A stretch of DNA of 62,955 nucleotides, filler included, from Hausera hauseri (GCA_046269625.1; 9 parts of 9 records of this genome joined end to end with filler, not necessarily neighbours in it), one strand, 5' to 3'. Positions 1 through 62,955 are shown, numbered from the whole stretch's first letter. Notes: generated by a model from the sequence alone, not told the origin. A program made the numbers and translations.

Positions 1-115
1 CGTGTGATCGTGTTATCACGGGTTCAATACCAGCTGTGGGCATTGAATTTTTATTAAATCAAAACGGCTCCAGGGGCTCACCCAGCCTCAAAAATGGGTA
101 CCGGAGAAATTCCAA
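1..115 (+). mobile_element. tRNA-derived SINE fragment (5' truncated by the window)
   Basis: B-box-like GGTTCAATACC followed by core CACCCAGCCTCAAAAATGGGTACC, shared with copies at 3260, 4985 and 21480. Confidence 0.75.
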
Positions 116-839
116 AGTCTGAAAGGTCTATAGACCCATGTCGAATATCTGAAAGAAACATGAAAATAGTAATAGGGAAGGAACTCAGTAAGTTCTTATG
201 CATGATGAGTTAAGGGACGCAATATTTGTCTTTAATGTAGGCGCTGGCATTCTACGAAATAACACTACTTTTTTACATTTTGATGAAAGCCAGCAATTTC
301 AAAGAATTATGTTTATAATATTTTGGTCGTTCTGGAAAGCAAATCTATAAATTCTAATAAAATAGATGTAATGTTCACATTCATTAAAAACTATCACAAT
401 AATACTGCAACAACTTACATATTATCATGAATGGAAATCTCTGTATCTCCAGAGTACAAAAGTAACGTGGGCGAAAGAAACATGGCTCAATTAATATACA
501 CAGAAATGTGTTGAATGTGTGTTTTGAAACTATTTCTTTATTGACAACCATCATTTGTTTTGACAGGTGATTGAATTTTGGTCTTTTCAGGCGGGTTTTT
601 GATTAATTCTTTAGTTTTTCATGCATGGGGCTGTTCCAACTGTGAAGTTTTTTTGTGATTTTCTCTTCTCTTCGTTCTTTCAGACTTTGTATTCCTGCTG
701 TGGCTTCCATTGCTTCTATTGGTCTGCTTTTTAGACTGCCTGTCATTATTCGCAGTTCTGAGTTTTGGATTTTGTCTAGCTTCTGAAGGTTTGTGTTGCA
801 GCAGTTGAGTATGTGCCCACTCCATATTCCACCACTGGG

Positions 840-1450
840 CGAACATGTCCGACAAAGACATGTTTTGTTATTTGTATGTCACCACTCCCCCTCAACCCCA
901 AAACATGTCTGACAGTGTTTTTCATTCTTGCATTCTTGCTTTTGTAGCTTCCAAGTATTCGGTCTGTATTCGGTATGTAGCGCCCTGTGAATGTAAGATG
1001 TGAACTGCTTTGGAAGGTTGACAATGAAGATAATGAAAAGTGTTTTGGATAGTACTCATCCCTGTGGGACCCCTTCTAGTGTTGTAACCATTCTGTTCCT
1101 TCCTTGCAATTAAAACCGCTGCATTTTTCACAAGAAGGAAGTGTTTGATCCATTTTAGCATGTAGCCTCTGATTTATTTTTGGATTATTTTTAGGATTAT
1201 ACCTTCCTTCCCAGACTTTATCAAAAAGCCTTTGTTAGATTAACGAAGGTAACCAAGAGTTTTGACTTTTGCTGAAAGGAATCTTCTATATCGTGAGCGA
1301 GTTACGCCGATTGGTCATCAGTGCTCCTGTACGTTTTGAATCCAGACTGGCAGTCATCCAGGTGATAGTTTTCCTTCAGATATTTAAGAAGCCTGTTGTT
1401 AATGAATTTTCTATAGCTATACCCAGGCAGCTCAGAAGGTTGATTTGAGG
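840..1450 (-). pseudogene. Decayed non-LTR retrotransposon (LINE) reverse transcriptase
   Basis: Minus-strand translation gives INLLSCLG..EKFINNRL..QSGF..RSTDDQ..DKVW..MLKWIKHFL..GVPQG with stops and frameshifts. Confidence 0.75.
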
Positions 1451-1559
1451 TAAACTTGATTTTTAGTTTTTTGTTTCCCTTTTTTGCTCATTAACAAGTA
1501 AAAACACAGAACACCAGATAAATCGTAGATCATTATATGTTTTACATTAAACCCTGCAT

Positions 1560-1905
1560 ATATACTTTAATTGGATTGAACGTCATCGTCAAGTGCCACG
1601 CCGTGAAGCGTAGGTCGTTATGTATTCTTGATATCTCCAATCATCTCTACTGTTGACTCTCTTCCGTTCCATTCACGAAAATCATGCAGATACTTCATTC
1701 CCTGTCGTCCACTACTATTTTCTGGTATTATGTGATCAAGTTCTCGAGATATTCTCTTCCTAAAATATGGCCAATCATTGATGATTGTCTCTCCGTCTGA
1801 TTTGCTGATAAGCGCTCTTTTTGCGCCTGCTTCGTGTAAAATATCTTTATTTGTTCTTTTCGTTGTCCAAGGTATTTGCAAGATTCTTCTAGGAAACCAC
1901 ACTGT
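1560..1905 (-). mobile_element. RTE-like LINE 3' end relic
   Basis: MWFPRRILQIPWTTKRTNKDIL is the typical RTE ORF C-terminal motif. Confidence 0.65.
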
Positions 1906-2213
1906 GTTTTATATAAATTATCAGTAGTAAGTCATTAAAAATCAAATAAAATGAATATAAATTTGCTGTGATAGGGTTTAGTTTGATTTGCCGCTGACTA
2001 GAAACAACAACACCCGGTCAATTAGTTTGCCTCATGTATCACGCTAAGAGAAGTCCCCAGCTTTAAAATATGGTCTCTAATGTCAATATTACTGTCCAAT
2101 ATTGTCTGTCGCTCATTGTTCCCTCACAGTCAATTCCATTGTGTAAGATACTCTTCAGAGCAGGTGGTAGTAGCAATTAGAGACTTTTATTTATGGTAAA
2201 ATATTAAAATAAG

Positions 2214-2269
2214 CCCCGCCTTAAGCCACCATAGTGTCCAATCAAAGAGCAGGGTTATGTGTATATAAA
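2214..2269 (+). promoter_or_regulatory. Pol II promoter: GC box CCCCGCC (2214-2220), CCAAT (2238-2242), TATATAAA (2262-2269)
   Basis: Canonical order and spacing, about 140 bp upstream of the ATG at 2411. Confidence 0.6.
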
Positions 2270-2410
2270 CACTTACTAGAAGATGATTTTAGACCAAAGG
2301 CTTGCTTTAATAAAAAGGACTGCGGAGAAATACATTTGCTAATTTCTCGTGTACGTCACACGATCACTTTAGAATCCACGGATTTCAGATTTACTTGTGA
2401 GCGATTGACA

Positions 2411-5400
2411 ATGGAATTCCAGCAGCTGTGTGCTAACACAGGTTGTGGCTGGTGTGGAAATCTTAATGAACTTGAGGTAAGTGGTCAATAATGTATTGTC
2501 AATGTAGCATTTTCTTCATGTTATCATCATCATCAGGTGACAAACTGTGAAGCGAAGGTTGTCATGGATCTCCATCTCACGCGATTCCTGGTGTCGCCAA
2601 TCTTCTATGCTGTTGAGTTACTTCCGAACTATTCACGCAAACGATCCAGACAATTCTTTCTCAGCTGTCCACATCTTCTATTTATTGGTATTTTGCATTT
2701 TTATATGGTGACCGGGTACTTCATGTAAATGTTTGAATTATAGAATCATTGTTTTAATGATTAACTTGCCAACGGCTTTCCTCTTCTAACCTGGGATATA
2801 TATGTTCTTCGGAAGTGTTCTTCTAAATTTACGGTCGGATGTACTTTTCTTCTCTTGATTCCATTCTATTCCTCGAACTCTGAGGGCTTGTTCTACATTG
2901 TCAATCCAAAAATGTTCATTTGGTTTATAGGCTCATAAGGTCTTGTCCTTTTTCGTGTCAGTCGTTCTTCGCTCATTCTGTTGCTTGGTCAAACCATTTC
3001 AATTTGATCTAGCATGAGTAGGGCTTAATGAACATCAAGACCCTCATGTATTGTCTAGTTTTGTATTTTATCTATTAAATAATTGTCACGAAATGCTCGT
3101 AAAATATTTATTTATATGTTGATTTTAAAAGTACATAAGAAACTGAACTAGTGAAGAGTTTGTTTTTCAATTGTGAAAGATTTAAGAGAAAACTAGTTTG
3201 TTATCAATATTTTTAAGAAGATAAGTTTACTTAGTTTAGTTTATTCTTGCGCTTCACTTTCGATCGTGTAGTCGGCGCTCCGATCCCAGCCTTGGCGGGT
3301 TGAATTTCTCCAACCAAAGGGTTTCACCCAGCCTGAAAAATGGGTACCGAAGAGATTCTCTGGGAAAGTAAAGGCGGCCTGTCGCTATACTGACCACGTA
3401 CCCAAGTAAGTGCCGCTCGTCAAAGAAAAATGTGGGCACTAACTCCATGTTAGTTCGTAACCACTGAGCCACAGAGGACCCGAGGACCCCTTAATAACAA
3501 TTGCTGTGTTATAATTATTACAGTTTGTAAGAGTGTCTAAGAAAGCAATTAGTTTGTCATCAGTTTTTAATGTGATACAAAATTAAAATGAAATATCAAT
3601 TGTTTGCGATATTTGTTGTCATGCTTAATAACATACTAATGTCTTCCACAGGAACATGTCAAATGCTGCAATCATAGACCATCGCAATGTTTTTACTGTC
3701 AAAAAGAATTACCATACAACATCTTAGATCAACACACAGAGACTTGCCTGGTCTCCAAATTTGAAGCTTTGTTGAGACTGGAGGAATCTGCTTCACTGAT
3801 GATCGAAAATACACAACAGGTAAATATATTTTTATTATTGATATTACGTACTTGTCTTTCCCCGCGACCGCTTTGTGGAGCATAGGTCGTCTATATGAGC
3901 TCTCCAACTTTTTTTTATCTAGTTCCAGGTGTAGCCAAACGTTTTTGAATTTGCCTTTCTGCGCTTGGTAATTCATGGTCGTCCTACATTTCTGCTTCGC
4001 TGGGGACCCCATGTTAGTGAATGTCTGTATAATTTGTAGGCGTTTTTGCAGTGTGTGTCATGTACATCTCATCGTCTTCTTGCAATATCTTTGTCAACTG
4101 GGTGGGTTTGTTTTCTGCCAGAAGTCAGGGATAGTGTCAGCCTGTAAACGTTTAGTATTCTGGCATTTATGAAGGTCTGCAGTCTCTATGTGATCTTTGA
4201 TATCATTTTCCACGTTTGTGCTCTATGCAGCAGGACTGCTTCACGTTGCTGTTGAATATACGTATTTGGTTTCAACTGTTAATTGTCTGAATTTCCAATA
4301 ATGCAAACACCTGTCTGCCTTTTCCTATTCTTAGATTTTACATCGTCTTCTGTGCCCGCTTGCTATTATTTCTGCTGACCAAATAAGTAAATAATTTAAC
4401 ATCTTCCAGTATTCTGCCACACCCTTTTCATTATGTCTACAAATGAGATTATTTCAAATTGCATGCTGCTTTTCGTCATAACATTAAAAGCAGTATGCCG
4501 ACTCTATAGTATTGTGGCATATCAGGAAATGAGATGGTCGACGAAAGTTAGTACAATGAAGAAAGTTCGTCAAAGTGTATTGTCGAAAGAAACTGAACAT
4601 TACAATTTGGCAAAAACGAAAACACGGGCACTATTCCACAAGTTCCCATTCGTGGCCACATAATACAACATACAAACGTCTTCAGACCAAAAAAGAAAAA
4701 AAACACAAAACTGCAGACCGATTTTCTTCGTCTAAAGGCTGCCTGCCGGAATACTAGGTTTGTTGAGAGGCCTGTCTCGTTTAAACCATGCATGCTTTAG
4801 AGGCGGTTCTCGAAGAGAATCTAAATATATCAACATGTCTATTGGCACCACCAGGAGCTGAGACGTGACAAATAAGAAAAAAAAATGAAGAACAAGAGAA
4901 AAATCCACAACGACTTTCTACTTACAACTGGATTTATGGAGGTAACCCACCTCATTCTTTAAATGCTTGCACGTTAACAGTAAGAGCCGTAATGGCGGAG
5001 TGGTTAGTGGTCTCGTTCTAGATCGTATGGTCAGGGCTTCAATTCTAGAAGGGTGAACTTTTCCGACGAAAACGCCTCCAAGGGTCCACCTAGCCTCACA
5101 AAATGGGTACCAGAGAAAGTCTTTGGCAAAGTAATAGCGGCCTGGCGTTATGCTGACCACATACCCAATTATGTGCCGTTGGTCAATGACAAATGTGGAC
5201 ACTAACTCCACATTACTAAATACGTCTATAAGGCGCGAGTGGCTTTCCTTTACTTATTTTACTACGGGAACGTAAGAAAGAAAGTTGCACAATAGCAACG
5301 TCCGATAGCTTTTTTTTTTTACAATCAAACCAATAATGAAAAAAAGACATCTGTTGTTTTCTTTCTCTTTCCGTTATTGATTTGAATGTATTAGTAATAA

Positions 5401-5863
5401 CGAGAAGGATATGAACATTAAGTACAAAATAATTCCTCATAAATGAATGAATATTTCGTCTCCCTTACAGGTAAAGAATATGCCGGTCATGTGTGTGAAT
5501 TCTGATAAAGGCTGCAAATGGAAAGGTCCGGCTAATGAACTACAGGTAAGTTAGGCGTAATATTTGTGTACCTTCCGTTTTCTAAGTGCTGCATATAACA
5601 ATGCATACTATTATTAACACCACCATTACAACTCTTTTAATGACATTGTGTTTTTATGCAATTACTCTTCATACTAATGCACACTTCTTTTTCGACAACT
5701 TATTGTAATGTCATACAACACGTTTAATTAATGCATTGACAAATAACGATTGTGCGTAATATGCTCTGACGTACTTTTTCGTTTCTATCAACAGGAACAT
5801 CTGTATACTTGTGAGAATGAAGACTACAAACCGACACGCATGAAGAGAAGAAAGTTGTGGTAA
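2411..5863 (+). CDS. Spliced TRAF-type zinc-finger protein, 125 aa; exons 2411-2476, 3652-3819, 5471-5545, 5795-5863
   Basis: All introns are GT..AG and phase 0. The joined protein is MEFQQLCANTGCGWCGNLNELE|EHVKCCNHRPSQCFYCQKELPYNILDQHTETC...|VKNMPVMCVNSDKGCKWKGPANELQ|EHLYTCENEDYKPTRMKRRKLW*. The CxNxxGCxWxG...EH..C motif matches TRAF/SIAH-type fingers. Confidence 0.8.
2520..2750 (-). mobile_element. RTE-like LINE 3' end relic with (CAT)n tail (intronic)
   Basis: Short tandem tail plus decayed GRLRE..ATPGIA*DGD-type terminal coding. Confidence 0.4.
3260..3460 (+). mobile_element. SINE copy (intronic)
   Basis: Core CACCCAGCCTGAAAAATGGGTACC plus a 3' tail shared with the 4985-5213 copy. Confidence 0.75.
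3850..4430 (-). pseudogene. Decayed RTE-clade LINE RT C-terminal half (intronic)
   Basis: FTYL..., RIGK, RLQTFI motifs on the minus strand with many stops; 3' end CGACCTATGCTCCACAAAG. Confidence 0.6.
4985..5213 (+). mobile_element. tRNA-derived SINE, near full length
   Basis: A-box TGGCGGAGTGG, degenerate B box, core CCTAGCCTCACAAAATGGGTACC, conserved tail. Confidence 0.8.
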
Positions 5864-6899
5864 AAACAACTTCACACAAATTAAATACGTCTAGACTTGC
5901 TTCCTGGCTTCTCCGATGTGTGAATGTCGCAGATATTAGCTGGGATATCTTATATGTGGTGGTTCTGTTGGTGATTCAGTTGATTTTGTGTGAAATAAAC
6001 ATAAACTTTAAAATATTATGCATATTTAAATCCCTTCTATTTTGTTTTAAATGGCATTTCTTGTACATATTTATTTTATTAAATGAAATTTTTTGTTGTT
6101 TGTATGTTGTGACTAGGATTACGTGTCTTTATTCTAGTTTCGTTTGCAAATAAGTTATACTACAAGATATGAATGCCATTGTGTGCTTGTATGTAAATGG
6201 ACAGATATAATTTAATATCGCATCTGCAATGGAAAATGTATATACGAATTCAATAAAAGATGAATTACATAAGTTCATCTTTTTGTGTCATTATTTTGTG
6301 CTTCGTCCACAAAGTCAATTGCTTGTCTTTGTTATTTCTTATGTATTTGTAATATTTAATACAAATTATCACGTTTAGTGTTTAGTTCATCCTTGGATAC
6401 ACAGAGTTGTAATGTGATTTCTGAGTAATTATTTCACCGTGCAATTCTCTCCTCCAAGAATAATTTTTGTTTGGTTTCTCCCTTTTCAGTTCTTTTATTT
6501 TAACAGGAGCAGTCTTCCTGCGTGTCGAAATGATCACTATAAGGTGCCCGGTCGTACAGGGCAGACTGTCATTAATCTCAAAATCTCGCCATTGCTAGAT
6601 CCCCAGCCATCTCGTCTCTTGGTCATTTTCAGAAACAATCGCTTCCTTTCTCCTGGATCTATACTTCGTTTCTCAAAAATATGCAACTAAGAATACCCGT
6701 CGCAGTTTGATCTTACTAATATGATGTCTTTCTGTATAAATCGTATGCTTCTAAACAGTCATATCTATGTTGTTCCCTTTGACTTTATCAATGCTATTTT
6801 TCATTGCTCGGTGTGTATTACGTGAAGTGTTCTTTCGCCATGCTGTGATTTGTTCAAGCAAGGCCGCAAGACTGTATTTGCCAATGGCCGTCTTAATTG

Positions 6900-7935
6900 T
6901 CAGTGTACCATGAGAAACAGTCTTATGACTTGCTTTTTCGGCTATTTGTACAAACATACACCGCCCGCATTATTGAAAACCTGTCATCAGATTTACTATC
7001 TGTGAACTACAATCTTCTTAGTATCTTTTGCTTGGCTGAAACAAAACAGAATGTGACAACTACTAGTTATGCGTTCTCCCAAGTTGGTGAAAGAGAAGCT
7101 TCATGGGTCGCCTCTGACTATGGTAGCAACGTCACAGAAACAAAGCGGACCCACAGACTACAGTAGGATGCAGACATTGTGCATACCAAAACGAGACAGT
7201 GAAGCACTACGTGCTGTCTTGCTCCAAACTCCTAGAACTAAGACAGGTTCTACTACCTGACAACAAAAACATAGACTTAATCTTATATGGCAGCCCATAC
7301 CATCTAATTAAAACTGCACAGGAGAATTAGTGAACACTGTCTGCGGTTTTGCGTCTACATTAGCAGGTACTGGTTTGTTAAGGATTAATCTGCAACATGT
7401 TTTAAACTGTTATAAAAACAACCCAAAAGAAAGCAGCTGTTTAGACTTGGTGGCATTCCTGGACAGCATGTTCAGTATTGGAAAGGTAAATGACAAATAG
7501 TGGTTGAAATTCTATGCACACACACTTTTATGTTAAGTTTTGCCACAAAGAATGATGACGTCACCTAATTTCAGGTCACTGGCACCTGCTGGACTTTATA
7601 ATTGTACAGGGTAGAAGGAAATGCTGTAGCACTCGCAAAGAAAAATGGCTGATCCACAGTCGTGGAAAGAAAGCTTGTGTTGCAAAGAAAAAAAAGAAGC
7701 CGTGCTAGATTACAAAATAAATCCATACCAAAGACCCATGGACTTTCAAGGGCATGCAAAATTTGTACAACCGCGCGAATCCAAAATATATGTATATACG
7801 GAAAGGATTACTGGAGTCTGATGTGCACAACAATTCAAAGAGCAGCAGATATCGGCGATTGTAGAGATGTAATAGAACATAAGAGCAGTACTTAAACCAA
7901 AGATGTGGAAAACTGTTTGTTTAAAATGAGAGAAA
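6900..7935 (+). pseudogene. Possible highly decayed hAT transposase (C-terminal dimerization region)
   Basis: Fragments such as DPQSWKE..AVL..SIP and LKPKMWKTVCLK resemble the hAT dimerization domain; many stops. Confidence 0.3.
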
Positions 7936-8559
7936 TTGGAGATCATTGACAGGAACAAATAGACACATCCAACACTTAATCCTGAGAAAAAACTGAAAGT
8001 AAATTAAGGACAGCTCATACCGAAGAGCATGCCAACAATTCTTATTGACTATTACTATTATTGTGTTTCTTTCAGAAGGTGACATCACACCAACAGATGT
8101 CACCCTAAATGTAAATAAACTATTCAAATATTTAACTACCCAGAATTCACGGTAATTGCAAATCTCTCTTTAGGTAAGAAAATTAACATACAAATTGGAA
8201 GGGCAACTACCATTTTGTAAAACTGTCATAAAAGCATCGAATTATTGAAAAACTAGCACTTAGCACGAACTAAACCCCCTTACTAAGTAGATGACATACG
8301 CAACATTTGTAGACTAATGAACATCAAATGGCGAGACAGTGACCACAACAGAAGTACTGCAGCGTGCCAAGCTATCTCGCGTGTTATTATTTCGCAACAG
8401 AATACTTAAAACGGAGGACATGTTAAAATCATGAATGACCGGGACATTGCTAGAAACATTTGGTTTGGTCAATTGTCCCATTGGAGAGGAGAGGACTGGG
8501 CAAATAAGTAGATTAATGACGAAATATAAAGATATTGTTGATGTAGATGAGGAAAAAGG

Positions 8560-9130
8560 TGCAGATTAGCCTTAAACCTTGAGGCAGCCCTTCTGTGATC
8601 GATATTTCCCTGATGTTGTTCTATTTTATGTTGTGCAAATGTTTCAATTTGTTAAAATTTTTTGGATCCATTTGTACAGTCTTCCTTCCACTCCCACCTT
8701 CTGCATCCTGTAGAAGAGGCCATCTCTCCACACTCTGTCGTATGCATGTTTGATGTATACAAAGACTGCTGCAACATGACTTTTCCTTTGAAAAGCATCA
8801 GTTATATTTTGTACGAGACGGATCAGCTGGTCAGTGTTCTGCTTTCCTCTTCTAAAACCCACTTCTTAGGGGTGGAGGATATTCCCTTTCTCCAACCACC
8901 AGTAAAGTCGTGTGTTTAATTTAAGTTCAGCAATTTTCCCAATACTCGATGTCAGAGAGATAGATCAGTAGTTATGCATCTCACCAGCTTGTAGATGGGA
9001 ATGATGTTGGCTGTTTACCATCCATCCTACAGGAACAGTGACTTATCTGTATGTTTTCTATATAACATTTAGGATTATCAGCAATTTGTCTTCACCAAGT
9101 GTGAGTAGCATTTCATTGGCGATGTAGTAT
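8560..9130 (-). pseudogene. Decayed LINE reverse transcriptase
   Basis: GFRRGKQNTDQLIRLVQNITDAFQRKSHVAAVFVYIKHAYDRVWRDGLFYRM...KWI...GLPQG. Confidence 0.8.
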
Positions 9131-9565
9131 ATACAATTTCTAAAATGGTTACAACATTACTTTTTCCACTTGCTGTCAGCCTTTTTTGATGTCAGCCATA
9201 TTGTTCTATTATGTTCGCATCAAATCACAAGACATTATTGTTGATGCCACAATCAAGTATGCGGTGGCGTGCGGTGACTTTCCTAGTAGGGCACTGGCTT
9301 CCATGATACTTTAAGAAGCTAAAAAAGGTCCTTTTGATGTGATGTGTAGAATTATCATAAAAAAGGAAATTTCACATGTGACAACCTACATTGTGTAATT
9401 ACCATAAATTATGCATTTTTGCTTTAAAAATGAAATATACATACAAACAAAGATAAAAATGAACAATTAAACAGAAAAACCATTTTTAGAAAGGTATGAA
9501 ACATGATTTTTCTTTATAGGTTAAACAAACGAATGGAGAGTAAAACTCAAGACCCAAGACCAAAC

Positions 9566-9855
9566 AATGAAATAAACAAACAAATGTGTATGAACAGGCA
9601 CTCGATAGACCGAAAGAAGTAGGTAAGTGAGAAGAACACACTAGACAACAACAACAAACACACACAGAGGAAACTCGTCATTCCTGGAATCTAACCCGCA
9701 ACACTGAAAATACACCATCACCTTGCACCGACGGTAAGCCAAGCCATCTAGCCACTACTCTAACCATGCACCCTTATTGTTTTCTCCTTCTTATCTACTT
9801 TTTTCGTTCTATTGATTGCCCTGTTCATACACATATTTGTTAGTTCATTTCATTT
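9566..9855. repeat. ~70-bp imperfect inverted repeat (9566-9635 / 9782-9855) enclosing a minus-strand tRNA-like SINE head
   Basis: AATGAAATAAACAAACAAATGTGTATGAACAGGCA.. closely matches the reverse complement of ..TGCCCTGTTCATACACATATTTGTTAGTTCATTTCATT. Confidence 0.7.
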
Positions 9856-10198
9856 ATATGTTAAAGCAATCCTCCTAGAATTTAAAAGAAAGAGTATCGG
9901 AACGTGAAAAAATGTGGCTGAAAACCTCTGATTTGAAGTAACACCTAAAAGTTTTCATTTTTGTTTTAACTGTAGTGTCTAGAGTGGGCCTACCTTTCGA
10001 TACTATTTCTTTCTATTTCTTCAAAACCGAAGGCTTCCAAAGGTACGGTAACAGTCTGTCAGAATACAACATTGCGACACCATCATCATCATCATCATCA
10101 TCAGTCCCGTAACCTATGGTGGGTCGTTGGGGCACATTCAATGACCCTCGAACGACTCTTCTCCATTCGTCTCGGTTCTTGGCTGTGTTCTGTGATGC

Positions 10199-10298
10199 NN
10201 NNNNNNNNNNNNNNNNNNNNNNNNNNNNNNNNNNNNNNNNNNTTAATTAATTAANNNNNNNNNNNNNNNNNNNNNNNNNNNNNNNNNNNNNNNNNNNN
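10199..10298. other. Artificial contig spacer (44 N + TTAATTAATTAA + 44 N); identical spacers at 14956-15055, 20488-20587, 30796-30895, 35618-35717, 44109-44208, 49012-49111, 53054-53153
   Basis: The same 100-bp structure with a six-frame stop linker occurs eight times. Confidence 0.98.
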
Positions 10299-10447
10299 CT
10301 GCCGTGACCCAACATGCTCCCATAAGTATGCATAAGCAGAACAAGACGACCTAAAGCTCCTCCAGCACCCTTATTATGTCCAACCTTAACAGAAAATATG
10401 CCCCTGCCATGACCCACCATGCTCCAATAAATACAAATCTAGGAGGT

Positions 10448-10680
10448 GGACCTAGGTCCTCGAGGCAGTAGTGGAATGCTTCAATGCTCCAGGACACAAC
10501 AGGGAACAATCTTGTGTGTCTTCCCATTGGCCGGTAGGTTTCCTTTCTGTTGTCAAGGAGTCACAACGAAGACGTGGGTGGAGTATCAGGCTGTTTATGA
10601 GTTGTCATCTCTAGGACTGTGTACCAGGGCAAGCTATGAGCTTCTGAGAATCCTCACAGCACCGCGGACCCCATCTTGTA
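10448..10680 (+). repeat. Dispersed repeat, with a second diverged copy at ~12318-12545
   Basis: GGACCTAGGTCCTCGAGGCAGTAGTGGAATGC.. vs GGACCCAGGTCCCTCAGGCGGTAGTGCAATGC.., with colinear similarity downstream. Confidence 0.6.
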
Positions 10681-11172
10681 TTCTATAACAGACAAAAACG
10701 ACCATTTGTTAAGAATTCACAGTAAATAATTCAGAGGCACATGAAATACAAATAAAAGAATGATTCTTTCTTTAATAAACAGTTCCTTCCCGAGGCATGG
10801 ATTCAGTGTAAGATATACAACTTCTTCGGGTGCTGGAGGTCCGGGGTTTAAAAATATTGTTTAGCACACCGGGTTACTTTTTTTCTCTTTTTTTTTTGGA
10901 TACTCTAACAAAAACATTTCCGGATTTCTGGGTAGTGAGATCGGCCATCCGTTAACATTGTCATCACACTTAAAATACCTTGCCGGTCGGAAATCGAAAA
11001 AGAGTAGGTTCTAATGGCCGCTGCCTAGAAACAAGAATAAAGGAAAATCAACCCAATCCTACGGGGAAGAGACGGGGGCCTAGCCGATGAATGGAGTGGT
11101 GCACTGAGCTGAGATCATCCAGAATGGAAGACAGAGCACATATAGATAGATATGTTCGTTTTTGTTCTATAG

Positions 11173-14100
11173 ATCTCCAGCTTCATCAACTGTTACAGCT
11201 GCTTCGTCCACAACAAACACAGTTACCACAGCAACGAATTCAGTTATTTCCACACAGTCAAACAATTCAAGCCCAAGCACCCCATCACATGCAAGCTCCA
11301 ACAAGCCTTTGGTGAATACTACAGCTTCTTCAACTACCAATAATGTCAAAGGATCAGCTCGTGAGTTCTCTTAACATCTTAGTTCTCTTAGCAGTCTGTT
11401 TTGTGTTCTTGCTATACATATGTAATTGGTGTTTTGTAAATCATTTTTTCTGTGGCAGATCACATTCTCGTCACATTAGTATTATCTTGAAGACCCCACA
11501 CCACATGCTTCACAATTTATAACAATAATTAATTATTATTTTATGTCTTTCTCCTGGTCTTTTATTTCTGTCTCATTCTGTATCTCTTGTTACGCCCGTA
11601 TAAATTTGTCTCTCATTCTTTATCTCATCTATTTTTCTCACTCTACATCTCTTTCATATCTCCGTTGGTGAGTATGGGTGTGAATCATGGACGGATATAC
11701 AAAAAGATTCATTGTTTCGAAACAAAGTTATACCGAAATGTCTACAGAATGCCATTGACCAGAAACAAACAAAAACATACCGTAAGAACTGACCATCAGA
11801 GAAAACTGGGTTATAAACATAATCTTGTCTCAAAAAGAGAAATAATTTGGCCACAGTAAAAGCCACAAGGCCTGGAAAGCAGCGTAATGATAACCACTCT
11901 ACTCATCATATTTTGAGTATGAAGTAAGTTGACCAACTTGTATGAGTTGAACCCGCGCAGGCCCGGGTAGATTTTGGCCAATACGGGCAGAGCGTTTTTC
12001 CTCCAGGTGAAAAGTTCAGTTCACTTGGCTTTTCTAGCCTGTCTCCGATATTGCACTGCTATTATTCTAGATTTCTATTATGCAGCTGCACGATTTAAAA
12101 GAGATTTGCACCATGAAGTCCGTTCTTGTGCTGCAGCTTCTCGTGTATCAGGGTTTATGCCAAAGTGGTCTGGACACAACAATAATAGATTGTTAGTTAT
12201 TGAGCTCCACATCACCTAGCGTCAACTCGTCTGGATGAGCAGGACTGTGTAGTTCTAAGACTGTCTGTGGAGGACGGTAGCCGTGGTTTCCTGCTGCGCC
12301 GATGGTGTTTGGGAAATGGACCCAGGTCCCTCAGGCGGTAGTGCAATGCCTGTTCTTCTAAACGTCATCTACCAATCAGCTGCGACCCATATCAAGCCCA
12401 CGCCCATTACCCGGCAGATTTCCCTACCTTTGTGCAGAGACACAGTTTGAACGTGGGCAGAGGATCGTGGCTGAATATGATTCGTCAACCCTGGCACTGT
12501 GTATCACATCCGGCTATCGGTCGCCGCCCGCACAGTACATTCGTCTCCAACAATAATAGAACATTATGGTTCCTGGCACCAAGGTAGAGGTCGATCAATA
12601 GTGTCGGACACAAGGCATCACAGAAACTCTTAAAATGAATTGAAAGAAACATCGAGCAATCAAGGCAGAGAGTCTTTTAGACTGGCTGTGATGTCTGAAA
12701 TAGGCATGCTTCATGCTGATGGTTTCATTACTTCCTAATGCAAGTTTTTAATTACTAAGCCACGTCTGTGGATTCTGTATAAACTTGTCAAATACTCCGA
12801 TAAAAATCCATATTTAATACATTTGTTTTCAGCTGATCAGTTTCGTCACTGGCCATGTATTTAATTAAGTTAATTAAATCTTCACAGAATGTCCTTTTTT
12901 GTATGGATTCTACCCCGATAGCAACTGCTCTTTCTACGTTGTGTGTGAAAATGGCACCGTCATTCGTCGAATCCAGTGTCCTTCCCAAACTATCTTCAAC
13001 CCCAACACGAAAAAGTGTGAAAAACCTAGCACCTCACTTGCATGTCCTAACCAGAGTAAGTATTGTTAAACCCGCAAATAGCAAACTATTTCAACATGTA
13101 TTCTTTCTCTTATCGCTTTTATACAAGCAAGCTCTGTGAGTGCTCTTGGTAGCTTACGGCCGCGGCCTTACACAGTGCTCGACCGGCAACCAAGGCCTCC
13201 GTCCATGTTCTAATCCTGACTCCTAAGGCAAGGAAGGGTAACATACCGACCAACAGGCGGAGGCTTGAGGTGGTCCCAACCATTGCATTCCTGACTGGAG
13301 GACCTTGGACCACCTCCCACATACTCACGGGTGCAGCAGGAAACCTCAGCTTACTCCTTTTATTTTTTTCAGGACTTTAACTGAGGCTCACCTAGAAGAG
13401 TTATTCGCTCCTTGATGCGGGTTATAACCACAACTACTACAATACTGTTAACTGTTTGTCACTTTTCATCACTATTGTAGTGTATACTGAGCAGACAGTT
13501 ACTTTGTAGCTTTTTGTTACTTGTGACACTAGTAGTGGACGAAGTGTCTTGTTCATCTTGTATGAAACCTTGCTAGAAAGTGCTGACCAACTACAGACGA
13601 CACCCATAAACTTCTGGAACAAGGGGACACAAACTGATAGATTGAACCAGTACTTACGAGACGTGCACCCACTTGCCTATCGCAAGATGACGGGTTCGAA
13701 CTCAACATTGGTGGGCCCAATGTTTTTGACCAAAACGAGTCTGTCTTCTTAAAATGTGCGACGGAGAAATTCTGTGGGAAACTACAGGCGACCTAACATT
13801 GCAACTCAGTTTTGACCACATACCTCAGTTTGCGCCGTTGGTCAAGGTAAAGTGTGGACACTGCCTCCATATTCTCTTATACGCCTTTAGAGTGGACAAT
13901 ACACCTTTACTTAGATCTCACTCTAAGATTCCTGAATTTCTCTCCTTTGATGCGTGTTTACTAAGGAATGTATTATTTTGAGCTTGTTCTTCATACAGCT
14001 CCTCTACCTGGAACTTGAAACGTTCACAACCTTCCAACTCTCCTTTATTCCAATATTCCTCCTCTGTGAGCAAAATTCAATGAATGTTTCAGATAACAAT

Positions 14101-14833
14101 TCTTGCGTCATGATATCAATACTCACAGCATGGTCACAAATGTCACATTTGACCTGGTTCACATTTTCCAAATCATGGAATGTGTCGATACCATAGTTAA
14201 ATAGTAAATGTTTGTTAGGTCATTTTTACATACAAACGTACAATGGAGGAAACCTATATATGTTTATTTAACAGATACATTACTGATCATTTCTAAGTGA
14301 TTACTCATGTTCTATGTTCCTCGACAAAGTTTTATGTTCCTGGCGAAGACTTGTAGTCGTAAAGCAAAAAACATTGTATAGTTTTTTCTAGAAAGGTTTT
14401 CGGTACCAGCTTGAAATTTTCTCTCCATTAAAACTGAATTGAAATTATTTTCTGGCTTTATTTTTTTATTGTACATTGACACACAGACATCAAAGTAATT
14501 TTTCCCTCAATTCAGCAACGTCGACCGCCTCCACGCCTTCATCTGACAGAACTACTCAGGCTGCTATAACCAGCATTTCTCTTACAACGTTACTGAACAT
14601 TACAACAACAGCACCGATTGCACGTAACATCTCGAACACCTCAGCAGTCAGCACTACGACTGCAAGAGTACTCAATATCACATCAGTAACAAGAGTACAC
14701 AATCTTACAACAACGTTTGCTAGATTTAATACAACAATTGCAACTGAAACAACTTACACAACTTCAAGTATATCAAATGCTACAACTTCATCTGCACTAT
14801 CTACAGCTTCACAGACCCAAGGAACAAGTTGTG
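11173..14833 (+). CDS. Partial mucin-like (Ser/Thr-rich) extracellular protein; exons 11173-11360 and 14516-14833
   Basis: AG..GT-bounded S/T-rich exons with compatible phase-1 junctions; many NxS/T sites in the second exon. Confidence 0.65.
12600..13130 (-). pseudogene. Possible decayed hAT transposase core (intronic)
   Basis: STNDGA..VERA and TFCEDLINLI resemble the hAT TTDGA and CxxHxLNL motifs. Confidence 0.4.
13690..13870 (+). mobile_element. Diverged SINE copy
   Basis: B box GGTTCGAACTC plus tail TGACCACATACC..GCCGTTGGTCAA..TGTGGACACT shared with the other SINEs. Confidence 0.6.
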
Positions 14834-14877
14834 GTAAGTGCTAACGTTTAGACACTAACATGTATTTTACATATTAC

Positions 14878-14955
14878 GTGTGTGTGTGCACTCGTGTGTG
14901 TGAGTGAGTGCGTGTGAGTGTGTGTATGTGTGTGTGTGTGCGTGAGAGAGAGAGA
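14878..14955. repeat. (GT)n/(GA)n microsatellite at contig end
   Basis: Seen directly. Confidence 0.9.
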
Positions 14956-15055
14956 NNNNNNNNNNNNNNNNNNNNNNNNNNNNNNNNNNNNNNNNNNNNT
15001 TAATTAATTAANNNNNNNNNNNNNNNNNNNNNNNNNNNNNNNNNNNNNNNNNNNN

Positions 15056-15731
15056 ACAGAAAGGAGGAACACAGAGAGTCAGGAAGGACCCACAGTAAAA
15101 AGGACGTTTGAAGTAGGGGATCAGGTGCTGGTGCGGAAGGAATCCGGAACAAAGGAGAAAGACAAATACGAAGGCCCGTACACGATCATTGAGAAAGTTC
15201 ACGGCAGGCGATACAGACTACGACATGAAGATGGCCAAACCTTGGAGAGAAACGTAGAGAATCTACGAAGATTTTTACAAAAGGGGGATGTGAGGAAATT
15301 CTAAATTTAAATTAGAAACATTTTAAAATGTAAAAAAAATTAAATTTATAAGTGTAATATTAAAAGTTTGATTCACATTTAGAATTTGGGAAAATTGTTT
15401 GTGAAAATTTGTTTCCAAATAAGTATTTTAGATTACAATAAAATTTTCCAACATTGGTGTTACTTTTCAATCAGCAATTACAAACGATCAAATTTTGATT
15501 TAGCTGATAGACCAAGGGACTGGGATTTCCCAAACTTACCCAAGCAAGGCGACGAGGTGGACGGCGTGGATGCGTAGGCGGTTAACAATTGTATTTAACT
15601 TTTTATTACTGTGTTATACTTATTGTTCAATAACAAGCATTCAGAAAAGTTTACTAATTAACAAATTATACTATTTAATTCATTCTTAAGCATCCCACTT
15701 TAGAACCAATCTTCTGATCCAATTTGTCACA
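15056..15731 (+). mobile_element. Gypsy 3' end: integrase C-terminus, PPT (~15279-15288) and 3' LTR 15289-15731 (TGTGA...TCACA)
   Basis: FEVGDQVLVRK..KYEGPYTIIEKV..YRL..RNVENLRRF (GPY/F module), AAAAGGGGGA PPT, inverted LTR termini. Confidence 0.8.
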
Positions 15732-16282
15732 CTTTTCAACATTGTTCATTTACAAAGTTATAACAATTTAATCATCATGTTCATCATAGTAGGCAGGGAA
15801 TATTTTCGTACCATTGAATATTTGTTTTGAAACAACAATGCTGAGTAGGACATTTAGTGTTTATCTGTATGGTGTGATATTAATTTGCATTCCACAGCCT
15901 GTTATTGACCACCATTTTAATATCATTGCTAATCCATAAGTAAAATCTGCATCAATGACAGAGAAATTGAAGCGTCTTTCACTTTGATTTTTAATAATTT
16001 CTTGCTTCATAACAAATGACTTTATCCTCTAATATACTGGCATATATACCATATTTAATAGAATTTCATTGGTTACATATGACTTAATTTCTATGTCACA
16101 ATGAATACAATATTCTTATTTCTTTTTACTATTGTAATAAAAATAAACAAACACTGAGAATAAAAGTTTTGTCCATACATTCTTCATCCCTCATTTTCAT
16201 TGGCTGAAATTTCACTGGATGAAAATAACTATAAATAAATTGTTGAAATTACTTTTTTGGAAGTACAATTTTACTTCGAAAA

Positions 16283-19200
16283 ATGATATATTTTATTAAT
16301 TACTTTATTTCTATTTTATTATATTTTAGAATTGTAACTACAATCATTGCACCAACCAATTCCACAAATAGGAAAAGTGTGACAAAACAGTGGAATCTTA
16401 TGGAGTTCAAATTAACATATCTGAGTTTTACGTCTGCCAACAATGTGAAATCATTTTGGCTCTTCAATCCCCAGAGTACAGAAAACAGCATCGGGATCAC
16501 TTATCATATTTCACCAAATCCAAAAAAGCGATACTCAAAAATTACCTTGAGATGATCAACATTGCCAAACAATTTATAGCAGGTCAGCAAATACCAACAA
16601 CATTAGCACATCGACAGCAACAACAACAACCAGTTAAGTGGGAAATCAAAAGAAATACAAATACGAAAACTGCCAAAATACAAAAACTTGATGAACATTC
16701 AATGATTAAAAAGACTTCACATGTACAAAAAATAAGACTCATTGTATAATCTGTTGTTGACAATAATTATTTTCATCTTTGTTTCGGTGTGCTGCCCGAC
16801 CAACTCATTACTACTAGACCGCCTGAAGAGATTCTGTCTATCTTACATATGTACACTTCTCGATTTCCGTCTTGCAAGATTCGTAGCGGTCTGGAAATTA
16901 TGTTTACTAATACTGAGAGGGGCATTAAGAGGCTTATATTTCACATAGAGCTGTCCCTTATAAACAGTTTTACCCAAAATCTATATCTGATAGCCTACGT
17001 AAACAAATTGAAAATTTTGCCGAAATGGGTAGTGTATGGAAGATAAGATTTTGAAATACTGCTTTCATATAGTCAAAACAAATCCACTACCTTATTTGTC
17101 TGGAAAATAATATCTGCAAACACCTGACGCTTTACATTTTACAAAGGCAGTTATCAGTGTACAGAATGAGGATAGTTTAGGCTTCCTGTACTCCATACTT
17201 GCTGTGACAAAGTATTCTTCTATTGATAGTCATGGGTATCGCGTCACCAATTACATTCCTAACTTAGGTGACTTGAAATATTCTTTGCATGACATACCTA
17301 CAAAAACATGCAACATAAGAAAATTTAAGAGACAGAATCCACAACTTTCCATTAATGTCTTTTTGTATCATGAGGAGGATGATGTTAAATTTGATGTAGA
17401 TATAGGAAAAAATCCGTTTGATGATATTTTGTATAGAAGCAAACATCCAAATGATTCTGTAGTAAATTGATGATTTTGGAAAATGATGATGGGTTCCACT
17501 ATGTAGCTGTTCCCAATCTAAATCGACTGTTGAATATGAACAGAAAGAAAATACGTAATGTTTGCATGGCTTCAGGTATAACACTGCTTATGCTAAAATT
17601 TTACTAATGTGTATGTCTTATTCCAAATGCATAACTTTGTACAAAATTCCCAAAAATAAGTTTTGTAAATTTAAAGACTGGTCACAATCTAAAAGTCCTC
17701 CTTAAGTCATATATGTTGACTTCGAATCGGTTCTATGTCCTGATGATAAAGTCAAGCATATTCATTTGCCTGCTGCAGCTGGTCTTTTGTTAGTATCCTC
17801 TACAGGTATTAAATATACGCAATTTGTTGGTGAAAATTCTATAATCGAATGTTTAGCTTACTTAGAGGAAATTGTCAAAGCCGTAGATTTTTATGCTATG
17901 AAAAAGATAAAAAAACAATGATGTCGTTAACTGTTGCTGAATGGACTGCCTTTAAAAATGCCACAGCCTGTTACCTTTGTCACGAAAACGGATCTGACTT
18001 TGTTCGAGATCAATATTATTTTACGGGTAAATGCTTAGGAACGTCAGATTAAATACAATTTACTAGTTATGTTTCACAGTTTGCGTGGACATGATCTCCA
18101 TCATANNNNNNNNNNAAAACACTCATTGAGAAAATTCAGCAGTTGGGAATTAAGTATTATTTCACAGAGGACTGAAAAATTTACGACTATGTTCGAGTAA
18201 AAAGTCTTTTACTATTAGACCTCTAGGCACTCTTCAGTTTTTACCAGCTTCATTAAAGACTTTAGCCGCCAGTTTAGATAGTTACCCATTTATAGAATCG
18301 GATTTTCCTTCGGACATCATTATGGGCAAAGGAATTTTTCCATACACTGCTGCCAAAACATTCAGTGACATGCATGTCGATTTCTCAGTTACCAACTAAA
18401 TGGACTGGTATCAACGACAGTGATTATCAGGTGGCTGAACTTACCTGGTCGAGATATAAGTGTAACAGCCTTTTAAATTATGTTTTCATACATGAAACTC
18501 GATGTATACTTGTTAGGAGATGTTTTTGAACGGTTTAGATAGGAGGTTAAGTTGCGGTATGGTTTAGAGGTGGTAAACTTCGTTTCAATTTCTGGTTTAT
18601 CTTGGGCGACAGCATTGACATTTAGTCCTTGTAACATTTAATTCATTCAAGATCCCGAAATGTATAGTTTCTTTCAATCAGGAATTAGCAGTGACATGAC
18701 TTTTGTAAATAAGCATAGGATGGTCTCTGATAATAGCACCAGTCTCTTGTATATATATGTAAATAATACGTACAGTTGGGCTTCATCACAACCTTTGTTA
18801 TTTCTGAATTTGACTTTGACATATGATGAAGATAAATTAAACAGCCTGATTGAGCAATTACCCTTTATTGATACTATTAGAGAAGAACGACGTTTAGTCT
18901 TTGAGGTTGATTTAAGCATCCCATCGGACAAGCATGATAAATTAGACCAACTGCCTTTAGCCCTAATTGGCCAATGTCCTCCTGGCTCCAAAGTAAAAAA
19001 ATTGTTGCTGACACATGAGCGTACGTTTAACTATGTTATTCACTATCGGCTTTTACAGTTGTATATCGAGTAGGCGCTGTAGTTGAAAAGGTTCACCGAG
19101 CTGTTGAGTTTGACCATAGTTATGTCTTTAAGGATTACATCGATTTAAATACTTCTAAGAGAGCTGCAACGAAAAATCCTTTTGACAAAGATTTCTTCAA

Positions 19201-19925
19201 GCTGAAAAACAATAGCTTGTATGGCAAAACAGTTGAAAATCTGTTGAAAAGATCCAACTTAAGATGGTGTAATAATGGTAAGAAGCTTGTTACTTATGCT
19301 AGTAAGCCACAGTTTAAAGAGAGTATTATAATAGCCGGTGGGCTGGTTGCCATTCGCCTCGATAAAGACATGAGTACATTAGATAGACCCTCATACATCG
19401 GACAGGCTGTTCTGGAACTTTCTAAGTTGAAAATGTATGAGCTGAATTATATCGAGTTGGAGTCTTATGGGTAATAGATCAATTGCGAGCTAAATATTAT
19501 TGCTGGTGACACAGACAGTTTCTTCCTCGAATGCCATAGTGTTGATTTGCGAACACAGCTCTTCCCAACAATGATAGCCAATGAACAGTTGGGTACGTCT
19601 AACTATGACAGCAGCGACCTGCTTTACTCTACTAGTTTTGCGTCTGTAATCGGAAAATGTAAGGATGAAAAGAAGGGTTGTATCGATTAACATGAGGCAA
19701 TTTTCTTGAGAACAAAATGTTATTCCTTGAAAACTCAAAGCAAACCAGTCCTCAAAGGCAAAGGAGTAAATCTCAGACAAACAGACTTAGAGTTCACCAA
19801 CTATTAATAGGCATATAAAAATGAGTATGGGACAGCAGTTGACCAGGAGTGTTTCGGTACAAGAATCATCAGTTAATGCCGATCAGCACGAAAAAGACGG
19901 CACTAGACCCGAACAAAAGATACTT
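16283..19925 (+). pseudogene. Protein-primed DNA polymerase B of a Polinton/Maverick-like element (copy 1, decayed)
   Basis: YVDFES (ExoI), CYLCH..RDQYYFTG (EndoVII-like), SLLYIYVNNTY.WA.SQPL (motif A), KLKNNSLYGKTVEN (B), IIAGDTDSFF (C); many stops and frameshifts. Confidence 0.9.
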
Positions 19926-20649
19926 GACAACCAAAAACAAGTGTCGCGTTTTGACATTATTGTATTTCGTTTGTATATTTCATACCAATAAATTTTTTTT
20001 CGTTCTATTTTTTTCTTTAATCCTATTCAGTCTATAAATTTCACTTATAATACATAACATTTATCACTAAGTAAAAACATTTAAAAACGTGCAAATCTTG
20101 ATAAAAATATACAAGTGAACCCACAAGGATACTACACACAAGTAAAACATTTCTCTGTTTTCTTTTAAATTTTTCTTTATTATTTGTAATACATATTGTT
20201 CGAACAAAAAGTTCTACATAGGCTTCCTTTGATAAAAGCATTGATTATGTATTTAATTTACGAATTGGATACTATCTATTTTCCCACTGCCTATATCTTG
20301 TGTGAGTCGCTTAATTTCACATTCTAAATCGAATTTGCAATTCCACATAGGGAATTAATGTATGTAAGCAGAATTAAAAAGTCACAATTGGCTTAAATGA
20401 TTATTGAAATTAACTGCCTTAACTGTACTTCAATTTGACACAGTAATATTTTCATAAAATTTGCGAAATTCAAACAAATGTTCCAAANNNNNNNNNNNNN
20501 NNNNNNNNNNNNNNNNNNNNNNNNNNNNNNNTTAATTAATTAANNNNNNNNNNNNNNNNNNNNNNNNNNNNNNNNNNNNNNNNNNNNATGCACCTCAAGC
20601 AAAACTGCAGCCACAGTGTCGCTTCAAACACAAAGCTCGGTAATTGAGT

Positions 20650-21030
20650 TACAAACACACATTCGTAAATGCAGCACAGTAAAAACAGCACAAACGTGGA
20701 CAAATAATCTGTGTTAAGTGACAAGATAAAGATAAGGATGTACTAGAGAGGACGGGACGGGAATCAATTATGGACAAAATCAGAAAGTGGAAATGTATAG
20801 GATGCCCACATCACAGAAAGAGAAAAGCAACATTGCTAAACACGCATTGCATTGGACTCTAAGGAAAGATGATGGTCTGAAGACCAACATTCTACAGAAA
20901 GACTCATGACAATCGAGATTAACATAGAGAGTTCATCGTGGAGCAGAATAAAAATATACACAGTGGATCGTGAAAGATGGAGGTCCACTGTGATGCTCCG
21001 GTAATGGGACGGACAGGAAGTAGTAGTTGT
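20650..21030 (+). mobile_element. RTE-like LINE 3' end
   Basis: IRKWKCIG..HALHWT..DRERWRS motifs followed by an (AGT)n-like tail. Confidence 0.55.
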
Positions 21031-21329
21031 AGCAGCAGGGTGATAGCAGTCTTCATGACCACCGCTGGGGGTTTACGGATGCAAACACATGCCATACGCC
21101 ATCTGATCCCTGCAATCCCCTACTTTGTCTGTTTGAAATCTCCCCACGACACGGACGCGGGGTTGGGGTATGGGAGGCAGACGCAATGTAGCCATTCTGT
21201 GTTCAATTTTCCCTGTACCGTGAAGACATGTAATTTACTACCTGACTGCGGAATTCCATGTGAACAAAGGTGTAAAGTTTCAAGTTTCAACCAGGATTAT
21301 CGCCATTCCACTCTGGGTCGACCCATAGG

Positions 21330-21645
21330 TGCTCGGAGTCTCCCAACGTGCACACCAATTCACCACGACAGTTCGGTGTTAATTCACGATCCGTGTGTGT
21401 TCTTCATGCCATGTAGAGTTAGTGTTTACATTTTTCCTCCACACCGGCACAAGATTAGGTTATGTCGTCACCATAACGCCAGGCCGCCTTTTTTTTCGCA
21501 GAGAATTTCTCCGGTACCCATTTTTTTTAGGCTGGGTGGGCCTCTGGAGCCGTTTCAATCGAAAATAATCTAATGCCCACCGCAGGGATTGAACCCACGA
21601 CCACAAGATCGGCAGACGAACGCACTAACCGCAACGCCAATGCTA
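21330..21645 (-). mobile_element. tRNA-derived SINE
   Basis: The reverse strand has A box TGGCGTTGCGG, B box GGTTCAATCC and core CCACCCAGCCTAAAAAAAATGGGTACC. Confidence 0.8.
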
Positions 21646-22024
21646 ATTACGATGTCGGTTTTTTCTTTTTTAACTATGGGCCATCAACAACAAATGCGGT
21701 GCTGGCCAGTTTGTCTGATCTCTCGTCCGCCCTGCATGACCAAGGACGCAGACGAAAGCAAAGCATCCTGCTTGGTAGTTGACTGTTGTATGAAATAGAG
21801 CTCTTGTTATCTCACCAGACTGAGTTTCTTTGAGCATGTTTATGTTATCATTCTGTATGAAGACGTGAATATAATGTCATCAGTATTTGCTGGAATACTT
21901 GATACGTGGAAGGGAGCGCAATTCACGTGCAGTGGCCGCGCAGTGTACGCCACGTGCAACTATAGTTAAATTGATTGGATGAGCACAAGATGCGTCACAC
22001 CTTTTGATAACCATAGTTCTAGAT

Positions 22025-22197
22025 CAGGACTATTCGAAATTGTTACTTCAGACACCCAGATGTTTGTGCTAGCAGTGGCTCAAGGCCCGGAAAACACTAT
22101 TTACACTTTCCAATGTTAAAATGCGGAAATTAAAGGTCCACAAAATAACTCTTAGCGGCCCACATGTGGACCGCGGGCCGCACTTTGAATGGCGCTG
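22025..22197. mobile_element. hAT-Charlie-like MITE
   Basis: CAG...CTG imperfect TIRs, internal GGACCGCGGGCCG, flanks TTCTAGAT / CTATAGAT resembling the NTCTAGAN 8-bp TSD. Confidence 0.5.
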
Positions 22198-24284
22198 CTA
22201 TAGATTTATTGTGACCCCTGGGAAAAGTATTCACCCATGGGTTAAAACGGCACTGCTTCCTGTCTTAGGTTATCAAAGAACTATTTTTAAAATGAACAGA
22301 CATGAAGAAGGATGTTAATTGCGGGTGGAGTTTTCCTTTTTTCCAATCCAACATTTCATACTTAAGAATTGTGGTCCACGTGATTCATCCTTTTAAAAGC
22401 TACAATTTAAGAGTAGACAGTCGTGATATTTAGCAAAGCTCAATGGGATTGATCGATAAGACTTGAGTTGGATTTCTAGAAAAGTCGCCTAATCTTTTAA
22501 GCAACGTCTATTTCTGTGCCATTAATAGTGACAAATGTATTGTATTAACTGTGACTTTGAAGATGATTCTTGCAAGGATATTTTGTAGTGAAATATGCGA
22601 TTCTTGCTGCCGGTTATCATGTGGTAAGTTTCAATTGTGATGATAGTTTACAAACGGCGATATGCACATGTTGCTGAGGTGAGATCATCTAGAATGGGGG
22701 AGAATGGAGTGTTTACGGATATATAAAAATTAAAATACATACAAAATATTACATTTCAATATTTTGAACCTTTAATCCCCTTGCATTCCTATCGAAAATT
22801 TACTCTCTCTCTCTCTCCCGTAGGCTCTCTCTCCCTTAAGTCTTCATTCAAGATGCTCAGAGAAATCTATCTCCAACCCGTTATGTTAACACTACAGTTA
22901 AGGTTCTTCTATCATTCCACTGTTTTCCTTTGGAGAAATCCATTTTTTTTTTCAAATATCTCCCCCAATTAAGTTTTGCATTAGCTATATAGTTCCTTTC
23001 CCTTTAACCAATCTTTTAACAAGATTAAATTTATTTTCCTTTCTCTTCAATCTCTCTCTCTCTCTTTCAGCCTTGTATGAAACTAATAGAATCTCTCTTC
23101 AGTAATGAAAGTGTTACTCGTTAATCTTGCTCTACCAAAATCCACATTTTCCTGAGGCCATTGAAATGTAGTTACATTAAAAATGGTTAATTTAACAACA
23201 TATTTCATTTATTTTTTTTCGTTAATTCTTAACTAAGTAACGTCTTCACCGGTAACATGGATGTCACCTTCCCCATCTCCGGGATGCATGGAGTCTTCTA
23301 TGAATGATCTCTGCTGTGACTTTCCCATTGACATTCAGGCATGCTGTTTAGTCAGTTGTTGATACGTTTTCTGCTCGATTGGTTGTTGGCGAATGCAGTA
23401 CTTTCAGAGTCAAGCGAGGTTTTCGATGAAGTTTGTTCTCATAAATGATTGGGTTCGGGTGTAGCTTCTTCGAATAATGTTTGGGTTTCTTGATGGCATA
23501 ACATATGAAGCTGCCGTTGGCGGAGTTTATGGGCGATAACAAGATTTGTCGCTGAATGAATGTTTTAGTAATCGTACGGCCTGATAGGTGTGGTTTAGTG
23601 TTCTCCCACACTCTCAGGTCTTCGTGTCGTAGTGGTGATGCGATGTTCTCCTCATCTTCGGGCTTGTTCTCCTGCCTTATCTCGAAGTAGGCGAGGTATG
23701 TTCTGCTGCCTTGCCTCGCCATACTAGAAGATTTTATTTAGTTAATTTAGTAATTATATATGTTGTATAGTTATTTATGCAGTTAGATGCACCATCATCA
23801 TTATTTTTGGTGACGTCATCATCTTGATGTCGTAATTTTTTCTTTAGTTAGGTTAATGAGTGATTAGGCTTGGATGGTGGCGTGTTATGTCTTGGTAGCG
23901 TATGTAAGATATGTAAGATATGTAGTAGATGATATATGCATAATCATCATCATCATTCTTTTTATAACGTCATCATCTTGATGACGTAATGTAGAGTGGT
24001 GCGATGAGGCGATGTGGTATCAGGTCCCATGGCATAGGAAATATAGCGACAAGACCTTCCCGAGACTTCCACGACTGGGGTGTATTGTTTCATGAGACAG
24101 AGGGCTAGTGTTGTTTAGGACATCATGTGAGAAGTTCTTATGTATAGGAGGAGAAGCAGTAGGTTATAATGGGAGTCTGGAGGAGCATTGTCGTGGTGTT
24201 GGAGTGTCTACAACGTTTTGGAGACGTCAGCTGGAGACCGCTTGAGGATTACTTGAGTAGTGTTAGCCCTTCTTGGCAGCAACG

Positions 24285-25112
24285 AGGTGATTCTAACATC
24301 GGACTAAAAACGCGTAGGGAGTTGGCCATCGTTAGTCGATAAATGGATATCATGGGAAAGTTACCTTCTGACTTCTTGCTCAAGACCGACACTTGATGAA
24401 CGGGGTGAACATGAAGGTCAAATTCACCCCATCAAAGGACGCGTTCAACCATATAGCCGACGAACGATTATAAATCAGTTATAATGTAAGCCGTCCTGGT
24501 GGTGAGGAAAGCCAAATTAAATCCATCCATCTCTCTAGCCCACGAAAAGGCCTTAACTACCGCAGAATGCGAAATAACCCATTAAAAGAGTCGTAATAAA
24601 GACACTGTATGTCCCCAGAGGAATGTTGTCGCACATTCAGTTTAACCTTTGCCTCTGTCAAACGCCCACGTGCATCGTGGTCAGGATAGTTAATTCCTCG
24701 ACCATTAATGGTACCTACAAAAATAATCAGTTCAACTTTCAACACTTTGGGTTGTCATATTTAACGTTACCGTCGACTGTCGGACGGCCACGAGAAAAGC
24801 CGTTAACGGCGGGTTTCGATCGCGACCATTACGCCCGAGCGTTTTTTAACCAAACTAGATATGGGTCTGATTGGTAAGGATTCCGGCTGCGATGTCGACC
24901 ACAGAAATTTTAAAACGGTTACGTCCTTTACGCTTTCGATTTAGTTCCTGGTCTTTTGGATGGCTGAACTCGTGAAAAACTGCCCTTTTTCATTAGAGTT
25001 TAAATTTTCCTCCGCGACACCGGATACATTATACGTCGTGGTGTACGCCGAACAAGACTGTATAATTGAAATTTCCAAGACTCGTTAATTGTTACTGTAC
25101 TTTTTGACTTAA
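24285..25112 (+). pseudogene. Polinton major capsid protein (double jelly-roll), C-terminal part, decayed
   Basis: QDRHLMNGVNMKVKF..SKDAF..VRKAKLNPSISLAHEKAL..PIKRV..NFQHFG..GYVLYAFDL.P..LEFKF..VVVYAE..IEI. Confidence 0.85.
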
Positions 25113-25117
25113 AAAGA

Positions 25118-25590
25118 TGGATACTCGACGCGATTCTACAGTCTGAAATTTTCGTCCGCCTATATCTTGTCAAAATCGTACCCCCGCGATATGCTACCTA
25201 AACGCATTGAGCCAACGAAGCCAGCAACCTTCATTGTAAATACAGACTCCAGCAACCATCCTGGATCACATTGGGTAGTTTTGTACTACAATGAAGTCGT
25301 CACGTTTCATTATTTCGATTCATTTGGGTTTCCACCACTACACACAGACGTTGCGGATTTTGTTACACTCTGGCATACCTGTCATCTATAACGCGCGACC
25401 CTCACAAGACATGTTTAGTAATACGTGTGGATTCTACGTCATTTATTTCATTCTGATTAAAGCCAGAGGAGAATCCATGCGACACGCACTCATGCCTTTT
25501 ACATCTATGAGACAGCACGTCAACAAAAGAATCGTTTGGCGCCTCGTGCGACCTTGGTTACATGCAAATAAATTTGAATATGTTCTATAA
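25118..25590 (+). pseudogene. Adenain-like cysteine maturation protease (frameshifted)
   Basis: FIVNTDSSNHPGSHWV..YFDSFG and Q..SNTCGFY catalytic motifs in two frames. Confidence 0.88.
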
Positions 25591-25657
25591 ATAACTGACG
25601 TAATAAAAATCGACTTAAATCGGTTATAGTAGTATATAAGCAACTCACACGCCCAAT

Positions 25658-25989
25658 GGTCTTTCTGTTTGAAAATGTTTACGCTATTTGATAACAACGT
25701 TTACATGACCGGTTATGCTGTACTACTATAACCGATAGGGTTGGCGAAATTGGTTACGGTTTCCCTGTATAGAAACAGAGTGTTGATACACAATAGGGGA
25801 TACTTTGGTGAAAGCGACAAAAAGTACCCGACGAAAACATGCATTTCGCTAACCCACGAAGAGTTTGAACAACTCGTCGCCTTGGAGAGTGACTTTTTAT
25901 CCGCCGGCAGTTACATAACGATAGAACCAAAGGATATTCCAGAACGAGAACCGTTAACCGACTCGTCCACGCAAACTGAATCTCTATAG
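25658..25989 (+). pseudogene. PC4-like ssDNA-binding/coactivator protein
   Basis: KLVTVSLYRNRVLIHNRGY...KYPTKTCISLTHEEFEQL matches the PC4 core pattern. Confidence 0.7.
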
Positions 25990-27038
25990 AACATTATGGA
26001 ATTGGTTGACACTTCCAGAGAAACCCACCCGTTACAGAACTTTGACTAATTTACGCAAAGGCTATCGAATACTTACTTACAGATCTTTGTTTCGTCCTTT
26101 GCAAAGCACATCTGAGGAACAGTTACGTTTACCGTTCCACGATGAAGCCACGTGATCTTTACAGATAAAGAAGAAACACAAGAGACCCAAACTTCAAAAA
26201 GCTTTGTAAAGTTTACAGGAAAAAATGACCAAGTGTTGCCCCAAGTGTGGCTAATACTACTTAAGCAATCCTCGAGCGGTTTCCCCAGCGATGTCTCCAA
26301 ACAGTTAATTACACTCCAACACCACGACAATGCTCCTCCAGATTCCCATTATAACCTACTGCCTCTCCTCCTATACATAAGAACTACTCACATGATGTCC
26401 TAAGAAGCACCAATCCTCTGTAATGGGAAACAATACGCCCTAGTCGTGGAGGTCTTGGGAAGGTCTTAGTCGCTATATTTCATATGACAGGGCATCTGAT
26501 ACCCAGACATCTCACACCCTACATTACGTCATAAAAAGAATGATGATGATGGTGTATATATCATCTACCACATACCTTACATCTGCTACCAAGACATAAC
26601 ACGGCACCACCCCCATCTCGTCACCCCTTACCCTAACTAAAAAGAAAACAATTACGACATTAACATCATGACGTCACCAAAAAAATGATGATTGTGCATC
26701 TAACTACATAAATAACTATACAACATATATCATTACTAAATTAATTATAAAAATCTAATGGAGGTGACACAAGGTCTTGGTGACCCTTAAACAATAAATA
26801 CAGTAAGGTACATAATAATACCACCGCCCCATCACCCCTTACCCTAACTACTTACTCTAATTACACAAAAATTGTAATTAATTAATTACGTCATCAAAAC
26901 AAAAGAAATGTTATTTAAAAAATACTGACGCTAGCAAGAAGCAAAATGCTCAGGTTACAGAAACAAACAAACACACACACACACACACAGTAATAAAAAA
27001 ATATGGCATTAAATATATATTTTTATTTATCCTCAGAT

Positions 27039-29712
27039 ATGGCACTACGAACGATTCAAATACAGGTACTATTGGTGATCTTATGTGGCACGCATTGTTC
27101 GTTAAGTATACCGGATATGAATCGTTTACCCATTACGCCACGCATTCGCCATTCCATCAAGGAAACCAAACATCGAACTGATAATATCAAAGATGAACAT
27201 ACACATTTTCAAAATATACATGACCTTGGGTGTGAACCATCTAATAATGATTCTCTCCTGAATTGTAGCTGTTCACTGGAGGCCAAGGCTGCAAACTGTT
27301 CCAGCCGTCAGTTTGATCACGTTCCACAGAATCTTCCTTCGGATATTATTAGCCTGGATTTACGTTACAACAACATCGCCTGCTTGCGTAGCAACGATTT
27401 TGCAAAATATCCATTGCTGGAACATCTTAACATCTCCTATAATCAAATTAGCGTGCTCGACGAATATGCATTTCTGAATTTGTCGAGGTTACTTACTCTG
27501 GACTTGCGTAACAACTCACTGGAAATGAAGAAACATATGTTCCCGGATAATGTTTTCCTATCACTGAAAAAATCCTTAAAATTTCTGAGCATTAATCAGA
27601 ATAATATAAACCCAACCAAGGGAGGGTTGCGGTATCCCGATCTTGCTCTCTCACGTCTAACAAACCTAGAAGAACTTCAAATGGATGGTTTATCTGTTAA
27701 TGTTGCTGGGCCTTTTGGTGTGGGGTGTAGGAGTATGACAAACCTGACTCGGTTAACACTTATTGGAAACAACACAGGTCGTTGCAATTTGAAGGTACTG
27801 CGGAGTGATACGTTTGAAAATCTAGGACACATAGAGCATTTAAATATCGCAGATTGTGATATTCGTGGTGCTAATATTGATCGTAAGGCTTTCATGCCAT
27901 TGTTAAACCTGCGCACGCTTGATATATCTCATAACGAAAAAATTGGCATTGAAAATTTGAATCGAGTCTTTTATGGTCTTCGAAACGCAAAAAATCTGAC
28001 ACATCTTCACATGCAGTTGATAGTCAATAAATATTCTTTGGGCGTTTGCCTTGAGAGTAGATTTATCAAGGACTTTCCTCAACAGGTGACCTATCTCGAT
28101 GCCAGAGAAAACAATTTAGAAGCACTGGATAGAAATGTCATTCGGTCGTTGCCTAAGTCTCTTGAGGTTTTAGATTTAAACGGCAACAGGTTTATATTTA
28201 GAGCATATTTATTAGATTTGCCGAAATTAACCAATCTCAGGTCGCTGAAATTAAGCGGTGAACCATCAACTTATCATGTACCTTCCGTTTATCCACTTCG
28301 TTTTAGAAAAACAGTTTACACCGGTAACGGTTCATGTACAATATACTTAACTACAAAGGAAAATTTCGTATTTCAGCTACCTCCAAATTTAAGTTTTATA
28401 GAAATGAACAAAGCCGGTCTAAATTATATTTTGTCAAATCTTAAATTCGACAAGAAGAATTCTCTAGAAAATGTAAGTTTGTCCGGTAATCGTTTTCCAT
28501 ATCTTCAGGGACCTGTTTACGGACTTCATGCTTTGAAATATCTCGACCTTTCCTCGAGTTTTATTTCTAGAATTTCGGACATCTTTTTTCAAAATATGAG
28601 TTCCCTGGAGATTCTTAGATTGGATTTTAATTTGATCGGAAGTTTATTTGCTGATGAGAGTCACGTTAAAGTGTTTTCACATTTAACAAATTTAAAAGTG
28701 CTAAATTTATCTTACAATGGCATACAGCGCATAATGCCAGATAGTTTCGCAAATTTGACAAATCTGACAACACTGCTGCTAACGAAAAACCCTTTAGTGT
28801 CGTTTGATGTGGACATTTCGCGAATGAATCAACTTCAAATTTTGAGTTTGGCCATGAACCACATACCATCTCTGAACCAGGACGCACGACGTCATATCAG
28901 TAAACAAATCAGCAGAGGTATACAATTTCAAGTCGACATGCGCTTCTGTGAGATAAACTGTGATTGCTTTAATATCGACTTTCTAACATGGATGACGACA
29001 TCTGGAGCTTTTGACAACCATTTTGAAAACTACATTTGTTCTTCCCCTGGTGTAACTGATCAGGCCATTACAGATGGCTACAAACGAAGTATTTCATTGC
29101 TTTCTAAAAAATGTTTTTCCAAATCATTGCTATTTTTTATTGTAAGCTCAGTTACCATAGTTAACAGCTGCGTTTATTGTCGGCTCCGTTTTGTTCAGAT
29201 TTCGTTGGAATATTCGTTATATGTACTATGCCGCGTATTTGAAATACAAAGAAATCTCTACTTCCAATGAGCATAAGTTCGACTATGATGCTTTCATTTG
29301 TTACTCTGAGAAAGATGTAGATTTTGCTGAACAAATTTTGGACAAAGAATTACACCATCGAGGATGTAAAATATTTCTCCACAGGCGAGATTTCACAGCT
29401 GGGGAGTACATCTCTTCAAATATTGTCAAAGCTGTATGCTCCAGTAAGAAAACTGTTGTTGTCCTGACAAACTCACTATTTGATAGCCAGTGGTGCGCCT
29501 ACGAAATAGAAATGGCAAAGATGGAAGGCGTTTATAGTGGGCGACAAGTTTTGATTTTTCTAATTATGGAGGAAATTCCTCACGAGAAGCTTGGCAGAGA
29601 TCTGTTATATAACATTAAGAACAACACATACCAGGAATATCCGGCAGTGCATTGTGGGGCTGAACAGCTAAAGCTTTGGTGGGACAAACTGGCCTCAGAT
29701 ATTAAAGATTAA
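27039..29712 (+). CDS. TLR: Single-exon Toll-like receptor (signal peptide, LRRNT, LRRs, LRRCT, TM, TIR) with a frameshift at ~29160
   Basis: LRR consensus repeats, LRRCT CDC..F..W; TIR boxes YDAFICYS, HRRDFTAG and SQWCAYE in ORF 29191-29712. ATG 27039 follows a splice-acceptor-like TTTATCCTCAG. Confidence 0.93.
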
Positions 29713-30594
29713 AGAACTACAGAGGAATTCGAATACATGAAAGCTTGAGGATATTGATCGAAAATGATTTGGTGTCCATGACATCTATAATGTTTTTTTT
29801 TTAAATTGGGCAGCATCAGATTTTTGCCTGAAGTTATGTATTTCTTATGTATTCTATGTTTGTGCATATAGTTCTGCTTGGGATATAAATAAAATTGTCC
29901 TTTCCAAATTATCCAGCGTCTTCCACAATTTCCTGCTGAAATCTGTGCGTGGCAGTAAAGATCTTATCCATGGACACAACAAACACACACTTTACGGAAT
30001 TTCGGGTTGAATCTACGCCTCTGACGAACATTTATAACCCCATTTCTTCTTTGATTTTGATTTATCGGTTGTTGTTTTTTTTTATTTCAGGCCAGCCCGG
30101 TTGCAACTAAGCGTTCTCTTTATCATTATCACTATTCCCCATGCCGATGCAAGCTTCAGTTGTCGTACTATGACGACTTCGTTGTATTCATGTACTGTTA
30201 ACATGATTATTTGTAGAACACATTCTTATCTGTCTCTTTCACCGCGCTCTAACTCCAGTCTACTGTGTTGTTAGTCATTTAATAAAATTAGCTAGAGCTG
30301 GCCAACCCTTACCACAATTTAGTAATTTAGCACAGCTCTGTAATGTGTGGGAGGGGGTCTGCCAGGCTGTAAGTGAACGCCCGAGTTACAGCCAATATAA
30401 TACCTTTCCAGATCTGAATCCGTTGTATGTGCTGACAGAAATCCTTTAGCCAGACTGTTTGGAATTATTCTTGGTCAGCTTTCATAACTTCAGGGCTCAC
30501 TAACGAAGATTTGTTAAAAAATTTAGAAGCATCACACCCAAGCTATTCCCCACCCAACTCCGACTGGACCACCATTGTCTTGTCTTTGATTCAC

Positions 30595-30795
30595 AGTCAT
30601 CGAGCGTCAGCTCTTGTTGACTTTGATGCCAATATGTGGTACTGTGCAGTTTTAATAAGCTGCTGCGGGCTGCCATATAGGATATTGTCTATGTTAGGGT
30701 TGACAGGTAGTAGAGTCCGTCTTAGCTCCTGGAGTGCGGGGCAAGACAGCAGGTGGTGTTTCACTGTCTCAGTTTGGTGTGCACAATGTCTGCAT
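30595..30795 (-). pseudogene. LINE ORF2 C-terminal CCHC knuckle and 3' end
   Basis: CRHCAHQTETVKHHLLSCPAL..ILYG. Confidence 0.7.
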
Positions 30796-30900
30796 NNNNN
30801 NNNNNNNNNNNNNNNNNNNNNNNNNNNNNNNNNNNNNNNTTAATTAATTAANNNNNNNNNNNNNNNNNNNNNNNNNNNNNNNNNNNNNNNNNNNNAAGTA

Positions 30901-31380
30901 ATGGCGACAGGATTTATAGATATTGAAGCTTTCCAAGATGATAATGCCCGGTACCTGATAAAGGAATTATGCGTCATGGACGTCACTAACATTTTCAAAC
31001 CGCTTGTGTATGTATTCAAGCCCGGCGTTATGTGGAATGACCTGACGGAAAAGGCGAAATGTACAAATGGATTTCTCTTTCGACATCGTCATGGACTTCA
31101 TTAGTATGAAGGCAATTCAACGTTTTGTGTGCAGTGAATTTGTAATCGTTTTGACATTGAAAATACAATATTTTGCATTAAAGATCAAATTGACGGACAA
31201 AAGTTTACTCAACTACATTCACAGTTTCCGAATTGCGAATGACGATGTATCCAACATCGAATAGCTCGCTGGTGATGGTACCTGACAATATTAGATATCC
31301 GTATCGCGATCATAGACCACATGGTGCTAACAAAAATGTCTACGGCTTTGTGTTGACTATGTTTCATGCAAATGAATATA
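30901..31380 (+). pseudogene. Polinton-associated DEDD-like exonuclease (copy 1)
   Basis: FIDIEAFQ..YLIKELCV..VFKP..HGLH*.EG; C-terminal C/H cluster; stops present. Confidence 0.7.
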
Positions 31381-31474
31381 TGTATATTTCTCTGTTTCTT
31401 TCTTTATTTCTGTAAATAAGGTCAGTTAGATAGTTCAAAACTATAAATATAGGTAGGTTATAATATTAGTCATC

Positions 31475-31939
31475 ATGGAAATTGTTAATCAATTGAAGCA
31501 ATTGCAAAATTCTGATGAATTATCAATTTCAGACTTGGTACGATAGTGGCAAGTACTTGATAGCGAACTGGTTGCGAGAGCAGCAGGTGATTTTGGATTT
31601 AAAGATGTAGCGTCAATAGCATTGATGACAGAAACAGATTGGAGCTCTATAGAATATTTAATTGTGTTAAAATCAAATGTACATTCACCGACTGTATCAT
31701 ACAAATTACTTTAATACTGTTGAAAAGGTATGCGGTCAATTAAAGAACTTGAAAGAGACAATAATGGACAAAGTACGAGACTGTCAGTTTATGAGGGTAC
31801 TATGTAAACAAAGAAAAGTGGATACGGTATTCTAATGTGCATCCATCTCGTTGATTGTCAAATGTGTTCCACCAAAGTAACCCAATGTCCAGAATGTAAA
31901 TGTGCTGTAATGGAAATTGTACACATTTATTACGAATGA
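31475..31939 (+). pseudogene. RING-finger protein with IAP/MDM2-like C-terminal RING (copy 1); TATAAATA at 31442
   Basis: LCKQRKVDTVFLMC.HLV.CQMC..KVTQCPECKCAVMEIVHIY. Confidence 0.75.
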
Positions 31940-32101
31940 CTTCTTCAATAACGGAACATGGGCTTCAATGACGTGGAGGTAATTTGTATCATTGTGATAT
32001 GAGACAATACTCACAAAGTATATGTCGATTGTTTACAATGAATACAAACATTTGACATAAATAGAGATGCCATTTCATTTCACGTTTGTGTTATTTAAAA
32101 A

Positions 32102-32563
32102 ATGTCTTTAGAAAACAATTCAGCAGGTGACAGTCTCTAAAAAATGCCACGGTACAGCGAATATTCGCTCAGAAATTCTCGGTTGTATAATAAATACAAC
32201 TTACATTATCTGCACAACGCTATTCAATTTCCATTGACGCAAACGGTCAAATTCAAACCGGTGAAATGCGGTCTATTGTTGAAAAAGATCAGCGACGATG
32301 ATTTGGATACGATGGAAGCCACAATTAGAAAAGTTGACAGTGATTTGGCGTTGAGTAACAATATCCAGGATATATCGTCGATTTTTCTCAAAGAAAATAT
32401 GGAAAAAATTGTCAATTAACATGGAGGTGAAACAGCAGCTGCAGCAGCAGTTTTGCCACCGGAAGGAGCTAAAGGCTACGTGACACTGAAGCTCAAAGGA
32501 TTCAAGGAAAGCAGCGGCATAAAATCCCCAATATGGAAAATTGGGAAGTTCACAATGATTTAA
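32102..32563 (+). pseudogene. Conserved unknown element protein ORF-X (copy 1)
   Basis: Near-identical to ORF 42009-42413; two in-frame stops in this copy. Confidence 0.7.
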
Positions 32564-32865
32564 CTGACTTACTTTGTGTGTCTTTGTGATTTACTTTTTC
32601 TTCGATCAATAAATAAATGTATTTGTGTTACATAATTTGTTTTTAGTGCAAGGTTATTGTTTTACTTTACTTCCATCTTACTTAATAATAATAGGTTAAG
32701 TAAGTAACCGAAAACAAAACACAAAAGACACTGAACAAAGTACATTATTAACATTGAAATAAAACAATGTACAAAAGATAATCATTGCAATAATTATCAC
32801 AATATCCAGACCAGATTGAACTGCTTGTATCTGATCTGATCTAATCTGATACCACCGAACGTGTT

Positions 32866-35617
32866 TTATTTCCATCCCCAATGTCCATACGCCCAACTCT
32901 TATTTCGTCCCACCTATTTCGTTTATCATCGTTACATAGCAAAGCGACTTTCGCACTAGTTATTGTATACAGCTGGTGCTCAATTGGTCGGATGATTGTT
33001 TGAGGCACAACAGCAACTGATTGTCCTCCAGCTGCTGCGGCTGCTGCTACTTCATATATACGGTTATAATCACCGTGGCCAATTTCCGTCTGCTTCAGCT
33101 GGACTCCTTTTGTTTGCATTTTCGGTCCACAGTCCGTCAGAAGCCTGTAGCACTTTGAGCGTAGGAATGTCCATTCCCCATACTGAACCCTGCCTTCACT
33201 TTCATCCTTGAAGCAGCTGATTTTGTTGGTGATCGCGCTGCTGTAAAACGGATGATCCGGTGGGTAGTTTAACGTGTTCAGTAATTCATCTGGCTGCATT
33301 TGCTGCAGTAGGTGTTCGCAATTGACGTTTTTCAGCCGCAGGAAAAAACTGTCTGTCACCGGCAATTATAATAATGTCACAGCCGTCAAACATTTGCCGG
33401 TATCGTGCCAAGTTGCGATACTGTAGCTCATACATCCGCAACTTTCTCAGGTCCAATATTACTTGTCCGATGTAACTTGGACGGTACAGAACGACTTCTT
33501 CTCTGTTTAACAGCACCTCAACGAATCCATCGGCAATGTGCATTGATCGCCGAAACTGTGTCTTGCTAGTATACGTAACCAGCTGCTTTTCGCTGTTGCT
33601 TAGGCGTACATTGAGCCGCCTTTTCATATTCTCCACTGTTTTTCCGTACAGAGAATTGTTTTTCAGCTTGTAATAGTACATTTCGAACTTTGTACAAGCT
33701 GCGGCTCGTTCCATCTATGTATGCCTTGAATATTGGAGACTGAACAAATATGATGGCGCGATGTAGCCGTGTGACGCGTAAACCCAACTGCATGTAAAAT
33801 TTCAACAGACGCCAATGAACTATGTAATTTTGCTTGAGTTCATCCTTCATAAGCAGCTTCTTCATCTTCGAACCCTGCGGTCATTTGCTAATTGATGCGA
33901 CATGCGATTCATCCAGAAAGTTATGCAGCTCATCTGGTACCACGAGATCGACCTCCATCAGGTATCCAACTGAGCTGTTTTCTGCTCTTGTCGTGTTTGC
34001 TTTCGACAGATTTTCCAGTATTGTATCCAGGTCCTGATTGTCGACTACCCATTCGAATAAACCGTACGGCAAGGGTTGTGAAAGAGCCCAGCCGTACAAG
34101 TTATTAATGTCGATATACAACAATGATGTAGTATCATCACTGGTTACGTGATGCTTGTTGACAAATATCATGCCGCCGCAAATACCAACATCAAACAGCA
34201 GGTACATTTCCGGGTCTTTCAATAGCTCGATATCCCAATACAGTGACATAAGAGCTGATGCCCAACTCATTCCGGGTATTGAGTAAAAGTTGAGTGGTTC
34301 CAGCCTATCTTCCGCCAACGCCTTCGCTTGAAACGCCTGGAACACATCGGCTAATAAGAACACGTCAAATTTGAGATACTGGAGCATGTACTCCAACATT
34401 TTTCTACAGCCCAGTTCTGTCAAAGGTTCCTGTGCTCTCCGATATTCATCTTCTATGATGCCTGTCCATCGCGTCGGTAATTCCTCTGCTGTCCGGAGTC
34501 GCTCGTATGATGTTGCAAAGTCATATGGGAATATGCCTTCACTGTGTGCGATTTGTATGGGGAACTGCGTTGAAGTTATCGGCACATCCAGCAAGGCATT
34601 TACCAGCTTCGCCAATGATTCATTGAGAAATTGCAATGAATCAAGGAAGCGTACTTGGAACCGGTTTATGCGTGCTGCCAGGGACAGATACTTCTCCATT
34701 GTTGTAGGGATTATGGACAGTTCCCAGTGCGGAAATCCGCTGATGGCCCATTTCAGTATATGGTGACAATAATAACCTCGGAAATTGTGAAAGATCACCG
34801 GTAGGAATGGCCGCACACGTCTTGTTAAATTGCATGCTACTCCCAGGTATCGACCGGTGAAATGATCATGGTTCGGTACGAGCCATTCCTGTGCATCAAA
34901 AGCAATATTTTGTGGCAGAGGTAACATTCATCGGTGGCAGCGAAAATCAGCGGTTCATATTCGTCTGCCCATATCAAGGGCTTAGTGCTATTGTTACTGT
35001 ACCATGGTGCGATTTCCGTTTCCACTATCGTTTCCAACTGTTTCTGGAAATCGTGTATACAGTTCCAGCCATGAAAAACGTAATATTGCAGTTGTCCGGC
35101 GGCTTTTATTGGAACCACCAACATACGAACGGCGACTGGAATGTGCTTTTGGTCGTATACGTTGTGCCGCGGTAGGATTGCCTCGATATTGGCATATAAC
35201 ACATATGCCGGACTGTCTGTTTTCGACAAGTCACTGAATCTCAGCTCCTTTTTGACTGGAATGACGTACATTGTTGTCCCTGAAGAATTTTGCCTGCACA
35301 GCGCCACATGTTTTTCCAATGTCGTTTTTGACCTGAAACCATGCAAACATGTAGGGCACCATTTACAATTTATACGCTTTGTGATAAATTGGTGGTGATC
35401 CATGTTCAGCAGTCTGTCCAAATTGGTTACTGCCACATAGTGAAATTTATCTGCTTGCTGAAACAGCAGCAAATTTACCGAGCGTCCATTCGGGTTCCGA
35501 CTGCTATAAATTATATCCACGTGTGGGGTTTTGTATATCTCTTCATCTGCTGGTATTTCTACGATTGTATTGTACCGGAACACGTTGATTGCCAGTGTCG
35601 GATTACGCCGTTCAAAA
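32866..35617 (-). pseudogene. Protein-primed PolB (copy 2, 5' truncated by contig end)
   Basis: YANIEA, HDHFTGRYLG, FHNFRGY, YLKFDVFLLADVF, SLLYIDINNLYGWALSQPLP, KLKNNSLYGKTVEN, DDKR. Confidence 0.93.
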
Positions 35618-37434
35618 NNNNNNNNNNNNNNNNNNNNNNNNNNNNNNNNNNNNNNNNNNNNTTAATTAATTAANNNNNNNNNNNNNNNNNNNNNNNNNNN
35701 NNNNNNNNNNNNNNNNNATCAAATACATGTCCGGTCAAAATGTCATCGGTCAGTCTCTGAATTTCACTTTCAATATACTCTTCCATTTGATTTAGTGTAA
35801 TAGTAGTAATGTTGATGCACGTTTATAGCCGATTTAGGCGACATCTGAGACTGCAGTAAGGGGAATAAGTTATGGTGTATTTTAATTAAATTTATTTATT
35901 TATAATTAATACATTTTATTTGTTTTTAGTTTAAAATTTACTTTAATTTGTTTATCATTCAGAAATCTTTGCAATATCCCATGTATTGCGTTTCTCGCAC
36001 ACATGACGGTCGACAATGCCACAAGGAAATGGCCAAATATTTTTCAGTTGCCAAGGACACGTACATGTGTCCCGTGTGTTTTATTCAAAACACATGCCCG
36101 TACGCCAATTTTTATGAGATGCACAAGCATCACCTCGTTCCGTTCACGCGGTCCAAGAAAATGATGGTTGTGCATTGCCCCACATATCTGGGATACTGTA
36201 GTAGTAGTAGAGTGCATGACTTTGATGGTTGCCATAGTGTAATGCGGCAGTATTATGACGCCATAATGGTGCACTGTAAACGGGCCTACGTTTGTCCCGG
36301 TTGTTCTATAGTTGATGAAGTCAGCTATGAACAATTCTATAACATTCACAAGGACCACTTGAAACAGTTTCAGAGGTCCAAAAACGAAATATTAATGGAC
36401 GCAGCAAGAAGCATCAGGAAACGTCAAGCATCAGCATGCCTTGACGAATACTTTTAAAACAACAGAAGTCAGAAACAGCAGCAGCAGCAGCAGGAACGTG
36501 AGCCGCCCATTATTCTGAAGTACGACCTGAACAGATCGTACGTGGACATGTCCTCGAAAACAGAAACGCAATTGAAGGATATACCCGCTAATGTGCGTAA
36601 CCGGTTGGAATAATGGGTGGCCAATTTCCGACAACAACAACACTGCAAAGTGCAATATTAAGCACTTGCAGAATTTGAAAATCTGCAGGGTGACAGAAAA
36701 CAATGGTACCTGACACAACGAGCCGTACCATACTCTAAGGATTTTATTGCCGATGTAGGCCAAAAACTTGACGAAAAAATCGCCTACTACACCAAAAAGG
36801 GAAGTGGTTGGCGAATTGTAAAGATTGTCACTCTCGGCTTTATTTTGACCAGGACGAGTGACATGATTTACATGTCTCGATGTTCATTCATACCGACACC
36901 TGCATCCTTGAAGCAGTCTCTGGCGGTAGTGAATGTACAAAATACTAACGGCGAATACTGCTTTATTTACAGCATTCTGGAGATACTGAAATATGATCAA
37001 GTGTCCAGACATGCAAATTGTCCGAAGCAGTACAGTAAGTATATCTCAGAATTGGACTATGACGAGTGTTGGATGCCGATAAAACTCAAAACCATTGCGG
37101 CTTTTGAACGGCGTAATCCGACACTGGCAATCAACATATTCCGGTACAACACAATCGTAGAAATACCAGCAGATGAAGAGATATAGAAAAACCCACACGT
37201 GGATATAATTTATCTCAGTAACCAATTTGGACAAACTGCTGAACACGGATCACCACCAATTCATCAAAAAGCGTATGAATTGTAAATGGTGTCCTACATG
37301 TCTGCATGGTCTCATGTCAAAAAATAACATGGGAAAAACATGTGGCGCTGTGCGGACAAAATTCATCAGGGACAACAATGTTCGTCATGCCAGTCAAAAA
37401 GGAGCTGAAATTCGGTGGCTGGTTGAAATCAGAT

Positions 37435-39420
37435 TGTGGCGCCCACAGCGGCCGGTGCCCTTTGGCCCATTTGGTTGGACACGGCCGGGCCTCCGTCGCC
37501 GCCGCGTCGGTCCCATAGTGGACCCCGACTTTCCGCCTCGAAAGAGTATCCATGATACCAAGGCCTCAGTACGTTATCGTTCCCTTCCGACAAATGCGGA
37601 CGTCAATGCTGGATTGTGTAAATTGATTTATCAAATGCTGCTCATTGATCCTCGACAGAGACCGGCAATTTCGGAAATACTCAGTTAAGTCAGAGTGCAG
37701 GCGATATCGGCCAACATTTTACTGAAACCGTCGATAATGTTCGATAAAGGATCCTTGAGTTTTTTTGCCTCTGCTTGTACTTTTTCCAAACAAAGAAGAA
37801 TCTCCGCATACAACAAATTCACCGAAACATTGTCCAGCACGTTAAGCAACACAACACCAGCCACCAATTCCGAAACAACCATTACCAAGTTAACCAGCAA
37901 CGAAGCCGAAAGTTAATCAAGTCGGTATGTCATCATCGTTCGAATTTCAAACAGCCGGACTGACGAAATCGTCCATTGGTGCACAAAACAATTGACCGAT
38001 GAATGCTAATAATGATGGAAAAATGTATTTGGGTTTTTGAAAGAAGGTACCGGAAGTTTAATGAAAAGTATTCTGGATGCATCGAATAAGGTTATGGAGC
38101 AAGTGTTTGCTTCGATCAACAAGACGGAACTCGACATTCACTACGTTACTTCCAGAATAATTATTATGCCGTCTCCCGGTGAAACAGGAATCGATACCAT
38201 TACTCGGGACAAACTCGATGATATTCGAACATATCTAGAGTTCAGACACACTAATCAGTATTTTATTTACAATTTCAGTTTTCGATTGCTGAAAACTAAA
38301 AATCAAAGAAAGAGTTCTCCCGAATGGGTTTCGACTTTGCCAAGCTACCACAATTGAATACACTTGTCCAACTATGCATACATCAATTTGTGTGGTTGTC
38401 GGAAAATCCGAAAAATGTTGTCATAATTCAGAGCAAAGATGGTCGCACAACGTCAGGAATGAATGTTGCAGCTCTTCTGTGCTTTTGTCCATTGATTGAC
38501 ACCAGTGTTGGTGCACGAGATATTGTGAAATTTCGACGAGCTGATGTCCAGTTTACTGCATTACAGTACAGATACATCGACTACGTCTGTCGATTGGTTT
38601 GTTCCGCATCAGAACCATCCATTTCGCTTGATATTCCGCAATCAAAATTCGATTTTGTACTATTAAAAATCTAAACAATTATTTCTTCAATCAAAATTTT
38701 GAAAATTTTCGATCATTATATTATTTGATAGCCATTTAGATGTGGTAATTTAGGTTTCTTGATTTCAAATTAGCACTTCATATTTACCACTGATGAAATG
38801 TTCAAATATGTAAAGATTGCCAAATTTTACAACGTTCACATCGTTGTATGTTAATGCGTCACTTTTTTCGCGTCTTATACATGTTCCCTTTATATTTATT
38901 GACAGTTTTCTGTTATTCTAATATTTCATATACTCATTTTCAGTTGCTGTGGTAAATTTTTCCAAAGAAAAAAAACAGAAATTGTACATAAATCAGAATC
39001 CTCATCAGAATAATGACGTTCGATTGTGACTACTGTAAACATTTTGACAAAATAAAGTTATTTTTGTCAAAATCAGAACTGTTATAGTTATGAATGTTTT
39101 GTCTATGTATGTATGTATTTGTGCGTTTGTGTAAATACTTCTGTCTGAATATTTGGAATTTTTCTACATAGTCGTTTTGATCTTTTTTGTATTCGACAGA
39201 TATTAAATTTGTTTTAATAAACACAATATTTGTGGGCTTTATGAATTTGATTTTTGGTATTACCATATTGGAATTTTGTCTTCGATCTGATTTTTTTCAT
39301 TTAAATTTTGAATTAACAAATCGTTGTAGCCATTTTGATGATTTTTTATTCAACTGAATTTTTAGTTTTGACAAGTTCTATCTTACCCTCGATACATGGA
39401 TATTATTCAGCAAGATAATA
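37435..39420 (+). mobile_element. Solo-LTR-like insertion with 5-bp TSD (CAGAT 37430-37434 / 39421-39425) carrying host gene fragments
   Basis: The uninterrupted PolB copy 2 reads GAAAACAGACAGTCC across the site. The insert starts TGTGGCGCCCACAGCGGCC, 16/19 identical to the post-PPT LTR start at 55816. Confidence 0.8.
37520..38674 (+). pseudogene. GAK: Intronless cyclin G-associated kinase (GAK)/auxilin fragment: kinase C-lobe end plus PTEN-like domain
   Basis: LIYQMLLIDPRQRPAISEIL, then LKEGTGSLMKSILDAS.KVMEQV..ELDIHYVTSRIIIM..YFIYN..WLSENPKNVVIIQSKDGR..QYRYIDY. Confidence 0.8.
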
Positions 39421-41944
39421 CAGATAGTCCGGCATATGTGGTCTATGCCGATATCGAGGCAATCCTACCGCAGCACAACGTATACGATCAAAAGCACATT
39501 CTAATCGCCGTCGGTATGTTGGTTGTTTCAATAAAAGCTGCAGGACAACTGCAATATTACGTTTTTCATGGCTGGAACTATGTACGCGATTTCCTGTAAC
39601 AGTTGGAAATGATTGTGGAAACGGAAATCTTACCGTGGTACAGTAACAATAGCACTAAGCCCTTGATATCGACAAACGAATATAAACTACTGCTCTTTGC
39701 TGCCACCGATGAATGTTACCACTGCCACAAAATATTGCCTTTTCATGAACAGGAACGGCTCGTACCGGACCATGATCATTTCAACGGTCGACATTTTGGA
39801 GCAGCATGCAACGCACGCAATTTAACAAGGCGTGTGCGGATATTTCTACCGATAATCTTTCATAATTTCCGAGGTTATGATTGTCACCATATATAGACAT
39901 GGGCCATCAACGGATTCCCGCACTGGGAACTATCCATAATCCCAACAACAATGGAGAAGTATTTGTCCCTGTCAGAACGCATAAGCCTGTTCCACGTACG
40001 CTTCCTTGGTTCATTGCAATTTCTCAATAAATCATTGGCAAAGCTGGTAAATGCCTTGCCGGATGTGCCGATACCCTCAACGCAGTTCATCACACATACT
40101 GCACGCAGCAAAGGCATATATCCATATGACTTTGCAACATGATATGAGCGACTGCGGACAGCAGAGGAATTACCCCCACGATGGACAGGCATCACAGAAG
40201 ATGAATATCGGAGAGCACAAGAATCTTGTACTTATTAGCCGATGTGTTCCAAACGTTTCGAGCGAAAGCGTTGGCGGAAGATAGCTTGAACCACTCAACT
40301 TTTACTCAATACCCGGAATGAGTTGGACATCAGCTCTGATGTCACTGGATCCGGATATCGAGCTATTGCAAGACCCGAAAAATACCAAATGTTTGATGTT
40401 GTTATTCGGGGCGTCATGACATTTGTCAACAAGCATCACGTAACTAGTGATGATACCACATCACTGTTGTATATCGGCATTAATAACCTGTGCGGCTGGG
40501 CGCTTTCACAATCCTTGCCGTATGGTTCATTCAAATGGGTAGTCAACAAACAGGACATGAACACAATACTGGAAATGCGTCAAGAATGGACACGACAACA
40601 GCAAAAAACAGCTGAATCGGATACCTGATAGAGGTCGATCTTGTGATACCATATGAGCTTCGTGACGTTTTGGACGATTTACCAATCCACCATTTAACCA
40701 ATGTCCACCAGGTTCGAAGGTGAAAAGGCTGCTTATGACGCATAAACCCAAGCAAAATTACATAGTTCATTGGCGTCTGTTGCAATTTTACATGCAGTTG
40801 GGTGTACGCCTCGCACGGCTACATCGCGCAATCCGATTTGCTCAGGCTCCCATATTCAAGACGTACATAGGTGGAAATTCGGAGAAACGAGCCGCAGCTT
40901 GTAAAAAGTTTGAAAAGGACTACTACAAGCTGAAAAACGATTCTTTCTATGGAAAAACAGTGGAGAATGTGAAAACGCGTCTCAATGTCCGCCTATGCAA
41001 TAGCGAAAAGCAGTTGGTCATGTACACGAGTAAGGAGCAGTTTCGGCGGTCAATGCACATTGCCAATAGATTGGTTGCTTTGCTGTTAAACAGAGAAGTC
41101 GATCTGGACCGGCCAAGTTACATCGGACAAGTGGTACTGGACTTGAGCAAGTTGGAATGTATGAGCTGCAGTATCGCGATTTGGCACGTTACTGGCAAAT
41201 GTTTGGCGGCGGCGGCGTCATGATCAAAATAATCGCCAGTGACACAGATAGTTTTTTCTTAAAACTGGAAAACGCCAATCGAGAACAACTACTGCAGCAA
41301 ATGATGACAGACGGATTACTGGACACGTCAAATTACCCACAGAATCATTCATTATAGAGCAGTGCTATCACAAACAAAATCGGCTGCTTCAAGGATGAAA
41401 GTAAAGATCGGGTTCAGTATCGGGAATGGGTATTTCTACGGCCAAAATGTTATAGTTTGTTAACTGACTGTGAATCTAAAATGCGCACCAAAGGAGTTCA
41501 GTTGGCCCAGACGGAAATAAATCACGGTGATTATCGCCGTGTCTATGAAGAAGAATGAGGAAAATCAAGATCTGTTGTGTCTCAAACGATCATCCGATCG
41601 ATTCAGCACCAGCTGTATACGGTAACCAATACAAAAGTCGCTCTATCATGCAATAATGATAAGCGTAAGTGGGTGGGGCAAAATAAGAGTTGGGCGTACA
41701 GACATTGGCGTTTGGAATAAAACACGCACTCATGAATTCGGTGCAGACAGATCAAATTACTGTGATAATTCACTGTGATCTGCTTGTTTTGTATAAATAA
41801 TGTATATTATTCGTTGTTTTTGCCTTTTGTTTTATTAACATTTAATTTATCTATTTAATTTAATATGACGAGAAACAATATAAAAAACATACAAAATCAA
41901 TAAAATTTATTAATCATCATAAGCTAACATCCAAAACAAAGTAA

Positions 41945-42413
41945 ATTGAATCAGCGTAATCTTTTCCAGCTTCCATATTGGTGATTTAACGCCGTACAGA
42001 TCCTTGTGTCATTTCAACTTCAATGTTATAAGGCCTTTAGCTCCTTCCGGCGACGAAGCTGCTGCCGCTGTTGCTGCTGCTGTTTCTCCGCCATGTGAAC
42101 TCACAATTTTCGCCATATTTCCTTTGAGAAAAATGTACGATGTATCTCGGATATCGTTACTCAACGCCAAGTCACTGTCAACTTTTGTAATTGTGTCTTC
42201 CATTGTATCCAAATCATCGTCACTGATCTTTTCTACCAATTTACCATATTTCACCAGTTTGATTTTGACCGTTTGCATCAGTGGCACTTGAATAGCGTTG
42301 CGCAGATAATGTAAGTTGTATCCATTATATAACCGCGAATTTCTGAGCAAATATTCGCTATACCGTGGCTTTTTTGAGAGACTATGACCTGCTGAACTGT
42401 TTTCAAAAGACAT
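41945..42413 (-). CDS. ORF-X (copy 2), unknown function; 3' end frameshifted
   Basis: 134-aa ORF homologous to 32102-32563 and in the same position convergent to PolB. Confidence 0.65.
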
Positions 42414-42575
42414 TGTTAAAAAAAGACGAACGTGAACTGGAATTGCATCTCTATTTATATATAATGTTTGTTTTCACTGTAAACAATAGACATTTACTTT
42501 GTGAGTATTGTCTCATATCACAATGATACAAATTACTTCCACGTCATTGAAGCCCATGTTTTGCTATTGAAGAAG

Positions 42576-43054
42576 TCACTGGTAATAAATGTGTACAATT
42601 TCCATTATAGCACATTTACATTCTGGACATTGGTGGGTTGTTACTTTAGTGGTAGAGCACATTTGACAAATAACAAGATGGCCGCGCATTAAGAATACCG
42701 CATCCACTTTTCTTCGTTTACATAGTACGCACATAAACTGACAGTCTCGTACTTTGTCCATTATTTTCTCTTTCAAGTTCTTTAATTTACCGCGTACCTT
42801 TTTATCAGTATTAGAGTAATTTGTATCGTACAATCGGTGAATGTACATTTGATTTTACACAATAATTAGATTTTCTATAGAGCTGCAATCTGCTGTTGCT
42901 GTCATCAATGCTATTGACGCTAAATCCTTAAATCCAAATTCACCTGCTACTTTCACAACCAGCTCACTATTAAGTATTTTCCCCATCGTACCAAGTCTGA
43001 AATTGATAATCCATCAAAATTTTGCAATTGGTTCAGTTGATTAACTATTTCCAT
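42576..43054 (-). pseudogene. RING-finger protein (copy 2)
   Basis: CVLCKRRKVDAVFLMRGHLVICQMCSTTKVTTHQCPECKCAIMEIVHIY. Confidence 0.8.
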
Positions 43055-43165
43055 GATGATTAATATTATTTCCTACCTGTATTTATATTTTTTGAATTAT
43101 TCAATTGACCAACACGGCGGACCTTATTTACAGAAAGAAAGAAAGAAAGAAATATAGAAATACAT

Positions 43166-43642
43166 TTATTTATTTGCATGAAATATAGTCAAAACAAAGC
43201 CGTAGACATTTTTGTAAGCACAATGAGGTCCATGATCACGATAGGGACAACAAATATTGCAAGGTACCGTCGATGTTGAATACGTCGTCATTCGCAACTC
43301 GGGAAACTGCGAATACATTTGTGTAAACTTTTGCTCCACAATTTGATCTTTTATGTAAAATATCGTATTTTCAATGTCAAAACGATCGCAAATGTCTCCC
43401 ATAATACACAGTGCTCAAAGCGTTGAATTGCCTTAATACAAGTAAAGTCCATGACAATGTCGAAAGAGAAATCAATTTATAGTTTTCGCCTTTTCCATCA
43501 GGTCTTTCCACACAATACTGGGCTTGAATATGTACACAAGCGGTTCGAAAATGTTACCGACGTGCATAATGCATAATTCTTTTATCAGGTACCGGGAATT
43601 ATCATCTTGGAAAGCTTTAATATCTATAAATCCTGTCGCTAT
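43166..43642 (-). pseudogene. DEDD-like exonuclease (copy 2)
   Basis: Homologous to 30901-31380; C-terminal CPYRDHGPHCAYKNV. Confidence 0.7.
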
Positions 43643-43769
43643 TATTTATCTTGTATAAAATACTTTTTGTTTATAACACAAGCAAAGCAACTAACTAATA
43701 TAATTATTATTATCACAATCATTAAACATAGGTGGTTTTGTTTATATCATTAAAGCCAAATTCTTTGCG

Positions 43770-44108
43770 TTAATTTTGTGTTGTTGTCGATTCACTGACG
43801 CAAAATAATCCCCATTGTCCCGGTGACATTACACTGAATCCTGCATCTTCACAGCTAAGAAAAACGATTTGTGCGATTGCACTGCCTTTCGAAAAAGCAT
43901 ACGGTTCGCCGGATTGGTTTTCCAGTAACACTTTGATTTTACCACGAAAGTCCGAATCAATGACACCGCCGACAACCGTCAGTCCGAGCTTTGCCAGTCC
44001 GCTTTTAGATAACAGTTGGCCGTAGTAACCGGGTGGAATCGCCAATCGAATCCCAGTCGTTATACATTTGATTGTGCTGTCCGAAATTGTCGTATTGACA
44101 TTGGAAAA
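43770..44108 (-). CDS. dut: dUTPase (5' truncated by contig end; motif V altered)
   Basis: TGIRLAIPPGYYGQLLSKSGLA..GVIDSDFRG..IAQ (motifs II-IV). Confidence 0.9.
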   Translation of the reverse strand, partial: FSNVNTTISDSTIKCITTGIRLAIPPGYYGQLLSKSGLAKLGLTVVGGVIDSDFRGKIKVLLENQSGEPYAFSKGSAIAQIVFLSCEDAGFSVMSPGQWGLFCVSESTTTQN

Positions 44109-45519
44109 NNNNNNNNNNNNNNNNNNNNNNNNNNNNNNNNNNNNNNNNNNNNTTAATTAATTAANNNNNNNNNNNNNNNNNNNNNNNNNNNNNNNNNNNN
44201 NNNNNNNNTTTAATTGTTTTATATAGTTTCTATTCGATATTCGGTAGTAAATGTTAATTTGTCAAAAGTATTTTGACAAATTTTTCATCATAAAAGGTGT
44301 TTTAAAAGCTTGGTTTTTCATTTATAATAGTCAAAACTTTGGATGATGGCAATCGAATCGAGTTTTATCGAAAATTTAATTGTTGAGTAATATTAACGTA
44401 CAATTTCCTTTTCTTATTACTTTTGGACACCTCATTGATAACCTTTATAATTGTTTATACTAATGTACAAGATTGGACAATATAATTTGAAACAATTTGT
44501 TAACATATTCCTAGTAGTTGTTTATTACGTTACAAACTTTTATTATTGGTCTGGTAGGCATTCTTATATTTACATCTGCAGAACAAATGCTCGAATATTA
44601 CTTAATTGTAGAGGTGATTCTTTTGTTAATTTCTTCAAAGATTGAGTGTTATCCGGAAAGTTCGGAGAGGTCACATAGAAGAACAAAGATGAACATGTTA
44701 GAAAATAGGAAGCAGTTTGAAAGGCAACATTATGACTATAATCGGACAAATTCAGTTCGGTAAAATTGACACCATAAATCGAAATAATACACAGTTGGAA
44801 TTTATTGTGAAGAAGGATAAGGTGCATGGTCAGATTGCCGCCTCGTATCCTAATTTCCTCAATAAACTCCCTTTGTTGTCTTTTCTTAGGCAAATCAAGA
44901 AACAAGATACCTTCTATATCCAAAAATTCTGATATCAGCATCTTTATACTTAAATATTGAGCATGGGGACGAATTGGTGTTGGTTTATCAGTTTTCTTCC
45001 ATTACAATGAGTTTAATTTAGTCCAGGGATTAAAGTAATACTTTCATGATTCATGACCTGTTTCTAATCTGTTTAAACACATTTCAATCTACTCGATTTA
45101 AGCGATGGATCGATGGCAACATTTTACAAACTTTTGTAATCTTCAGATTATTATGGGCAATTTCACATAGCGGGTTTTAGAAATTTCAATATCTGCAGCA
45201 AGACTAGGCGGTCTTTTTAAATAATTTCGTCAATAGCATCAACAATTATATCATACAAGTACAAAGCATGTGAGATGGCATATGACTATGATCCATTCAT
45301 AATTGATGGAAATTTCTGACCTATTATTAAAAAAGTCTGTAGGTCAATGTTGTCAAATCGGAAGAACTGTATCCTGATTATATTCAGAATTACAAATTGT
45401 CAACATATAATCCTAAAGAGAATCCAATGTTGCCCGTTGAAACCAGTCCATTGAAATACGATCTAAATCTTATCGTTATCAACAAAATACGTGATTTGAA
45501 AGAAGCCAATCTTATTAAC

Positions 45520-45805
45520 GATTATCCAAATAAAACGTGTTTTGTCTACGATTATTGAATGAAAATCATATGAATGAGAGGAGCAATCATCCAGAATCAC
45601 CGAGGAGGAAACAGAAAATATACGAGCATTTACGAGACTGCGGATTGTTGCAGACTTGTAAACATTTGGAAACCAGACTGGCTACCAAGAAAGAGTTAAG
45701 TCTCATTCACAATATAGATTACATCAACCGACTCCAAGAAGTCTGTAAAGACTCTGCTGATATACATCAAAATTTTGAAAATGACTGCAATTCTATATAC
45801 GATTA
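45520..45805 (+). pseudogene. Intronless class IIb histone deacetylase (HDAC6/10-like) fragment
   Basis: NHPESPRRKQKIYEHL..GLL..C..LETRLATKKELSLIHNIDYI...NSIY; similarity ends abruptly. Confidence 0.75.
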
Positions 45806-46005
45806 TTGCTGGTATTCATTTATGAATTCAACGAATCCAGTAACATGCTTCTTTGCATCAACCAGCCGACGAAACGTTGTTTGTATTTTCGAAGCTTATA
45901 CCGGACAATTTCTTTGACTATGGAATTTAGCTACCAAAAAACGTCAGAGACAATCTGAACTCACGGCGAATCAACTGCCAAGATGGAGTCTACAGAGTCA
46001 TAAAA

Positions 46006-47670
46006 ATGCGTATTCGTCTGCTGAAGTTAGAAATTGTTGAGTCTACCATCAAAACGACATCACCAAGGCCTGCTCGTCAATTGCGCCAAAAGCCATTGGC
46101 ACCACCATCTCTCCAGAAACCAGAAAAATTGCCAAGAGATAGAAATTCGAAGCGCATTTTCTGTACAAGAAAAGAAAATCGCCGTAGCAGTGCAATAGCT
46201 GTATCAACAGAAGTAAAACCAAGACGCGTTCGGCAACTGCGGTCGCCAAGTAAAAATAAGAAATTCAGTCCATCGGTTGTGGGAAATTCTCCATTAATAC
46301 TAAAGCTTTCTTCAAAACTAGCACAGTCACCAAAGTGCGAGTCCCCGCCGCCGTCCAAATCGACCGGCAGCATAAAGTTACGACTGAAGCGTACTCAGGA
46401 AATATCAACTGTGACAGAAACGAAACAAGATGACAATGCATTCGAATACAGTCAGACCCCGATAACGTTAGCACCTCCGATGCAGCCTCGACAACGCTTC
46501 CAGCACGCTGTTTTACAGTTTAGTCCGATTCAGTTGAGTTCCGACAGTGAATCGGGTGCAGCGTATAATGAAATAAGCCGTCTTTCGCAGCGTCAGGAAC
46601 AGCGAGAACCTCTCGAGTCGACTTCTATTGATCAGGGTTGTTCATTTTTTCAACTTCCCGTTCCGTATCTAAAGGGCACCAATCCCACTGTATTCATGGA
46701 TCCTCACGAGGTTGATTTGGTAGTTGTCAACAACGCCATGTACAAAGAAGTGTGCAATGTAGCAGCAGATGCTCGAAAAGCGCTTGTAGACGTCGTGTGT
46801 GATAATATCTCCAGAGAAATGTTCGTGCCCGGTTGTTACGTTGATCAGAAAAAAGCCAGTTTATCTTGGCATTATTCGAGCCCATCGATGCCAGTTCTAG
46901 CTCCACAGGAACCGCATTCCGGTACTGGTGATGTGAATAAAGCAACTAGTATGTTTGTTTATGGCCAGACTGTGTCCAACCAAAATTTCCAGCCCTACTC
47001 AGATCCACCAGACCGTGTCCAACAATCGCCGTTGTGCATGGCTGCAACGTTCCAGTCGAATCAGTATACTTCCCAATCGCCGTTCTGCCAATAACAGCAG
47101 CCACAACAGGACCAGAACTACCACTATCCGTCTAGTGGAGGATACAATTACTCGTCTCAGTCCACGGGCCAAATGCACCCCTCACCCGTCTGCTCCAGCG
47201 CAGTGTGTTCCACTCAACTGCAGGACTATTCGAACTTTCAAAGTAGCGCACAACAATCGGTGCAGTCTTATTCTTCTTCCTGCGATCCGTTATCATTTTC
47301 ATCAATGCCGATTGCCACCTCCAATTATCCGTCGTCCGAATCTCACGTGTCTAAATATACCAAAAACAAATGGTCATCCAGTCGCAGTAAAGCACATAAG
47401 AATTCGGCTACCTCGAAATTTCGGACCCGCCGAGGCGAGGCTGAGGTCCCGGCCGCCCCCCCTGCATTGGTGGGTCAGACGGCGCCTTTCGCTGCCGCCC
47501 CACGACACGCCCTGGGCACACCACCTCATCTTATCTCCTTTTCTTTTTTTCTCAACAACAAACACATTAGCACACATACAGTAACACATTTAACACAGCT
47601 GCCATTCATGAAAAAATCTCTACCTCTCTTCACTCCTTCAATTTCTACATCACACATAATGGATCTCTAG
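46006..47670 (+). CDS. Long low-complexity (basic, S/P/Q-rich) ORF upstream of gag, with a single in-frame TAA at 47092-47094
   Basis: ORFs 46006-47094 and 47173-47670 are in the same frame with no other stop; product unknown. Confidence 0.5.
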
Positions 47671-47744
47671 TACCCCTAGCTGGAACTCTAAAATCTTCCT
47701 CAACCCACATCTGTCTTCATATTAATTTTTATACCTGTGATGGC

Positions 47745-49011
47745 ATGGATTTGTCACCCACAACTGATACCACAGACAAACTTACCAAACCACAAATCCC
47801 CGTCATTCATTTACCCAAACACAGCGCTTCCTCACTCATTCACCCTGCACAGAATATTTCCTTGACAGCCAAAATTCTACTCAAACTTGGCTAAAACTGC
47901 ACCAATTTTGGCTCCTATCACAAAACGTCGTCGAATCTTTATCCAAAGCTAACAGCCTCTTTTTCCACTTACCAGCTTCCATCAAAACTAAAATTACCAA
48001 TATCATCGATATCCTTCAGCACTCCGATCCATATGTTCAACTTTGCAATGCTGTTCTCAAGCTTACTGAGCCGTCAATCGATTCAATCATTCAAAGATTC
48101 TTTAACGACAACCCTATGGGCCTTCAGAAGCCTTCTGAATTCTTACTCACATCCTTGTTTCACCTCAACACCCTTGGCGTAATATCTGAGCATAGTTCAG
48201 AACTTATTCGTCGCTACTTCTTAAATGCATTGCCCCTTCAAATAAGAGCTTTGCTTACCGTGGTCGAAGGCTCCACGGCTCTGGACAAGCTAACCGAACT
48301 GGCAAACAAAGCTTACGAAGTACTGAACTCACACATAACACCAACTGTCTCTGCAGCATTAACAACAGACCAACAACAACAAAATGCAATGCTGCAGAAA
48401 CAAATTGCGCAATTACGCACAAAAATGAAATGTTACAAAAGACAATCAACACCATAAACAACAAACTAAACGAACTAACGCTGCCTCGACGGGTTTTTTC
48501 TAGGCTTGCTTTCCTTAATGTATTTAATCAACGTCAAAGACGGTCGCCTTCACCCGCGCGGTCATCTATTTGCTATTATCGTAGGAAATTTGGCAACAAT
48601 GCTCAAAAATGCTGAATCGGGTGTAAATTTTATTCATCTGATTTTAATACAAGCAACATCATTTGCATCTACCACTCAAAATTTGGCCCAAAAGCACACA
48701 AATGCCTACCTGGATGTACCTACAGCACACACAATAGGACCAACACTAATAAGCTCAGACAAAACAGTAAGCCAAACTCACCAGCTACAAAAAACTGATT
48801 TTGCCGCTAGGACACACGGCAAGTCCTAGCAAAGGCAACAACCTGCAAAAACATAGCCTGCATATTTCCTTTGCTGTATTCACGTTGGAAGCAGCAATCG
48901 TCACTCCAACAAAGCAAAATATTAACTTCTTTATACACACCTGCATAGCAATCTCTTTACTGCCACCAACACAACACATTCAAAACAATTATACTTCACA
49001 AAAGCAACTTT
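47745..49011 (+). pseudogene. Gypsy gag (decayed), truncated at contig end
   Basis: KPSEFL..LIRRYFLNALP..L.ELA.K; two CxYHxKFGxxAxKC knuckles; homologous to 57870-58850. Confidence 0.8.
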
Positions 49012-49111
49012 NNNNNNNNNNNNNNNNNNNNNNNNNNNNNNNNNNNNNNNNNNNNTTAATTAATTAANNNNNNNNNNNNNNNNNNNNNNNNNNNNNNNNN
49101 NNNNNNNNNNN

Positions 49112-49864
49112 GCATCCTCCAAAATACCAGCGATTTCCGACTTGCGATTTTCCAGAAATTGAACAATACTCCGGTTTTCTTCATCCGTTTGCGGTTCAAT
49201 TGAATATTCCCGTACTTTGCACTTCATGGCGTGTTTGACTGCCGTTCTTTTGCGTGGTGCCTTTTGGTATATTTTTTGTGCTGGCTTTGCCTTTCTTTTT
49301 CGATTTGAAGGGCCTGGTTCATCTATGTCAATAGCATCTGTTGTTGTTGTTGTTGGATCTTCCATTGCTTCCTTTAACAAATCTCGTTTTCTTTTTGATT
49401 GAAACTGACCCAAGTGTGATCCATGTTTATGAAGAAAATCCTCATAATTCGACGTTTCGCATGTTTGACATTGAGGACAAACAATATTGTACTTCGTCAT
49501 GCTTGATTCCGTAATGTAGCATACCACTTAGCATTATCTTGGACGTGATTTTTGTTGACGACGAGTGATCGGATGTTGAAGGTGATAATTCCGATGCCAA
49601 TTATATAGATATTTTTCTTTTTTATTATGTTTGAAATTGATTTAGGTGGCCATTGTGTTTCTTATAAAAGTCCATATATGGCATGTCATTTTGCGATCGG
49701 CATACTGGGCATATAAAAAATCCGTTTTGATGCATAATACTTCTGCATCTTATGGCACTTTTGGATCTTCGTGCTGGTTATTGGCACAATAATACATGTA
49801 CGTCTTACACTATAGCATTATATTAATAAAATTCAAAAACTGAAACAAATCTTACTTTAATCAT
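49112..49864 (-). pseudogene. N-terminus of Zn-finger PolB (copy 4), possibly with a 46-nt intron at 49810-49855
   Basis: Two CPxC..YxDF..HxxHLxQF repeats, then a PolB-type N-terminal segment KVREYSIEP..IVQFLEN. Confidence 0.7.
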
Positions 49865-51029
49865 TTTTTTGAAATATTGATGACTGTAATAATTACTATA
49901 TGGATCCGTAATTTGTTTCGTTTTAACAACTTTATTGGTTGATTATATTAACCTTTTATTTAACCTCATTTTATGCTTTACGTCAATATCCGTGCTGAGT
50001 AATGGAAGAACATATACTAAAATATAACTATATGTACTTTTCAAGATATCCATAAACCCATTACTCTACATTTACCTTTTTTTTCTAAAGCCGCATAAAC
50101 GGTAATGTTTTTTTGCGTCTTATAAATGTTGTGTGTGTGACGATGTTGATATAATATTGCTTACACTTACCTTTTTCTTGCATCTAATATATTTCTTTAC
50201 GTGTGTTTTTGTGTGAAAAATCGATTTCTATCTCATATTTTTCTAAAACCGCATAAAAGTTCATTTGTTCAAAGTTCACATGTACGTAGAAAATTTGTTT
50301 TTCTCTTCTGTACGCTGACGGAGATGCGTAGAAACTTTGCGACACGCAACCATAATCAGTAACCTATGGCCGATCGATTGAACCCCATTATGTTTAATTT
50401 GGACATATTTTCCGTTTCCAAAGGGTATATACTCTGCCGATTTTCGACGTTTCGCATCGCACTTCCGTTCCGGATCGGGGGATTTCCATTCGGACACTGT
50501 TACCGCATAGCCCGCGTCTTGGGCTTTCGTTCCATATGCTACTCGACGCCGGCCGCTTTCATCAGTGTACACACACGGACGCCTGTGACGTCATCGGTGC
50601 ATCGTGCACCTTTCGCGTTCCGTTCGTCTACCCACCGCCCAATTGCTGCGGGACCGCTGCCGAGTTACCCATCACGTTTCCCCGTTCCCCAGAAACCATA
50701 TGCCGGTCCTGGCTCACTGTCCCTCGCACCTTGCTTCTGCGTTCCGTCCCATCGACTTCGGTCCTTCGGCTTTCGATGCGCCTTCCGTGTCCCTTTATTT
50801 CCACGTGCCACACAATTCTGTGCACCACTTCCTTCTTAAATCCGCTTTTTCGTGCACGTCCCCTGCTTCCGGGATGCATCGTGCACTTTCGTCGGTGGTT
50901 TTTGGAATCTACGTCGCCGATTCTATCCGGCCAGTGCATGTATGCACATCAAGCACGCTTCGGATTGGCTGCAGGGGGCGGAGTGAGCCAGGATTAGCAT
51001 TTTTCTACTACTTTATGTTAATCTTTGTT

Positions 51030-51900
51030 GCGCCCGACCAACTGATTTCTACACTTCTCGATTTTCATTCTGTAAGGTTCAGTATGGTCTTGAAATTCTG
51101 TTTGAGAATGCTGAGGGTGACACTAAACAGACATTTCTCATCGGGCTATCCTGTCTTATTCCCAATCTGTTGATGATAAGTTGCAAGAGCTGAAATGGGT
51201 AATGGGGAAAGTAGTTAAGATTTTGAAATACTGTTTCCACATAGTCAAAACAAGCCCATTACCTTATATGGCTAGGTCGTATCTACAAGCACGTCATGCT
51301 TTAAAAAATGCAATGTCCGTTACTACCGTACAGAATGATGATAGTTCTTGTATTCAATTCTTGCAGTTACTAAGTGTTCTTCTATTGACAGCAATAGTCA
51401 TAGTTAGCAATTACACTCCTTACTTAATGAAAATGAAATATTCTTTGAATGACAGCTTTTTTTCTCAAGTGCCGTGGTTGACTTGCGATCACAACTTTTA
51501 CCGGCAATGATTGCAAATGAGCAAGTAGACACTTCCAACTGTGTGATCCACTGTACTCATCTCGATTCTTGGCTGTAATAAGGAAATTTAAAGACGAAAG
51601 TAAGGGTTGTGTTCAGTATGAAGAGATTTTCTTATGGCCCAAATCGTACTCGCTGAAAACTCAATGTAAATCAGTCCTGAAATGTAAGGGCATCAATCTC
51701 AAGCAGGCAAATTTGCAACATGAGAGCTATATACAGGCATATGAAAATGGTTGTGGTACAATGGTTTAACAGGAAAGAATTAGGATCAAAAATCATCAGT
51801 TGATGACCATCAGTTCAAAAGAGAAGGCATTGGATCCGTTTGATAATAAACGTCAATGGATAGAAAAGAATAAGTGTGGCCTATGGACATTTCAATGTAA
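51030..51900 (+). pseudogene. Internally deleted PolB relic (copy 5, same subfamily as copy 1)
   Basis: N-terminal part (PDQLI..VQNDD) fused directly to the C-terminus (KFKDESKG..PKSYSLK..KCKGI..FDNKR); exonuclease and palm are missing. Confidence 0.8.
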
Positions 51901-51982
51901 ATATGTAAACTTAACTTTCCTACTGCTACTGCTCTCTAATTGAATTCTTGTATACATCACTGCACATTTACATACATTTATT

Positions 51983-52348
51983 ATGAATACCTACACTTGG
52001 AGATTAAAAAACTTTAGGGACCACAAGAACAGTGTTACAATAGCCAGTGATTCCATCAATCTTCAACAATATCATTTCTGTATTCGAGTTTATCCGAATA
52101 TTGATGGCATAGGAAGAAATACCCATTTATCAGTATTCTTCGCAGTTGCCAAAGGTGAACATGACGATACATTGCAATGGCCTTTCCGTGCAGCAATTCA
52201 AATGTACTTACTGAATGGACAAGGTGAAGTTATCCGCTGTAACCAAAAAAACGGATGCAACATAGCAAGTGGATTTCCAAACTTTATTCCATTAACAAGA
52301 TTGGATTCGCTTCTTTTGATTTATTGGAGATTCTACCACCACCAATAA
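51983..52348 (+). CDS. Stand-alone TRAF-type MATH domain protein
   Basis: YTWRLKNF..FCIRVYPNIDGIGRNTHLSVFF..GEHDDTLQWPF..NIASGFPNFI. Confidence 0.85.
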   Translation: MNTYTWRLKNFRDHKNSVTIASDSINLQQYHFCIRVYPNIDGIGRNTHLSVFFAVAKGEHDDTLQWPFRAAIQMYLLNGQGEVIRCNQKNGCNIASGFPNFIPLTRLDSLLLIYWRFYHHQ

Positions 52349-52534
52349 AACATCCAGAAACAGCAAGTAAAAGAAAACAACAACTTCTGAATCCGATACA
52401 GGAATTTACCCATTTAAACAACCGACAAATGCATGTTATTGCTGCGATGCGCGCTATTGTATATGAATGAATTATTTGTAAATGTTGTACATTAATATTT
52501 TTTATTCTTTGGTCTTATTTATTTTATATAGTTA

Positions 52535-53002
52535 ATCATAATAAATATGTACATTTTCCGTTATAGTTAATTTACATTCCGGACATTGTTACTTTGCAAA
52601 ATTTACGACATACAACCAGGTGACCGCACATTAAGAATACCCTATCCACTATTTTCTTTACATAGTCCACACAAACTGATACTTCATTACTTCGTTCAAT
52701 ATTTTTTGTCTTAGATTATTGAATTCAACGCGTAACTTTTCAACAGTATTAAAATAATCTGTATCATACAATCGATGAATATACATTTGATTAAACACAT
52801 TCACTAGATTCTCTAATAACGTACAATCTGTTGTGGTCATCAATGCTATTGATGCTAAATCTTCTTTGAATCCAATATCTCCTACTGCTCTTACAATTAA
52901 ATTACTATCAACTAATTTCCACCATATTGAAAACTCTGAAATTGATAATCCATCGGAATTTTGCAATCGACTAACCCAGTGATTCCCAAACTTTTCGGTC
53001 AT
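52535..53002 (-). pseudogene. RING-finger protein (copy 3, diverged)
   Basis: LQNSDGLSISE..MYIHRLYDT..VFLMCGHLVVCRKFC..QCPECK, homologous to copies 1 and 2. Confidence 0.75.
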
Positions 53003-53153
53003 ACCGCCCCCTTTTCAGAATAAATATTACTTAGCGCCCCCAAACAAACCCACNNNNNNNNNNNNNNNNNNNNNNNNNNNNNNNNNNNNNNNNNNNNTTA
53101 ATTAATTAANNNNNNNNNNNNNNNNNNNNNNNNNNNNNNNNNNNNNNNNNNNN

Positions 53154-55815
53154 GACATACCGAAAACGGCTGTAACAACACCTTTCGGCCTTTTCGAGTA
53201 TGTTTTCATGCCATTCGGACTTCGTAGTGCCTCACAAACATTTCAAAGGCACATAGATGCGGTGCTCGCCGGTCTAAGCTTTGCGTTACCATATATAGAT
53301 GACATCCTCATCGCTTCGTCATATCCCAAGCAGCATTCTGAGAATTTATGCATAGTTTTTCAACGCCTTAACCAAAATAATCTAGAAGTAAATTTCGCCA
53401 AATGTTCTTTTTTCTAACACAAGATCCATTTCCTTGGTCATGTCATCACCAAATTTGGCCACTCTCTTCAGCAAGACCGCATAACGCAGCTTAAGAACAT
53501 CCAATTGCCACGAACAACAACTGAAATGCGCTCTTTTCTTGGCACACTCCACTTTGTTTACATATATGTGTCACATTGCTCTGAATTAACCGCACCGTTT
53601 GCATATTTTATCGTCTGGAAAGAAGAAACAATTAATTCATTGGACTCCCGAACTTGTCAACCAGTTTGACCTTTTACGTGAAAGTTTAAAAGCTGTCGGA
53701 ATTCTAGCATACCCAAGCCTGATGCAGAGCTGATATTAACAACGGATGCCTCTACCAAGGAAGTCGGCGCAATACTGCATTAAATTTCTAATGGCATCAA
53801 CGAGCCTCTGGAATTTTATACTCGGAAACTTACACCACCAGAAAATCGTTATTCAACTTTAGACAGAGAGCTCTTAGCTATAGTATTATCTCTAAAACAC
53901 TTTTTGCATTTGTTAATTGCCAGATCTTTTACAATCCAAACAGACCACAAACCACTGCTTAGTATTATGAACATGAAAGCCCCTTCACCCCGACAGGAAC
54001 GCCACATATCGTACTTGTCGACATTCAGTTTCAAAATGGTACATATTTCAGGTACTAACAATCTAGTTGCTGATTTTTTAAAAAGATCGTTAACATCATG
54101 GGAGTCACGCCGATTTTTTCACAAGCTGTACTTCAGCAGAACGTACCAACGCAGGATATTCTTAAATCCTTTAAATCACACCAAATCATTGACGGCGATG
54201 CCCATGACACTTCTAAACCCGGCAATCACAAACCTATACTATCCTAATCTTTGCAAAGAACTGCATTTCATATCGTGCATTCTCTTCATCATCCGGGAGC
54301 TAAAACAACTTTTCAGCTCTTACAACGTAACGTTAAATGGCCGTCAATGAGATCATAGGTACAGGCGTGGATTAAGGAGTGTGTGGCATGCCAGAAGTTT
54401 AAAACTAACAGACATCTGAAGCCACCCCTTTATCATTTCCCCTGTACATCGCGTTTCGAATCCGTGCATATTGACCTAGTCGGCCCTCTTCGACCAGATA
54501 ACGGTCATCAATTCATATTGACCACGATGGACCGTGCTTCTCGATGGCTAGAGGCCATTTCATTATGCTTCACCAACATGGACGCAATCGCTGATGTTTT
54601 CATCAAAACTTGGATCAGCAGATTTGGCTCATCTCGTTTCATTATCACGGACCAAGGTCCGCAATTTGAGTCAAATCTCTTTGAAGCCTTAGTCAATCGC
54701 TTAGGGATCAAACACATATACACTTCTCCATATAATTCTCAAGCGAACGATTTACTTGAACGATTTCACCGCACAATGAAAACCTCGCTCAAAATCCTTG
54801 CTGAATCACACAGAACGGGACATTACTTCTTCCACTTATCCTGATCAGTTGGCGTAACACACCTTCTACAACTACGGGTTGTGCACCAGATGAGGCATTG
54901 TTTGGGACACCTATTCGGGCACTTTATAAGTTAATTGATTTAGAGGACACACCAACATATGAGCTAATTCGAGATGCGCAAAATCACTTTGTTGCATTAA
55001 ACAGGGACTTATTTTACAAAATTGTAAATAACACCAAATCAAATATACCAGATTATTTATATGCCTCCAAATTTGTCTGGCTTCGTAATCCTTCACCCAG
55101 TGGTTTTCAACCGCAATACATTGGTCCGTTTAAACTACTGTCTTTATCCTCTCATACGGCAACGATTCTTAAAAATGGCAAAGAACAGACTGTGCACCTA
55201 ACAAAATCTGCTTTCTTTGCTGATGATTCTCCCGAGGATACACAAACCAACACCAACTCTACTGGTACTTTTCTTGATTCTTTTGCCACCATTTCACCCC
55301 CATCCAATTTAACTAACCACACACGACATTCACGTAAAGGCAAATCTCATTCAGATTTTTCTCCTCAACCTTTTCCAAATTCTCAGTCTCCTTCACATAT
55401 TCAACCTTCCTCAAGCACGCCTTTTCTGACTCTACTCTACTGAATATCTCTCCTCATTTCTCTTCAAATGCCCAATCTCCCTCCAATCCTAAGGTCTTCA
55501 CACCTGCTCCACCTCTTATATCTTCCTCACCCTCGGCTGACTTTCCTTTGCAACCATCATTTTCCACAACTAAAACACCTTAAACGGTAAATTCAGATAT
55601 TTTTCCACAACTTACACCTCTGCAAGCAAACTCAAAATACGCAAGCAAAATACGCAGAGTTACCTTCAATAAGTACAGTGGAGAACAAAATTTCGACAAA
55701 GTACAACGTCTGGCTCACACAAAAACCGAGTAAGACAGAAACACTTTTCTCTTTTGCAGATTTTGCCTTTCATGGTTTTTCCCTGTATAGTCTTCACTTT
55801 GTTACGGGAGGATGA
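53154..55815 (+). mobile_element. Gypsy element A: decayed RT, RNase H, integrase and 3' UTR, ending in PPT GGGAGGATGA
   Basis: MPFGL..YIDDILIAS, TDAS, DRELLAI, TDHKPL, HIDLVGPL, ITDQGPQFES, ERFHRT. Confidence 0.93.
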
Positions 55816-57563
55816 TGTGGTGCCCACATTGGCCAATTTAAGAAAAAAACTATGGAATTAGCAAATAAAATCATTTGTAAAGTTATCATAAATCTATATA
55901 AGTTAAAAATGAATGTGCCGTAATTTCAGATTTCACGATACCCGCCAATCTGGTGTTGTTTAAATAAAAAGAAAATTTTTGAGATTAAAAATTTAAAAAA
56001 ATAGATTTTCAGTTTTTTTCTTCATTCTGCCATTTTTATTTTTCAAAGTAATCAAATCACATTTTTATTCAATGGCTGTACAGACTCATGTTTTGTTGGG
56101 AGGAAGGTTCTGTTTAAAACAAACTGTCGATGCTGATTATTTTTGCAAATCTTTAAAATCCCTATTGGCCATTTTTTGCAGAAACTGCGAAACTCATAAC
56201 CTTTCTCGGGAATAGGTTAGAACTCGCTACAAATGCGGGTAATTTCTTGATGCTATTCAACTCTGATTTGAATCAGAACGAATTGGAGATTAAGATGAAA
56301 CTCAACAATGGGGATTCACGTGACATTAACGATGACACGGCATTTGAGACCGTTGTTAAAAGCCCTTCTGATGGTGAAAATTATACTTTGGACTTTACGA
56401 ATGATGAATCGATTGAAAACGAATATAAACCGGAAATACAAAAGATCAATGGTAATCCTAGTAATTTGAATTTGTTCCCCGATGATTACGAGGAATTCCC
56501 CGAAGGCCACTATTTCGTCAAAAAGACCGTAAAAAGAGGTTTACTTCCTGCAGATTTTACGTCGGTTGAAAATCCAGTTAATACATTTGAACATGATCCA
56601 GCAGCAATATTTATGTCAAGCACGTATATTTGGAAAACTAAAGCGATTGCTCTGTATTTAACACCTTTTCCTCTCTGTGTAACCGTTATAGATTCATCAG
56701 TACAATCATTTGGCATATTATTTCCAAAAATTTAATCAAAACACGGATTGCAAATTCCTGGACATTTTTCAGATTACATTCGTCAAGCTAAACCCATGCG
56801 ACAGCAAGTTACCCAAATTAATTATCGACTAAAGACGGATAGCCATGTAATTAGTCGAACTGCTCAGGAAATTAGCTCTCCGGGTGTGCAAGTCTGGTCG
56901 TTGCATGCTTTAGCTTTAATTGCAGATTCTGGAGTTTTGTCTCTTTTTTTACAATCTCCCCATCACTAACTGATGTTCATCAATATCTTGGTAAAGTTCT
57001 GAGTGCATTAATAACAACTTTGGGGTTTGAACTTCAAAGCCATTCTCCCACAATTATCAGTCTCAGAACGTCTTGTACGTCAGTTGTTCGATTTTGCAAA
57101 GTACGTCCTGATTCTTTAGTTCAAGCTGAATCAGTTTGTTGCGTTAGGCAACTTCATACGTTTGCTATATGTAATAGAAATCTTTCATCCTTTGTTCATC
57201 ATTTGCATGATGGCTTATCCAGTCACCATTTGTTGCTATGGCGAGCTGTGATTGCGTGTTTACGACAATTGTCCCAAAAAGAAAGTCCAAAAGAAATTTC
57301 CGAAACCGTTTCCCTAATTCTCAAGGAAAAGAAAAATACAAATAGCAAAAATTCTAATATAATTCCCGTGAAATTTGCTAGAGGTGTTTCTTCAGATTCG
57401 ACAATTGCAGCTTTTCTGAACCCAGGTTTACAAAAAAGATCGGTGATTTTACTAAATACCTATTCCGTAACAATTTTTAAAATAATTACAACTAAAGCAG
57501 TTCAATCACTGTATTCTGTATTTTTCAGCATAGTTAATTCAGTTAGAATGATCAGTTATCACA
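55816..57563 (+). mobile_element. ~1.75-kb LTR-like unit (TGTGG...TCACA) between Gypsy A and B, carrying host-gene cargo
   Basis: Starts right after the PPT; ends ..TCAGTTATCACA shortly before a PBS-like TGGCGCGCCCG (57577). Confidence 0.6.
56570..57340 (+). pseudogene. HEATR5: Intronless, internally deleted HEAT repeat-containing protein 5 (HEATR5/Laa1) fragments
   Basis: EHDP, PLCVTVIDSSVQSFGILFP, HFSDYIRQAK.MRQQ, SPGVQVWSLHALALIADS, GFELQ, DSLVQA..QLH.FA..NLSS..SSHHLLLWRAVIACLRQLSQKE. Confidence 0.85.
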
Positions 57564-57576
57564 ACGCAGGAATTTT

Positions 57577-60500
57577 TGGCGCGCCCGTGTTTTGCGCACC
57601 ATGCCACACCAGACATCTAAAAACCTCATTTTTTAACTCTCGTTTGAAAATAAACGCACGTACACATACTACAAACATCAAACAGAAACTATTACATATT
57701 TGTTATGGGCTGTACAACGAGAAGCATTACCGACTAATTGTCATCTCAGTTTTAATGGATTCTTTTTGCAGCAATCCGATATTGTCACTAGCTATACCCG
57801 CTCATCTTTGACACCTATACTAACTGCACATTACTGTTTGTTAGGCGGATCTGACCCAAACTCCACCGTCTACTGTAAACCTACGTTGCGTAGAATATTT
57901 CGTCGACAAGCAACACTCTAGCCGGACATGGTTGTACTTTCATGCAGCTTGCTTGAAATCAAATAATATAGTCGATTCGTTTCTTAAAGCAAACAGTTTG
58001 CTCATGCTCTTGCCTTCTAACATTAAGTCGCAGCTTCCCAATTTATCGGAAATCTTCCTAAGTGGCGACCCATATAAAATACTTTTTAACTCTATCTTAA
58101 AAATTACCAAACCATCTCTCGATAACATCATCCATAAACATTTTAGTGATACCACCATAGGAACATTAAAACCCTCAGAATTTCTACAAACGTCACTAAT
58201 TCAACTGAGTACTGTTGGTGTTAATCAAGCGAACAACGCCGATTTATTACGCAGGTATTTTCTGCAATCTTTACCCAGAGATATACGTGAGCTGCTGACC
58301 ATAGTACAGGATACATCATCATTATAAAAACTAGCACAACTGGCTGACAAAAACAACGAGATTTTGCATGCACATGCAGCACCATTAGTAGCCGCTACGT
58401 TACAAGCACCAACAACACAACAAGCTAGTGACATAGCTAATTTAAACTCACAGATAAATTCCTTACGGGCTGAAAACACGGCAATACACCAAGCCATTTC
58501 TTCTCTTACGTCTAAACTGGACAAATTATCCATGCCGAGACGAGAACGATTTACGCCTAATCACAGTCGCGCTTCATCGAACAATTCGAAATCCTCTAGA
58601 TCACCTACACGATCAATAGTGTGCTATTACCACACCAAATTTAAAGTCAACTCCACTAAATGCTGTTTAGGTTGCAAATTTTATGTTCCCATTTCAAACG
58701 ACCCGACAATATCTGTATCTATCATAACAAATTCAATACTAAAGCACATAATTGCGCTACTGGATGCACTTTCGTTAAGCGAGCTACTTCATCACGATTT
58801 ACTCTTTCCAACAACATAAGTCCTGTGCCTCCAAAAAACTTATAAAGCCGCCAGATGTTTCGGAACATACTGGCACTGGCAAACATCGTCAATCTAATAG
58901 CCGTACTTATGCCGTTTTTACACTAAAAGTTTCTCTAACTTCCGAATCCAATCAACCCATCAACTTCCTAATTGACTCAGGCGCTGCCGTTTCTTTGTTA
59001 CCACCATTGATCAAAACACCATTCATTTCACCATCCAAAACTAAATTATACACAGTTAACGGCCAAGCTTTACGCATTTTCGGCACGTCCAAAGTTTTAT
59101 TCACTTTGCCACCATTCCCCAACATTTTCAATTGGACATTCATCGTTGCCGACATACAATCTCCAATACTCGGATCTGATTTCTTACCTTAATACAACAT
59201 TCTTGTAGATTGTAGACAACGTCGGATCAACAAAAGCAGTTCAACAAAACCTACCTCTACAAATAACCAACAAATAACGCAACCTATCTCGCCTATAAAA
59301 TCCATATTAAAAGAACCATCAGTTAACGCAAATAAGAACGTCATTAATACCAATATAAATAATCCAATGTTTTTGTTGCAGTTCGGTAATAGAGGAACAA
59401 AAAGAGTTGACAAGGCCGATTTAGGCGACTCGATTTCTTGCGTTTTTAATCAAACCACTAATTCCAATTAAACCACTGTCGTGACAGCAACAGCCTTTAC
59501 TATGCTTATCCAAGAAATGCAACGATATCTTACCAAATTTTGTTTCCATACAATTAAAAAAGACCTAGTATTTCGACAGGCTAACACGACTCTTCATCAT
59601 ATCATCACAGAAAACCTTAGGCCCGTTAGGCGAAAACTCCGCCCACTTTCACAACGGCGTCGACAGGCAGTACAAGCGGAATTCTGTGCACTCGAGCAAA
59701 CTAGCATCATAAAACGCTCTAAATTACCATGGGAATTACCACTCCACGTCGTCCCAAAGAAAGATAGCACATTCCGTCCATGTGGTGATTATCGACAACT
59801 TAATAATGTCACAACCATTGATGCTTATCCTCTACCGTTGATTAAGGATATATTGCATTCTTTACACAAGACTACGATTTATTCAACCATAGATCTCGGA
59901 AAAGCCTACCACCAAATACCGGTATCACCAGAAGACATCCCAAAAACGGCCATTATAACACCTTTTGGTCTTTTCGAATACGCATTCATGCCGTTCGGTT
60001 TAATGAACGCAGCACAAATTTTCCAACGGCACATCGATTCAGTTCTTTCAGGCTTGCCATTTGCATATCCATACATTGTTGGCATACTGGTCGCATCGGC
60101 ATCGCCCAAACAACATGAAGAACATCTCAGACTAGTTTTCCAACGTTTGCACAACTACAATTTGCAAGTGAACTTTTCTAAATGTTCCTTCTTTCAGAAA
60201 AGGTAAATTTCCTTGGCCACGTCATCACACCTGACGGGCACAGTCCAGAGCCTGATAGAATCCATCAGCTACGAAACATCGAGGTACCAAAAACGACTAC
60301 TGATATGCGTAGTTTCCTTGGGACTTTACATTTTGTACATAAATACGTCCCACACTGTAGCCAGTTAACTGCTCCTTTCGCTCAACTAGGAGCAGGGCCA
60401 AAGAAAAGGCTCGTATATTGGACACCAGAACTTATTAACCAGTTCGATGAACTTCGCAACAAGCTCAAAACAGGCGAAATTTTATCCTACCCAAAACCTG

Positions 60501-62386
60501 ACGCTGACCTCATTTTAATAACCGATGCATCAACTACAGCAGTAGGAGCAGTTCTTCATCAAATATCTCAAGGTACAAATGAACCGTTAGAATTCTTTTC
60601 GCGCGAACTGTAGCCACGATAACGCCGCTATTCTACCTTCGATAGAGGAATCTTGGCTATTGTTTTAGCTCTGAAACATTTTTCACACTTACTTATCGGT
60701 CGTTCCTTCACCATTCAAACTGACCACAAGCCTCTCGTTCACGTAATGAACATGAAACAACCATCACTGCGACAAGAACGTCACATATCATATCTGTCAA
60801 CATTCAACTTTAAAATATGCCATATTTCGGGCACAGACAATTTAGTAGCTGATTTTTTATCACGGTCAGTCGGTGCAATCAGTGTGACGCCTATATTCTA
60901 CAAGGATCAATTGATCCAGAATTCCCCTTCTAATGAAATTCTGAAACAATACAAATCCGTGCAAACTATCAATGGAATAGCCAAGGATACTTCGACACCT
61001 GGACAACATTTACCAATTTTGGCACCTCCTCTCCAACAAACTGCATTTCAACATGTTCATTCTTTGCATCACCCAATTTCCAAGGCTACATTCCGCCTTC
61101 TCAAACGCCACGTAACATGGCCATCGATAAGGTCTGATGTACAGAGCTGGGTTAGGCAATGCGTAGCTTGCCAAAAGTTCAAAGTACCTAAATATCTTAA
61201 ACCACCATTATTCCATTTCCCATGTACATCCCGCTTTGAGTCAGTTCACATAGACATCGTTGGCCCATTACTTCCGATAACAGCCACCAATTCATCTTAA
61301 CAATGATGGACCGCGCGTCTCGTTGGCCGGAAGCCATCCTCATGCGCTTAATCAATATAGACTCCATTGTCGAAGCATTCATAAAGATTTGGATTAACCG
61401 GTTCGGTTCACCTCGCTATATAATTACAGACCAAGGTCCCAATTTGGATCGAACCTATTCAAATCTCTAGTTAATCGACTGGGCATAAATCATATACACA
61501 TAACTCCATACCATCCCCAGTCGAACGGCTTACTAAAACGTTTTCATCTCACTCAAAATCTCATTAAAAATCCTGGCCGAAACTCATAAGAATTGGACAA
61601 ACATCCTTCCTTTTGTTCTACTCGGATGGCGCAATACGCCATCTACTACCACCAGTTGTGCACCCGCTGAAGCACTTTTTGGTACCAAAATTCGTGCACT
61701 TTTTGAACTCACCGATTTGGACAACACACCAACTGACGAAACAATTAGGTCTGCACAAAATCATTTTGTTCATTTAAACCAGGATTCTTTCTGCAAAATA
61801 GTACAATGTGACAAAACATACTTACCTGACTCTCTATTTAATGCAATGGTCGTGTGGATAAAAAATCCTTCACCTTCCGGATTCCAACCAAACTACTTAG
61901 GTCCATATAGAGTTCTCAATCTAACTTCTCACACGGTTACAATACTAAAAAACGACAAAGAACAAAATGTGCACATATCTAACGTAAAACCTGCATTTTC
62001 GTTAATGACACACCGGATTCAACAACTAACTCTGCACATACCTTCCTTGACTCCTTCAACCCTTCATCTGTTTTACCACAGAGACAACCTGCTATTCCAA
62101 AACCCGAATCAGTACAAAAAACTATGTTAAAAGAAATACCGAATAGTTCTCAAGCTGCTGACACGTGAAATCAAAATTTAACTTCCTACCAACCAACTCA
62201 GCAAACAGTCAAACAGCAGGGTAAAAAACACAAGACAGTCACCTTCAGAAAATACAGCAGGGAACAAAATATCGACAAAATTCAACGTCTTGTCCATACA
62301 AAGACTCATTAGTTCGCTTACACATGTCTGTCTTGTTTTCTTACTCCCGTTACATTAACACAGTGCCATCTTCGTAACAGGAGTAG
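57577..62386 (+). mobile_element. Gypsy element B internal region: gag (~57870-58850), protease (~58960), RT, RNase H, integrase; PPT ~62378-62386; decayed
   Basis: FLIDSGAAVSLLP, RPCGDYRQLN, MPFGL, YIVG (mutated YIDD), TDAS, TDHKPL, HIDIVGPL, ITDQG, GPY. Confidence 0.93.
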
Positions 62387-62955
62387 TGTGGTGCCGCGAA
62401 CTCGGACGCCACCACAGTCTAACTGCACCGAATTCTGCAATAAACACAAAGATATCGATTTTCTTCAATATACGTTTCAACAACAATGTCTGGGTTGAAT
62501 CTAGATTCGGAAATCGACTCGGTATCAGTTGTCGCAGGTCTACAACAGGTAAAAGCTCGACTTATGCATCAAGAAGTGGGATACCAGAAACCGTTATTTC
62601 TGGAGCCCACTACAGACTGCCATGTTCACCATTCTTCCTTGAAAACGGAAGTTCCTTAGCCTGGGTTATAATTCACTACAAATGGTCGACCAGGTTGTAC
62701 CAAAATTCAGCAGATCGGGTTTAGAGGTCTTCTTATAGATTGGCCTCCAAAAACGAAAAGGGGACGTTAACCCATTAAAGCAGTCAAATAAAACGACTGA
62801 AATACGAACAGCAAAAAAACGAACAAATAAAACAAATAATTTTTATTGTTATTCTTCATTTCGTCCGCTGATGCGTAAGAATCCTCGGTTGAGGAAAGGG
62901 TCACGTTAACCCTCGTTTTCCGGCGTGGACATATCGGAATGTCATCCGATCCTGA
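62387..62955 (+). mobile_element. Start of the 3' LTR of Gypsy B (truncated by the window)
   Basis: TGTGGTGCC immediately after the AGGAGTAG polypurine tract. Confidence 0.65.

Follow-up and report, generated by a model that had tools for sequence, protein, structure and literature searches.

How does a piece of a host gene come to lie directly behind the first bases of a retrotransposon LTR, inside a PolB gene of a Polinton? The question is raised by one locus in the window, i.e., the whole 62,955-nucleotide stretch of Hausera hauseri DNA analyzed here, in which nine contigs are joined by artificial N spacers. Since these contigs are separate, the PolB genes termed copy 2 and copy 3 in the initial annotation and the Gypsy elements have no known linkage to each other. 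The interrupted gene, its insert and its reference are arranged as follows:

33884..35617, minus strand: uninterrupted PolB paralog on another contig, the empty-site reference; the position of the junction is near 35210-35220 (alignment)
37102..37434, plus strand: Polinton PolB, the part left of the insert, with a stop and frameshifts (paralog alignment)
37430..37434, plus strand: left copy of the target-site duplication, CAGAT (sequence and paralog alignment)
37435..37543, plus strand: LTR 5' end (the cap), 109 bp, 70% GC, starting TGTGGYG (motif and X1 copy number)
37544..38625, plus strand: decayed GAK fragment comprising the C-terminal end of the kinase, the linker and the PTEN-like domain, about aa 272-566 (approximate boundaries)
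38626..39420, plus strand: AT-rich tail, 27% GC, ending ..GATAATA (sequence and X1)
39421..39425, plus strand: right copy of the duplication, CAGAT (sequence and paralog alignment)
39426..41311, plus strand: Polinton PolB, the part right of the insert, with several stops and frameshifts (paralog alignment)

The insertion is confirmed as real, and its boundaries and duplication are established. The insert spans 37435-39420 (1,986 bp) between CAGAT repeats inside PolB; the left flank aligns to the minus strand of the contig-5 paralog at 89% identity up to 37433, and the alignment resumes on the right at 88%. The paralog has the 5-mer once, as CAGAC, and reads KTD-SPAY where the interrupted copy has KSD-SPAY; a chance match of the CAGAT 5-mer has a composition-based probability of about 0.001. 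In run X1, which looks independent and contains 0.37 of the sampled words, at least six joints among the matches listed skip the insert, all from Polinton paralogs, and none of the listed contigs spans either insert junction. The coordinates and flank alignments thus agree with the annotated 1,986-bp break at KSD-SPAY, and the single 5-mer and the skipping joints bear out the paralog as the empty site. The length of the duplication is less certain than the 5 bp initially read: CAGAT does stand on both sides, but TG..CA ends reduce the duplication to 3 bp, an ..AC end gives 4 bp, TGT..ATA gives 5 bp, and 6 bp is reached if one mismatch is allowed. The 4-bp version is possible only with an ..AC end or one lost A, and the right junction matches the paralog targets over 6 bases. 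The insert has a duplication on both sides and lacks an internal domain, as a solo LTR does.

The evidence supports the left end as the true start of an LTR from a high-copy Gypsy family of the CsRn1 type. It begins with TGTGGCG at 37435, an exact fit to TGTGGYG, the 5' integrase motif of CsRN1 (PMC3601003, Table 3). The longer TGTGGYGCC occurs three times in the window (37435, 55816 and 62387) against 0.5 expected, a count reached in 1 of 100 shuffles, and these sites are the insert start and the positions after both Gypsy polypurine tracts (PPTs), nowhere else. The reported resemblance of the insert start to the post-PPT sequence at 55816 holds, with 16 of 19 bases identical and a 9-mer common to both PPT sites, while the stretch shared with the 55816 unit is limited to 19 nt. 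Depth in X1 is 50,621 in the cap bin versus 16-319 across 17 bins from 37628 to 39395; in 253 contigs the letters that stop exactly before 37435 are loose and vary among contigs (agreement 0.37), the majority letters ending in a G/A-rich, PPT-like tract, and 57 contigs depart from the window after 37519 with a common continuation (agreement 0.68). High copy number is therefore limited to the first ~85-109 bp of the insert. Ultra-short LTRs of 13-35 bp, derived from TGTGG..CCACA hairpins, can be rejected here, as the insert has sequence in common with its family beyond 37519. Readings of the cap as a ribozyme, tRNA or other structured RNA (a SINE or Penelope-like head, a hammerhead) are likewise rejected: it has no Rfam hit near threshold and no tRNA match, and its fold z-scores are -0.7 to -1.0. 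Neither an inverted cap copy at the right end of the insert nor a second LTR start or cap copy within it was found.

The GAK fragment begins directly at the end of the cap. Its annotated GAK/auxilin identity is upheld by matches to auxilin 3n0a (E 5e-12 and 2e-12) and by an HMMER scan with named GAK matches that cover ~aa 272-566 collinearly despite frameshifts near 37910, 38035 and 38300; word-index protein searches returned 0 of 120 for this piece and 0 of 41 for the histone deacetylase (HDAC) piece described below. At least three X1 contigs hold diverged GAK pieces, 86-88% alike, at 37622-37941, and the fragment, which has its own stops and frameshifts, differs from the closest X1 contig at 10 of 251 bases. 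It runs collinearly across sites where 14/31 and 15/31 GAK-like short ORFs break, and the sole X1 contig at 38148-38251, likely native GAK, also reads through the first usual intron site. To judge from these alignments, the cargo may be host GAK RNA, spliced or unspliced, and a genomic origin is also possible.

The remaining sequence, annotated as AT-rich and unrelated, is indeed AT-rich, but it may belong with the GAK piece: in X1, contigs continue from the end of GAK into the tail, as a native intron or flank would. Tail depth in X1 is about twice that of single paralog contigs. It contains a mid-copy repeat near 38600-38875, a 33-bp palindrome at 39041-39073 and AATAAA at 39051 and 39216, with none in the last 200 bp of the insert, and a search in six frames gives no Pfam hit. 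At the right end, X1 depth is 21 (39292-39395), i.e., low copy, and the 6 of 592 X1 loose-end rows listed include none at this terminus; this is not decisive because a conserved end shorter than ~30 nt would probably escape the contigs. The non-canonical, non-CA end had been flagged as a difficulty. ATA does correspond to a reported CsRn1-like terminus, TGT..ATA (PMC2582038), but the match to the CsRN1 3' motif MSYYAMA is 3/7 for the ATA end (4/7 for an ACA end), and about one in ten trinucleotides of the tail is ATA, AAA or ACA. The last 65 bp of the insert match neither post-PPT unit (p 0.6-0.7).

At the other Gypsy copies in the window, the relevant features are:

45588..45779, plus strand: HDAC fragment upstream of the third Gypsy gag, on contig 7 (domain match)
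47410..47523, strand unassigned: GC-rich stretch before the contig-7 gag with a weak likeness to the cap (reverse strand p 0.002-0.006, forward p 0.03-0.25)
55806..55834, plus strand: PPT and LTR start of Gypsy 1 (16/19 bases as in the insert start)
56664..57286, plus strand: three joined HEATR5B fragments (aa 763-815, 922-956 and 974-1088 of P0130) in the interval from the Gypsy 1 PPT to the Gypsy 2 gag
57845..62130, plus strand: decayed gag-pol of Gypsy 2 with RT, RNase H and integrase domains (domain matches)
62376..62416, plus strand: PPT and LTR start (TGTGGTG) of Gypsy 2, with a 30-bp hairpin ending CACCACA (motif)

Host gene pieces occur in all three Gypsy-linked units of the window in which the LTR position is readable over more than 1 kb. 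The Gypsy 2 gag carries an exact CX2HX9CX3C, the CHCC motif that marks CsRn1-clade elements (PMC2582038); the three contig-7 ORFs scanned have no exact match, and within the 3.4 kb that precede the gag on contig 7 the 5' motif is absent, even with one mismatch allowed. An inverted-LTR architecture drawn from contig 7 is rejected, as it depends on one weak alignment among 15 tested. No exact tRNA-Trp primer site precedes either gag (best 10/12 at 57577 and 9/12 at 47468), and matches to this site in the window are at chance level (15 versus 10.2 expected). A weak alignment of 62387-62450 with 57575-57660 (46/87, p 0.0085 with limits chosen by eye, p 0.30 with other limits) hints that Gypsy 2 may be flanked by two short LTRs that have diverged, and the case for an 85-bp LTR in both post-PPT units is weak (p 0.16 once the first 9 bases are left out). 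No two-LTR element is seen in the window, and searches of Pfam, PDB and Atlas give no match for a 192-aa ORF at 56157. A search of viral contigs with the RT protein yields relatives in 0 of 3 candidates, and the RT alignment yields 0 of 123; 33 viral loci found with a 19-mer pattern are chance hits, because none has a blastn or tblastx match to the window. In metagenomes a 21-mer gives 0 matches, and the integrase alignment gives 2 of 185, neither of them informative at just 35% identity.

The best explanation, to which we give about an even chance, is a solo-LTR-like unit that starts as a Gypsy LTR of the CsRn1 clade does, but in which template switching put host sequence, ~1.9 kb from the GAK locus, in place of the LTR body. 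During reverse transcription, minus-strand DNA would jump onto a co-packaged GAK transcript, spliced or unspliced, copy ~1.9 kb and then switch back to the element RNA 109 nt downstream of the PPT, possibly via microhomology (3-6 nt, an inferred value). PPT-primed plus-strand synthesis would set the left end exactly at TG, the product would be integrated by the Gypsy integrase, and either LTR-LTR recombination or direct integration of an LTR-sized piece would leave one unit, ending TGT..ATA, or ..ACA with 1-2 bases lost. The unit would have landed in one of very many Polinton copies and broken PolB, both decaying since. The proposal of a solo LTR is supported at the left end, an LTR start, and by a duplication on both sides, and is weaker at the low-copy right end with its 3-4/7 match to the motif and in the length of the duplication, read as 5 bp rather than 4 bp. 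The wider proposal, that giant LTRs across the family carry host fragments, gains from two other Gypsy copies, where pieces of HEATR5B and HDAC occupy the LTR position and keep alive the idea of a family with cargo in its LTRs, and suffers from the lack of any two-LTR element in the window. A CsRn1-clade lineage whose LTRs have a short conserved start and a tiny end, with the middle repeatedly replaced by 1-3 kb host mosaics (GAK, HEATR5B, HDAC), is a tentative and rather doubtful extension; in such a lineage, a minimal R region and the lack of a canonical primer site would perhaps force promiscuous strand transfer onto host RNAs.

Somewhat unlikely, yet the rival with the most to say for itself, is a one-off, one-ended chimera, in which the 5' part of a short-LTR element switched onto GAK RNA in the manner described by Tan et al. 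and never regained the PPT and 3' LTR, leaving an aberrant right end. Such an origin would suit a right end that is low-copy and unlike the motif, the short published CsRn1-like LTRs (146-407 bp) and the alignment hinting at short Gypsy 2 LTRs; the element could possibly have had an 81-bp LTR followed by a decayed tRNA-Trp primer site at 37516-37528, where a look-alike with one mismatch and one insertion follows ..GTCCCA. The look-alike, however, is not significant (227 of 2000 shuffles) and does not start with TGG, and an element that still has open stretches of 161-245 codons should have LTRs more alike than a pair at 53% identity. Clean duplications on either side, as seen at this insert, are typical of two-ended integration or solo-LTR formation and also argue against a one-ended product. 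Improbable, in our estimate, is a chimeric LTR-GAK cDNA or transcript that entered through target-primed, non-LTR machinery or was taken up at a DNA break; on this account, the duplication and the likeness of AATACA/AAAACA to the target would reflect priming by microhomology. The single conserved end, the 6-base match at the right junction and the ambiguous duplication length fit, but the insert lacks a poly(A) or simple-repeat tail and the cap lacks an Rfam ribozyme or tRNA head; moreover, the left end lies exactly at the first LTR base, as PPT priming and integrase produce and a transcript start normally does not.

A gene-carrying DNA transposon of the Ginger, Pack-MULE or Helitron type, with the cap as its conserved end, is very improbable and largely refuted. 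Ginger elements have a TGT start and a 4-5 bp duplication, which the insert resembles, and the cargo may be genomic rather than spliced; against this, the insert lacks terminal inverted repeats and an inverted cap at its right end, and the cap motif follows Gypsy PPTs. Helitrons have TC..CTRR ends, insert between A and T and make no duplication, whereas the insert shows a duplication and a high-copy end at 37435; a minus-strand Helitron (TC..CTGA) would end at 37429, and its empty site would lack 5 bp that the paralog sites have. Least probable of all is an assembly artifact in which a Polinton copy and an LTR start were wrongly joined to the native GAK locus. The shortness of the contigs, the very repetitive genome, an X1 run that holds about a third of the sampled words and the lack of a listed X1 contig across the junctions would allow it, but a duplication on both sides together with a left end exactly at the family boundary is unlikely from misassembly, and the GAK piece is distinct from its closest X1 contig.

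Overall, the insert is probably a variant of LTR-mediated gene capture, which is already known with the cargo between the LTRs. Cargo inside the LTR, if this is true, would be duplicated in each cycle and left behind in solo LTRs, so that pieces of host genes would be dispersed with each replication and each solo LTR ("Pack-LTRs"). Such elements would be a steady source of host gene fragments without visible retroelement genes and a natural system in which to study strand-transfer fidelity; as a unique event, the insert would be an ordinary dead chimera. The Polinton insertion itself carries little weight, as a copy already decaying was broken. Given how much Polinton sequence X1 contains, hits on it are to be expected, and the suggested delivery of genes into endogenous DNA viruses is not supported by an abundant, decayed target in which the insert breaks PolB.

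Among known systems, CsRn1-clade elements (CsRn1, PwRn1, AgCR1-14; PMC2582038, PMC3601003) are described with the same TGTGGYG motif as the insert, with TGT..ATA termini that the insert may share, with the CHCC gag seen here in neighboring elements, and with a PPT directly before the LTR. They are described with LTRs of 146-407 bp and a tRNA-Trp primer site (PMC2582038, PMC3601003), in contrast to a 1,986-bp insert that is mostly host and to gags here that lack an exact Trp site; their published duplications are all 4 bp (PMC2582038), versus 5 bp as read here, and the available portions of both papers do not report host coding sequence in LTRs. Nor did our literature search, conducted mostly outside subscription journals, find pieces of host genes within Gypsy LTRs or solo LTRs. 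In animals, capture by template switching is established for LTR elements: the retrocopies of Tan et al., 2016 (PMC5131818) likewise join a partial host gene to LTR-element sequence without poly(A), probably by a template switch, and include multi-gene mosaics comparable to the HEATR5B unit. In those retrocopies both LTRs are kept and the mRNA takes the place of internal ORFs, whereas our insert passes into host sequence 109 bp past the first LTR base and has neither a second LTR nor a PPT after it. LARDs, LTR elements with extra ORFs, Ogre, Burro and Retrosat2 (PMC6431247, PMC3485330) also carry host DNA, and multi-kb LTRs exist among them, but the accessible text of these sources places their captured DNA between the LTRs or beside pol/env and does not describe the long LTRs as host-gene mosaics. 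Pack-MULEs and Helitrons (PMC6431247, PMC2773423) are, like the insert, mobile units full of decayed host gene fragments; the insert differs in having neither terminal inverted repeats nor Helitron ends, its conserved end being a retroelement LTR start.

The PolB gene of a Polinton is interrupted by a 1,986-bp insert (37435-39420) with a copy of CAGAT on either side, as the initial annotation had proposed, and its empty site is seen in a paralog: compared separately, the flanks match the paralog at 88-94%, and the 5-mer at the CAGAT position is present there once. The window consists of nine contigs, 4-10 kb each, with artificial N-spacers between them, and the loci lie as follows:

35718-44108, contig 6, holds the insert
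33884-35617, minus strand, contig 5, uninterrupted PolB paralog
contigs 7 and 9, Gypsy elements

Because the paralog and the Gypsy elements sit on separate, artificially joined contigs, contig order is uninformative. At least six of the joints listed for X1, the sole sequencing run listed, which contains 0.37 of the sampled words, skip the insert; these derive from Polinton paralogs, and the insertion is a real feature. Several lengths fit the duplication: 3 bp if the insert runs TG..CA, 4 bp if it stops at ..AC (or at ..ACA after loss of one A), 5 bp if it runs TGT..ATA and, allowing one mismatch, 6 bp. The interrupted copy has additional stops and frameshifts left and right of the insert, which is made up of three parts:

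cap (LTR 5' end), 109 bp, 70% GC
GAK part, about 1.08 kb, 41% GC
AT-rich tail, about 0.8 kb, 27% GC

The middle is a GAK fragment, as claimed: auxilin structure matches agree with tblastn using nine full-length GAKs, in which the insert covers about residues 272-566, in order, frameshifted. The host is an invertebrate judging by its GAK matches, which reach only 40-49% identity (those named include scallop, hemichordate, millipede and octopus). The tail gave no Pfam match in a six-frame scan; it contains a near-perfect 33-bp palindrome at 39041-39073.

The insert begins as an LTR. Its first bases, TGTGGCG, are an exact match to the 5' integrase motif of CsRN1 (PMC3601003, Table 3), and the window has three TGTGGYGCC sites against 0.5 expected, at the insert start and directly after both polypurine tracts (PPTs); the gag of the second Gypsy element (Gypsy 2) contains CX2HX9CX3C, a CsRn1 motif. 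Summed X1 depth, which is not copy number and is taken as an order of magnitude only, is 50,621 in the cap-holding bin vs 16-319 in 17 bins from 37628 to 39395. In X1, 253 contigs have loose, heterogeneous letters ahead of exactly 37435, with a majority sequence ending in a G/A-rich tract, and 57 depart from the window after 37519 with a common continuation that resembles 37520-37543 and then diverges. Past base 109 the family LTR therefore goes on with other sequence; the insert copy departs from it at this base, with GAK in its place.

The right end had been flagged as ..AATA rather than CA. This caveat turns partly favourable because PMC2582038 gives TGT..ATA or TGT..AAA as CsRn1-like termini; in that paper, however, every duplication is 4 bp and LTR lengths are 146-407 bp, the right end matches the CsRN1 3' motif at only 3/7 or 4/7 positions, and X1 depth there is 21. 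None of the 6 loose-end rows listed for X1, of 592, falls at this point; X1 contigs would probably miss a conserved right end of less than about 30 nt.

Whether the cargo was spliced was approached through exon borders. From 115 matches, 46 short ORFs were taken, of which 31 were kept at ≥45% identity to full GAK and 15 dropped; 14 of those kept start at one site and 15 stop at another, the pattern expected of exon borders, and the insert is collinear across both. Against this, the sole X1 contig covering 38148-38251 (251 nt, depth 29, with 10 differences) continues past the first site, and at the window's frameshift near 38297 the X1 contigs have one additional base. Contigs also link the end of GAK to the tail, whose low bins have a depth of 16-21, roughly double the 9-15 of single paralog contigs. 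Such a pattern would be expected of a native GAK locus in which an intron follows a long exon, and this leaves an mRNA origin unproven. Copies of the kinase-end region, 86-88% alike, are present in at least three other X1 contigs; pieces of GAK were therefore duplicated on more than one occasion.

Other Gypsy units also adjoin host sequence. The 1.8 kb from the Gypsy 1 PPT to the Gypsy 2 gag starts with a TGTGG-type 5' motif and holds three joined HEATR5B pieces (106 and 17 residues missing; one bryozoan protein, 54%, the sole match among 381 candidates), and an HDAC fragment lies upstream of the contig-7 gag. No 5' motif was found in 3.4 kb upstream of that gag, one mismatch allowed; a clear copy of the 570 bp following the Gypsy 2 PPT is lacking upstream of the Gypsy 2 gag; and no exact tRNA-Trp primer site was found before the Gypsy gags. 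These positions and absences fit long, cargo-bearing LTRs, and they also fit a history of nested insertions and deletions with LTRs that were short and have decayed. Between 62387-62450 and 57575-57660, 46 of 87 aligned positions agree (p 0.0085 with limits set by eye, 0.30 with other limits). With only 9-19 nt in common, the insert and the Gypsy-linked units do not belong to a single LTR family. The family-wide 'Pack-LTR' case, with cargo carried inside LTRs, is less likely than not.

Both Gypsy copies (55660-55730, 62237-62305) have a conserved coding-like motif, V-T-F..KY..EQN.DK.QRL.HTK, ending a Ser/Pro/Thr-rich tail after integrase, with DNA identity of 78% between copies vs 66% for pol. 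Ahead of both gag genes there is a CACACCA (47517-47523, 57605-57611), at distances of 142 and 150 bp upstream of ATGGAT, in weakly homologous leaders without a canonical primer site. Beside Gypsy gags lie two open frames lacking a Pfam match, one of 387 residues (45931-47094; Ser/Pro/Gln-rich) and one of 192 (56157-56663), the latter continuing into a HEATR5B piece and coming after an apparent splice acceptor at 56182.

In X1 the Polinton flanks have per-bin depths of 4,700-62,000, similar in order of magnitude to the depth of the cap; since the target is so large, targeting is not needed. The insert disrupts the polymerase of a decaying copy and nothing points to transfer into an active element, which leaves the suggested delivery of genes into endogenous DNA viruses unsupported. 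Polinton contigs also hold a dUTPase gene (43770-44108, contig 6), a MATH/TRAF domain gene (51944-52348, contig 8) and, on contig 8, a 46% GC pyrimidine-rich stretch (50300-51010) between oppositely directed Polinton-like genes. A 3-kb unit on contig 4 (23729-26756), which may be a miniature Polinton derivative, has inverted repeats of ~550 bp at its two ends, 80% alike; its decayed ORF near 25120-25590, lacking a Pfam match, we take by eye to resemble a Polinton/adenovirus-type cysteine protease. Next comes a Toll-like receptor gene (26997-29712; LRR and TIR domains), which an apparent frameshift near 29200 divides in two.

That the insert is a solo-LTR-like unit is the favoured reading, at about even odds. 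A one-off chimera having one LTR end is a less likely explanation, and the remaining ones, taken together, are somewhat less probable again. A solo-LTR-like unit could have arisen by strand transfer onto a GAK transcript and return to element RNA at U3 +109; its left end would be set by PPT priming, and integrase-mediated insertion and reduction to a single LTR-like unit would follow. Host gene pieces inside Gypsy LTRs were not found described in the literature searched, which leaves most subscription journals outside its scope; in one review (PMC6431247), the captured DNA is located either between the LTRs or next to pol/env. Animals do provide documented cases of such template switching (PMC5131818), although both LTRs flank the cargo there. 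The insert is a variant of known LTR-mediated capture.

Follow-up and report, generated by a model that had tools for sequence, protein, structure and literature searches.

Capture of host mRNAs by template switching, including two genes in one copy, has been documented across animals (PMC5131818). In the part of Tan et al. 2016 on which we draw, the retrocopies are partial and uninterrupted mRNA pieces without poly(A), two genes may share one copy, and the switch points show short overlaps (PMC5131818). The locus described below resembles them in these respects, but in the retrocopies of Tan et al. the cargo replaces internal ORFs between matching LTRs, whereas here it lies upstream of a working primer-binding site (PBS) with a full-length gag-pol after it (PMC5131818). 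In the portion of PMC6431247 that concerns us, the cargo listed for LTR elements either follows pol or takes the place of coding sequence, and none precedes the PBS. Pack-MULEs, Helitrons and LARDs, in the same source, are also mobile DNA with mosaics of host gene fragments, but their cargo is captured at the DNA level or sits between LTRs (PMC6431247). As far as the excerpted description goes, cqgypsy_1 of Culex is similar in that a Gypsy element has cellular-RNA-derived sequence at its 5' LTR/PBS junction; that sequence, a tRNA dimer of 149 bp with a 26-nt duplication, occurs in a single Osvaldo element, in contrast to the kilobase mRNA mosaics at several loci here (PMC3286476). Helenus, Ajax and Cassandra carry host RNA sequence within their LTRs and tandem arrays of them are reported, but according to the section consulted they are non-autonomous and hold conserved small-RNA promoter pieces, unlike the decaying, locus-specific coding fragments seen here (PMC10886601). 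Among the papers and excerpts consulted, none evidently describes mRNA cargo within an LTR or ahead of the PBS. Capture of mRNA by LTR elements is already known; what is less usual here is the place of the cargo, before the PBS.

The elements around this cargo resemble the CsRn1 clade. Published features of this clade, in the sections we used, include a gag CHCC motif (CX2HX9CX3C), a tRNA-Trp PBS and 4-bp target duplications (PMC2582038), and LTR end motifs TGTGGYG (5') and MSYYAMA (3') (PMC3601003 Table 3). LTR lengths are 146-381 nt among the rows listed (PMC2582038), with a mean of 330 nt (PMC3601003). Like PwRn1 and AgCR, our elements have a CHCC gag, a tRNA-Trp-type PBS, a TGTGGYG start and the order PR-RT-RH-IN, and may have a MSYYAMA-type end (PMC2582038, PMC3601003). 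The arrangement here differs from that of described members, to which these excerpts give short matching LTRs (>97% identical) and a PBS directly behind the 5' LTR, and for which the same excerpts mention no host cargo (PMC2582038, PMC3601003).

The window analysed here is a stretch of 62,955 nt from Hausera hauseri (GCA_046269625.1). The stretch with HEATR5 cargo lies in its last contig (53154-62955), where the following features were distinguished.

53154-55805, + strand: element A, whose CsRn1-type Gypsy pol (RT, RNase H, integrase) is decayed, with the 3' untranslated end; rve match
55806-55815, + strand: polypurine tract (PPT) of A, GGGAGGATGA, which aligns with the PPT of B
55816-56231, + strand: 416 nt, probably the core 3' LTR of A, starting TGTGGTG and ending CGCTACA, then AATG
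56232-56579, + strand: coding-like cargo with no homologue identified, 116 open codons, acidic, in the frame of HEATR5 piece 1
56580-56825, + strand: HEATR5 piece 1, profile positions 746-821, 44 bits; tblastn E 5e-11
56829-56933, + strand: HEATR5 piece 2, profile positions 927-961, joined in frame to piece 1
56948-57355, + strand: HEATR5 piece 3, profile positions 981-1114, 129 bits; E 1e-24
57356-57576, + strand: remaining cargo, open in the HEATR5 frame, including TCACA at 57559-57563
57577-57589, + strand: tRNA-Trp-type PBS of B, 11/13 to the published CsRn1 PBS TGGTGAGCCCGTG (1/5000 shuffles)
57590-62386, + strand: element B, decayed, with leader, gag, protease, RT, RNase H, integrase and PPT
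62387-62680, + strand: 294 nt, probably the core 3' LTR of B, resembling 55816-56231 at both ends only
62683-62691, + strand: TGGTCGACC, PBS-like, two bases after the end of the B core LTR

Elements A and B, and an element C at another cargo locus of the window, are assigned to the CsRn1 type from the CHCC gag, the PBS, the LTR start and the domain order. The gag of B contains two tandem CHCC motifs (58622 and 58714), and that of C, 44% identical to the B gag, contains one at 48664. The C gag region 48570-48720 appears to have two such motifs, one of them broken. TGTGGYG follows the PPT in both A (55816) and B (62387), and B has the order PR-RT-RH-IN (PR at 58968, RT at 59472-60203, RH and IN from 60623). 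An IMG/VR scan with the RT of B gave no relatives among three candidates. The integrase of A matches Pfam rve (E 1.4e-11), and the contig start removes the 5' part of this element, gag included. Since A and B are only 66% identical over 2081 nt, they represent different families. Thirty loci of 172 candidates from a metagenome scan (32-57% identity) were used only as controls. Paired LTRs were visible in four of the nine control loci checked. The control L014 (8663-12707) holds a short but complete CsRn1-like element, whose two 163-nt repeats are identical and whose target duplication is 4 bp. TGTGGYG starts three of the seven LTRs read at such unrelated loci and therefore marks the clade, not one family. 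Elsewhere in the window, at 15056-15290, another Gypsy-type integrase 3' end is followed by a purine tract and then by TGTGAGG, a different LTR start.

The original prediction described a TGTGG..TCACA unit of about 1.75 kb (55816-57563), lying directly after the PPT of A and before a PBS-like site and the gag of B, as an LTR with a swappable interior of host cargo. The left junction is as described: TGTGGTGCC starts at 55816, directly after the purine tract (55806-55815) that closes the decayed pol of A, and the final 180 nt of A and B align through the PPT and TGTGGTGCC with a score that 0/300 shuffles reach. On the right, the PBS, leader and gag of B do follow, but TCACA ends 13 nt short of the PBS, against a gap of 1 nt in L014, the one control in which both LTRs and the target duplication are readable. 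TCACA is also off the MSYYAMA motif, which speaks against it as an LTR end. A better candidate lies further upstream. The heptamer 56225-56231 matches MSYYAMA at 7/7, being one of five matches in the unit, and 56215-56235 is identical to the end of the B 3' repeat (62664-62684) at 18/21 positions. None of 300 unit shuffles exceeds 16 identities and 1/60 whole-unit shuffles reaches 18; in a gapped test, 9/300 shuffles were as good and three other window sites scored higher. Full-length alignment of the two core LTRs was not significant (43/200 shuffles). An AATAAA lies at 55864, inside the probable core LTR of A. The 1.75-kb unit is thus probably not one LTR: it would comprise a core LTR of 416 nt and then about 1.35 kb of cargo, with a core end at 56231 that we infer as probable and that is not proven. 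An alternative end at 56583, at the beginning of HEATR5, was not retained because 56231 is better supported. The core lengths of 294 and 416 nt are near those of published CsRn1 LTRs.

No second copy of the 55816-57563 unit was found in the window, either at 62387-62955, where the window ends, or elsewhere, A being covered from 53154 onward. A direct repeat between the start and the end of the unit was likewise not found (74/500 shuffles). In run X1, 21 separate contigs cover 56226 and 26 cover 55714, indicating that the unit begins with repetitive sequence, as the 3' end of A is repetitive. Summed depth in X1, which is not copy number, was 546 and 425 over 55770-56423 and 103-149 over 56424-57404. 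Arithmetic on it would place a step at 56238-56338; such depth cannot rank the parts, and no claim here rests on the step. Run X2 gave zero cover in the bin 56424-56750, which is not evidence of absence, and about 1.5 in the next two bins. Among the joints, loose ends and pieces listed, none falls on the inner boundaries of the unit.

The reading that we favour, with a probability a little below even, is that reverse transcriptase at the PBS step switched onto a co-packaged host mRNA and that the cargo was then copied as an LTR extension. The cargo itself is best defined by its HEATR5 pieces. In a protein search, 22/624 candidate proteins passed E<=0.01 (best E 1.3e-24 at 50% identity); all 22 carry PF20210 and/or HEAT Pfam families and most of the named ones are HEATR5. 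The best matches are from molluscs, at about 50% identity; taken with a Toll-like-receptor-like ORF and the Polinton-like remnants of the window, they indicate an invertebrate. Among 1.84 billion representatives, 106 matched at E<=0.001; eight of these were examined, and the six named clusters among them are all HEATR5. A Pfam scan of the HEATR5 pieces, and of the GAK pieces described below, detected no HEATR5 or GAK family. A profile of 2019 positions built from 44 long homologues places three colinear sense pieces that total about 245 profile positions. The pieces, their order and their strand are directly legible. At the first junction about 105 residues are absent in frame and the pieces are 3 nt apart; at the second about 19 residues are absent, the frame changes at a T run and the pieces are 14 nt apart. 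Piece 1 carries one stop (56733-56735).

The colinear, internally deleted fragments of the original prediction are therefore present, and their intronless nature is likely. When short predicted proteins were compared with P0026, 5/48 ended matching at residue 1066-1068, four of these continuing with V, as after a GT, and 10/48 began at residue 1009-1016. These clustered ends look like exon edges of other organisms, and piece 3 crosses both without insertion. Some of the 48 proteins read through both sites, so the host HEATR5 may itself lack these introns. The cargo likely derives from spliced mRNA. It shows no apparent introns and no poly(A), in the manner of the partial mRNA copies of LTR-mediated retroposition. 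The stretch works like that known process and lacks the positional feature of the class.

The case that would have undone the original prediction, a native HEATR5 locus flanked by short elements, has homology alone on its side and appears to us next to impossible. The pieces amount to only about 245 of about 2000 residues, with large parts absent across gaps of just 3 and 14 nt; they include an internal stop and a frame change; and 135 HEATR5 sequences used as queries found no other match in the whole window at E<1e-3.

The other coding-like sequence that had been noted in the unit is also present. The segment 56232-56579 is open over 116 codons, which only 2/3000 shuffles match. This ORF had no match in ESM Atlas, two protein searches, PDB (E>1), Pfam or PHROGs, and an IMG/VR scan gave no relatives among 34 candidates. 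An exact-sequence look-up in a protein collection found 0/10 window ORFs. Behind piece 3, the segment 57356-57576 is possibly a fourth, C-terminal HEATR5 piece, a weak candidate that 29/1000 shuffles equal in score with a profile chosen after the fact and that the full HEATR5 profile did not detect. The HEATR5 frame remains open for 311 codons (56876-57811) through the PBS and the leader of B, and for 149 codons across the PBS, a length reached by 1/3000 shuffles. We propose no HEATR5-gag fusion: the frames agree, but three stops intervene just before gag. Inspection of the sequence between the cargo and the PBS at 57577 found no poly(A) run.

The two PBS-like sites of the contig, like the PPT, can be read directly. 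The bases preceding the PBS at 57577 (GGAATTTT) form no integrase end, which argues against integration of an extended LTR. At the other end of B, an LTR-end and PBS pattern at 62676-62691 is unique in the window (3/3000 shuffles, for a pattern chosen after the fact), and the core LTR of B is set at 294 nt because of it; the end of this core (62674-62680) fits MSYYAMA at 6/7. Only the first 8 nt and one 21-nt patch of the B 3' repeat align with the 1.75-kb unit. The visible 569 nt of the B 3' end contain no identifiable host gene. AATG follows both core LTRs (56232 and 62681). At 56232 it could be the 4-bp target duplication of a nested insertion, in which A inserted into a cargo-bearing long 5' end of B; the cargo would then belong to B and be expected again behind the B 3' end, past the last base of the window. 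One event would then explain both the tandem and the unlike repeats, and 4-bp duplications are typical of the clade, in the portion of its description used here (PMC2582038). Moreover, a PBS-like site and more sequence lie behind the B 3' core, although only 264 nt of it fall within the window, and this segment (62692-62955) shows no match to the HEATR5 cargo. AATG behind both cores is also more natural as an LTR-PBS junction than as a chance target, and the 5' end of A is outside the contig, where the other half of the duplication is not readable. We therefore consider a nested insertion unlikely. It has the capture step in common with our preferred reading.

Two further loci in the window carry host-gene cargo.

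37435-39420, + strand: GAK comparison unit, with an 84-nt GC-rich start, a damaged PBS at 37519, GAK/auxilin pieces and the end ATA
45534-45914, + strand: in-frame fusion of HDAC6 and WRAP53/TCAB1, E 1.3e-14 (HDAC6) and 5e-9 (WRAP53)

The GAK unit matches auxilin 3n0a (E 5e-12 and 2e-12), and its upstream kinase-like tail fits GAK at E 0.6 only. It interrupts a Polinton-like element, and another copy of that element in the window has the site without the insertion. CAGAT (5 bp) stands on both sides of the unit, or the 4-bp AGAT if the unit ends one base later. The GAK unit is thus a mobile insertion with a duplicated target. Its tRNA-Trp PBS lies 84 nt from the start, lacks two letters and is the sole such site in the window (3/20000 shuffles). 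No 3' repeat, not even a short one, was found in the unit, and no AATAAA in its 84-nt core. We disregarded a weak TRPV2 match within it (38655-38970, E 0.003), which falls in a hydrophobic frame rich in stops; it may reflect composition or a further cargo gene.

Decayed and mutually similar stretches, which we take to be Polinton-like from their polymerase- and protease-like frames, occupy 16400-19950, 24000-26760, 30896-35617, 35718-43650 and 51000-52970. A 550-nt inverted repeat was noted at 23729-24276 and 26241-26756. Directly behind one of its arms, at 26997-29712, is a nearly intact, intron-free LRR + TIR gene over two frames, presumably of Toll-like receptor type. A dispersed SINE-like family of about 150-200 nt was found at 6-112, 3317-3447, 5070-5214, 13751-13889 and 21411-21610.

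As had been predicted, the GAK and HEATR5 units have little more than their start in common (16/19 nt, and nothing else of note). The first seven of these nucleotides are the clade motif TGTGGYG and thus no family mark; beyond them the units agree at 10/12 nt, which 22/400000 random window 12-mers equal, and this agreement indicates that the two units are related. The start of the GAK unit shows no significant likeness to the pre-PBS stretch of C (175/500 shuffles). The view that the whole TGTGG..TCACA is one LTR, of a family that keeps its ends and exchanges its host cargo, draws on this agreement and on the fact that the unit fills the interval between PPT and PBS. The start motif, however, is clade-wide, the two units show no alignment at their 3' ends (p 0.28), TCACA is off-motif and distant from the PBS, and both units contain inner signs of an LTR end or a PBS. 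Nor were two LTRs with equal ends and different middles seen in the window. Because both units show a core repeat, then a damaged PBS or a trace of one, and then cargo, the cargo is placed behind the core LTR. What stands of the swappable-interior idea is that host cargo fills the PPT-PBS interval and recurs at other CsRn1-linked loci; the idea itself we hold to be very improbable.

The start of the GAK unit bears on another explanation. The LTR, PBS and cargo could be the leading part of a non-autonomous element like those of Tan et al., with a later deletion that removed its PPT and 3' LTR together with the 5' LTR of B; the cargo would then never have been in an LTR. Such internal capture is a documented form in animals, according to the part of the source used here (PMC5131818); the GAK unit starts in exactly this way, with a short repeat, a PBS and cargo, and the region is old and decayed. 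This explanation needs a deletion that ends at the PBS of B, the GAK unit ends at its duplicated target even though it has no 3' repeat, and neither a PPT nor a second TGTGG was found inside the 1.75-kb unit. We judge it distinctly improbable.

The fusion of HDAC6 and WRAP53, a locus absent from the original prediction, precedes the PBS-like sites and gag of element C by about 1.6 kb. The HDAC6 and WRAP53 matches overlap by four residues (query 86-89), as expected of a microhomology switch. PBS candidates of C are degenerate only (47468 and 47493), and the contig start hides the left end of this element. Between the fusion and the leader of C, a long low-complexity frame (45931-47670; 387 + 191 codons with one stop between) showed no convincing homologue; a NEXMIF-like atlas match for 45931-47091 (score 0.81) was set aside. 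In total, four identified host genes occur at three CsRn1-linked loci in the 63-kb window, all sense to the element, suggesting that host-gene cargo may be frequent in this genome. The clathrin/AP-1 theme of the original prediction extends to GAK and HEATR5, which we take to be factors of this kind, and not to HDAC6 and WRAP53; two of four genes fits coincidence.

This recurrence also bears on whether the HEATR5 cargo is a bystander or an artefact, that is, an unrelated HEATR5 retrocopy that two insertions happen to flank, or repeat copies wrongly joined in a fragmentary assembly. The window consists of contigs of 4-10 kb linked by runs of N and is dense in decayed mobile elements, and among the listed X1 and X2 contigs none spans the stretch. 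The outer junctions, on the other hand, are exact biological signals (PPT and PBS), and host-gene pieces occupy this position at all three loci in the same sense. Chance association or mis-assembly is accordingly a poor explanation, to which we give only a small probability.

Our preferred reading, capture at the PBS step, starts from ordinary LTR reverse transcription, in which the minus strand ends at the PBS and pairs there with plus-strand strong-stop DNA. In the proposed scheme, minus-strand synthesis would stop at the PBS and its free end would jump to a host mRNA. Further jumps during copying of the mRNA would produce the internal deletions or, at HDAC6-WRAP53, a switch to another gene; not until then would the growing strand join plus-strand strong-stop DNA. 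The product would have the order LTR, first PBS (whole or part), sense cargo, second PBS and gag. If the first PBS were damaged, priming would have to occur at the second one; copying would then carry the cargo, along with U5, into both ends, where it would act as an extension of the LTR. Recombination between the two LTRs would leave a solo extended LTR, for example the GAK unit. The common tRNA-Trp PBS of the clade would allow joins between families, which would explain why an A-type core LTR stands ahead of B; the tandem with A would take one further recombination at the A-type LTR.

This scheme would explain a damaged PBS after the GAK core, a GAK target duplication without a 3' repeat (as a solo extended LTR), a PBS-like site behind the B 3' core and cargo that ends at the PBS of B. 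It is supported by HEATR5 pieces that are partial, colinear, sense and uninterrupted, and by the recurrence of a core repeat with a PBS-like site at 37435/37519 (3/20000) and 62387/62683 (3/3000), patterns chosen after the fact. Against it, no paired extended LTR was seen in the window, and a first PBS would be represented at 56232 by AATG only, which could as well be a target duplication of 4 bp. The GAK core measures only 84 nt, the duplication flanking the GAK unit has 5 bp versus 4 in the clade, and the A-cargo-B tandem takes two events. The capture step and any copying of the cargo are what we infer from this arrangement.

In its widest form, the proposal is that a CsRn1 lineage of this animal regularly extends its LTRs with spliced host mRNAs taken up at the PBS step, with kilobase mosaics (HEATR5, GAK, HDAC6-WRAP53) in both LTRs of full-length elements and as promoter-bearing solo LTRs genome-wide. 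We put this forward tentatively and think it rather doubtful. If the rivals hold, the stretch is ordinary retrocopy debris among nested old elements. Capture of mRNA usually costs an element its own genes, while cargo before the PBS would cost no coding capacity. If the proposal is true, such cargo would be doubled in each cycle and persist as solo LTRs, and would offer a cheap route to exon shuffling and to small RNAs that match host genes.
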